Below, in pieces: positions 1 to 52,912 of a stretch of DNA of 52,912 nt. The notes under the pieces were generated by a model, which saw only the letters and a list, made by a program, of their open reading frames with translations, did no database searches and was not told the DNA's origin. Origin of the DNA: Nemertoderma westbladi (Eukaryota > Animalia > Xenacoelomorpha); assembly GCA_032718475.1 (NCBI GenBank), contig JAUCBJ010000418.1, positions 1-52,912 of the forward strand. Direction: 5' to 3'. Positions within the stretch are counted from its first letter, which is position 1. Every line of letters begins with the position of its first letter. Both the position numbers and the translations under genes were made by a program.

Positions 1-390
1 AGCAGTAGTTCCAGTACTCCCCTATGAGGGTTTATGCTGGGCTCTAACTTGCGGAGGACACCAAATCTCTGGATGGCACATTCACAAGAATGCTACGCCG
101 GGTTCAGTGTTGTCAAGTAAAATGCACACATCTCCAACCAGACACTATATAACATTGGAGGTATCTCATTGGTTCCACCAAGCTTGACACTACAACAAAG
201 TCGCCTCCGCTTTGCAGGACATTGCTTTCGCCGTGAGGACCAGCCAGTGCATAATATTGTACTTTGGCAGCCTCATGGAGTGAATAAGCATGGTGGACAG
301 CCCATGACTTTCTTGAGACGCATCTTAAAGGACACTGGCCTTGAAGATGCGGATGATCTAGATGCAATGCATAGACATACACTTATCTCA
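1..390 (+). pseudogene. RTE-type LINE 3' fragment (region C-terminal to RT), degenerate
   Basis: Translation ...RLRFAGHCFRREDQPVHNIVLWQPHG..GGQPMT matches the RLR.AGH..R...P....LW.P.G.R..GRP C-terminal signature of RTE-clade ORF2. Frameshifted. A second copy lies inverted at 50586-50873. Confidence 0.75.
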
Positions 391-412
391 TGAGTTCATT
401 AACTCATGTGTA

Positions 413-537
413 ACTAATTTCGTTAACCTGTAATGGAACCATTGGTATCTTTGTTTCTTCATTGGCAATTGGGTTTGGCACAATGCAATGAATACACAAT
501 GATACCAATGGTTCCAGCACAGGTTAACGAAGTTAGT
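413..537. repeat. ~125-bp imperfect palindrome (MITE-like hairpin)
   Basis: Left arm actaatttcgttaacctgtaatggaaccattggtatc pairs with right arm gataccaatggttccagcacaggttaacgaagttagt. Pairing continues inward (ttcattg/caatgaa). Confidence 0.8.
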
Positions 538-879
538 GCTGATAATGGGGTGAGCAATTCATTGTTGTGCTGGTGTGGTCGTACATTAATTAAACCCCAT
601 TGAATCTCCAATGTCTTTGTTTTGTTTGGTTTGCAACCAGGATGACGAATAGAGAAACATTCTGGCAGTTAATCGGGAACGAGTTACAGTTTCTGGTATT
701 CAGTTGCGCAGTCGATCACAGCTACAACAGCTTTACTATACTGATTATATCATTGAAACCAATGATGAGGAAAGTTCATCTTATGATTTTCAACCCACTT
801 CCTTGCGACGTGAGTAAGTTGCTAGATGACGGGTTCTTTATTTTATTGGGACCAATTCTATTGTGAATGATGAAGATAC

Positions 880-1226
880 CTTTCAGGAAGATGTTTCTTC
901 CTCTGTTCGTGTGGAGGTTCACTGTGATAATGTGTTCGATGCTGTCATGAAGTTGTTCCTGGTTTTGGTGGAGATTTATCTGATGAAGATTCTATGAAGT
1001 TAAAGTTTACTATTAGCTTTTATGGAGAATCTGGTGTTGATGACAAGGGACTATCAAGAGAACTACTTTATTTATTCTGGGAAGAATTCTATGTAAAGGC
1101 AACATGTGGTACTGATGTTCTTTTACCAATAATTCGACACGATTGGCAAGATAGCACCTGGCAAATAATTGGTAGAATACTTGCTTAAGGTGTCAATCAA
1201 TTATCCGTGTATTCCACTATTAATCC
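880..1226 (+). pseudogene. HECT-like (G2E3-type) domain N-lobe fragment, degenerate
   Basis: VEVHCDNVFDAVMKLF ... KFTISFYGESGVDDKGLSRELLYLFWEEF ... IIGRILA fits the HECT F.GE.G.D.GG..RE motif. Frameshifts and a stop present. Confidence 0.65.
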
Positions 1227-1227
1227 C

Positions 1228-1655
1228 TGTACTACAAACCTCCAGTCGATAAGTTTATGGTCACTGTCCATATGCCACAATGAATTTGCAGACCGTACAG
1301 AATAAACCCAACATTGAATAGCTCTATGAAATCGTGATATGAAATCGAAATGAAAGCAATTCCTAGAGGATCAATCATATCATATCTTTCACGCAGGTGC
1401 CAACATTGAATGTAAATATTTCGCGCTTTCAATGTCCCATTTAAATATACATCCCCTATATTTGGAGTGCGCTGAATGACATCTTGAATGGCTATGTCTA
1501 TATGACCTCATTAGAAATCGCAGTGACACGAGAATAAAGAAGTCCATTTTCACCATGCGCTAACATTTAACAATTTGGCGACATCGTCAGTTTTAAATCA
1601 TAAATTAGTCAGAAAGCAAAGGGATTCTTCATTTATTATAAGTTTAGGCTGGCCA
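1228..1655 (-). pseudogene. Integrase-like DDE transposase N-terminal fragment (IS3EU-like), degenerate
   Basis: Minus-strand pieces GQPKLIINEESLCFL*, FKTDDVAKLLNVS (HTH-like), PNIGDVYLNGTLKARNIYIQ..LRE..DMIDPLG and VYSVRSANSLWHMDSDHKLIDWRFVV match the YSV..PNSLWHIDG.HKL..WRFV integrase-core family. Confidence 0.7.
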
Positions 1656-1799
1656 CTAAGATTGGCAAATGCCATACTGTATTGATTATATTAATATACA
1701 GTAAACAGGTAAATGTGGGTATGTAATGTTCTGAAATATTATGACTGGTGTAATTATTATAATAAGTTTTATTGATAAATGCTTTTCTTGGATTGAGAA

Positions 1800-4700
1800 G
1801 GCATTCTCGGGTGAAGTTTGCATTCTCGGGCCGAGTTTACATTCTCGGGTCGAGTTTGCATTCTCGGGCCGAATTTGCATTCTCGGGTCAAATTTGCATT
1901 CTCGGGCCGAGATTGCATTCTCAGGCAGAGTTTGCATTCTCGGGTCGAGTTTGCTTCTCGGCCACCGAGTTTGCATTCTCGGGCCGAGATTGCATTCTCA
2001 GGCAGAGTTTGCATTCCCAGGTCGAGTTTGCATTCTCGGGCAGAGTTTGCATTCTCAGCCACCGAGTTTGCATTCTCGGGCTGAGTTTGCATTCTCGGCC
2101 TCTGAGTTTGCATTCTCGGCCACCGAGTTTGCACTCTCGGGCTGAGTTTGCATTCTCGGGCAGAGTTTGCATTCTCGGCCACCGAGTTTGCATTCTCGGG
2201 CTGAGATTGCATTCTCGGCCACCGAGTTTGCATTCTCGGGCTGAGTTTGCATTCTCGGGCAGAGTTTGCATTCTCGGCCACCGAGATTGCATTCTCAGGA
2301 AGTGTTTGCATTCTCAGGCAGAGTTTGCATTCTCAGGCAGAGTTTGCATTCTCGGGTCGAGTTTGCATTCTCGGACAGAGTTTACTTTCTCGGCCACCGA
2401 GTTTGCATTCTCGGGCCGAGATTGCATTCTCAGGCAGAGTTTGCATTCTCGGGTCGAGTTTGCATTCTCGGCCACCGAGTTTGCATTCTCGGCCACCGAG
2501 TTTGCATTCTCGGGCAGAGTCTGCATTCTCGGCCACCGAGTTTGCATTCTCGGGCAGAGTTTGCATTCTCGGGCTGAGTTTGCATTCTCGGGCAGAGTTT
2601 GCATTCTCGGCCACCGAGTTTGCATTCTCGGCCACCGAGTTTGCATTCTCGGGCCGAGATTGCATTCTCAGGCAGAGTTTGCATTCTCGGGTCGAGTTTG
2701 CATTTTCGGGCAGAGTTTGCATTCTCGGGCCGAGTTTGCATTCTCGGGCCGAGTTTGCATTCTCGGGCCGAGTTTGCATTCTTGGGCTGAGTTTGCATTC
2801 TCGGGCCAAGTTTGCATTCTCGGCCACCGAGTTTGAATTCTCGGGCCGAGATTGCATTCTCGGGTCGAGTTTGCATTCTCGGGCAGAGTTTGCATTCTCG
2901 GCCACCGTGTTTGCATTCTCGGGCCGAGTTTGCATTCTCGGGCCGAGTTTGCATTCTCGGGCCGAATTTGCATTCTCGGGCAGAGTTTGCAATCTCGGGC
3001 AGAGTTTGCATTCTCGGGCCAAGTTTGCATTCTCGGCCACCGAGTTTGAATTCTCGGGCCGAGATTGCATTCTCGGGTCGAGTTTGCATTCTCGGGCAGA
3101 GTTTGCATTCTCGGCCACCGTGTTTGCATTCGCGGGCCGAGATTGCATTCTCGGGTCGAGTTTGCATTCTCGGGCAGAGTTTGCATTCTCGGCCACCGAG
3201 TTTGAATTCTCGGGCCGAGATTGCATTCTCGGGTCGAGTTTGCATTCTCGGGCAGAGTTTGCATTCTCGGCCACCGAGTTTGCATTCTCGGGACGAGTTT
3301 GCATTCTCGGGCAGAGTTTGCATTCTCGGCCACCGAGTTTGCATTCTCGGGGCTGAGATTTGCATTCTCGGGCTCGAGTTTGCATTCTCGGGCAGAGTTT
3401 GCATTCGCGGGCCGAGATTGCATTCTCGGGCCAAGTTTGCATTCTCGGCCACCGAGTTTGCATTCTCAGGAGAGTTTGCATTCTCGGCAGAGTTTGCATT
3501 CTCGGGTCGAGTTTGCATTCTCGGGCCGATATTGCATTCTCAGGCAGAGTTTGCATTCTCGGGTCGAGTTTGCATTCTCAGGCAGAGTTTGCATTCTCGG
3601 CCCCGAGTTTGAATTCTCGGGCCGAGATTGCATTCTCGGGTCGAGTTTGCATTCTCGGGCAGAGTTTGCATTCTCGGCCACCGAGTTTGCATTCTCGGCC
3701 ACCGAGTTTGCATTCTCGGGCCGAGTTTGCATTCTCGGGCCGAGTTTGCATTCTCGGGTCGAGTTTGCATTCTCGGGCCGAATTTGCATTCTCGGGCCGA
3801 TATTGCATTCTCGGGCAGAGTTTGGATTCTCGGGCCGAGATTGCATTCTCAGGCAGAGTTTGCATTCTCGGGTCGAGTTTGCTTTCTCGGCCACCGAGTT
3901 TGCATTCTCGGGCCGAGATTGCATTCTCAGGCAGAGTTTGCATTCCCGGGTCGAGTTTGCATTCTCGGGCAGAGTTTGCATTTTCGGCCACCGAGTTTGC
4001 ATTCTCGGGCTGAGTTTGCATTCTCGGCCACTGAGTTTGCATTCTCGGCCACCGAGTTTGCATTCTCGGGCTGAGTTTGCATGCTCGGGCAGAGTTTGCA
4101 TTCTCGGCCACCGAGTTTGCATTCTCGGGCTGAGTTTGCATTCTCGGCCACCGAGTTTGCATTCTCGGGCTGAGTTTGCATTCTCGGGCAGAGTTTGCAT
4201 TCTCGGCCACCGAGATTGCATTCTCAGGAAGAGTTTGCATTCTCAGGCAGAGTTTGCATTCTCAGGCAGAGATTGCATTCTCGGGTCGAGTTTGCATTCT
4301 CGGGCAGAGTTTGCTTTCTCGGCCACCGAGTTTGCATTCTCGGGCCGAGATTGCATTCTCAGGCAGAGTTTGCATTCTCGGGTCGAGTTTGCATTCTCGG
4401 CCACCGAGTTTGCATTCTCGGGCAGAGTTTGCATTCTCGGGCCGAGTTTGCATTCTCGGGCTGAGTTTGCATTCTCGGGCCGAGTTTGCATTCTCGGGCC
4501 GAGTTTGCATTCTTGGGCTGAGTTTGCAATCTCGGGCCGAGTTTGCATTCTCGGGCAGAGTTTGCAATCTCGGGCAGAGTTTGCATTCTCGGGCCGAGTT
4601 TGCATTCTCGGGCCGAGTTTGCATTCTTGGGCTGAGTTTGCAATCTCGGGCCGAGTTTGCATTCTCGGGCAGAGTTTGCAATCTCGGGCAGAGTTTGCAT

Positions 4701-6621
4701 TCTCGGGCCGATATTCCATTCTCAGGCAGAGTTTGCATTCTCGGCCAGAGTTTGCATTCTCGGCCGCCGAGTTTGCATTCTCGGGCAGAGTTTGCATTCT
4801 CGGCCACCGAGTTTGCATTCTCGGGCCGAGATTGCATTCTCGGCCAGAGTTTGCATTCTCGGGCTCGAGTTTGCATTCTCGGCCACTGAGTTTGCATTCT
4901 CGGCCACCGAGTTTGCATTCTCGGGCTCGAGTTTGCATTCTCGGGCAGAGTTTGCATTCTCGGCCACCGAGTTTGCATTCTCGGGCGAGTTTGCATTCTC
5001 GGGCAGAGTTTGCATTCTCGGCCACCGAGTTTGCATTCTCGGGCTGAGTTTGCATTCTCGGCCACCGAGTTTGCATTCTCGGGCTGAGTTTGCATTCTCG
5101 GGCAGAGTTTGCATTCTCGGCCACCGAGATTGCATTCTCAGGAAGAGTTTGCATTCTCAGGCAGAGTTTGCATTCTCGGGCCGAGTTTGCATTCTCGGGC
5201 TCGAGTTTGCATTCTCGGGCTGAGTTTGCTTTCTCGGCCACCGAGTTTGCATTCTCGGGCTGAGTTTGCATTCTCGGGCAGAGTTTGCATTCTCGGCCAC
5301 CGAGATTGCATTCTCAGGAAGAGTTTGCATTCTCAGGCAGAGTTTGCATTCTCGGGTCGAGTTTGCATTCTCGGCCACCGAGTTTGCATTCTCGGCCACC
5401 GAGTTTGCATTCGTGGGCAGAGTTTGCATTCTCGGACACCGAGTTTGCATTCTCGGGCTGAGTTTGCATTCTCGGCCACCGAGTTTGCATTCTCGGGCTG
5501 AGTTTGCATTCTCGGGCAGAGTTTGCATTCTCGGCCACCGAGTTTGCATTCTCGGGCCGAGATTGCATTCTCAGGCAGAGTTTGCATTCTCGGGTCGAGT
5601 TTGCATTCTCGGGCAGAGTTTGCATTCTCGGGCCGAGTTTGCATTCTCGGGCCGAGTTTGCATTCTCGGGCCGAGTTTGCATTCTTGGGCTGAGTTTGCA
5701 ATCTCGGGCCGAGTTTGCATTCTCGGGCAGAGTTTGCAATCTCGGGCAGAGTTTGCATTCTCGGGCCAAGTTTGCATTCTCGGCCACCGAGTTTGAATTC
5801 TCGGGCCGAGATTGCATTCTCGGGTCGAGTTTGCATTCTCGGGCAGAGTTTGCATTCTCGGCCACCGTGTTTGCATTCGCGGGCCGAGATTGCATTCTCG
5901 GGCCGAGTTTGCATTCTCGGGCCGAGATTGCATTCTCGGGTCGAGTTTGCATTCTCGGGCAGAGTTTGCATTCTCGGCCACCGTGTTTGAATTCTCGGGC
6001 CGAGATTGCATTCTCGGGTCGAGTTTGCATTCTCGGGCAGAGTTTGCATTCTCGGCCACCGTGTTTGCATTCGCGGGCCGATATTGCATTCTCAGGCAGA
6101 GTTTGCATTCTCGGGTCGAGTTTGCATTCTCAGGCAGAGTTTGCATTCTCGGGTCGAGTTTGCATTCTCGGCCACCGAGTTTGCATTCTCGGGCCGAGTT
6201 TGCATTCTCGGGTCGAGTTTGCATTCTCGGGTCGAGTTTGCATTCTCGGGCAGAGTTTGCATTCTCGGCCACCGAGTTTGCATTCTCGGGCCGAGATTGC
6301 ATTCTCGGCCACCGAGTTTGAATTCTCGGGCCGAGTTTGCATTCTCGGGTCGAGTTTGCATTCTCGGGTCGAGTTTGCATTCTCGGGCAGAGTTTGCATT
6401 CTCGGCCACCGAGTTTGCATTCTCGGGCCGAGATTGCATTCTCAGGCAGAGTTTGCATTCTCGGGTCGAATTTGCATTCTCAGGCAGAGTTTGCATTATC
6501 GGCCACCGAGTTTGCATTCTCAGGCAGAGTTTGCATTCTCGGCCACCGAGTTTGCATTCTCGGGCCGAGTTTGCATTCTCGGGTCGAGTTTGCATTCTCG
6601 GGCCGAGTTTGCATTCTCAGG
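1800..6621. repeat. Satellite of mixed 19- and 21-bp units (gagtttgcattctcgggcc / gagtttgcattctcggccacc), ~245 copies
   Basis: Direct tandem repetition with variable linkers (gggcc, gggca, gggtc, gggct, ggccacc, aggca). Confidence 0.97.
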
Positions 6622-6784
6622 TCAGGTCACGGCCCAGGCCATTCTGCACTCCACCCACTTTAATTCCCCCCAAGGTTCTGATTCGATTCTACTCATTATC
6701 AAACTTAGCTTTAGAAATTAAAAAAATTCATTTGATTAGCAAAAAATTATAAAGTTTCATGGGTCATTTAGTGTATTTCACTAA

Positions 6785-6881
6785 TTATAGAAAATTCCGG
6801 TTCCGGCCGGAATATTCCGGCATGTTGAATTCCGGTTCCGGTTCCGGCCAGAATCAAAAAATCGATTCCGGGACATCCCTA
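6785..6881. mobile_element. One end of a non-autonomous hAT-like element
   Basis: Ends in ...gggacatcccta (TAGGGATG terminus on the minus strand) with clustered ttccgg/ccggaa subterminal motifs. Abuts the 62-bp satellite. Other end not found. Confidence 0.55.
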
Positions 6882-9800
6882 AACTATACTGGGTTTCTAC
6901 TCACAGGCCCCATTACCTAACCCACCCACCTCCAGGTCACAAAACTCTACTGGGTTTCTACACACAGGCCAAATTACCGAACCCACCCACCTCCAGGTCA
7001 CAAAACTCTACTGGGTTTCTACACACAGGCCAAATTACCGAACCCACCCACCTCCAGATCACAAAACTCTACTGGGTTTCTACACACAGGCCAAATTACC
7101 GAACCCACCCACCTCCCTCCAGGTCACAAAACTCTACTGGGATTCTACACACAGCCCCCATTACCTAACCCACCCACCTCCAGGTCACAAAACTCTACTG
7201 GGTTTCTACACACAGGCCAAATTACCGAACCCACCCACCTCCAGGTCACTAAACTCTACCGGGTTTCTACACACAGCCCCCATTACATGACCCACCCACC
7301 TCCAGGTCACGAAAAGCTACACCGGGTTTCTACACATAGGCCCCATTACCGAACCCACCCACCTCCAGGTCACTGAAACGCTACTGGGTTTCTACACACA
7401 GCCCCCATTACCGAACCCACCCACCTCCAGGTCACTGAAAGCTACACCGGGTTTCTACACACAGCCCCCATTACCGAATCCACCCACTCCAGGTCACTAA
7501 ACTCTACTAGGTTTCTACACACAGCCCCCATTACCTAACCCACCCACCTCCAGGTCACGAAAAGCTACACCGGGTTTCTACACACAGGCCCAATTACCGA
7601 ACCCACCCACCTCCAGGTCACTGAAAGCTACACCGGGTTTCTACACACAGCCCCCATTACCGAATCCACCCACCTCCAGGTCATTAAACTCTACTGGGTT
7701 TCTACACACAGGCCAAATTACCTAACCCACCCACCTCCAGGTCACGAAAAGCTACACCGGGTTTCTACACACAGGCCCCATTACCGAACCCACCCACCTC
7801 CACGTCACTGAAAGCTACTGGGTTTCTACACACAGGCCAAATTACCGAACCCACCCACCTCCAGGTCACTAAACTCTACCGGGTTTCTACACACAGCCCC
7901 CATTACATGACCCACCCACCTCCAGGTCACGAAAAGCTACACCGGGTTTCTACACATAGGCCCCATTACCGAACCCACCCACCTCCAGGTCACTGAAAGC
8001 TACTGGGTTTCTACACACAGCCCCCATTACCGAACCCACCCACCTCCAGGTCACTAAACTCTACTAGGTTTCTACACACAGCCCCCATTACCTAACCCAC
8101 CCACCTCCAGGTCACGAAAAGCTACACCGGGTTTCTACACACAGGCCCAATTACCGAACCCACCCACCTCCAGGTCACAAAACTCTACTAGGTTTCTACA
8201 CACAGCCCCCATTACCTAACCCACCCACCTCCAGGTCACGAAAAGCTACACCGGGTTTCTACACACAGGCCCAATTACCGAACCCACCCACCTCCAGGTC
8301 ACTGAAAGCTACACCGGGTTTCTACACACAGCCCCCATTACCGAACCCACCCACCTCCAGGTCACTAAACTCTACTAGGTTTCTACACACAGCCCCCATT
8401 ACCTAACCCACCCACCTCCAGGTCACGAAAAGCTACACCGGGTTTCTACACACAGGCCCAATTACCGAACCCACCCACCTCCAGGTCACTGAAAGCTACA
8501 CCGGGTTTCTACACACAGCCCCCATTACCGAACCCACCCACCTCCAGGTCAGAAAACTCTACCAGGTTTCTACACACAGCCCCCATTACCGAATCCACCC
8601 ACCTCCAGGTCATTAAACTCTACTGGGTTTCTACACACAGGCCAAATTACCTAACCCACCCACCTCCAGGTCACGAAAAGCTACACCGGGTTTCTACACA
8701 CAGGCCCCATTACCGAACCCACCCACCTCCACGTCACTGAAAGCTACTGGGTTTCTACACACAGCCCCCATTACCGAACCCACCCACCTCCAGGTCACGA
8801 AAAGCTACACCGGGTTTCTACACACAGCCCCCATTACCGAACCCACCCACCTCCAGGTCACTGAAAGCTACACCGGGTTTCTACACACAGCCCACATTAC
8901 CGAATCCACCCACTCCAGGTCACTAAACTCTACTAGGTTTCTACACACAGCCCCCATTACCTAACCCACCCACCTCCAGGTCACGAAAAGCTACACCGGG
9001 TTTCTACACACAGCCCCCATTACCGAATCCACCCACCTCCAGGTCACTGAAAGCTACACCGGGTTTCTACACACAGCCCCCATTACCGAATCCACCCACC
9101 TCCAGGTCACTAAACTCTACTAGGTTTCTACACACAGCCCCCATTACCTAACCCACCCACCTCCAGGTCACGAAAAGCTACACCGGGTTTCTACACACAG
9201 GCCCAATTACCGAATCCACCCACCTCCAGGTCATTAAACTCTACTGGGTTTCTACACACAGCCCCCATTACCTAACCCACCCACCTCCAGGTCACAAAAC
9301 TCTACTGGGTTTCTACACACAGCCCCCATTACCTAACCCACCCACCTCCAGGTCACGAAAAGCTACACCGGGTTTCTACACACAGGCCCAATTACCGAAC
9401 CCACCCACCTCCAGGTCACTGAAAGCTACACCGGGTTTCTACACACAGCCCCCATTACCGAATCCACCCACCTCCAGGTCATTAAACTCTACTGGGTTTC
9501 TACACACAGCCCCCATTACCGAACCCACCCACCTCCAGGTCACTGAAAGCTACACCGGGTTTCTACACACAGCCCCCATTACCTAACCCACCCACCTCCA
9601 GGTCACGAAAAGCTACACTGGGTTTCTACACACAGCCCCCATTACCGAACCCACCCACCTCCAGGTCACGAAAAGCTACACTGGGTTTCTACACACAGCC
9701 CCCATTACCTAACCCACCCACCTCCAGGTCACTGAAAGCTACACCGGGTTTCTACACACAGCCCCCATTACCTAACCCACCCACCTCCAGGTCACGAAAA

Positions 9801-12800
9801 GCTACACTGGGTTTCTACACACAGCCCCCATTACCGAACCCACCCACCTCCAGGTCACTGAAAGCTACACCGGGTTTCTACACACAGCCCCCATTACCGA
9901 ATCCACCCACCTCCAGGTCATTAAACTCTACTGGGTTTCTACACACAGGCCAAATTACCGAACCCACCCACCTCCACTCCAGGTCACAAAACTATACTGG
10001 GTTTCTACACACAGGCCCAATTACCGAACCCACCCACCTCCAGGTCACTAAACTCTACCGGGTTTCTAAACACAGCCCCCATTACCTAACCCACCCACCT
10101 CCAGGTCACGAAAAGCTACACCGGGTTTCTACACACAGCCCCCATTACCGAATCCACCCACCTCCAGGTCACTAAACTCTACTAGGTTTCTACACACAGC
10201 CCCCATTACCTACCACCTCCAGGTCACGAAAAGCTACACCGGGTTTCTACACACAGGCCCAATTACCGAACCCACCCACCTCCAGGTCACTGAAAGCTAC
10301 ACCGGGTTTCTACACACAGCCCCCATTACCGAATCCACCCACCTCCAGGTCACTAAACTCTACTAGGTTTCTACACACAGCCCCCCTTTACCGAACCCAC
10401 CCACCTCCAGGTCATTAAACTCTACTGGGTTTCTACACACAGGCCCAATTACCAAACCCACCCACCTCCAGGTCATTAAACTCTACTGGGTTTCTACACA
10501 CAGGCCAAATTACCGAACCCACCCACCTCCCTCCAGGTCACAAAACTATACTGGGTTTCTACTCACAGGCCCCATTACCGAACCCACCCACCTCCAGGTC
10601 ACAAAACTATACTGGGTTTCTACACACAGGCCCAATTACTGAACCCACCCACCTCCAGGTCACTAAACTCTACCGGGTTTCTACACACAGCCCCCATTAC
10701 CTAACCCACCCACCTCCAGGTCACGAAAAGCTACACCGGGTTTCTACACACAGGCCCAATTACCGAACCCACCCACCTCCAGGTCACTAAACTCTACTAG
10801 GTTTCTACACACAGGCCCCATTACCTAACCCACCCACCTCCAGGTCACTGAAAGCTACACCGGGTTTCTACACACAGGCCCCATTACCGAACCCACCCAC
10901 CTCCAGGTCATTAAACTCTACTAGGTTTCTACACACAGCCCCCATTACCTAACCCACCCACCTCCAGGTCACTAAACTCTACTAGGTTTCTACACACAGC
11001 CCCCATTACCTAACCCACCCACCTCCAGGTCACGAAAAGCTACACCGGGTTTCTACACACAGGCCCAATTACCGAACCCACCCACCTCCAGGTCACTAAA
11101 CTCTACTAGGTTTCTACACACAGGCCCCATTACCTAACCCACCCACCTCCAGGTCACTAAACTCTACTGGGTTTCTACACACAGGCCCAATTACCGAACC
11201 CACCCACCTCCAGGTCATTAAACTCTACTAGGTTTCTACACACAGCCCCCATTACCTAACCCACCCACCTCCAGGTCACTAAACTCTACTAGGTTTCTAC
11301 ACACAGCCCCCATTACCTAACCCACCCACCTCCAGATCACGAAAAGCTACACCGGGTTTCTACACACAGCCCCCATTACCGAATCCACCCACCTCCAGGT
11401 CACAAAACTCTACCAGGTTTCTACACACAGCCCCCATTACCGAATCCACCCACCTCCAGGTCACTAAAATCTACTAGGTTTCTACACACAGCCCCCATTA
11501 CCTAACCCACCCACCTCCAGGTCACGAAACTCTACCAGGTTTCTACACACAGCCCCCATTACCGAATCCACCCACCTCCAGGTCATTAAACTCTACTAGG
11601 TTTCTACACACAGCCCCCATTACCTAACCCACCCACCTCCAGGTCACAAAACTCTACCAGGTTTTACACACAGGCCCCATTACCTAACCCACCCACCTCC
11701 AGGTCATTAAACTCTACTAGGTTTCTACACACAGCCCCCATTACCTAACCCACCCACCTCCCTCCAGGTCACGAAAAGCTACACCGGCTTTCTACACACA
11801 GGCCCAATTACCGAACCCACCCACCTCCAGGTCACTGAAAGCTACACCGGGTTTCTACACACAGCCCCCATTACCGAATCCACCCACCTCCAGGTCATTA
11901 AACTCTACTGGGTTTCTACACACAGGCCAAATTCCCGAACCCACCCACCTCCAGGTCACAAAACTATACTGGGTTTCTACACACAGGCCCAATTACCGAA
12001 CCCACCCACCTCCAGGTCACTAAACTCTACCGGGTTTCTACACACAGCCCCCATTACCTAACCCACCCACCTCCAGGTCACAAAACTCTACTGGGTTTCT
12101 ACACACAGGCCAAATTACCGAACCCACCCACCTCCAGGTCACTAAACTCTACCGGGTTTCTACACATAGCCCCCATTACCTAACCCACCCACCTCCAGGT
12201 CACAAAACTCTACTGGGTTTCTACACACAGCCCCCATTACCTAACCCACCCACCTCCAGGTCACTGAAAGCTACACCGGGTTTCTACACACAGCCCCCAT
12301 TACTTAACCCACCCACCTCCAGGTCACTAAACTCTACTAGGTTTCTACACACAGCCCCCATTACCTAACCCACCCACCTCCAGGTCACGAAAAGCTACAC
12401 CGGGTTTCTACACACAGCCCCCATTACTTAACCCACCCACCTCCAGGTCACGAAAAGCTACACCGGGTTTCTACACACAGGCCCAATTACCGAACCCACC
12501 CACCTCCAGGTCACTGAAAGCTACTGGGTTTCTACACACAGCCCCCATTACCGAATCCACCCACCTCCAGGTCATTAAACTCTACTAGGTTTCTACACAC
12601 AGCCCCCATTACCTAACCCACCCACCTCCAGGTCACTGAAAGCTACACCGGGTTTCTACACACATCCCCCATTACCGAATCCACCCACCTCCAGGTCATT
12701 AAACTCTACTGGGTTTCTACACACAGGCCAAATTACCGAACCCACCCACCTCCAGGTCACAAAACTATACTGGGTTTCTACACACAGGCCCAATTACCGA

Positions 12801-12945
12801 ACCCACCCACCTCCAGGTCACTAAACTCTACCGGGTTTCTACACACAGCCCCCATTACCTAACCCACCCACCTCCAGGTCACAAAACTCTACTGGGTTTC
12901 TACACACAGGCCAAATTACCGAACCCACCCACCTCCAGGTCACTA
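6882..12945. repeat. 61-63 bp satellite, distal block (~98 units), derived from the MESD exon2/intron2 junction
   Basis: Unit aaactctactgggtttctacacacagcccccattaccgaacccacccacctccaggtcac and variants (gaaagctacaccggg). Confidence 0.97.
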
Positions 12946-13822
12946 CACTGAAAAAAGTAAGTGGTGGTATTTTGTTAAAAAACTGCCGGTTTGCAAGAAC
13001 TACCTGGGGTTGTTTTGCAACGAAAACCACCGCAGGTTGTTTTTACAAACCGGAGGTAAATAAACATTGCCAAGAACTGGCAGTTGTGCAAACCGGGGGT
13101 TGATTATCTCTCGTAAAACCGGCGGTTCCATAACCCCCAGTTGTTTAGAACCTAAAAATGCGTTGTAAAACCTCTGGTATTTTATATCGCAAGGAACTGC
13201 CTGTTTCTGTAACCTCAGGTTCTGGTTTAACGCAAATTCCCGGTAGAATATTTAATCGGCATTTATTAACCTATGGTTTACTGCTGGTAACTGGCGTTTC
13301 AACTATTTAAAACTGCCGGTTTTCTCAAAAAACCACAGGTAAAACGGCAACCAAATAAACCAGTTTTTAAGAAACCGCCGTTTAATTGACAGTCAACTGG
13401 CGGTTTTATTTGAGAAAACTGGCAGTAATTTAAATAAACTGAGGTTTTAATTTATTTATAACCTATGGTTATAAAAGAAAAACCCAGAGTTAAAACGTAC
13501 TAACCTGTGGTTATAAAGAGCAAAAAAAGCTTATAAACCTGTGGTTATCTGGAAATAATGTTTGGTTAGGAGCACAGGACATTCAGGGCACACATGAAGC
13601 TCAATGTTACAACATTGAGATATGGGATGATCTACAAATAGTGTTTTGATTATTAATTTTAATATCATTTGTCTTCATTTCAGCCATATTAGATAATTCA
13701 TTTCAATTAATTTATATAAATTAATTAATTTTAATTAATTAAATTTTAATTAAATTAAGTTTAATTAATAATTTAAAATTATGTTTTGATTATATATATT
13801 TACTTATTATATTTACATATAC

Positions 13823-14919
13823 AAACTGGCAGTTATTAGTTTGTAAATCTGTGTGTGGTTCTGTGATAAACTGGCAGTTATTATTGCAAATCTGCGGTTC
13901 TATATCTGTGGTTCTGTGATAAACTGGCAGTCATTATTGTAAATCTGTGGTTCTGTGATAAACTGGTAGTCATTATTGTAAATCTGTGGTTCTGTGATAA
14001 ACTGGCAGTCATTATTGTAAATCTGTGGTTCTGTGATAAACTGGCAGTCATTATTGTAAATCTGTGGTTCTGTGATAAACTGGTAGTCATTATTGTAAAT
14101 CTGTGGTTCTGTGATAAACTGGTAGTCATTATTGTAAATCTGTGGTTCTGTGATAAACTGGCAGTCATTATTGTAAATCTGTGGTTCTGTGATAAACTGG
14201 CAGTCATTATTGTAAATCTGTGGTTCTGTGATAAACTGGCAGTCATTATTGTAAATCTGTGGTTCTGTGATAAACTGGCAGTCATTATTGTAAATCTGTG
14301 GTTCTGTGATAAACTGGCAGTCATTATTGTAAATCTGTGGTTCTGTGATAAACTGGCAGTCATTATTGTAAATCTGTGGTTCTGTGATAAACTGGTAGTC
14401 ATTATTGTAAATCTGTGGTTCTGTGATAAACTGGCAGTCATTATTGTAAATCTGTGGTTCTGTGATAAACTGGCAGTCATTATTGTAAATCTGTGGTTCT
14501 GTGATAAACTGGCAGTCATTATTGTAAATCTGCGGTTCTGTGATAAACTGGCAGTCATTATTGTAAATCTGTGGTTCTGTGATAAACTGGCAGTCATTAT
14601 TGTAAATCTGTGGTTCTGTGATAAACTGGCAGTAATTATTGTAAATCTGTGGTTCTGTGATAAACTGGCAGTCATTATTGTAAATCTGTGGTTCTGTGAT
14701 AAACTGGCAGTCATTATTGTAAATCTGTGGTTCTGTGATAAACTGGCAGTCATTATTGTAAATTTGTGGTTCTGTGATAAACTGGCAGTCATTATTGTAA
14801 ATCTGTGGTTCTGTGATAAACTGGCAGTCATTATTGTAAATCTGTGGTTCTGTGATAAACTGGCAGTCATTATTGTAAATCTGTGGTTCTGTGATAAACT
14901 GGCAGTCATTATTGTAAAT
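13823..14919. repeat. 39-bp minisatellite (~28 copies) inside the CMC element
   Basis: Unit aaatctgtggttctgtgataaactggcagtcattattgt, nearly invariant. Confidence 0.97.
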
Positions 14920-15029
14920 TAGTTATATCATCACGCCTCTGTAATACAGAAATAACGGCATTACCAGTTGAATTACACAACTTAGGGTTCTTTGTATGTA
15001 CTATAGTAAAAACCGGCAATTGTGAAAAT

Positions 15030-15455
15030 ACAACCGCCATTTTTACATTTCATACAAACCGCCGGTTTGAAAACTACATACGTGTTTATTAACAAGAACC
15101 GACAGTTTGAATATAAGACCACCATTTTTACATTTCGTAAAAACCGCCGGTTTGAAAACTACATACGTGTTTGTTAACAAGAACCGACAGTTTGAATATA
15201 AGACCACCAATTTTACATTTCATAAAAACCGCCGGTTTGAAAACTACATACGTGTTTATTAACAAGAACCGACAGTTTGAATATAAGACCACCATTTTTA
15301 CATTTCATAAAAACCGCCGGTTTGAAAACTATAAGCGTTTAATTAACAAGAACCAACAGTTTAAAAATAAAACCGCCATTTTAACATTTCATAAAAACCG
15401 CCGGTTTGAAAATTATATGTTTTCATCAATAAGAACCGCCAGTTTGAAAATTTAA
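15030..15455. repeat. ~85-bp tandem repeat (~5 copies) inside the CMC element
   Basis: acc(a/g)cca(t/a)tttt... recurs at ~15033, 15118, 15203, 15288 and 15372. Confidence 0.85.
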
Positions 15456-15691
15456 TAACCACCTTTTTAATACAACCGTCACTTTCTATGCAAAATTCCG
15501 CACTGACTACAGGTTTCGTTTCAGGTATTATAACCAATATATCTTAAACCGCCGGTTTAATATCGTAACCCGAGGTTCCTACCAGCCATTTTTCTATGAT
15601 CCATACTAACCCCCGGTTTATCAATCACTACCGCAAGTACCTATCCATAACCAATGGTTAAAAAATCGACCGGCACTTACTTTTTTCAGTG

Positions 15692-17622
15692 TAAACTCTA
15701 CCGGGTTTCTACACACAGCCCCCATTACCTAACCCACCCACCTCCAGGTCACTGAAAGCTACACCGGGTTTCTACACACAGCCCCCATTACTTAACCCAC
15801 CCACCTCCAGGTCACGAAAAGCTACACCGGGTTTCTACACACAGGCCCAATTACCGAACCCACCCACCTCCAGGTCACTAAACTCTACTGGGTTTCTACA
15901 CACAGCCCCCATTACCTAACCCACCCACCTCCAGGTCACTAAACTCTACCAGGTTTCTACACACAGCCCCCATTACCGAATCCACCCACCTCCAGGTCAC
16001 TAAACTCTACTAGGTTTCTACACACAGCCCCATTACCTAACCCACCCACCTCCAGGTCACTGAAAGCTACACCGGGTTTCTACACACAGCCCCCATTACC
16101 GAATCCACCCACCTCCAGGTCACAAAACTCTACTGGGTTTCTACACACAGCCCCCATTACCTAACCCACCCACCTCCAGGTCACGAAAAGCTACACCGGG
16201 TTTCTACACACAGCCCCCATTACTTAACCCACCCACCTCCAGGTCACGAAAAGCTACACTGGGTTTCTACACACAGGCCCAATTACCGAACCCACCCACC
16301 TCCAGGTCACTAAACTCTACTAGGTTTCTACACACAGCCCCCATTACCGAATCCACCCACCTCCAGGTCACTAAACTCTACTGGGTTTCTACACACAGCC
16401 CCCATTACCGAACCCACCCACCTCCAGGTCACTAAACTCTACCAGGTTTCTACACACAGGCCCAATTACCGAACCCACCCACCTCCAGGTCACTAAACTC
16501 TACTAGGTTTCTACACACAGCCCCCCTTTACCGAACCCACCCACCTCCAGGTCACTGAAAGCTACACCGGGTTTCTACACACAGCCCCCATTACCGAATC
16601 CACCCACCTCCAGGTCACTAAACTCTACTAGGTTTCTACACACAGCCCCCATTACCGAACCCACCCACCTCCAGGTCACTAAACTCTACCAGGTTTCTAC
16701 ACACAGCCCCCATTACCGAATCCACCCACCTCCAGGTCACTAAACTCTACTAGGTTTCTACACACAGCCCCCATTACCGAACCCACCCACCTCCAGGTCA
16801 CTAAACTCTACCAGGTTTCTACACACAGGCCCAATTACCAAACCCACCCACCTCCAGGTCACTAAACTCTACCAGGTTTCTACACACAGGCCCAATTACC
16901 GAACCCACCCACCTCCAGGTCACTGAAAGCTACACCGGGTTTCTACACACAGCCCCCATTACCGAATCCACCCACCTCCAGGTCACTAAACTCTACCGGG
17001 TTTCTACACACAGCCCCCATTACCGAACCCACCCACCTCCAGGTCACTGAAAGCTACACCGGGTTTCTACACACAGCCCCCATTACCGAATCCACCCACC
17101 TCCAGGTCACTAAACTCTACCAGGTTTCTACACACAGCCCCCATTACCGAACCCACCCACCTCCAGGTCACAAAACTCTACTGGGTTTCTACATACTGCC
17201 CCCATTACCTAACCCACCCACCTCCAGGTCACTAAACTCTACCAGGTTTCTACACACAGCCCCCCTTTACCGAACCCACCCACCTCCAGGTCACTGAAAG
17301 CTACACCGGGTTTCTACACACAGCCCCCATTACCGAATCCACCCACCTCCAGGTCACTAAACTCTACCGGGTTTCTACACACAGCCCCCATTACCGAACC
17401 CACCCACCTCCAGGTCACAAAACTCTACTGGGTTTCTACATACTGCCCCCATTACCTAACCCACCCACCTCCAGGTCACTAAACTCTACCAGGTTTCTAC
17501 ACACAGCCCCCATTACCGAACCCACCCACCTCCAGGTCACTGAAAGCTACTGGGTTTCTACACACAGCCCCCATTACCGAACCCACCCACCTCCAGGTCA
17601 CTGAAAGCTACACCGGGTTTCT
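15692..17622. repeat. 61-63 bp satellite, proximal block (~31 units), running into MESD exon 2
   Basis: Same unit as 6882-12945. The last partial unit is the 3' end of the coding exon. Confidence 0.97.
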
Positions 17623-17677
17623 TCTTCCTTTTATGTTCCGGTAATTCATCTTCTTCTAATTCGTCATCATCGTGATC
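17591..17677 (-). CDS. MESD: LRP chaperone MESD (boca), exon 2
   Basis: Acceptor tttatttttgtAG, 87 nt, phase 0/0, DHDDDELEEDELPEHKRKKKPGVAFSDLE, donor GAG|GTGGGT. Matches the MESD motif DDD.EEGDLPEHKR...DFS. Confidence 0.9.
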
Positions 17678-18137
17678 CTACAAAAATAAAATAGAACAAA
17701 GTAATATTTGCCCGTGTTCAATTCTACCAGTTGCGATGATAGATGACCTTGCATTAACCTATATAGTAAGTAATATAGCTGACCTAGTTGACTATATACT
17801 GTAGTACGATAAAAATGACAATTTGAAGTCGAACAAATTTTGGTAACTACAGGACATGATTATGATAGGGGGATGGGTAAGCAGAAATCCCGTCAAAAAC
17901 AATACATTGCCTACAGGGACAGGCCTAGCACTTGGCTAATAATTCGTATATTTGATATTTTCAGCCTATCTCAGCGACCTTAAAATATAAATATATTCAA
18001 TAGGCCTAGTTTATCACGATAAATTAATTGTTTCTTTATAAAATATAATATATTAATATTACCGTCGGTTTGTAACACAGTAAGTACCGTAGGCCCGATA
18101 TCTATAAAATAAATTTCAGAATGTTGACGAAACTAAC

Positions 18138-18308
18138 TTCCCATTCTTCATAAATCTTTTCAATCTCAGCTTCGGTCAAATCCCGAACATCCTTCTTCTT
18201 CTTGCCAGTTTTATGTGATGTATCGCCCGATTCCACTAACTCAAACACATCCAGTAAAATAATTAAACAAAGAATCACAGCAGTTAACAAATGGCGTTGG
18301 ACATACAT
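18138..18308 (-). CDS. MESD: LRP chaperone MESD (boca), exon 1
   Basis: ATG, hydrophobic signal peptide, then KKKKDVRDLTEAEIEKIYEEWE (MESD KKKDIRD...D...L.EQWE). Donor GAA|GTTAGT splices in frame to exon 2. Confidence 0.9.
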
Positions 18309-18858
18309 CGTCGTTCAGTCGTTGATCTAAAACTCGCAACGATACAAACAACACCAATAGTCTGATTGTCGTAATAAAGAATGATTTAGCATACCAAGTG
18401 AAGGGGCGACTTCAACCCTAACAGTAAATAAACTGGCATGTAAATGAATCAATCATCAGTCAGTCAGTAGGCCTATTAGTGAAAGATAACGGTACTCTTA
18501 CCACTTACTTTATGCTTTACCTTTAACTCACACCGTCACCGGTTGGCAAGCACGGTGGGTAAGGTAGGCTATACTAATGAAAATTGTAGTAAACTTGTAA
18601 AACGGCTGTCTGCCTGTTACTGTGTGATTGTTGGTGCCGGGCCGGTCCCGGTAGTTAACTGGTTAAGCAAGGTGCTGTACAGGAGTGGAGTATCTTCCTT
18701 CAGAAAGTTTACAAACCTAGGACCTAGGACTGACTGTAGGTCGTACTAACTTTACAATTCAGCAATTTGTACAGTTGTACAGTAGGCCTACTCCTGTACT
18801 CCAGTACTCCTACTGCCTGACGGCACTGTCAAATTAGTTTTGTCATTGTTCATTCTAG

Positions 18859-18935
18859 TATCTGCAAGATTTGAATTTACCTCCCAAATATTATAAAGAA
18901 GAACTGAGAGGAAGGTGGGAAAATTTAAAAATTAG
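18859..18935 (+). CDS. Possible internal exon of an unidentified gene divergent from MESD
   Basis: ttgttcattctAG acceptor, open frame YLQDLNLPPKYYKEELRGRWENLKI, AG|GTACT donor. Phase-compatible with 20082-20198. No family recognised. Confidence 0.25.
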
Positions 18936-20081
18936 GTACTTAACTAAGAAGTGGGTTATCTACATCAAAGAAAACGTATAGGCTACACAAAAATCCCATT
19001 TTATCAATAGTTTGATTTGAGAAATCCACTGTTGTCATTAATATTTTTTTTAAATCAGTGAATTAAATTATTCTAAATATAATTAAATATAGTTAAATAG
19101 TTAAATTATTCTAAATATAACTAAATATAGTTATTATCATAAATAATTATTTATTACTTGGGATAATATTTTTTTCACTAGTTATTTTATTTAACGCGCG
19201 CCAGTGAGGTTAACAAAGATTCGAGAGGATATTGAAAACATTTTATTATTATAAAGTGTTACTTTTTGTTACTTAATTCTTTTATCAAATATAAAGCAAT
19301 AGAGTGTTACAAAATAAATTTATCTACAGTATTTTACAATAATTATTGCTTCCTTAGTTACAGTGATTAAAATAATTATACAGTACTCTTCAACTCCTGA
19401 TGCTGCCTTACTCAAATGTTCAATAATTTAGTGTTCTCGAATATTTGTTAAGTACATTGTAACTGGAGAGCAGCTTACGTTTTGAAGTACGCCTTGCAGA
19501 CACTAAAGTTGCAATAACTTTTGAGTGTGTTCATTGATTTAGCCCAATTACAGTAAAATTTAAAAATTAAACCGGTTTTGATAAATTATTATTTATTGGA
19601 TTTTCATGATAATATTCATGTTGATGGAAATACAAGATTAATAAAGTTGTTGACTAATAAATAATTTCAAAATCCCCTAGTAGTATTAACTTTAATAATT
19701 TTAGTAATTCCATAATTATAAATGTCATATTAGTTCTGTAATAAAGCCATCAGGATCTCTACTTTGAAATGTGCTAATTATATCGATATTAGTCTTAGTA
19801 AATACAATGCAATGCAATATTAAACATAAATGATTGTGTGCATAGCAGGATGACAGCTGGATGTTTGTGAGCTACTGTAGACACGTGTCCTTATTATTAT
19901 AATTGACGCATTCTTCTCCATGTAGCAATACCACAGGCCTACTGTACATTCATGGAGATTGAGTGGCCGGAACGCATCCCTGCTGTGCTCATATCAGATT
20001 ATTATTACGTTTACACTGCACAATGTGTAGGCCTAGACATATCACTCCATAATGTATATAAATTATTGTTTAAAACCACAG

Positions 20082-20198
20082 TTATTGTAAACCCGGTGGG
20101 AGGTGGCTAGGCGACCAGTGTGGGAGTCTGTTTGTCGACACCTCCGTCGTTTTGGTAAATGATGACTCGGATCCGGCGTACAGTAGAACTGCAGAAAT
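20082..20198 (+). CDS. Possible internal exon of the same unidentified gene
   Basis: cacAG acceptor, GC-richer island, open frame YCKPGGRWLGDQCGSLFVDTSVVLVNDDSDPAYSRTAE, GTAAAT donor. Confidence 0.25.
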
Positions 20199-20984
20199 GT
20201 AAATAAGTATACTGTATTTAATTTAGTTTTAAATTTCCCTCCGAAATATTATTTTTTTAATTGGAAAATTACGTACATGTCTTCAGTTGGTGCCTTGGTG
20301 GTGGTTATTGTTTTGTGCAAAGTCGTATTTCTCATTTGTTAGAAATAAATCGGGGATACCTGAGGCTAGTGGACCTCCCCAATATCTGAGCACCAATTTT
20401 CTCCTAATTATCCGCCAAATCACTAAATTGAGATCGCCATAGGCACAACACTGTTGTTTACAAAAATCTGTTATTTATTTATCATTTTCACTTTTTTCGA
20501 CTTTGTGATGTTTAAACGGGATGACTTTGGTAGGTCATATTTAACAAACTGGTGGTCTTGGTCATTCAAAGTTCCTCTTTGAGCAAAATATTTAATAGTG
20601 ATTGCCCTTGGAACATATTATCCTACAGAAACTTATTCTGAATTTCTTGAATTGGTTTGAAATTAAATTTGGGGGCTAAATGGGCCACCTCCGGCCCATC
20701 TAGCCCCTTAAAGTTTATGATAAGGAATATAGGCATAATATAAACCAAACGATGCTTAACTGTTCCGACTTACGTCAGGAAAACTCACCTAACGGCTAAC
20801 GAACCAAATCGAATCGATCGAAACATGGGCTAAAGCCTTCCTGTATTTCATTTCATTGAACCCGAAAATGTTTGTCACACCACCCTCACCTAAACAGCTT
20901 CCACCCTGCCCTCCTGCCGCATATTACCAAACCACCTTACAGTATCGACTGACACTGGTAATGTAATTCAACCTAAAGCAAGGA

Positions 20985-21010
20985 CCAATCAGAGACGAGT
21001 AGTATATAAG
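20985..21010 (+). promoter_or_regulatory. CCAAT box plus TATA box upstream of the 32-bp satellite
   Basis: ccaatcag at 20985 and tatataag at 21003. Motif match only. Confidence 0.3.
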
Positions 21011-21098
21011 CGAGGAAAGTAGGTCGGGGATTAACATGTGGGACTTTGTGAAAGGATCCATCTGAGGATCACCAAAAGAGAGTTGTTTCTGAGTAACC

Positions 21099-23807
21099 AG
21101 ATGAGTGGTTGTTGCTGAGCAGATAAAGGTAGATGAGCTGTGGTTGCTGCGCAGATCAAGGTAGATGAGTGGTGGTTGCTGCGCAGATCAAGGTAGATGA
21201 GTGGTGGTTGCTGCGCAGATCAAGGTAGATGAGTGGTGGTTGCTGCGCAGATCAAGGTAGATGAGTGGTGGTTGCTGTGCAGATAAAGGTAGATGAGCTG
21301 TGGTTGCTGCGCAGATCAAGGTAGATGAGTGGTGGTTGCTGCGCAGATCAAGGTAGATGAGTGGTGGTTGCTGCGCAGATCAAGGTAGATGAGTGGTGGT
21401 TGCTGCGCAGATCAAGGTAGATGAGTGGTGGTTGCTGGGCAGATCAAGACAGATGAGTGGTGGTTGCTGGGCAGATCAAGACAGATGAGTGGTGGTTGCT
21501 ATATATATCAAGGTAGATGAGTGGTGGTTGCTGCGCAGATCAAGGTAGATGAGTGGTGGTTGCTGCGCAGATCAAGGTAGATGAGTGGTGGTTGCTGCGC
21601 AGATCAAGGTAGATGAGTGGTGGTTGCTGCGCAGATCAAGGTAGATGAGTGGTGGTTGCTGCGCAGATCAAGGTAGATGAGTGGTGGTTGCTGCGCAGAT
21701 CAAGGTAGATGAGTGGTGGTTGCTGGGCAGATCAAGACAGATGAGTTGTGGTTGCTGCGCAGATCAAGGTAGATGAGTGGTGGTTGCTGGGCAGATCAAG
21801 ACAGATGAGTGGTGGTTGCTGCGCAGATCAAAGTAGATGAGTGGTGGTTGCTGCGCAGATCAAGGTAGATGAGTGGTGGTTGCTGCGCAGATCAAGGTAG
21901 ATGAGTGGTGGTTGCTGGGCAGATCAAGACAGATGAGTTGTGGTTGCTGCGCAGATCAAGGTAGATGAGTGGTGGTTGCTGCGCAGATCAAGGTAGATGA
22001 GTGGTGGTTGCTGCGCAGATCAAGGTAGATGAGTGGTGGTTGCTGCGCAGATCAAGGTAGATGAGAGGTGGTTGCTGCGCATATCAAGGTAGATGAGTTG
22101 TGGTTGCTGCGCAGATCAAGGTAGATGAGTTGTGGGTGCTGCGCAGATCAAGGTAGATAGTTGTGGTTGCTGCGCAGATCAAGGTAGATGAGTTGTGGTT
22201 GCTGCACAGATCAAGGTAGTTGAGTTGCGGTTGCTGCGCAGATCAAGATAGATGAGTGGCGGTTGCTGCGCATATCAGGGTAGATGAGTGGTGGTTGCTG
22301 CGCAGATCAAGGTAGATGAGTTGTGGTTGCTGCGCTGATCAAGGTAGATGAGTTGTGGTTGCTGCGCAGATCAAGGTATATGAGTGGTGGTTGCTGCGCA
22401 GATCAAGGTAGATGAGTTGTGGTTGCTGCGCAGATCAAGACAGATGAGTGGTGGTTGCTGCGCAGATCAAAGTAGATGAGTGGTGGTTGCTGCGCAGATC
22501 AAGGTAGATGAGTGGTGGTTGCTGCGCAGATCAAGACAGATGAGTGGTGGTTGCTGCGCATATCAATGTAGATGAGTGGTGGTTGCTGCGCAGAACAAGG
22601 TAGATGAGTGGTGGTTGCTGCGCAGATCAAGTTAGATGAGTTGTGGTTGCTGCGCAGATCAAAGTAGATGAGTGGTGGTTGCTGCGCAGATCAAGACAGA
22701 TGAGTGGTGGTTGCTGCGCATATCAATGTAGATGAGTGGTGGTTGCTGCGCAGATCAAGGTAGATGAGTGGTGGTTGCTGCGCAGATCAAGTTAGATGAG
22801 TTGTGGTTGCTGCGCAGATCAAAGTAGATGAGTGGTGGTTGCTGCGCAGATCAAGGTAGATGAGCTGTGGTTGCTGCGCAGATCAAGGTAGATGAGTGGT
22901 GGTTGCTGCGCAGATCAAGGTAGATGAGTTGTGGTTGCTGCGCAGATCAAGGTAGATGAGTGGGGGTTGCTGCGCAGATCAAGGTAGATAGTTGTGGTTG
23001 CTGCGCAGATCAAGGTAGATGAGTTGTGGTTGCTGCGCAGATCAAGGTAGTTGAGTTGTGGTTGCTGCGCAGATCAAGGTAGTTGAGTGGTGGTTGCTGC
23101 GCAGATCAAGGTAGATAGTTGTGGTTGCTGCGCAGATCAAGGTAGATGAGTTGTGGTTGCTGCGCAGATCAAGGTAGATGAGTTGTGGTTGCTGCGCAGA
23201 TCAATGTAGATGAGTGGTGGTTACTGCGCAGATCAAGGTAGATGAGTTGTGGTTGCTGCGCAGATCAAGTTAGATGAGTTGTGGTTGCTGCGCAGATCAA
23301 CGTAGATGAGTGGTGGTTGCTGCGCAGATCAAAGTAGATGAGTGGTGGTTGCTGCGCAGATCAAGGTAGATGAGTGGTGGTTGCTGGGCAGATCAAGACA
23401 GATGAGTGGTGGTTGCTGCGCATATCAAGGTAGATGAGTAGTGGTTGCTGCGCAGATCAAGGTAGATGAGTGGTGGTTGCTGCGCATATCAAGGTAGATG
23501 AGTGGTGGTTGCTGCGCAGATCAATGTAGATAGTTGTGGTTGCTGCGCAGATCAAAGTAGATGAGTGGTGGTTGCTGCGCAGATCAAGGTAGATGAGTGG
23601 TGGTTGCTGCGCATATCAAGGTAGATGAGTAGTGGTTGCTGCGCAGATCAAGGTAGATGAGTGGTGGTTGCTATATATATCAAGGTAGATGAGTGGTGGT
23701 TGCTGCGCAGATCAAGGTAGATAGTTGTGGTTGCTGCGCAGATCAAAGTAGATGAGTGGTGGTTGCTGCGCAGATCAAGGTAGATGAGTGGTGGTTGCTG
23801 CGCATAT
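21099..23807. repeat. 32-bp satellite, block 1
   Basis: Unit gatcaaggtagatgagtggtggttgctgcgca, ~85 copies. Confidence 0.97.
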
Positions 23808-25581
23808 TATTATACTCGCGCACATAAGCGCAAACCAGGCTAGCTGGCATTTATTAGTAAAATTGTGACGATTATACAATTATGCCGATTACACTATTAT
23901 AAAATCATAGTAAACGAACAGGATCAACATCACTACTAAATTATTAAATAAAATATAAGTCAATAGTTGGCTAAAAATAAAGCTTAAAAATGGCACCAGT
24001 GATTATACAATCAATGTTGGGTAGGGTTAGTATAGCATAGGGACGACACGTTATAATTAACATTAATCAAATAGATATCGTTATATATAAGTATGTATAC
24101 GGTTCGAATTAACCCCAATTAAGAGTATGCAATAAAGGAACAAACTTAAAATCCGTAAAATTGTAGTATTCTATTATGTTTAGTTTTAAAAGTTACTCCG
24201 TGCAGATCGTAGCAATTCTTTACAAAATTAGCACAGATTATGTCGTCAAGCGAGCTATTGCCAGTTTGAAGTCCTGTCAAAAGTGCACGTTTGTCATATT
24301 CACATGTTAGTATAGACCACATGGAAGGGATTTGGTGAGTTTCCTTTGCTCGTCTGTAGGTGCTCATGAGGCCCCTGTATAACGTGCGGGATATCGCATT
24401 ATCCAAAGCAATGTACCGGAAGCTAGTTTGTAAGGTGAATATAGGGCATCTAAGTATTTGCAATAATGTTGACACGGCGCCACGATAGGCCATGGTGCTG
24501 AGAGGCAAAATATTCAGGAGTTCGTATAATGTGTCGTTGTTTATATATACTCCAACATGCAGAAGTCGGCGTAGAGCCTGTCTATATGCTGAATCGATAC
24601 GAGATATGTCATTCTTGCTCAGGTTACCAATCGTATACTTCAGCTTGTATGTCAAGCTTGGGATTACAAGTGACTTCCAGAGATATGATAATGTTTCGGT
24701 ATCTAACCATTGCGATGTCCACCCTTTCTGTTGAAAAATTCCTCCCATTTTCCATATATGCTGAGTGCACTCTGCGGCAGCGTGTGCGCTAGTTTTGTTG
24801 GAAGAAAGAGTGTAGCCCAGGAACTCGATTGTCTGACTTTCCGGTATTAGCTGCCCATTAATATTGAGGAAACACGGTATGTAAGTGTTGTTGTTAGCTT
24901 CGCTGTACATCCAGTGACATTTAGACGGCTCGAACATTAGTTGTAACTTATCGAGCCCCATGTTCAGTATATTTGACATGAGTTCTATTTCCTGTATTGT
25001 AGTGGCTAAAAGAAAAACATCATCAGCATACATTATGCAGCCGAACCAGATATCGTTGATCATGCACCCCAGTCCGGATTCAGTTAGCGACTGCATGACG
25101 CTGATGGTGTAAAGATTAAATAAGCATGGTGACAGTAATGATCCTTGCATGATCCCTCTAGGCATATTTATGCCAACCACATCTATCAGATTTCCAAACT
25201 TGAGGTACACCATGGCGATGCTGTAGTAATGAACCAGTAGACGGCAAATGAATGGGTTTATAATTCCTGATAACTTCTCGAAGAGAACTGCGTGGTCAAC
25301 TTCGTCAAAAGCGGATTTGATATCAAGTTGGCACATATACAGACCTGATCCTAGTTCACTAAAGTGTTGTATACATTCCAGTATCAAACCGATGGCAGCC
25401 TCGCATCCCACATGTTCTTTATATGCTAACTGATAGTCGTTTCTTGGAAGGATATTCTCAAGGAAGCCCTTGTATATTATACGCTCGAGTACCTTTGCTA
25501 ATAGGCATATGCTGGCAATCGGTCTATAAGAGTTAGTTCTCATGGGATCCTTCCTCTTCCCTATCTGCATCTTCCCTTCCT
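23808..25581 (-). mobile_element. 5'-truncated non-LTR retrotransposon (LINE A; RTE-X-like), RT domain to 3' end
   Basis: Uninterrupted ORF 24146-25581 with SYRPIAS, LDIKSAFDEV, GIMQGSLLSP and YADD. 3' UTR ends in hairpins and a short (taa) tail. gcatat duplicated at 23802-23807 and 25582-25587. Confidence 0.92.
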
Positions 25582-25787
25582 GCATATCAAGGTAGATGAG
25601 TAGTGGTTGCTGCGCAGATCAAGGTAGATGAGTGGTGGTTGCTATATATATCAAGGTAGATGAGTGGTGGTTGCTGCGCATATCAAGGTAGATGAGTGGT
25701 GGTTGCTGCGCAGATCAAGGTAGATAGTTGTGGTTGCTGCGCAGATCAAGGTAGATGAGTTGTGGTTGCTGCGCAGATCAAGGTAGT
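25582..25787. repeat. 32-bp satellite, block 2 (~6 units between two LINEs)
   Basis: Same unit. Continues the variant pattern interrupted at 23807. Confidence 0.95.
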
Positions 25788-28700
25788 ATTTTAGATTGTA
25801 TGTTATGTTATGTAGTTATGTAGATTTTCACTTGTTCTCACAGAAAATCCAGATATTCTTGTGTTACAAGAACATTGGCTAGGTTCCAGAGAATCACTAT
25901 ACTACTTCAACCACAAACGGCTTCCAAAAGGCTACAAGTGTTCATACTCAGTAGCAGATGGTATGTTAAATACAAAAACAAGAGTGCGTGGGGAAGGGGG
26001 AGTAGCCATAATTACCAAAGAAGAAATTTATCAACATTGCTCAAAAATCCATACAGTCAGTGATCGCATAGTTGGACTATCAATTAAAGGCCTGTTTACC
26101 AAAGATATTGATCTTTTTGGAATATATATGCCTGCCAATTGTGGAGATCCCGAAAATAGGATACACTTCCTCGAAGTCTGTGCTAGCCTGAGTGCATCAT
26201 TACAGGACTCAATAGAAAAAGACTGTGAAATTATTATTGCTGGGGACATAAACTGCAATGTTCTTTCCAATATGCTATATAGTCAAGCTTCCAAAACTGG
26301 AGACTTTAAATATGTATTTAATGATCATATAATAAAGCCCTTTGGACTCGTAACAGTTAATACAACAAGGCCATCGGGTATCCAACCGGTGTCATACAGA
26401 TTTAAAAATATTTTTGGACAAGTCACTCGATCTTCATTAATAGACCATGTAGTGACATCAGTAAATATCTCTGCCTGCACAGAAACTAACAATGTTCTTG
26501 ACCCACAGCCACTTAATAAGTCAGACCACACAGCGGTATGGGTGACGTTCACACTAGATGAATCAGAAAATGTTACCAATACACAAAGCAATAATATTTG
26601 GAAGAAGAAAAGGTCTCCTGTTTATATGTTCAAAAGAGCAACGAAAGACCAGTTGTGTGAGTACAAAAACTGTGTTACAACTAAATTAAGGGATATAAAC
26701 CATAAATATAAAGAATCTGAATATGAGGAAGCTAATGCATCAAATTCAATGTCAAAAACACTAATTGGTGTTCTAAATGATGCTGCAAAGGATAACATAC
26801 CCGTAGTGTACCCACGTAGGCATAAATTTAAACCTGCATATGTTCCTAAACAAGCTGCTGCAAATTGGGGGCAACTAGATAAGCTGAAATCTTTGCACAA
26901 AACAGGTCAGAAAGTGACAATTGCAGATTTAGAATATAGAAGGCTAAAGAGTCGCTTAGAACAAAATGCATACTGGGAGCATATCCGTAACTTAACAGAT
27001 TCTTGCAAATCAAATCGCACTAAGTTTTGGAATCTGCTTAAGGCAGAAGGAAACACAAGCATGTCAGATGTCAATGCGAATAATCTGGTAAACCATTATA
27101 ATAAATGTTTCAATCCAAAGGAAATTGGGGAACAAACTTGGCATCCCAATGAGAAGACAACAGCAGATGCCTTGGGACATATTAAAGCATTTTCCTCAGC
27201 CGATGTAGACACTGCTATCCGCAAACTGAACATGGGTAAAGCAGCAGATAGTCACAACCTAGTTTCTGAACATCTAAGGGCTAGCCTCTCAGAAGAGCTA
27301 TGTTCTTATCTTGCCTCTCTATACAATACCATTCACAGATTAAAGTCATTCCCAGATGTTCTAACAACTAGCCTTCTTCTACCTCAACTAAAAAGTGGAA
27401 ATCGAGACATTTATAAAAATGGGAGCTACAGAGGTATCTCCGTTATATCCGTGCTGGCGAAAATCTGGGAAATAATGGTAGCAGATGACATAAAACGAAT
27501 TGACACAAGTCCACTACAAATGGGATATAAATCTGGTCATGGAACAGATATACCATACATGTTAGCTAACAAATTACTCAAGCACTTTAACAGGGAAGGT
27601 TCGAACGTTTATATAGTATCTCTTGATCTAACAAGTGCATTTGACACAGTAAACTACAAAAAACTGTTTGAAAAGTTGGAAAATACAAATATTGATAAAT
27701 CAATTCTGATAACGTTATATTCCTATTATATAAACTCGTGCGCGCTGATCTCAATTAATGGGAACATTACTAGGGAGTCAATCCACTTGAAATGTGGCGT
27801 CAGACAAGGTGGGGTATTGTCTCCCATCTTATTTAATATATATTTATCCGACTTATTTAACGAGCTTGAAATGTCTGGTATGGGATTACACATTAACAAA
27901 GAAGCTTATCCAGCTATAAGTTATGCTGACGATATACTTCTTATGGCGAACCTAAAGAGTGACATCCATGAGATAATGGCGATCTGCAAAACATATTTTT
28001 CAGCCCACAACCTAGTTCTAAACTCTAAGAAGTCGTGGTATGTAATAAGTAAAACAAAATCATGTTATAACGAATATAATGGAAATCTAGTCTTAAGTGA
28101 TGGCATAGTTATCCCAACAGCTGAATCTTGTAATTTCTTAGGTCTTCCATTACCAGCAACGAACCGAAATATCAGAGACCACTTTGTTAAGAAAATATGG
28201 AGTAATGTATCTACAATGAAAAATCGTGGGTTGACAGTTGACTCCGTACCACTAGATATAACAACAATGATATGGAAAACGATTCTTATCCCATCAGCTT
28301 TGTATGGAGCTGCCGCTATTCCATTGGCAATGTTAGAAGAACTCGATAAATATTGGAGGAAAGCAATGCGCTGTGTTTTACACGTAGGGAATTATTTATC
28401 TGATAATACAATTTATTACTATTTGGTTCTCAAGGACTAGGCAACTTAGTACTCCATGCATACTGCCGTACAATTTATGCAGCTTTCAACTGCAATAACA
28501 GAAAAGTAACTTATTTGTTTAGTCATGTGCTAACTCGGCACATGACTAGCCAAATTAAAGATAATATGTATGATGATTATGCAGTGGGATCTTTTAAATA
28601 TACTACACCTAGTTTACCATATCTCTGTTGCCACCGATATGATATTAAAGCAGTTAAGTCAACAGTATCCAGAATTTACCTACCGTGATCAGTTCAACAA

Positions 28701-29073
28701 GATCCTCATAAACTCCATCCTAAATGATGTTGAAACAAGTATATCATTGAAAAGGCAGTGTATCCTTGATTATTACGATAACAACTGGGTTTAACTTTAA
28801 GGAGGGGGGGGGGGGGGGGGGGGGGGGTGATGCTTTACGTCTTGGAGAGCTCCAGGTTTTGAAGGATTAATATTAAGGACGACACAATATTTTTAATTTG
28901 TATTGAATATGTTGTAATTGTGTTTCTCTTTCTTTGAGATGGTTCTTGTAATAAATTTTTTCTTTTATATTTGTGTGTATGACCATTTTATATATATTTT
29001 TTATTATCTGAGACCTATATATTGAATATATAATATAGCCACCGGGGCGCAAGCCGGGAATGAAATTGAAATG
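25788..29073 (+). mobile_element. Non-LTR retrotransposon (LINE B; RTE-X-like), near-complete APE-RT ORF2, 5'-truncated
   Basis: APE motifs PDILVLQEHWL, AGDIN, LIDHV and SDH; RT motifs LDLTSAFDTV, GVRQGGVLSP and YADD. C-terminus continues through two frameshifts to 28794. 3' stem-loop and tgaaattgaaatg tail. Probable 3-bp duplication agt. Confidence 0.93.
25861..28440 (+). CDS. LINE B ORF2: AP endonuclease + reverse transcriptase (N-truncated, frameshifted near C-terminus)
   Basis: 859-aa open frame with the APE and RT motifs above. Confidence 0.88.
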   Translation: MLQEHWLGSRESLYYFNHKRLPKGYKCSYSVADGMLNTKTRVRGEGGVAIITKEEIYQHCSKIHTVSDRIVGLSIKGLFTKDIDLFGIYMPANCGDPENRIHFLEVCASLSASLQDSIEKDCEIIIAGDINCNVLSNMLYSQASKTGDFKYVFNDHIIKPFGLVTVNTTRPSGIQPVSYRFKNIFGQVTRSSLIDHVVTSVNISACTETNNVLDPQPLNKSDHTAVWVTFTLDESENVTNTQSNNIWKKKRSPVYMFKRATKDQLCEYKNCVTTKLRDINHKYKESEYEEANASNSMSKTLIGVLNDAAKDNIPVVYPRRHKFKPAYVPKQAAANWGQLDKLKSLHKTGQKVTIADLEYRRLKSRLEQNAYWEHIRNLTDSCKSNRTKFWNLLKAEGNTSMSDVNANNLVNHYNKCFNPKEIGEQTWHPNEKTTADALGHIKAFSSADVDTAIRKLNMGKAADSHNLVSEHLRASLSEELCSYLASLYNTIHRLKSFPDVLTTSLLLPQLKSGNRDIYKNGSYRGISVISVLAKIWEIMVADDIKRIDTSPLQMGYKSGHGTDIPYMLANKLLKHFNREGSNVYIVSLDLTSAFDTVNYKKLFEKLENTNIDKSILITLYSYYINSCALISINGNITRESIHLKCGVRQGGVLSPILFNIYLSDLFNELEMSGMGLHINKEAYPAISYADDILLMANLKSDIHEIMAICKTYFSAHNLVLNSKKSWYVISKTKSCYNEYNGNLVLSDGIVIPTAESCNFLGLPLPATNRNIRDHFVKKIWSNVSTMKNRGLTVDSVPLDITTMIWKTILIPSALYGAAAIPLAMLEELDKYWRKAMRCVLHVGNYLSDNTIYYYLVLKD

Positions 29074-31465
29074 AGTTGAGTTGTGGTTGCTGCGCAGATC
29101 AAGGTAGATGAGTGGTGGTTGCTACGCATATCAAGGTAGATGAGAGGTGGTTGCTGCGCAGATCAAGGTAGATGAGTGGAGGTTGCTGCGCAGATCAAGG
29201 TAGATAGTTGTGGTTGCTGCGCAGATCAAGGTAGTTGAGTTGTGGTTGCTGCGCAGATCAAGGTAGTTGAGTTGTGGTTGCTGCGCAGATCAAGGTAGTT
29301 GAGTGGTGGTTGCTGCGCAGATCAAGGTAGATGAGTGGTGGTTGCTGCGCAGATCAAGGTAGATAGTTGTGGTTGCTGCGCAGATCAAGGTAGATGAGTT
29401 GTGGTTGCTGTGCAGATCAAGGTAGTTGAGTTGTGGTTGCTGCGCAGATCAAGGTAGATGAGTTGTGGTTGCTGCGCAGATCAAGGTAGATGAGAGGTGG
29501 TTGCTGCGCATATCAAGGTAGATGAGTTGTGGTTGCTGCGCAGATCAAGGTAGATAGTTGTGGTTGCTGCGCAGATCAAGGTAGATGAGTTGTGGTTGCT
29601 GCGCAGATCAAGGTAGTTGAGTTGCGGTTGCTGCGCAGATCAAGGTAGTTGAGTGGTGGTTGCTGCGCAGATCAAGGTAGATGAGTAGTGGTTGCTGCGC
29701 AGATCAAGGTAGATGAGTTGTGGTTGCTGCGCTGATCAAGGTAGATGAGTTGTGGTTGCTGCGCAGATCAAGGTATATGAGTGGTGGTTGCTGCGCAGAT
29801 CAAGGTAGATGAGTTGTGGTTGCTGCGCAGATCAAGGTAGATGAGTGGTGGTTGCTGCGCAGATCAAGGTAGATGAGTTGTGGTTGCTGCGCAGATCAAG
29901 GTAGATGAGTTGTGGTTGCTGCGCAGATCAAGGTAGTTGAGTGGTGGTTGCTGCGCAGATCAAGGTAGATGAGTTGTGGGTGCTGCGCAGATCAAGGTAG
30001 ATGAGTTGTGGTTGCTGCGCAGATCAAGGTAGATGAGTTGTGGTTGCTGCGCAGATCAAAGTAGATGAGTGGTGGTTGCTGCGCATATCAAGGTAGATGA
30101 GTAGTGGTTGCTGCGCTGATTAACGTAGGTGAGTGGTGGTTGCTGCGCATATCAAGGTAGATGAGTGGTGGTTGCTGCGCAGATTAACGTAGATGAGTGG
30201 TGGTTGCTGCGCAGATCAAGGTAGATAGTTGTGGTTGCTGCGCAGATCAAGGTAGATGAGTTGTGGTTGCTGCGCAGATCAAGGTAGATAGTTGTGGTTG
30301 CTGCGCAGATCAAGGTAGATGAGTTGTGGTTGCTGCGCAGATCAAGGTAGTTGAGTTGCGGTTGCTGCGCAGATCAAGGTAGTTGAGTGGTGGTTGCTGC
30401 GCAGATCAAGGTAGATGAGTAGTGGTTGCTGCGCAGATCAAGGTAGATGAGTTGTGGTTGCTGCGCTGATCAAGGTAGATGAGTTGTGGTTGCTGCGCAG
30501 ATCAAGGTATATGAGTGGTGGTTGCTGCGCAGATCAAGGTAGATGAGTTGTGGTTGCTGCGCAGATCAAGGTAGATGAGTGGTGGTTGCTGCGCAGATCA
30601 AGGTAGATGAGTTGTGGTTGCTGCGCAGATCAAGGTAGATGAGTTGTGGTTGCTGCGCAGATCAAGGTAGTTGAGTGGTGGTTGCTGCGCAGATCAAGGT
30701 AGATGAGTTGTGGGTGCTGCGCAGATCAAGGTAGATGAGTTGTGGTTGCTGCGCAGATCAAAGTAGATGAGTGGTGGTTGCTGCGCATATCAAGGTAGAT
30801 GAGTAGTGGTTGCTGCGCTGATTAACGTAGGTGAGTGGTGGTTGCTGCGCATATCAAGGTAGATGAGTGGTGGTTGCTGCGCAGATTAACGTAGATGAGT
30901 GGTGGTTGCTGCGCAGATCAAGGTAGATAGTTGTGGTTGCTGCGCAGATCAAGGTAGATGAGTTGTGGTTGCTGCGCAGATCAAGGTAGTTGAGTGGTGG
31001 TTGCTGCGCAGATCAAGGTAGATGAGTTGTGGTTGCTGCGCAGATCAAGGTAGATGAGTTGTGGTTGCTGCACAGATCAAGGTAGATGAGTTGTGGTTGC
31101 TGCGCAGATCAAGGTATATGAGTGGTGGTTGCTGTGCAGATCAAGGTAGATGAGTGGTGGTTGCTGCGCAGATCAAGGTAGATGAGTTGTGGTTGCTGCG
31201 CAGATCAAGGTAGATGAGTTGTGGTTGCTGTGCAGATCAAGGTAGATGAGTGGTGGCTGCTGCTCAGATCAAGGTAGATGAGTGGTGGTTGCTGTGCAGA
31301 TCAAGGTAGATGAGTGGTGGTTGCTGCGCATATCAAGGTAGATGAGTGGTGGTTGCTGCTCAGATCAAGGTAGATGAGTTGTGGTTGCTGCGCAGATCAA
31401 GATAGATGAGTGGTGGCTGCTGCTCAGATCAAGGTAGATGAGTGGTGGTTGCTGCGCAGATCAAG
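29074..31465. repeat. 32-bp satellite, block 3
   Basis: ~75 copies of the same unit, with an internal ~700-bp block duplication. Confidence 0.97.
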
Positions 31466-32330
31466 CGATTCTGAATTTGGCACTCTTTTCAATGAGAATA
31501 TCACAGACACTTTTGACCTAAACCCAACCACAGTCGAATCACATTCAGTCGTGCCACGGGCATGATATAGATTTAGAAATAAACTGGGAAATGTAATCAG
31601 AAAATCTTTTATAGATCACATTGTAGTATCAAATGACATGTTTGACAGCCTTTTATTCACCAAAGTCTTTAATACTGATGATGATAATGTATCTGACCAT
31701 GTCCCAGTATATTCAACCTTCTACACAAATCTTGCCCAAACGGCAGGGGACTTTAGAGGGACTGAGAGTAAATGGGGGAGACATACAAAACCTGTATTTT
31801 TGTTTGGGAGAGCAACTAAGAATGACATAGAAAATTATCAAGAAGAGGTATGTCGCTCCTTGAAAATATGCTGTGATTGGGCATCTGCAGAAACACAGAT
31901 CACGAGGGACAACATTGAGCTCCGAGCCAATGGATTGATCGACATTTTGTATCAAGCAGCTAGAAAGAAGAACATCCGACATGTATTTCCAAGACACCAT
32001 AAGGGACGCAGGAACCGGCAAAACACAAGACCCTTGGATCATAATTGGCACTTAATGAAAGGGAAGATAACAATGGGCAATAAGGATGATTGGAATCCTT
32101 CAATATCACTGCTAGAGAACAAAAGAATGACGCACCGAGTAGAGACTCATAAATACTGGCAACATATAAGGAATTTGGCTAACGATTGTCGTTCGAGTTA
32201 CAACAGATTCTGGTATAGATTGAAGTCAGAGAACAGTGTTGCTATGACTGATGTCCATAGGGACCAATTTTACTCAGACTATATGGGAAGATTCAGCATA
32301 AAGAGTTACCCATTATCAAGATTATCATGA
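31466..32330 (+). pseudogene. LINE C fragment: APE C-terminus and linker, paralogous to LINE B
   Basis: YRFRNKLGNVIRKSFIDHIV..SDHVPV..PVFLFGRATK..YWQHIRNLANDC aligns with LINE B YRFKNIFGQVTRSSLIDHVV..SDHTAV..PVYMFKRATK..YWEHIRNLTDSC. Truncated at both ends. Confidence 0.88.
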
Positions 32331-32946
32331 TAATTAGCTAATAGCATCAAATTTGTTAAAAAAATTTTAATTTTTATTGAACTTAATTTAATTTTTAAAT
32401 GATATTGAAATTAGCTAATGTATAACGGGTGAACCTGCATTAACTTACCTACAGGAGGAGTATGAGTCAGAATTGAAGCAAGAGAAAAAATCGTACGATG
32501 TAGTTAACCATTTCCCAACCATGGACTACATGGTAGTACATGCAGGGACTGTTCCATGGACTACATGGTGGTAGTCCATGGGTTTTATACTGACATTTAG
32601 GCATTCCTATGACGTTGGAACACAAACTGGTGTGTTTTATAGGCAACTGGAGCAGTTAATAAGTAAAAAAAATATAATTTTATATTACTGTAGTAGGCCT
32701 ACCAGACCAGGCTGCCCTAGCAACATAAATTTGAAAATGCTGAATTACGGCACTGCTACAGCAGAACAGCTCAATATAGTGCCTTACTGCATACTGTCTT
32801 AGCTGCGCACTTGATGTAAAGTGTCAAGTTTGTACCGAAACTAGCGGAATCCGCCAAGAAGCTGGCTGCAAGATCGATAATGAGGATGATGATGACGACA
32901 CCGACAATCAGCAGCATCAGACAATGACGGAATGAAGCATGCAGGG

Positions 32947-35251
32947 TGTTCGCGCTTTCAGACCTTTGGCAGTTTAACCCGCCAAATTAAGATGTCTTCT
33001 AGATATTAAATCGCTTTTTAGCCTATGACAAGTATTTGATTCACTACACTAGTCGAAACCAATCCGTGCGCGACCATTCACCCGCTGGATATTCCCGGGA
33101 GATTGGGTTCGACGGTTTAATTTTATTGCTATGTAAGCCTAATGTATTATTCGACTGACAGTATTATATAATCTCTGACAATATTATTCACCTTCGGTAA
33201 TATTAACAGTTCCTTTAGGACGTGGCGCTTTATCTATATAAACAGAGTTATGACTTAAACTACTCACAACGATATGGCTTAATTATAATTCACATATATG
33301 GCGCATTCTTTAGGAATTGCTTCTTTAACAGACTCACTCATACACAATGCTGCACAATACTGCACACTAATCTGCCAATCTTCACTGATTTTAGTCACAT
33401 ATAAAAGGAACACAGACTGACTCATGTAGGGTCTATCAAATAACATTAGATTCACTTCAAACCACTTTAACATAAGTCACAATAGTTATTGGTAACCTTT
33501 CTCTCTTACCTTCGGTCAGGGCCGGATTAAGGTTATCAGGGCTGTGGGCTGAGTAATAAAAAGGGCCATTTCCGACGGCTGAAAAATAACATGAAAACTA
33601 TACTGTATACAGTAATATGTAGGCCCTACTGTAATTTAGTACACCGGTTAGCAAGTTAATGTTACTGACTAAAACTAAACTAAAAAAAACTGAAACAAAA
33701 ATGAAACTAAAAATACTGACTTTAAGTCCTTTAATTGTCATTAATTGTCCGTCCAGCGGGGGTCAATATTATTGGATGGTCTCAATACAATCAGGGCTGC
33801 TTTAACCTTTTCAAGTCCTCTGGGCAGTAAATTTCAAATTTTGACCAAAATTTCTAACTTTCTTAATTCCGAATTTGCGACAGTTAGTTGACGGGAAACT
33901 GTAATTTTAAGTGGTACCGGTATTAAACGAACCTGTGAATCAACTTTCGAGTCATTTTAGTATCCATCCATGTTTATAGTGAACATAGCCGAAATTTTAC
34001 TGAAATATCGTCAAATGGCCCGTATTCTTAACCAAATTATAAACGTATTAGTCCCACCGTGGCATATTATCAGTTTAGTTTGGCAATTTGAACGAATTGA
34101 ATTTCTAACAAATTCTCCTAACAATAAACGATAACGTGAACGAACACATATTTAGGGCTTCCTTCCTTCCGTTTATGAGGATTTGCACAGCAGTTAAATT
34201 AGTGGAACTACTGTAAATCATTCCTCCTAGCGGCTGACAGAGGAAATATAGATGTCTGTCAGTGAGTAGAATTTCTAAACCTCTGATAGACTAATTATAC
34301 CGCTACACAAAATGTTTATCTAGACTATATAGCTCGTTATATATTGTAAACGCGAGCGAAGCGTGCGGAAATTTTTTATAAATCTGTTCATAACTTTGTG
34401 ATTTAAATGGAATTTAGGTACCGAGTTGGGCTTTTCTTTTAAAGATTACCTTCAGATTGTATTACTCAGCCACTCATCAGTTATTTTCGAATTTGGGGCC
34501 CCTTTCAAGACAGGGCCCCTAGGCTACAGTAGTAAGTTTTTGAGGGGCCGGTACAGTCGCTTGGGCCGTGGGCTTCAGCCCACACAGCCTCCCCCTTAAT
34601 CCAGGCCTGCCTTCGGTATATCAAGAATATTGGGTTTTCGGGGTTATTTCTCGTTATTCCAATATAATAATTCATCAACAAATATAATGAATAACCGACA
34701 ACAAATAGCAGTATACAGTATCGATTGAGCAGGTAATTTTAGCAGTTTCAGCAGTTATACGTCAGTTATTAAAAGCCGTGTGCCGTGTGTGTCAAATGCG
34801 TTAAAGGATATATGTCCTTATAATTAAACCTACTAGTGTTGAGCTAAAAAGCAGAAAGCATAAAACACTACAAAGCCGTTCTTTCGTGGCTTTTAAAAAC
34901 TCGTGACTACTGCTCTATACGAGGATACCAACTACCCTTATTCCACGAAGCTCCCGTTCAACACAGAGAAAGAGCAGTGAGATAGGAAAATTTCAGTTCA
35001 GTAGCTCTGTGATAGGTCAAAATCAAGGCTAACTCAAATTCTATTGGGAGATACAAAAACAAGGCTATGACGCAACCTGCCTAGGCTGGTTGGCCGATTA
35101 AACAGAGCCCAGATACCTGCGTACAGCAAATCAGCCAATAAGCTGGTAGCTTGCACTATTTTAGCTATAGATCCCTTTAGAGTATTCTAGCGACCGGGGT
35201 GGAACTGGCCAACAAGGCAAACGAATCAGTTATCCCACAAAAGCTTTTACA
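32947..35251 (-). repeat. 3' LTR of the BEL element (interrupted by a hAT insertion)
   Basis: Matches 45588-46791 after removing 33517-34609 plus one TSD (2305-1101=1204 bp). About six substitutions seen by eye. Confidence 0.95.
33517..34609. mobile_element. Non-autonomous hAT element, 1093 bp
   Basis: TIRs cagggccggattaagg / ccttaatccaggcctg (14/16) and 8-bp TSD ccttcggt. Empty site present in the other LTR. Confidence 0.93.
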
Positions 35252-38200
35252 CCGCTCCCAGAAAATGGGATTTAAGTCTATAAAATATACAAAATCACAG
35301 TTTCTAATATACATAAATACTCTAAACAGTTAGTCTTTCTTGCGCGGACGGCGTTTACGCAGTTTTTTAAAGCTAGCAAGAGTCATTTTCTCTTTGGGGG
35401 AAGCCACTTTACTAGGAGGGCCATAACTCCTGGGTGAAGGGTGCAATATGATTGCATTAAAAGGTTTGGGTTTACGGTCGGTGTCTCGTCCATTTCGATA
35501 TGCTTCTCCTCGAGCTGATTTTCCTCCGCTTGTCATGGGATACGTTCGTCCAAAACTCTCGCAGAGAATAGGGTTTTCTAAGCTTGATATCTTCTTTGAG
35601 ATTCGAGGTTTCCCAATCGAACTGAGATAAGGCCAATTCGTTTATCGATGGGACTTACTGTTATAACTTACGTTTATCTGAACAAACGCAGGTTTCTTTT
35701 TTGATCTTTATAGAATAGCGTTTAACTCGTTTCGTACAACGCTCTCCTTCACCTTGATGAAGGGTTGTATCGCATTAAACGGGACGACCATACGGTTGGA
35801 TAGTGATATTAGGTGTCTGCGTCATAATCCAGCTAGGTAAGATGGGCGGCTAGCTAGAAATCACTGTCGGAGTATTACCGATTAATTGTTAGGGTAGCAC
35901 TAGATCTTGAACAGTGAATACCGTCCGCGAGGATCAGCGATACCACCAGGATCGCAGGTCTGAGGTCCAACTAAGGAATGAGGAGGTTTGACCGAGTATT
36001 CCGGGACTCTGATCGTAGGTTTACTCTAGGATCGTTAGAGCCGAGTGAGCATAGGTGATACGTCAAACAAGTTTCGCTCGAAAATCCAGTAAATATAACG
36101 AACACAACTGTGTTTAACACAACGTTTCCGTGGATGTTTATGTCTTTCCGTTTATTGGCTGGGTCTAGGGCATTTACCGTAATAATACCAAAGACGCACG
36201 TCTGGTAGGGGAAACGCGGATGATATTTATTTGTTGTTACAATGCTTTTATCAAGAATTCCAAATATATGTTGGAGTTACCGCGTTTATTTGTTTCTTTA
36301 ATGTCTTTTCTTTCAAGCCGATTTCGAATAGAATTTTCGCATTCGAATTTCAGTTTATGGTTCCGACTCCGCTGGGCAGGATATATAGTCGACATAGTCC
36401 GTATTGTGTAAATTGATAGAATGACCAGTAGTTAAGAAGCCCATATACGTACCATTACGCTGCGTATATCGAGCAGTGAATTTCTTATAGTCCAACTCAC
36501 GTGTAAGCTGCTCTTGGGACATTGGCGGTTCGATATAACGACCATCATCCTTCGTAGTAGTTGGACTAGTATCACCGCGTATCAAGCTATCAACAAACGT
36601 TTGAAAGTAGAATATATCGTTCCCCGATACCAAGACCATCTTCTATCAACTCCGTCATATCTGCTATATATGAGTTCATCCATATTATAATGAGTTTATA
36701 TTTAGGCGAGCGGGCGTCGCTGCCTACCCCAATCAACCCCCGGACAGTACGAGATCCTCAGCGCCGATGTGTCGTCGCCGCTGTACTTTCGCAAACGACG
36801 TAGCCGCACAACGACAACGACAACCGGCACAAGTCACTCAACTGTCCGTCCCAAAGGCTTAGATGTACTTCAGGTTTTCCTTGGAGAGTTAGGTTACTTT
36901 TACGATTGCGACTAGCTACTGTAAACACACCTTAGTAGTAACATTCGCCTATAAACTCACAAATACCACACACACAACTTGTCACAAATTACACACACTC
37001 GGGTCACTTGTCCGTTAGTCAATGCCTTCCAGAATGTCACTGTATTATTATGTATCCTTGGATACTATCAGTGCACTATTTATTCCCTATGCTATTCAAT
37101 GGGACAAGCTTTCTATTGTTCTTTTAACTCAATTCTAATTCTAGCGTGGTTGTTGCTATGGTGACATTATGCAAAGCTAGCGGTAGAATTAGGGTAATTC
37201 CAATGCATACAGATCTGGGATGTTATTTAATAGTATTCTTTAATAGTCAATGTTCTGTTTTATACATGACTTTATGAATTTTATCGGCTATTGACTATGT
37301 TTGGGAGACTTTCGCACACTCATACGCATGATAAGATAAATCTCCGCTCCCTTGATCTATTAATTAATGGAATTTTGGGAACTTTATAAGTTGCGTAAAA
37401 ATGGCAATTTATTAAATTCATTAAAAGGCATGAATTTAAATTTATTCCCTGAAATTTTATTATTTGATAATTAAATGGACATATTTTGATTCTAGAACAT
37501 GTCTAGGGACACAAGATCCTTAATTCTATGACAATTGTCTTTTTTAAGAATATCGGTAAATGCTACGATATCTTAATTGACTAGAATTGTTGAAGGATCT
37601 GAATTTTACAGATTTTGACTTATTAGATTTGCAAATATTAAATAATTAATATTTGAGATGGGCACCGATTTATTCCAGAACTTGTCTGGGGACGTTAACC
37701 ACTGATTCTAGAATTTGTCTTTCAAGTATATCGGTGGGTGCCGCGATATCTTAATCGACTAGAATTACAGATGGTCAAAGGGTTTAACAGATTTATTTTG
37801 CGTTATACGCTACTGTTAAAGGGACATCACGCTACTATATGTATTATTTAATATACGGTATGAGAGCAATATCGCACGAAGCAATGTCAGTGTGAAGAGG
37901 CAAGTCGTTTCCAAGGTCTACCCAGAGCTTGGTTTAGCCGAGACACGAGGATCTGAACTTTGCATTCCTAATACTCTGCCTACCAATAATACTTAAATAT
38001 AGTAGTGGCTTTATTGTACTTTAATAAGTACGGACATTTCATCTTATTGTAGTTACGTATTTGTAATGTAATACGGACAGTAAGGAAGAAGGAAAATAAT
38101 TATTTCTTGCCGTCGCACTAAATATAATATATACGTAATTACGTACGCAATAAACACAAATATATTGCACTATTCTACTAAATAATCGCTAAATAAGATT

Positions 38201-38312
38201 CTACTAAATTAAATAAAACGATTATAATAAAATTACGTAGTAATACATACATAAATATAAAAATAATAAAATAATATAAAATAATAGAGTCACACACCCA
38301 CTCCATATGTTG

Positions 38313-41300
38313 TTACGTTATGGAGTCCCTAGATGTTTGAAGGATTAGGGAGGTGGTCGTGGGAAGAGAATCTTGCCTTCCACAGTTTCCGGAGAGTCCT
38401 CCATTCCCTTCCGGTAAACACAAACGACCAGCTGGGCGATTGAGTTGCTGCATCCCGAATACAATTCCAGGTTTCCTCTTCGTCCTGGAATAGTGACGAT
38501 AGAAACATCGCTCTAAGTACACGACGGCCTTACAAAGCCGATTCCAGGAGCTATAGTGGTCCGTCGCTCCCTGCAGGAGAGGTGAGAGTCCCTGCGAGAC
38601 GTCTGATGTTCCAGAGCTCCAATCGCTCTCTCTGATCTTCATGAAGGATCCACTCGCGGTGGGGAGGTCCAGATCCACGGCGTCGTCCCTGGCAATATGT
38701 AATACCGACAGATCTATCCCGGGTTCAAATAACTCCGCTCCACCCGTCCGGGTTTTAGGTTTAACTTTCTCCGCTCCCTTGGCTGGTCTAATCTCAGTCG
38801 GAGTAAGATGGGGAGGCCATTCATCCTCCTTACTCAGGAAGTCGGGTTCACCTAACCGGTCTGTAGTATCTGTCAGTTCTTGAGGAGTTGCTCCTCTGGA
38901 AGCGATGTCAGTTGGATTAAACTTCTTGGGGCAATATCTCCATTGATCTACATTGGAGCTAATATCGTCATTATCTGAGGAGTATGGTGTTCCCTCAGTT
39001 GGGTCGTCTCCCTCACTAGTATCATCTTCCCATTCACTCACCTGGCAGACGCGATCTTGAAGCAGTCTTTCTCTGAGCGTTCTTCGGGAAGGTCCAGTAA
39101 GGTACCAACCTACTCTAGTTCTTACCGCATAGGTCTGAAGTGGTTGCGGTTGAGCAGGTCGTTTCTCCAATGTCTCCAGCGCCTCATGCGCGTTTTGACC
39201 GATTAATATTTGTACTCCAGGATAATCGGTGTCGAATCTAGGGATGTTAAGTTGTTGGGCATGATCATCTTCGTCCCAATTATAAGGTTCCACTTGGGTG
39301 GTAGCGAAGTTCTTTATTGCCACCATTTTTACTGACCTTATACTGTATTCTCCTAGTTTATCCTGTGGAGTGGACAACTCACCTATATAATAGTCGGCAG
39401 CTACAGTAGAATTCCAAACCTGCATGATCCCTGACATGTTTAGCTTGGTTCGGAACTTGGGTTGTCCAGCAAAGATGACTTCGGCTAGTTCTTTATCGAT
39501 GAATGTTCCTGTGCTACCGGAGTCCAGGAGGGCGTTCACTATATAGCTCTGCTGAGGTCCGTGGACCCGTAACTGGACTACAGGAAATTCTCGGATTCCT
39601 ATATTGGAAGTTGGCGCTTTCCAAGATGGTTGTTGATCTGAAGTAGTTAGGGTGAGGTCGCTGTCTGTGTCTTTCTCATACATGAGTGCTCGATACACTG
39701 CGGTGGTGTTTATTAAGTAACAGGATTCGTTTTCGTCGGAGAACTCGTCCGTATAGAATCCTTCCATCTCAGATTGATCAGTGTCGTTCACATCACTGAA
39801 TTGGACATGTAGTTCGGACTCACTTACCTGACTCGGGCTGTTTCGTTCGAATTCCGTGTGCAACAAGATATGATGTTTTGCGCCGCACTTTGCACACCTT
39901 GCGTCGGAGTAACAGGTTCGCCGTTGGTGTCCTCGTCTGAGGCAATTATAACACAACCGCTTATCCCACATGACTTCACGTCTATCCTTTAGTGATTTCC
40001 TCAGGAATTTATCACACGCATTTAAACGGTGGGGCCCGTCGCACAGCACACATTTCGGCTTGATGTTACTTACTTTAACCTGTGCTATGTGGTGCACACT
40101 TGTTCTTTCCTCGGGCTTTCTCACCTGAATTCTTTTAGGAGACGTAGGAAGGGTTTTTTGTACCGGTTCCCTTCTGTCATTGGGTCGAGACTCGGATTTA
40201 CTTACCTGATCTTTAGGCATTTTATTGACATAATAAGATCTGTCAGTGTCTTTCCCGCTGTCCTCTCCTTGAGAAGTTTGGCTTTCACCGTCGTCGGTAT
40301 AACATACTGGTGTTACCCTTCTCCTAGAAACGGGTTTCTCACTTACCTTGTTTTCCAATGTCTTCTCTCTGGACTGCCTTAGGAGCTGTAATTTCACTTC
40401 TCTATCTAAGAATGACATGAGATCAGTCATGGTAGGGTCTCGTCGTTGTTGTTCCATCATATATAGTACTTTCTTATCCCAGCGTGTGCCTACCCCACCT
40501 TTCGGTAAAGTAGAAGCCACAGCTCCAATGACCATAGAACTTTGGTATTCATGAGACTTACCTAACCAATCTAATTGTCTACAGATCTCTTGAATCTCAT
40601 CGGAAAACTCTATTATCCCACTGCTGATGAACTTTCTGGGCGCTACTAATTTTGCATATAAATACTTAGCGATATTATTCCTATTACCATACCTGATGTT
40701 TAGTGTGTCCCAAACTTGTCTTAATCCGTCTGGATGTCCAATAAACTTTAACGCCATTGACTTGGGAGATCCTTCCAAGCACTCGATGAGGAATCTAAGT
40801 TTCTCTCCATTAGATAGTACAGAGTTCTGTATGTTATCTTTGTAATATTCATTAAAAGGTAACCATTTCATCTCATCTCCATTGAACTTGACGATCTCTC
40901 CCACCTTCACCGCTTGCCGGGCTTCGGTTCTAGCCATTTGACGCGTAAAACTTTCTTGGGCCATCGTGTTATTTAATATCGAGTTATCGGTATATAAATT
41001 TCTCGGATTATGATCAGTTCTATATGGAATATCATTATCAACAGGTCTATAATTACCCTTAATAGGGTTCACTATAGGAGTTTCTACTTCGCTAGTAGTA
41101 TAGATGCGTGTAGGCTCCACACCTTGCGCATGCGATACTTCAGACCTAACAGGTTGACACATTGTTACAGAGGGTGGTGGTATACCCCTTTGAGTATTTA
41201 CTAATTTATCGCGTTCTAGCGCGATACTTTGCTGCACTTCTTGCAACTCTAGCCTACTTTCCCTTACTGTGCCCTTGAATTGCTGGACAGTCTCCTGCAT

Positions 41301-41345
41301 CTGCCCGAGCAGGATATCCATCCCCCGCCGTTCTCGTCCACCCAT
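38313..41345 (-). CDS. BEL/Pao gag (DUF1759-like) + three Zn knuckles + aspartic protease + RNase H C-terminal remnant
   Basis: KFNGDEMKW..F..LSNGEKLRFLIECLEG; CVLCDGPHRLNAC, CYNCLRRGHQRRTC and CAKCGAKHHILLH; ALLDSGS, ILIGQN and RTRVGWYLTGP; QWRYCPKKFNPTDIASRG; YSSWNRL. Confidence 0.9.
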   Translation of the reverse strand: MGGRERRGMDILLGQMQETVQQFKGTVRESRLELQEVQQSIALERDKLVNTQRGIPPPSVTMCQPVRSEVSHAQGVEPTRIYTTSEVETPIVNPIKGNYRPVDNDIPYRTDHNPRNLYTDNSILNNTMAQESFTRQMARTEARQAVKVGEIVKFNGDEMKWLPFNEYYKDNIQNSVLSNGEKLRFLIECLEGSPKSMALKFIGHPDGLRQVWDTLNIRYGNRNNIAKYLYAKLVAPRKFISSGIIEFSDEIQEICRQLDWLGKSHEYQSSMVIGAVASTLPKGGVGTRWDKKVLYMMEQQRRDPTMTDLMSFLDREVKLQLLRQSREKTLENKVSEKPVSRRRVTPVCYTDDGESQTSQGEDSGKDTDRSYYVNKMPKDQVSKSESRPNDRREPVQKTLPTSPKRIQVRKPEERTSVHHIAQVKVSNIKPKCVLCDGPHRLNACDKFLRKSLKDRREVMWDKRLCYNCLRRGHQRRTCYSDARCAKCGAKHHILLHTEFERNSPSQVSESELHVQFSDVNDTDQSEMEGFYTDEFSDENESCYLINTTAVYRALMYEKDTDSDLTLTTSDQQPSWKAPTSNIGIREFPVVQLRVHGPQQSYIVNALLDSGSTGTFIDKELAEVIFAGQPKFRTKLNMSGIMQVWNSTVAADYYIGELSTPQDKLGEYSIRSVKMVAIKNFATTQVEPYNWDEDDHAQQLNIPRFDTDYPGVQILIGQNAHEALETLEKRPAQPQPLQTYAVRTRVGWYLTGPSRRTLRERLLQDRVCQVSEWEDDTSEGDDPTEGTPYSSDNDDISSNVDQWRYCPKKFNPTDIASRGATPQELTDTTDRLGEPDFLSKEDEWPPHLTPTEIRPAKGAEKVKPKTRTGGAELFEPGIDLSVLHIARDDAVDLDLPTASGSFMKIRESDWSSGTSDVSQGLSPLLQGATDHYSSWNRLCKAVVYLERCFYRHYSRTKRKPGIVFGMQQLNRPAGRLCLPEGNGGLSGNCGRQDSLPTTTSLILQTSRDSIT

Positions 41346-43345
41346 TCGACCGCCGAAGCGGGAGTCGCCAACGTTGTAGCGGGCGGACGAGGGACAACGG
41401 GCGACAAATTATGAATATTTCGCTCGGGGTCCAGGACCTGAACTGTCCCCTGGGCAGTTCTACGGGGCACAGGTAGCTTAGTGCTATGCAGAGGGAATTT
41501 AGAGGTAGTTTCAGGGAGCACAGGTGTGTCTATCACCGAAGGGGTGATTTCAAGAACAGGCCTAATTATTTCAGGCTCATCTACTATAGTAGGGAGTCTT
41601 TCTATTTTAATTATTTGGTCTGTGGGCTCTGTACTACCTAAGTTGGTGTTATTTAGTTGCCTTCTAACAGCTGGAGGCAAATCAGGCAATTTCTGACGGT
41701 GGAATGTTCTTTTACGTCTACTTAGACGAGATCTATTTCCTTTGCCTTCAGTATCGGTGGTATCACCTTCCTCAGATGATGTATATCCCTGTCGTTTGGG
41801 AGTAGATCGATTCATCATCTGCATATTACTAGCTGTTAACTGTTTATTTATGCAGTCTTGATTCTCCTGAATGTTTTCCAATTCTAATTGGGTGGTTTCT
41901 TCAGTCGCTCTCCGTTCGGCTTCTGCCACTGCCTCTGCTGTTGCCAGTGCCGCTTTTCTTTCCGCTTCGGCCTCTGCCACTGCCGATGCCGCTTTCCTTT
42001 CCGCTTCGGCCTCTGCCACTGCCACTGCCACTGCCGCTTTTCTTTCCGCTTCTGCCGCTGCCACTGCTGCTGCCACTGCCGCTTTTCTTTCAGCTTCTGC
42101 CGCTGCCACTGCTGCTGCCGCTTTTCTTTCCGCTTCTGCCTCTGCCACTGCTGCTGCCACTGCCGCTGTCTTTCTATCTTCTATACGTTTTTTCTTTACT
42201 TGTTCTTCTTGGTCTCTAGCGATGCGGAGTTGTTCATCGAATTTAGCTTGGTTCGCCGCTAACCTATCCACATCAATTGCATCCAACACACGCTGGGCTC
42301 CTTCACTATTAGGGCTAAGTCCCTCTAACCTTCTCCTCAACTCGTCATCACCTAAAAAACGTTGATAGTCTGACAGATAGATGTCAATGGCATCCCTCTT
42401 ATGCGGTTTCTCTGCCGTCGCTTCACTTTCCACTTGGGAAAAAGTAGCGTCTGTTGATTCTCCATGGGTTGATCGCTCCTCCAGCTGAGCTTTCCACTGA
42501 GCTGTTCCTTGAACCTGGAGATTCACCCTTTGAAACCAAGTCTTTACGGCGACTTGCAACGACGTGTCTTGTCTTCGTTTAGAAGCCTCCTCAAAGGCCG
42601 ATAATATTAGCCTGATTCGTAGAATTCTTTCTCTCACTTGATAAAGCAGTTGTCCCTGCTCTTGAGGTCCTTGTGGTTGTTGAAACAGTTGTCCTTTTAC
42701 TCGCTCCATAGAGCTGAAGAATCCCTGTGCGTATCCGGCTGCGGACCTCTTCCACACAGCGGGATCGATGGTTTCCTTGGCTACTCCCATCCGGTGTATG
42801 TCTTCCCAGGCAGCTTCTGATAAATCAAACGGGAGTCCGGGTCCGGGGAAGTTCCATTGCGACTCGACCATGGACTTCAGTTCTTCCCTTGTGTATCCAG
42901 CATAACTATCTCTAGTTGAACGCTGGCTTCTCGCCCAATCGATCTGGTGTTCTTCCACAGCGATCAATAACCTAGTGAGTACGGCTGCAGGAAGGATGAG
43001 AAGGGGATCTGAATAAGCCTCATCCGTCATCTTTGCTCCGCGTTCGGGTGTCAGCTCTACAGTATCCTCACTACTGGAGCTGTTGGGCCGTTGAGAAGTA
43101 GGTTCTTGTCTCGCGGGTTGTTGCTGTTCCGCTGCTTCTTGGTCCCGTTTGACCTGAGCTCGAGTGCCTATGATAGACCTACGATGTTGGACCAGCCTAG
43201 GTTCTTTTATTACTACTGGAGGGATGACTTTCCTCACAGTGGGAGGTGAACTGAACTTACGACTAGAAGGTTCTACGCCTCTATCTGAGTCGCAGATAGT
43301 TACATCTAATAAACTGTCTGACAGGTTCTGCTTAGTATCAGACAT
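41264..43345 (-). CDS. BEL element upstream ORF, probable N-terminal part of gag with an Ala/Glu-rich coiled-coil repeat
   Basis: 693-aa ORF overlapping the gag-pro ORF in the -1 frame at a G-run (~41322-41330). Contains AAVAEAEAERK repeats. Confidence 0.75.
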   Translation of the reverse strand: MSDTKQNLSDSLLDVTICDSDRGVEPSSRKFSSPPTVRKVIPPVVIKEPRLVQHRRSIIGTRAQVKRDQEAAEQQQPARQEPTSQRPNSSSSEDTVELTPERGAKMTDEAYSDPLLILPAAVLTRLLIAVEEHQIDWARSQRSTRDSYAGYTREELKSMVESQWNFPGPGLPFDLSEAAWEDIHRMGVAKETIDPAVWKRSAAGYAQGFFSSMERVKGQLFQQPQGPQEQGQLLYQVRERILRIRLILSAFEEASKRRQDTSLQVAVKTWFQRVNLQVQGTAQWKAQLEERSTHGESTDATFSQVESEATAEKPHKRDAIDIYLSDYQRFLGDDELRRRLEGLSPNSEGAQRVLDAIDVDRLAANQAKFDEQLRIARDQEEQVKKKRIEDRKTAAVAAAVAEAEAERKAAAAVAAAEAERKAAVAAAVAAAEAERKAAVAVAVAEAEAERKAASAVAEAEAERKAALATAEAVAEAERRATEETTQLELENIQENQDCINKQLTASNMQMMNRSTPKRQGYTSSEEGDTTDTEGKGNRSRLSRRKRTFHRQKLPDLPPAVRRQLNNTNLGSTEPTDQIIKIERLPTIVDEPEIIRPVLEITPSVIDTPVLPETTSKFPLHSTKLPVPRRTAQGTVQVLDPERNIHNLSPVVPRPPATTLATPASAVEWVDENGGGWISCSGRCRRLSSNSRAQ

Positions 43346-44649
43346 GTTTATGTGTACCGTTGAATGTCTACTGCTGTATTACAGTCTGAGCAAGTCTAGT
43401 AACTCAGTATTAACTGATAGCCTAGTAATTAATTACCGGTACTGCTACTCAGTGTAGCGTGATATATAATATATTAGAATACCGGTATGCTTATAGTATA
43501 TATAACTATTATTACAGACTAGGTTTATCACAGAATACCGGTATAATTTTAGCACAAATATATATAAATATATAATAGGCCTATCGGAATACCGGTATAC
43601 AGCTTACAGTTTGTAGTATATATAATTCTGGACTAGAATTAATTACAAGTACCGGTATAATTTCAGCCTAAGTTTATAGAAATAAAGATAATAGGCCTAT
43701 CGTAAATACCGGTATATCAATTATTTTAGAATAATTGAATTTCTGAACTTTAAGGGTTACTTGGTTACCTTACTTACTTTATCACCGTTATTTGAGCAGT
43801 AATCCAACTGATATTGAGACCTAATGGTTGTATGGCAGGCCTACTATTTATAAATCGTTTGAGTTGATTTATAATATATATATACCCGTTTAATGGGTTT
43901 TGTCAATGTTTGAAATAAATGTTATTATTTCTGGGGGGTAATCACTACACAAAGCGGTGCGCTTTTAGTGAAGTGTTACTTATAGGACACTAAAACAAAT
44001 AATTCTAATTTACCTAAGTTACTTAATACTACAAATTACGTACAATTCGGGTGAGATTACAATCTCTAAATAAACACAAAAATTTACAAAAACACAAAAT
44101 ACTAATTTTTAGGGTAATTTTACAAGAAGTCTACAAACCAGCCTAACAAAGGGTTAGAATTCTGGTTATTACAACGGACAGGGTACTACGGTATTTGAAA
44201 ATAATAAGTAGTAGTAAATACACTGCGTTGTCCAGATAGGAAAATACCACCGCCTGACGACCTATAGCCGTATCGCTATAGGTACTACGTTATGTATCAC
44301 GGAGTGTTCCTACCTAGAAGTTAATAGAGCTAATCGAACGTGCCTATCAACCACTTTACAACACAAATATAATGTCTACACTAATTACTTCGGAAAGTAC
44401 TGTACACTAAACCCTAAATTAGGTACGAGTACTTGTACAACAGATAATCAGTAGTTAAATATACTTGAACAGCTAAAAGAACCACGGCATCTGCTGGAGT
44501 GACCGATGCACAAAATCACCAGTCTTTACCTACGCCAAGCAGCCCGTGTAGTACCGGGGTTAATTTAACTATAGCGGTATGTATAACAAACACAATTACT
44601 GTAGGAACAAACTTGGGGAATGAATGTTGCGGATAATCGCATAAACTCT

Positions 44650-45240
44650 GAATAATAAATATTACGCTACGCGTACAAACTACTCAAACAAAATGCAGAC
44701 CGAACACTGACAGACTACTATCAAGCCTAAACAAACTACGGTATATGCAGACTCCGAAATAATTAGGTAGTATGCGTACTAACCCAGTAGTACGACTTAT
44801 TCTTTAGTTGGGGGTTTACCTTACAGCATTCGCTGCCCCTACTTCCTAACCGTTCTTTATCGGACAAGTGATCTACTCACGCTGCAATCCGTTCAGACCT
44901 AATAACAGCCAGACAACTATCCAGCCTACAAATTATCTAAATAATATTATACGCTACCCGTACAAACTTACACAAACAAAGTACAGACTCAACGATGGCA
45001 GACTACTCTCAAGCCTAAATAAACTACAGGACATGCAGACTCCGAAATAATTAGGTAGTATGCGCTCTAACCCAGTAGTACGACTTATTCTTTAATTGGG
45101 GGTTTACCTTACAGCATTCGCTGCCCCTACTTCCTAACCGTTCTTTATCGGACAGATGATCTACACACACTGCAATCCGTTCAGACTTAACAACAATCAG
45201 ACAACAGCTCAGCCTACAAATTGTCTGTACAATCTGATCA
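44650..45240. repeat. ~288-bp tandem duplication in the BEL 5' leader
   Basis: gcagactccgaaataattaggtagtatgcg...ttatcggaca at ~44747 and ~45035. Confidence 0.88.
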
Positions 45241-45573
45241 GGCTTACACGCCTTCTGTTCAATACTGGCCTTCAAACAAATAAAACTTGACAGAAATAAG
45301 TAAAATCTCAATAAAAACCAGGCGTCCCCGATTAATTATTAAGACCTACCGGCATATATAATCAAATCGAATAATACTGCTGTACTTATACGGGAAGTAC
45401 CGGTTAGGACAGTTAGGCCTACCGACCTACAGAAGTACCGTTTCTGGCAGTTGGACCTACGGACCTACGGCAGTACCGGTTCTGACAGTTGGGCCTACTG
45501 ACCTACTGAAGTACTGTTCAGGTTTACCGGTTGACTGGTACTTTCAACTTTATTGCTTACTGCAATAAAGAAG

Positions 45574-45587
45574 CATATATCCTTTAA
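45574..45587 (-). promoter_or_regulatory. Primer-binding-site position: non-tRNA, self-complementary to the LTR
   Basis: TTAAAGGATATATG directly follows the 5' LTR on the sense strand and is the exact reverse complement of sense-strand LTR sequence 46354-46341. Confidence 0.75.
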
Positions 45588-46791
45588 TGTTCGCGCTTTC
45601 AGACCTTTGGCAGTTTAACCCGCCAAATTAAGATGTCTTCTAGATATTAAATCGCTTTTTAGCCTATGACAAGTATTTGATTCACTACACTAGTCGAAAC
45701 CAATCTGTGCGCGATCATTCACCCGCTGGATATTCCCGGGAGATTGGGTTCGACGGTTTAATTTTATTGCTATGTAAGCCTAATGTATTATTCGACTGAC
45801 AGTATTATATAATCTCTGAAAATATTATTCACCTTCGGTAATATTAACAGTTCCTTTAGGACGTGGCGCTTTATCTATATAAACAGAGTTATGACTTAAA
45901 CTACTCACAACGATATGGCTTAATTATAATTCACATATATGGCGCATTCTTTAGGAATTGCTTCTTTAACAGACTCACTCATAGACAATGCTGCACAATA
46001 CTGCACACTAATCTGCCAATCTTCACTGATTTTAGTCACATATAAAAGGAACACAGACTGACTCATGTAGGGTCTATCAAATAACATTAGATTCACTTCA
46101 AACCACTTTAACATAAGTCACAATAGTTATTGGTAACCTTTCTCTCTTACCTTCGGTATATCAAGAATATTGGGTTTTCGGGGTTATTTCTCGTTATTCC
46201 AATATAATAATTCATCAACAAATATAATGAATAACCGACAACAAATAGCAGTATACAGTATCGATTGAGCAGGTAATTTTAGCAGTTTCAGCAGTTATAC
46301 GTCAGTTATTAAAAGCCGTGTGCCGTGTGTGTCAAATGCGTTAAAGGATATATGTCCTTATAATTAAACCTACTAGTGTTGAGCTAAAAAGCAGAAAGCA
46401 TAAAACACTACAAAGCCGTTCTTTCGTGGCTTTTAAAAACTCGTGACTACTGCTCTATACGAGGATACCAACTACCCTTATTCCACGAAGCTCCCGTTCA
46501 ACACAGAGAAAGAGCAGTGAGATAGGAAAATTTCAGTTCAGTAGCTCTGTGATAGGTCAAAATCAAGGCTAACTCAAATTCTATTGGGAGATACAAAAAC
46601 AAGGCTATGACGCAACCTGCCTAGGCTGGTTGGCCGATTAAACATAGCCCAGATACCTGCGTACAGCAAATCAGCCAATAAGCTGGTAGCTTGCACTATT
46701 TTAGCTATAGATCCCTTTAGAGTATTCTAGCGACCGGGGGGGAACTGGCCAACAAGGCAAACGAATCAGTTATCCCACAAAAGCTTTTACA
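45588..46791 (-). repeat. 5' LTR of the BEL element
   Basis: tgttcgcg...cttttaca, 1204 bp. Minus-strand AATAAA at ~45763-45768. Confidence 0.95.
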
Positions 46792-47502
46792 CAGGGATAA
46801 CGATAACAGCGAGGGATAATTATGATTCCGAAATTGCTGGTTCCGATTCCGATAGAGAATCTGACAGTGATACTGGTACTGGTTTTTTATATAATCTTAT
46901 ATAGATACCGGTACCTAATTATGAATTATTGGAGGAATGAGACCTGGGACTGGGGCGGCGTGATATTGCATATGCGGAAGAAGACTCTGATGACACTGTA
47001 GTCTGACGACTGAGGGTTGGTTGCAGTGATGTTATCGTTACAACTGGAAGCCTACAAACACACCCTGTTCATCACGAGAGAGTATAAACTGATCATTTTG
47101 ATAAAATTACATCTCGATGTCGGTATACAACAATGTTGCACTATTTTATTTACGATTATGTTGTCGGGTCTGCTGGGTAAATAACAAAACATTAAAGAAA
47201 ATCAGATTTGGATGTGTTTTATTTTCTACCGGTATTCTGCTATTTTTTACGATAAACCAAGATTGTGCCCTGGCGGTTTTGGTAATTACCAAACTCAAGC
47301 TGTGAATTGCTATGAATTAATTTGTTATTAGGCCCTAATTATAATATTAATGTTCACAATTCTATGTTGATTCTAAAAAACTAAAAACTGAGTTCATAGT
47401 ACCACCACAACCGAAGTTATACACAGCTAACTTACAATAATATTTTTTTCTAAAATGTTGGAGCACAGGTGGGCAGTAACCGCTGTAGCTCATATCGCGT
47501 TA

Positions 47503-48720
47503 GTTCTTATTTCTTATTTCCTCCAAAATATAAAATAAAAATAACGCACAATACCCTACAAAATTGATTTCTGGGTTGATTGGTGTGAGCTTCCGCTATA
47601 GCATAGCTAGTGTAGTTTTAGCTCACACCTGCATCTGGAGAGTTCTAGAATGTTTAAAGTAAATTTAATTATAGAGATAGGTGCGTGCGGTGCGGTTGAC
47701 TGCTGTCAGAATTTTATAAATATTTGTTTTTTCCTGCATGTAAAAAAATAAATTTTTGGTATACAAGACTGCATAGCAAACTGATGATAACCAATAGGGG
47801 AGAATGTATATGTAAAGAAAAAAAGTATGAAACTATATATATGACGCAAAATATGTAAAGGAAAATACATTTATATAACGCAAGTTGTTGATAACCAATT
47901 GGGGAGAATGTATATGAAAAAAATATATATATATAAAAAATATATGTATGCTATTGAAATTGAAATGGTTTAATCATATCTGCAGTAAGTGGTATTTTAA
48001 TTTTTTCTTAAATATCGCCAGGTTTCGACTGTCCCTAATAAGTTGTGATAATGAGTTCCACAAAAGTGGCCCTTGCATAGATAATGAAAGATGGTGAACA
48101 TCCAAACGAGCCGGAGGTAAATGATACAGGCCAGAGGAAGCAGAGCGAGTATTATATGAGTGAACCGAAGAGGCTTTATTTAGTAAAGAGTTTAGTAGGT
48201 TCCATAGGTAATCCGGTGCATGATTGGTCATGCATTTATATGTCAGCATTGCGATCTTGTATTCTATTTGACGGGGCACTGGGAGCCAATGAAGCCTTTT
48301 TAGAACTGGGCTATTGTGGTCCAGTTTCTTTACTCCCCCTACTAGTCGAGCCGCCGAATTTTGTACGTATTGTAATTTTGTTAAGTATTTTGAAGGCAAT
48401 CCATAATACAGCGCATTATTATAATCTAATTTGCTTGTAATAAATGTATGAACCAACGTTTCAAGATCATCTTTTGACAGGTACCGCTTTATCTTTGCTA
48501 ATTTACGCAGATGAAAGAGGGCACCATGTACAGTATTAGTATCTGTTTACTAGGTATTAAATGGGAGTCAATAATAAATCCAATATTGCGAGCTCTGTCA
48601 GTGAATCCCACCATGTCATCACACACTTTCATCTCGTTGTGCTCTATTTGGGTGCCGAATCGCGATTGTAACAGTAGGACCTTCGGTTTTATCGCTGTTT
48701 GGTCATCAATTACGCACATC
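47503..48720 (-). pseudogene. L2/CR1-group LINE 3' fragment with 3' UTR
   Basis: ARNIGFIIDSHL..., VHTFITSKLDYNNALYYGLP..LQYVQNSAARLV..LHWLPV..YKI..HSYNTR..GPLLWNSL..FKKKLK. 3' stem-loop at 47582-47629 and (aaataag) tail at ~47503-47520. Confidence 0.85.
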
Positions 48721-49681
48721 GATCAAGCAACGACCCATTTTTTCTTTGGCTGCAGTGCGATTTTCCGGTTTGAACGTGAGATAAATTTGTGTGTCATCAA
48801 TGTATAAATGGAACGATATACCGTATTTAGCAATGGGGTTCACGACTCAAATTCAAAACCAGATTAATTAGATGCAATAATATCACAGAAACACAATGAC
48901 GTTTACAGAATTCAATAAGATGCTAAAATAGCCGAGATATTGGTGTTTTCAGTTTAAAAATTACTCAAAATATGAAAACGATCTGTGATTGGTCGTGACG
49001 TCACTATACGCCTCTGAATCCCATTTATATCAACATCCAGATACCTAATACTATCTTTGTATAAATTGGGGCAGTTTGTTACTGCAGCGACTGCTACGTC
49101 AGTACTGTAGTACAGCAGTACAGTGCAGCAGTCACCGGTACAATTACTGCCGCACTGTATGTATACTAGGGTAGATCGAAAAAAAAAAATTTTGAAATTT
49201 AACTTTTCCCTATGTTAGAAATGTGTGAAATTATTGCCTAAAACCACAAAAAACATCACTATTCCAATTTTTGGCAATACATGACCCCCGCACAATTGGT
49301 TCAAACAAACATCATTTTTTACAAAATTATGTAAAATTAATTCATTTAGAAAGAAATTTTTTTTTAAATATGACTTTTCCCAGTGCTAGAAGTGTCTGAA
49401 ATGGCCTAAAACCACAAAAAAACACAACTTTTAAAAATTTTGACACTGCATGACCCCCGCACAATTAGTGCAATGTTTTACAAAACTATAAAAAATGAAA
49501 TAACTTGGACAGAAATTTATTTTTTAATATGAATTTTCCCATTGCTAGAAGTGTCTGAAATGGCATAAAACCGCAAAAAAAACACCACTTTCCAAATTTT
49601 TGACAATGCAAGACCCCCGCACAAATAGTGCAAACAAACATCATTTTTGCTACTAAACTATGTAATTATTAACTGTTAGTC

Positions 49682-49874
49682 GGGGGGGAGTAAACGCTCC
49701 GCCTCCACTTACACCTACACCCACTTGTAGGCAGGTTAGTTTAATAAGAGAATCAGCAGTTTGAGGATCAACAGTCAGCAGATGTATTGGCTTACCAGCA
49801 AGCCGGTACATATGTGTGTAAGTTTTTGTAGGCGTCTGGGGGCGAGTGTAAGTGTAGGCGTAACATTTACCCCC
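49682..49874. mobile_element. 193-bp MITE with 9-bp TSD (Mutator-like)
   Basis: gggggggagtaaacgctccgcctccacttacac / gtgtaagtgtaggcgtaacatttacccc. TSD ctgttagtc/ctgttagac. Absent from the opposite arm. Confidence 0.75.
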
Positions 49875-50321
49875 CTGTTAGACTGTGGGTAGCAGATCCT
49901 CTTTTACCAACCCAAATCCACAATGGCTGTATAAATTACAACTTTTTAACTTCCAAAGACTAGGCCAACTGTTGAACTACAAACGGAGCTGCACCTGCTA
50001 ACACTTCATGTAATGCCGGCAGCAGTACTTTCTGTTAACAACCGCTAAATAGTGAAGAAATATATCACTAATACTACTACTACTATAATCGGCCTGCTGC
50101 ATTGAAACTGCACATTGAGATGCTATGATGGCTTATCAAAAACATTTTGTCACCACCATGCAATCCACAATTGGCAAGCCCAAAGTAGCATGAACTAAGA
50201 ATGCTATGCCGGCTTATCACCAAAGTTGCACCGCCACAACCTCCTATCCCCCCACCCCCATGACTTTTGCGAAAGTCATCAAAAAAGGGTCTCAGCCCAT
50301 TTCTCATAGTCCCTCCCCTTG

Positions 50322-50412
50322 GACTGAAGAAATAATGAAGACTGAAGAACAAAGACTGAAAAATGAAGACTGAAGAACAAAGACTGAAGAACGAAGACTG
50401 AAGGACGAAGCC
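50322..50412. repeat. tgaagac-based short tandem repeat
   Basis: 7-bp units tgaagac/tgaagaa/caaagac. Confidence 0.8.
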
Positions 50413-50585
50413 TTCATGGTCCTTTTCGTTTCTAGGAGCCTTCGCCTAGGCCCCCTTCCTTGTTGGACCCTTCCTTCTTGGTCACCCAATGTAAACGGCA
50501 AGCATTTTATAAACATAGCATTATATGTTAACTTATGTGAATTTCGAAGCATCTACTTGACACCAACCAATGGGATATCCAATGC

Positions 50586-50873
50586 ATATTCTCTCCATGG
50601 GGCTGCCAAAATACAAGATTGTGCACAGGCTGGTCCTCACGGCGAAAGCAATGTCCTGCAAAGCGGAGGTGGCTTTGTTCTAGTGTTAAGCTTGGGGGAA
50701 CCAATGGGACACCTCCAATGTTATATAGTGTCTGGTTGGAGATGTGTGTATTGTACTGGACACAATGAACCCGGCGTAGCATTCGTGTAAAAGTGTCCTC
50801 CAGAGATTTAGTGACCTCAGCAGTTAGAGCCCAGCATGAACTCCCATACAGGAGTACTGAAACTAATGCTGCT
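50586..50873 (-). pseudogene. RTE-type LINE fragment, same family as 1-390
   Basis: HLRFAGHCFRREDQPVHNLVFWQPHG. Nucleotide-level similarity to 1-285. Confidence 0.78.
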
Positions 50874-52912
50874 CTAAATAATCGGACCTAAGGTTTCTGA
50901 TGAATTCTGTGTGAAGTGTGACTTCCAAATCCTGGAAAGCACATTCAATACTGCCCAGCCCATGCCTCTCCCTTCCCTTACGTTTAACATATCATTCTTA
51001 ATGCATGCTGCATTGGTGGATTGCATGGTGGTGGTGGTGACAAAATGTTTTTGATAAGACGGCATGTAGTATCTCAATGTGCAGTATCAATGCAGCAGGC
51101 CGATTATAGTAGTAGTAGTAATAGAGATGTACAGTATTTATTCACTATTGAGCGGTTGTTAACAGAAAGTTTACCGAATGAGAGCGGAGCACTATCACAT
51201 TTGTCCACTGAGACAAGATTCGAGAAGTGGAGCTGAACTTTCCACTCAAGCTATTTCCACTCCATAGTGTCATGAGTATTAATAACCTAACACTACAAAA
51301 TATATTTAATTCAATATAGGACATAGGTACAGGATGCAGTGTTGCAGGGGGTGGAAGTACAGTAGGTCTAAATATGATTAGAAAGTATATCTAGCAGTTC
51401 AGTCTAGTAGGTGGTTTAGTAGTGGTAGTCTAGTAGGTGGGTTAAGCTTTTATTAAGACTGTAAGAAGTATCTTGTCTTTAGTTCGAATAAAGTGTAATT
51501 ATAATTAAGACAGAAATTAAGTGGACGCAGAGTGGATATGGATATGGATAAGTATATAGTATGTAATGTGTACTGTTGCCGGCTCTCAAGTGTTAGCAGG
51601 TACAGCTCCGTTTGCAGTGTCCGTCAACATTCTGGTTGGCCTAGTCTAATTAAAAAGTTGTAATTTACTGTATAAAGGTATTTCCCGCCATGGTGGATTT
51701 GGGTTGGTAAATAAAGAACTGCTACCCACAGTATAACAGTTAATAATTATTACATAGTTTTGTAGGTTAGCAAAAATGATGTTTGTTTACACTATTTGTG
51801 CAGGGGTCTTGCATTGTCAAAAATTTGAAAAGTTGTGTTTTTTTGCGGTTATAAGCCATTTCGGACACTTCTAGAACTGGGAAAAGTCATATTAAAAAAA
51901 AAATTTCTGTCTAAATGAATTAATTTTACATAGTTTGGTAAAAAATGTTGTTTGTTTGCACTAATTGTGCGGGGGTCATGCATTGTCAAAAATTTGAAAA
52001 GTTGTGTTTTTTTATGGTTTTAGGCCATTTCAGACACTTCTAGCACTGGGAAAAGTCATATAAAAAAAAAATGTCTTTCTAAATGAATTAATTTTACATA
52101 GTTTTGTAAAAATTTTTGTTTGTTTGAACTAATTGTGTGGGGGTCATGCATTGTCAAAAATTTGGAATGTGATGTTTTTATGTGGTTTTAGGCAATTTCA
52201 CACATTTCTAACATAGGGAAAAGTTACATCTCCAAAAAAAAATTTTTTCGATCTACTCTACTATATACTTGCTTATTTTTACGGCAAACGGAGAGTAAAC
52301 GGACAACGGCAAGGTACAAGGAGGAGCGAACAGGGGTTCCCGGAACAACGGCAACGACAAGGACTGACAGAGGAGCGAATACGGCGAATGGGAGTACCTG
52401 GACTGCTGGAGCCGCAAGCCGGAACGGAACGCCCATGGCAATGTCCCATTTAAGCCTACTACGACGGTATGACGGCGACGTTCGACGGCAAAGGAAGAAA
52501 ATGATGTACGTATAGGCCTACATGCTACATAGATATTATGACCTGCGGGTTCAGGAAAGAAGAGAATGACCTTGTATATGCATGGGCCGTATCAGATGTG
52601 TACAGTCAAGGAGGAATCGACCAACGGTTAGTGTTAACGCTTATCATGGGGGTCTGAGGATGAGTGCGTGATTCAGCAAGATGCTAACAATGATACCGGA
52701 ACTAGTGGCGGCGTAGTCGCTTATGTATTGCTGCAAAGCGCTGTCAGAAACGACTGAACGATGTTTGTTTGCCTAACAGAGTTAGTTAAACTATCTTACT
52801 AGAAAGCATTCAGCGTAGAGACACGAGATTGCCATTCGGGCTCCGCGAGTTATCATATCCCATCCGCTTTTGTTGACTCGGACTGCCCACATTTGAGTAT
52901 CGATTCCACCGA

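Follow-up and report, generated by a model that had tools for sequence, protein, structure and literature searches.

Tandem repeats whose unit spans an exon-intron border, and which therefore carry a copy of a splice donor in every unit, form a class that is already known from human and amphioxus genes. A close described case is the 37-bp VNTR in intron 7 of human F7 (Borensztajn et al., 2006; PMC1557585), where the first unit spans the exon-intron border and copies of the G-rich donor recur along the intron. According to the same report, F7, LMNB2 and PDGF are spliced from the first donor only, and identical downstream sites in F7 do not compete even when strengthened; in CBS and 6-16, two extra donors are reported to be used, which in 6-16 are the two nearest (PMC1557585). 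The units of 6-16, LMNB2 and PDGF are likewise described as donor-spanning (PMC1557585), as are those of the 31-bp VNTR in intron 13 of human CBS, whose name, c.1444_1467+7(16_21), gives 24 exonic and seven intronic bases and whose units vary by substitutions (PMC2630376). In invertebrates, the amphioxus 'mirage' minisatellites (Adh3; the globins BflGb6 and BflGb9) are reported to be tandem copies of exon-intron borders with unstable length and cryptic AG/GT signals; they seem not to disturb splicing, and a model of intron gain has already been proposed for them (PMC3087553).

Two further phenomena are related. Intron gain by tandem duplication, proposed by Rogers in 1989 and described for ATP2A1 and potato RdRp, yields a new intron and keeps the protein (PMC4974935). 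In intron 18 of ABCA7, a VNTR of 300 bp to over 10 kb is reported to have a length that tracks expression and exon skipping (PMC6660495), and tandem repeats have been associated with splicing genome-wide (PMC10078293).

Here we describe a new case of the donor-spanning class, located in a MESD gene within a window of 52.9 kb, i.e. the whole stretch of DNA that was analysed. As in F7, the first unit spans a (here predicted) exon-intron border, the donor recurs along the intron and its intronic hexamer is GTGGGT (PMC1557585); as in CBS, the units vary by substitutions (PMC2630376). However, F7 is reported to have 5-9 copies with four exonic bases (PMC1557585), whereas the MESD array has about 129 copies, an exonic part of 30 bases, mixed units and an inserted element, and first-donor use, demonstrated in F7, is for MESD only predicted. 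The arrays of CBS, 6-16, LMNB2 and PDGF have 10-25 copies (PMC2630376, PMC1557585), and the amphioxus globin mirages consist of fewer and longer units, 3-6 of 150-160 bp (PMC3087553), so that the copy number in MESD is about five times that of the compared donor-spanning arrays (about 129 versus 3-25). The MESD protein encoded here is also distinct from those of the three Branchiostoma sequences compared. With the Rogers-type gains, the array shares the tandem duplication of a segment that contains AG|GT (PMC4974935); unlike in those cases, half of its unit is intronic and contains a stop, such that duplication merely lengthens the intron. In its multi-kilobase extent and intronic position, it resembles the similarly sized ABCA7 VNTR (PMC6660495). 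A search of openly accessible papers found no description of this locus. Among the matches listed for MESD intron positions in invertebrates, nothing was relevant, and in a search for decoy or pseudo-sites the F7 paper (PMC1557585) was the sole match on the donor-spanning class.

The MESD exons

Two MESD exons were recognized, both on the minus strand. The coding part of exon 1 (18138..18308) comprises 57 codons, begins with an ATG and a hydrophobic, signal-peptide-like stretch, and ends with KKKKDVRDLTEAEIEKIYEEWE. It is followed by an intron of 460 nt (17678..18137; GAA|GTTAGT ... TTTTTGTAG), which is canonical, of phase 0 and conserved in position: the N-terminal MESD/Boca segments KKKD.RD...E.WE and E.ELPEHKR are both present, with the intron after WE, and in 28 of 35 MESD loci a GT comes directly after these WE codons, the remaining seven being continuous ORFs. 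Exon 2 (17591..17677) has 29 codons if its donor lies at 17590, and its last 30 nt constitute the first half of array unit 1. Over these 86 codons, the reading frame is open without stop or frameshift.

Against a profile of 121 MESD proteins, exons 1 and 2 reached i-E values of 5.6e-10 and 1.6e-6, respectively. As fragments below the gathering score, they matched the Pfam family Mesd (PF10185) with E-values of 0.0046 for exon 1 (0.0077 for a match to Pfam positions 1-20) and 0.00018 for exon 2. Both also match mouse MESD chains, with FSDL of unit 1 aligned to mouse FSKL. The last ten codons of exon 2 fit the MESD profile marginally, with 141 of 3000 random tails reaching at least the same score. 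Separate BLASTP searches with the two exons against the collected proteins singled out no clearly nearest group, and with exon 1 alone as the query, none of 31 candidates was a longer homologue at E ≤1. A profile of exons 1-2 and ORF P0011 retrieved 17 MESD-domain proteins among 5508 candidates, none of them close enough to reveal the sequence that follows DLE.

Organization of the array

On the MESD strand (minus), the array runs head-to-tail over about 8.0 kb and consists, by TRF and unit parsing, of minisatellite-sized units: 128 complete ones of 57-67 bp, one split unit and a stub. The sequence-only reading, which had counted some 130 tandem copies built from the end of MESD exon 2 and a donor-like site, was accurate in this respect. 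Its picture of a donor repeated over some 8 kb also holds, except that the array is discontinuous. A proximal block (15692..17620; 31.3 TRF copies at 15692-17622) contains 31 complete units and the 5' half of the split unit, and a distal block (6882..12945; 98.0 TRF copies at 6881-12943) contains its 3' half, 97 complete units and a 15-nt stub. The split unit is interrupted by a non-coding element of 2746 bp (12946-15691), which has perfect terminal inverted repeats of 18 bp, shows a TA duplication and carries repeats of its own, of 39 bp (26 copies) and 85 bp (five copies). This element may be CACTA/EnSpm-like.

Unit 1 (17558-17620, minus strand) is identical in its letters to the 63-bp sequence proposed earlier as the repeat unit, but this length is found in a minority of the complete units (43/128), the majority having 61 bp (72/128). 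Its first 30 nt lie in register with MESD exon 2 and extend its frame (DHDDDELEEDELPEHKRKKKPGVAFSDLE), encoding the predicted exon end KPGVAFSDLE. Correct for unit 1, this peptide is encoded exactly in only 22 units; of the 128 exon halves, 48 remain open and in frame, and the other 80 are frameshifted or stopped, without any indication that the frame is maintained. Most of the 28-nt exon halves also contain an in-frame stop. The 33-nt half of unit 1 translates as VGGFGNGGCV-stop, just as had been read, and nearly every copy of this half contains a stop; it is not MESD-like, with 1773 of 3000 random peptides scoring as high on the profile.

There are 71 distinct units, differing on average by 6.8 columns in pairwise comparison, a value that stays flat with distance along the array. 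The longest repeated run comprises three units, none of the 127 pairs of neighbours is identical, and the unit types are intermixed, seven of the 21 proximal types recurring in the distal block across the insertion. An assembly artefact is unlikely given the number of distinct units, the lack of identical neighbours and the clean insertion with its TA duplication.

A 22-nt unit pattern matched 125 times in the window, always within the array blocks, and never in 100 shuffles; outside the array, no match to the unit was better than E 2.1. In the 52.9-kb window, the unit is confined to this locus. Metagenome contigs gave no exact match to the 22-nt pattern, a weak test given that the species may be absent from them.

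The predicted donor

The first GT in exon 2 occurs at 17613, which places any GT donor within unit 1 or later. From the sequence, we infer that the donor of MESD intron 2 is GAG|GTGGGT (17585..17593, minus strand), a phase-0 site with six of nine consensus matches; weaker candidate GT sites lie at 17613, 17611, 17601, 17586, 17582 and 17577. The same 9-mer forms the conserved intron-1 donor in four of the 28 intron-bearing MESD loci. Within the array, it is kept in 126 of 129 units, the other three having donor-destroying indels, and the 13 bases around it hold none of the 32 substitution alleles (P 0.007 for the 9-mer and 0.010 for the longest substitution-free run). Such a substitution-free core is poorly predicted by uniform neutral decay. 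It overlaps the human minisatellite core motif, and on the MESD strand 17-19% of 25-nt windows have a G4Hunter-type score of at least 1.2, compared with 0% in five other arrays.

Proposed origin

At a probability of roughly 0.7, we favour the explanation that the array is a minisatellite which was likely born in place, at the predicted border of exon 2 and intron 2, was likely expanded by turnover, is predicted to be removed in one piece by splicing from the first donor, and has little or no function. Intron 2 would predate the repeat, and the array would have started with a tandem duplication of a 63-bp piece across the border. Ordinary minisatellite turnover would then have expanded and shuffled the units, possibly assisted by the G-rich, quadruplex-like strand with its core motif. 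A local origin is indicated by the coding register of unit 1 and the absence of the unit from the rest of the window; decay and turnover are indicated by the 80 decayed exon halves, the mixed unit types and the transposon-like insertion inside a unit. The satellite-prone surroundings and the apparently intact 86 codons with a canonical intron 1 also fit this explanation. We consider the array probably neutral. The spliceosome would pick the most upstream donor, as in F7, and the whole array would be removed with the intron. Any leak to later donors would lead to a stop after 33 nt and probably to degradation of the RNA; the sequence-only reading had likewise expected a premature stop from distal donors, which the sequence predicts. 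First-donor scanning was, however, established in mammalian cells with 5-9 copies rather than in an animal such as this one with 129 units.

If this explanation is correct, the array matters little: it is one more donor-spanning minisatellite, notable for its size. It would lend itself well to testing, in a natural setting and another animal, whether the first donor is still selected in the presence of 125 competitors. The array also leaves the last ten codons of a conserved MESD exon open to exchange with the 80 copies that are frameshifted or contain stops.

Alternative explanations

It is unlikely, yet worth weighing, that this MESD copy is broken: exon 2 may once have continued, as it does in most animals, and been cut by a foreign G-rich insertion or a partial duplication, in which case the repeat spans the breakpoint and its GT is not a working donor. 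We found no further MESD exon, exon 3 included, in the 17.5 kb downstream (best stray match i-E 7.4), in a search that recovered 17 of 18 exon-sized control pieces at E 0.001 or better; the downstream sequence is all repeat or transposon-like. Neither the MESD core domain nor the C-terminal ER-retention signal occurs in the window; both may be located beyond position 1. Furthermore, 11 of the 13 intron-bearing MESD loci in which exon 2 is visible read through the position of the exon-2 end, and therefore either intron 2 is lineage-specific or the gene is broken. Against a break speak the uninterrupted 86 codons and the canonical, conserved intron 1, as well as the coincidence of the supposed breakpoint with a phase-0 donor 9-mer that other MESD genes have at intron 1. 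Moreover, introns do occur nearby: in locus L009, a phase-0 intron lies two codons upstream of the exon-2 end, and, judged by translations only, ORFs P0011 and P0013 appear to lose MESD similarity at a nearby Val codon.

Quite unlikely, too, is a length-dependent dial, akin to the copy-number-tunable decoy-donor array of the sequence-only reading, in which part of the splicing would go to later donors, each of them would bring in the stop at +33 nt, and RNA decay would lower MESD in proportion to copy number. The intact donors and their substitution-free core would fit this idea, as would the use of extra donors in CBS and 6-16 (PMC1557585), the effect of VNTR length in ABCA7 (PMC6660495) and the genome-wide association of tandem repeats with splicing (PMC10078293). 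However, the identical downstream sites of F7 are reported not to compete, and where extra donors are used, just two are reported (PMC1557585), so that copies 4 to 129 would add little. In addition, three of the 129 units have lost their donor, and any one of the 125 copies would be under very weak selection.

As a long shot, the GGAG|GTGGG donor may itself be a minisatellite core on a quadruplex-prone strand, which seeds its own amplification and whose turnover keeps the donors substitution-free. The outcome would be a platform of 8 kb, with 125 intact sites for U1 binding, that opens a very long and transposon-filled intron and whose length could adjust the splicing of MESD or shield the nascent RNA. 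Should the substitution-free core indeed reflect a link between G-rich donors and the birth of minisatellites, this would explain why the class recurs. That the motif is enough to seed an array finds no support, as L007, L012, L013 and L016 share GGAG|GTGGG at intron 1 and have no array there.

The micro-exon array and the recursive-splicing substrate suggested by the sequence-only reading both fare poorly, and we regard it as very improbable that the units serve as micro-exons (either of 30 nt, encoding KPGVAFSDLE, or of 10 nt, stop-bearing, after CTTTCAG) or provide AG|GT sites for recursive splicing. To be sure, 48 exon halves are in frame and open, the unit holds a branch-like TAAT, its internal CTTTCAG (nine pyrimidines, four G) falls inside the range of the 26 acceptors compared, and one of these, that of L007 exon 2, shares the ending TGTGTGTAG with the array unit. 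With acceptor composition as a proxy for usability, however, the unit-end TAG (6/17 pyrimidines, 9/17 G) lies outside all 26 (8-14 and 0-7), and an exon after the internal acceptor, the best one, would begin with TGA. Neighbouring units would have to be separated by introns of 27-34 nt, and typical animal introns are longer; nor is the frame kept, with 80 halves out of frame or stopped. Recursive splicing calls for a strong YAG acceptor with a donor immediately after it, but here the AG before the donor is part of GAG, whereas all 26 compared acceptors are YAG, either CAG or TAG.

That the duplication created the intron, with the first GT and the last AG of a duplicated exonic AGGT segment in use, is hardly credible: AG|GT does occur in the unit, and most other MESD loci lack an intron at the exon-2 end, but the model demands a wholly exonic unit (PMC4974935), and this route, which the sequence-only reading had also mentioned, is contradicted by a 33-nt half that is not MESD-like and nearly always contains a stop, and by the fact that no array copy resumes the MESD frame. 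Just as remote is a genome-wide satellite or mobile-element end that landed at the exon end and merely mimics it, which would suit the marginal profile fit of the last ten codons but not the absence of further copies in the window, the continued frame of unit 1 with its FSDL aligned to mouse FSKL or, as a weak argument given that the species may be missing there, the lack of exact 22-mer matches in the metagenome collection.

Surrounding sequence

At its far end, the array stops at 6882, where it abuts another repeat-like end. This truncating sequence (6619..6881, minus strand) starts with TAGGGATG, has short internal repeats and resembles a transposon end, possibly hAT-like; an exact 8-mer search of positions 1-6881 found no partner end. 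The region around the array is satellite-prone: tandem repeats make up 30% of the window outside the MESD array and include arrays of 4.8, 2.7 and 2.4 kb.

A minisatellite spanning a predicted splice donor in MESD

The array is a single repeat in two blocks, located by Tandem Repeats Finder at 6881-12943 (98.0 copies) and 15692-17622 (31.3 copies). Dissected along the minus strand, which carries MESD, the blocks comprise 128 complete units, a further unit interrupted by an insertion, and a 15-nt stub; together these span about 8.0 kb. Each unit joins an exon-2 half to a half beyond the predicted donor. The sequence-only reading had described some 130 copies of a 63-bp donor repeat. Its 63-mer is the exact sequence of unit 1 (17558-17620), and GAG|GTGGGT is kept in 126 of the 129 donor-bearing units, but the commonest complete unit measures 61 bp (n=72), with 43 units of 63 bp and 13 of 57-67 bp. 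Likewise, the peptide KPGVAFSDLE does recur, but in 22/128 exon halves; 48/128 are open and in frame, and the remaining 80 are not. A 22-nt unit pattern has 125 matches in the window, every one within the blocks (none in 100 shuffles), and no BLASTN match to a unit outside them in the window was better than E 2.1.

The array is a large example of an already known class. PMC1557585 describes the same donor-repeating arrangement in human F7, with 5-9 copies, and PMC2630376 gives the CBS repeat unit. Related material comprises the amphioxus mirages and the intron-gain model proposed for them (PMC3087553), and counts of tandem-repeat changes at exon-intron borders in human paralogues (PMC2812944). 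We assign a probability of about 0.7 to a neutral, locally born minisatellite that is predicted to be spliced out from its first donor; its main rivals are a broken MESD copy and a length-dependent leak to later donors.

The host gene and its predicted exon 2 donor

MESD exons 1 (18138-18308) and 2 (17591-17677) match Pfam Mesd, as fragments scoring below the gathering threshold, the mouse MESD chains and a 121-protein MESD profile (i-E 5.6e-10 and 1.6e-6, respectively). Intron 1 is GT-AG, phase 0 and 460 nt long; 28 of 35 fetched MESD loci show a GT at the same place, after the WE codons, and the other seven are uninterrupted ORFs. A broken copy appears unlikely, with no stops or frameshifts in the two exons over 86 codons. 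On the other side, no remaining MESD exon was found among 3369 stop-to-stop peptides of the window (best other profile match, i-E 7.4), while 17 of 18 exon-sized pieces from six held-out MESD proteins were recovered at E 0.001 or better; therefore, intron 2 is longer than 17.5 kb unless the copy is broken. A 773-aa NCBI/UniRef entry (P0149) combines a Mesd domain with a SAS-6 N-terminal domain and is possibly a merged gene model.

Since the first GT of exon 2 lies at 17613, no GT donor can precede unit 1. GAG|GTGGGT at 17590 is the top consensus match among six scored sites (6/9), and the same 9-mer stands at the homology-inferred intron-1 border in 4/28 loci, whose similar proteins make them non-independent. 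Counting against this donor, 11 of the 13 intron-bearing loci with a visible exon 2 read through the site (15 loci showing exon 1 only were left out). In locus L009, a phase-0 intron interrupts the gene two codons upstream of the equivalent site, and L031 has one still further upstream; these introns follow ..FDK (L009:640-900) and ..NPDG (L031:3190-7900), within a stretch that most loci keep as one exon.

A leak to later donors that grows or shrinks with array length is slightly less probable than a broken copy. Use of donor 2 would set the junction 28 nt past the stop, within the 50-55 nt limit for decay, so that whether this RNA decays would hinge on introns further downstream, such as other MESD genes possess. 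The length of intronic repeats can track splicing, according to PMC6660495 and PMC10078293, and PMC1557585 reports two extra sites in use in CBS and 6-16; by the same account, LMNB2, PDGF and F7 use only the first donor, and the downstream sites of F7 are functional without competing.

A substitution-free core

About as improbable as the leak is a self-amplifying donor forming a tunable platform of putative U1 sites. The donor 9-mer carries 0 of 32 substitution alleles (expected 4.6, P 0.007), and the longest run without substitutions is the 13-mer TGGAGGTGGGTGG (P 0.010), both values assuming uniform mutation and coming from several inspected patterns. Four other arrays in the window show no comparable run (P 0.34-0.97), the 39-bp array having just 4 alleles. 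Indels do reach the core, as GGAG-type duplications in four units and donor-destroying deletions in three. Its first nine bases are shared with the human hypervariable minisatellite core GGAGGTGGGCAGGARG, as quoted in PMC9069542. G4Hunter-type scores (own script) reach at least 1.2 in 17-19% of windows on the MESD strand, versus 0% in five other arrays, and minisatellite instability driven by quadruplexes is reported for CEB1. There is a hint here that turnover, not splicing, keeps the core free of substitutions. The motif alone as a sufficient cause of an array was rejected, since no array accompanies the same donor in four loci.

Acceptors, micro-exons and intron gain

The proposals that units act as micro-exons or recursive splice sites fared poorly. 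Over positions -20 to -4, 6 pyrimidines and 9 G precede the unit-end TAG, against 8-14 and 0-7 in 26 reference acceptors (12 fetched loci, inferred by homology), all of them YAG; the AG preceding the donor is GAG. The internal CTTTCAG is within the acceptor range in composition but would give a 10-nt exon starting with TGA. Neighbouring exon halves leave 27-34 nt between them, below usual animal intron sizes. Use of the unit end is conceivable because one reference acceptor (locus L007) shares the terminal TGTGTGTAG and a TAAT word is present within the unit; on the whole, both readings are nonetheless weak.

The last 10 codons of exon 2 fit the MESD profile marginally (141/3000 random tails equal or better) and the 10 read-through codons do not (1773/3000 score as high), which makes the 33-nt half non-coding in origin; this excludes the suggested intron gain by tandem duplication across an exonic AG|GT, in the definition of PMC4974935.

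History and surroundings of the array

The array holds 71 distinct units, with no identical neighbours in 127 adjacent pairs; units differ on average by 6.8 columns, nearly independently of distance, and the longest repeated run is three units. A 2746-bp, putatively CACTA-like element (12946-15691; perfect inverted ends of 18 bp, TA duplication) splits one unit. As 7 of the 21 proximal unit types recur beyond it, the array is likely older than the insertion. The element is non-coding and contains a 39-bp tandem repeat (26 copies, 98% matches) and an 85-bp one. The distal end of the array abuts a TAGGGATG-type end, presumably hAT-like, whose partner was not found by an exact 8-mer search of 1-6881. 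Both interruptions (15692-15708 and 6882-6896) hit a 61-bp-type unit at near-equal offsets (15-17 nt).

Satellites of such length are nothing unusual in this region: tandem repeats make up 41% of the window, and 30% without the array; reverse-transcriptase (RT) and DUF1759 ORFs occur as well. A 19-bp satellite (1801-6618; 247 copies, 4.8 kb) lies within the presumed MESD intron 2. A 32-bp repeat forms three arrays, at 21099-23804 (85 copies), 25582-25786 (6) and 29077-31465 (75), two of them directly upstream of LINE-like ORFs: one at 25816-28440 with endonuclease and RT, and a similar-looking one at 31566-32330 without a Pfam match. An oppositely oriented RT ORF (24146-25618) starts inside the small array, so that two RT frames stand head to head. 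Two long minus-strand ORFs occupy 38313-43378, one of 1031 aa with DUF1759, which we assume to be Bel/Pao gag-like, and another, 704 aa long, which lacks a Pfam match and contains an Ala/Glu-rich repeat. Finally, a dispersed repeat is present as inverted, 87% identical copies at 1-305 and 50570-50870.

Follow-up and report, generated by a model that had tools for sequence, protein, structure and literature searches.

A BEL/Pao element of Nemertoderma westbladi whose primer-binding site is complementary to its own LTR: a candidate for self-primed reverse transcription

BEL/Pao retrotransposons (Belpaoviridae, Semotivirus) are described by the ICTV as carrying a primer-binding site (PBS) of 18 nt for tRNA-Arg or tRNA-Gly, and their replication is poorly understood (PMC8742986). 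Tf1 and Tf2 of Schizosaccharomyces pombe and the related Tf1/sushi elements instead have, according to the sections covered of PMC7175516 and PMC6317226, a PBS complementary to RNA derived from their own LTR and use no tRNA. In Tf1, RNase H is known to cut the RNA behind a helix of 11 nt (PMC7175516). Self-priming has also been predicted from sequence in the plant elements Tcn1 (gypsy) and TAR (copia: Houba, Osr-1), so it appears to have arisen outside Tf1/sushi before; the sections covered of that source (PMC6317226) do not mention BEL/Pao or splice-built primers in connection with these plant elements. Self-priming or splice-built primers in BEL/Pao were not found in the literature covered, which included parts of PMC3601003, PMC5443660, PMC6238403 and PMC8220671, with most subscription journals and Repbase reports outside its scope; PBS or tRNA terms were absent from PMC554778 and PMC3118150.

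The window analyzed here is the whole 52,912-nt stretch of N. westbladi contig JAUCBJ010000418.1 (assembly GCA_032718475.1). It contains one LTR element, on the minus strand at 46791-32947, with the following parts.

46792..46796, minus strand: target-site duplication of 5 bp, CCCTG, with its partner at 32942-32946
45588..46791, minus strand: 5' LTR, 1204 bp, with TGT..ACA ends
45763..45768, minus strand: the sole AATAAA within the LTR (motif scan)
41264..43378, minus strand: ORF1, 704 aa, with an alanine-rich repeat
38313..41408, minus strand: ORF2, 1031 aa, with a BEL Gag (DUF1759), zinc knuckles, a protease and a scrap of the RNase H end
35252..35260, minus strand: polypurine tract region preceding the 3' LTR
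32947..35251, minus strand: 3' LTR, split by a 1093-bp insertion
33517..34609, no strand assigned: the insertion, 1093 bp, with terminal inverted repeats and an 8-bp duplication

The element is young, with 6 differences between its LTRs over 1204 sites. The TG..CA LTR ends, the 5-bp target-site duplication, the DUF1759 Gag (Pfam, E 1.5e-11), the protease and the remnant of a Pao-type RNase H are those of a canonical BEL/Pao element. When ORF2 was compared with a profile of 20 intact BEL relatives, the Gag/protease region matched profile positions 182-714 with an E value of 3.5e-74, and ORF2 covered only these positions and 1266-1373 of the 1837; RT, most of RNase H and integrase were missing. 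The PR-RT-RH-IN order of BEL/Pao is thus not present, and the element is a non-autonomous deletion derivative that would presumably have to be mobilized in trans. Close protein relatives were not found, the best matches having ∼25-39% identity. ORF1, including its residues 100-400 taken separately, had no Atlas match, and the whole frame had none in Pfam; it overlaps the Gag frame by 145 nt in a different frame and may be linked to it by frameshifting or be translated separately. The leader (43379-45573) is unusually long at 2.2 kb and contains 288-bp and 38-bp repeats, and the 3' non-coding region (35261-38312) extends over ∼3 kb with five small ORFs lacking a Pfam match. The non-coding insertion in the 3' LTR, which we take to be hAT-like, sits at the candidate splice donor of that LTR.

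Elsewhere in the window, a 32-bp satellite (85, 6, and 75 copies) at 21099-31465 is broken by two oppositely oriented non-LTR RT frames, one on the minus strand (24146-25618) and one on the plus strand (25816-28440) that includes an endonuclease; they possibly belong to non-LTR elements that target the satellite. Tandem arrays lie at 1801-17622 (19 bp ×247, 61 bp ×98 and ×31, 39 bp ×26, and 85 bp ×5) and account for the many ORFs at 1766-7376. The ORFs at 31566-32330 and 47974-48546 had no Pfam match and resemble LINE fragments. Inverted copies of a dispersed repeat occupy 1-291 and 50582-50870, and inverted copies of a 159-168-bp repeat occur at 49190-52245.

The element departs from canonical BEL/Pao at the site where the primer should bind. 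Two short features define this difference.

45574..45587, minus strand: PBS of 14 nt without TGG, abutting the LTR
46341..46354, minus strand: LTR segment exactly complementary to the PBS (predicted 3' end of a self-primer), with no substitution listed at ≥1% of depth in host contigs

The PBS, TTAAAGGATATATG at 45587-45574, adjoins the LTR end directly, and the TGG expected at 45587 of a tRNA-complementary site is absent. The complement, LTR positions 438-451, occurs once per LTR, at 46354-46341 and 34814-34801, which confirms the original prediction of a PBS that pairs exactly with the element's own LTR. A chance probability of about 1e-4 to 1e-5 had been estimated for this match; the analytic value was 1.7e-5, and none of 10,000 Markov-shuffled LTRs reached even 13 nt. 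Among 10,296 anchor positions in the internal region, the 14-nt match was the single longest LTR complement. ARAGORN detected no tRNAs in the window, and the one Rfam match near the LTR was weak (snoR117, E 0.74, below its threshold). Folding at 45546-45567, immediately past the PBS in the downstream direction, is predicted to give a hairpin of 7 bp.

Host data consisted of contigs from four runs (X1, X3, X4, and X5), in which depth is not copy number. The contigs include LTR variants that are otherwise diverged and that have one block in common, with two motifs inside it.

46340..46390, minus strand: block of ∼45 nt common to the LTR variants, ending at the 3' end of the segment
ending at 46384, minus strand: acceptor-like T-tract plus AG within the block (motif scan), 30 nt upstream of the segment
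46363-46357, minus strand: TATA-like TTATAAG within the block (motif scan)

Over 46270-46430, the contig depth in X1 fell from 202,202 at 46342-47 to 40,125 at 46336-41 and 1,315 at 46330-35, and differing loose ends were seen at 46340-46342 in all four runs, with further ones at 46379-46390. The drop in depth and the loose ends indicate that conservation stops at the predicted primer 3' end. Among the rows listed, no substitution inside the segment reached 1% of depth, and none of the loose ends listed inside the segment was of intron type; the segment is contiguous in the window, with no GT-AG intron inside the PBS complement. The PBS itself varied. One letter was missing at 45575 in 35,343 of 56,575 summed contig depth in X1, 37,791 of 58,965 in X3, and 16.6 of 16.6 in X4, and this form was not among the rows listed for X5. 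Since most of the depth in X1, X3, and X4 lacks that letter, the perfect helix commonly has 12 bp, compared to 14 bp in the window copy; the longer form could result from copying of the primer back into the PBS. A weaker helix that had been proposed to extend the pairing was indeed predicted as a duplex (-19.0 versus -15.3 kcal/mol), but its LTR letters lie outside the common block.

Relatives were collected with an alignment of the 20 best full-length protein matches, giving 73 metagenome loci and 21 genome-bin loci, most of the 94 without a readable LTR or PBS. Under the first rule, the point at which the two LTR copies diverge defined the PBS, the helix could be offset by 0-3 nt, and removal of one GT-AG intron of 50-600 nt was optional. 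The match to the element's own LTR was 11-15 nt in 7/7 elements (six loci plus the window), compared to 3-9 nt for 42 swapped pairs. In a second set under the same rule, L077 passed with 11 nt, and L074 (6 nt) and L088 (8 nt, partial LTR) failed; the former matches contiguously over 11 nt at offset 4, and the latter over 11 nt across a 696-nt intron. After these two cases the rule was widened once, for all elements, to offsets of 0-4, introns of 50-900 nt, and two more donor types. The own-LTR match was then 11-15 nt in all ten non-TGG elements with a PBS fixed by two LTRs, for which 0-7 of 3000 random anchors scored as high, whereas the four TGG elements (L084, L089, L090, and L092), whose sites fit the tRNA type, reached 4-5 nt and 182 swapped pairs did not exceed 9 nt. 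Covarying PBS-LTR complementarity in related BEL families, proposed beforehand as a check of the idea, was thus observed. Kept in distant relatives with different letters, the pairing makes priming by the element's own RNA likely.

Further details of this comparison were as follows. No tested element combined the self-pairing helix with a TGG site; the helix started 0-4 nt from the LTR end, and its letters differed in nearly every family. With the addition of elements whose PBS was located by inspection, there were 21 hand-checked helices of 10-15 nt. For L052, visual inspection put the LTR end at CA, 3 nt short of where the BLAST alignment ended. Four loci were left out of the fixed-PBS set: L034 and L045 (LTR end unsupported by a second copy), L012 (5' LTR end degraded, no full match), and L078 (an 8-nt acceptor-side match only, donor not found). 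No significant additional pairing was seen beyond or upstream of the helix (permutation p 0.075). A loose scan with an unfixed PBS gave at least 10 nt in 18/40 own pairs, including same-family duplicates and one probably spurious match (L056), compared to 121/1682 swapped pairs, and was judged too permissive to be used alone. The viral collection contained no BEL relatives (93 pattern matches, 0 confirmed), and its six exact matches to a 17-nt motif were taken as chance. The 21 genome-bin loci (L074-L094) represent animal BEL/Pao sequence in prokaryote bins; a Wolbachia chromosome record (NZ_OU909470.1) contains two elements (L084 and L092) that look complete, each with a TGG site and a pair of LTRs; they reflect host contamination or a real insertion. 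L026 is a tandem array of one element whose shared LTRs are 100% identical, possibly an assembly artefact.

In most relatives the pairing partner is split. The match was found only across a GT-AG intron junction in 7/10 of the fixed-PBS elements, in which the unspliced LTR gave 6-9 nt, and 18 of the 21 hand-checked helices span such a junction, which always lay 5-8 nt from the 3' end of the helix, a narrower range than the 3-12 nt permitted by the scan. The 5' LTR of L042 carries an acceptor and its 3' LTR lacks the intron; the two copies become identical precisely at the junction, and a donor is present at the corresponding place in its clade-mates L047 and L056. The precise absence of the intron from one LTR copy is DNA evidence that the intron is real. 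The segment is contiguous in the window element, in L074, and in the 3' LTR of L042. Because the match spans an intron junction in 7/10 elements and lies well downstream of TATA-like motifs, the primer is probably internal. The distance from the segment to the LTR end is 753 nt in the window versus 44-216 nt in the relatives, and the window helix ends in letters unlike those of the other elements.

The position of the window element relative to this group was assessed from a tree of 28 rows and the 669 columns covered by the window protein, from which L074 and L090 were absent. Seventeen self-pairing and five TGG elements fell on opposite sides of one branch (support 98/94). The window protein, with a branch length of 2.1, was placed between them, and a second tree agreed. 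Nesting the window inside the self-pairing crown gave a p-AU of 0.026, and grouping it with the BEL-type TGG rows gave 0.059 and was not rejected, for a protein with a long branch and for groups named after the tree had been seen. The window element may be a member that has evolved rapidly, a sister lineage, or a case of independent origin. Since it lies outside the split-primer group in the tree, the relatives provide an analogy for the window copy rather than proof.

Two candidate introns in the window LTR came from the motif scan and were also considered in RNA folding.

46384..46656, minus strand: candidate LTR intron upstream of the segment, with a weak donor at 46656
45816..46150, minus strand: candidate LTR intron downstream of the segment, with a donor at 46150 and an acceptor set by eye that failed the pyrimidine filter

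Folding predicted the helix in two situations only: when the RNA began at or below 46383, and when the candidate intron 46656-46384 had been taken out. Of 12 unspliced starts, 9 gave p ≤0.03, although long-range folding is unreliable and these runs count as weak evidence; in them, the excision of the downstream candidate intron missed its acceptor by 1-2 nt. The helix probability was 0.98 for RNA starting at 46354. The latter value fits a transcript that begins at ∼46354 as in Tf1, in which the segment would supply the first 12-14 nt and the upstream part of the block, ∼36 nt and so of core-promoter size, would be the promoter; the possible separation of the window lineage from the split-primer group also leaves room for such a start. 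We nevertheless consider it unlikely. The lack of a canonical TATA box at -25 to -30 of 46354, noted in the original prediction, was reproduced by the motif scan, an acceptor-like site lies at 46384, and the relatives have an internal partner, usually intron-split with an upstream exon and located 52-240 nt past a TATA-like motif in 5/9 cases. The proposal that the primer would be the first nucleotides of an RNA starting at ∼46354-46360 was accordingly not borne out, whereas the broader proposal of tRNA-independent self-priming gained from the covariation and from the end of conservation at the segment 3' end.

The main risk to an internal primer comes from TTATAAG, 9 nt before the segment, because its use as a TATA box would leave the segment out of the 5' RNA. 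Transcription would then start at ∼46333, the RNA would contain the segment in its 3' U3 and nowhere else, and the pairing would serve circularization or dimerization, or priming from a second RNA. TTATAAG is the sole such motif upstream of the segment, and an extra letter in some host contigs converts it to TATAAA. Sequence between a TATA box and the start site is usually free to vary, yet this interval has no listed substitution here, and conservation stops at the helix end rather than at the start site; moreover, a cut in the 3' U3 would presumably remove the repeat needed for strand transfer. We regard this arrangement as improbable. Slightly more doubtful still is a pairing that is real but regulatory, acting in packaging or translation, with priming by a host RNA such as a tRNA half. 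tRNA priming is the mode given by the ICTV for the family (PMC8742986), and half-tRNA primers exist in Copia (PMC6317226, sections covered), but the pairing begins 0-4 nt from the LTR end, where a primer must sit, its letters differ in nearly every family, and it is absent from 4/4 TGG elements. A chance match or assembly artefact, for which only the AT-rich composition of the 14-mer could be cited, is effectively refuted by the p value of 1.7e-5, the occurrence of the match in each of the LTRs and in the contigs from all four runs, and the covariation in relatives.

Taken together, the data argue strongly for a primer encoded by the element in some form. The reading that we favor, with some reserve, is that the segment acts as an internal minus-strand primer that replaces the tRNA and is cut at its 3' end. 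The segment would not begin at nucleotide 1 of the RNA but lie further inside its 5' untranslated part, RNase H provided in trans by an autonomous BEL element would cut after the helix as in Tf1, and RT would extend from the cut end of the LTR strand into U5. In most relatives the segment would be assembled by splicing of an LTR intron, and in the window it would be ready-made. Inheritance of the intron would require an unspliced 3' copy, so either the 5' copy alone would be spliced or a short spliced LTR transcript would prime in trans. By a narrower balance of the evidence, we suggest that tRNA priming was replaced in a large animal BEL/Pao branch by an internal self-encoded primer that the spliceosome assembles from two LTR exons, with the window family as an intron-less form or a second independent origin.

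As judged from these comparisons, the feature is one that would work like Tf1 self-priming without belonging to the Tf1/sushi group. The helix lengths are similar (11 nt in Tf1, 10-15 nt here), but Tf1 is a member of the Ty3/gypsy superfamily, and the window proteins are of BEL type and lack a chromovirus Pol. The Tf1 primer is the first 11 nt of its RNA, whereas the BEL primer appears to be internal and, in most relatives, intron-split; cleavage has been demonstrated for Tf1 and is predicted for the BEL elements described here. If the favored reading is correct, self-priming would extend to a third LTR superfamily, and a splice-built primer would couple the onset of reverse transcription to RNA processing by the host, with the attendant puzzle of an LTR intron that is both spliced and inherited. 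Such elements might escape control by tRNA fragments, and their priming mode may explain why PBS-based annotation can miss them.
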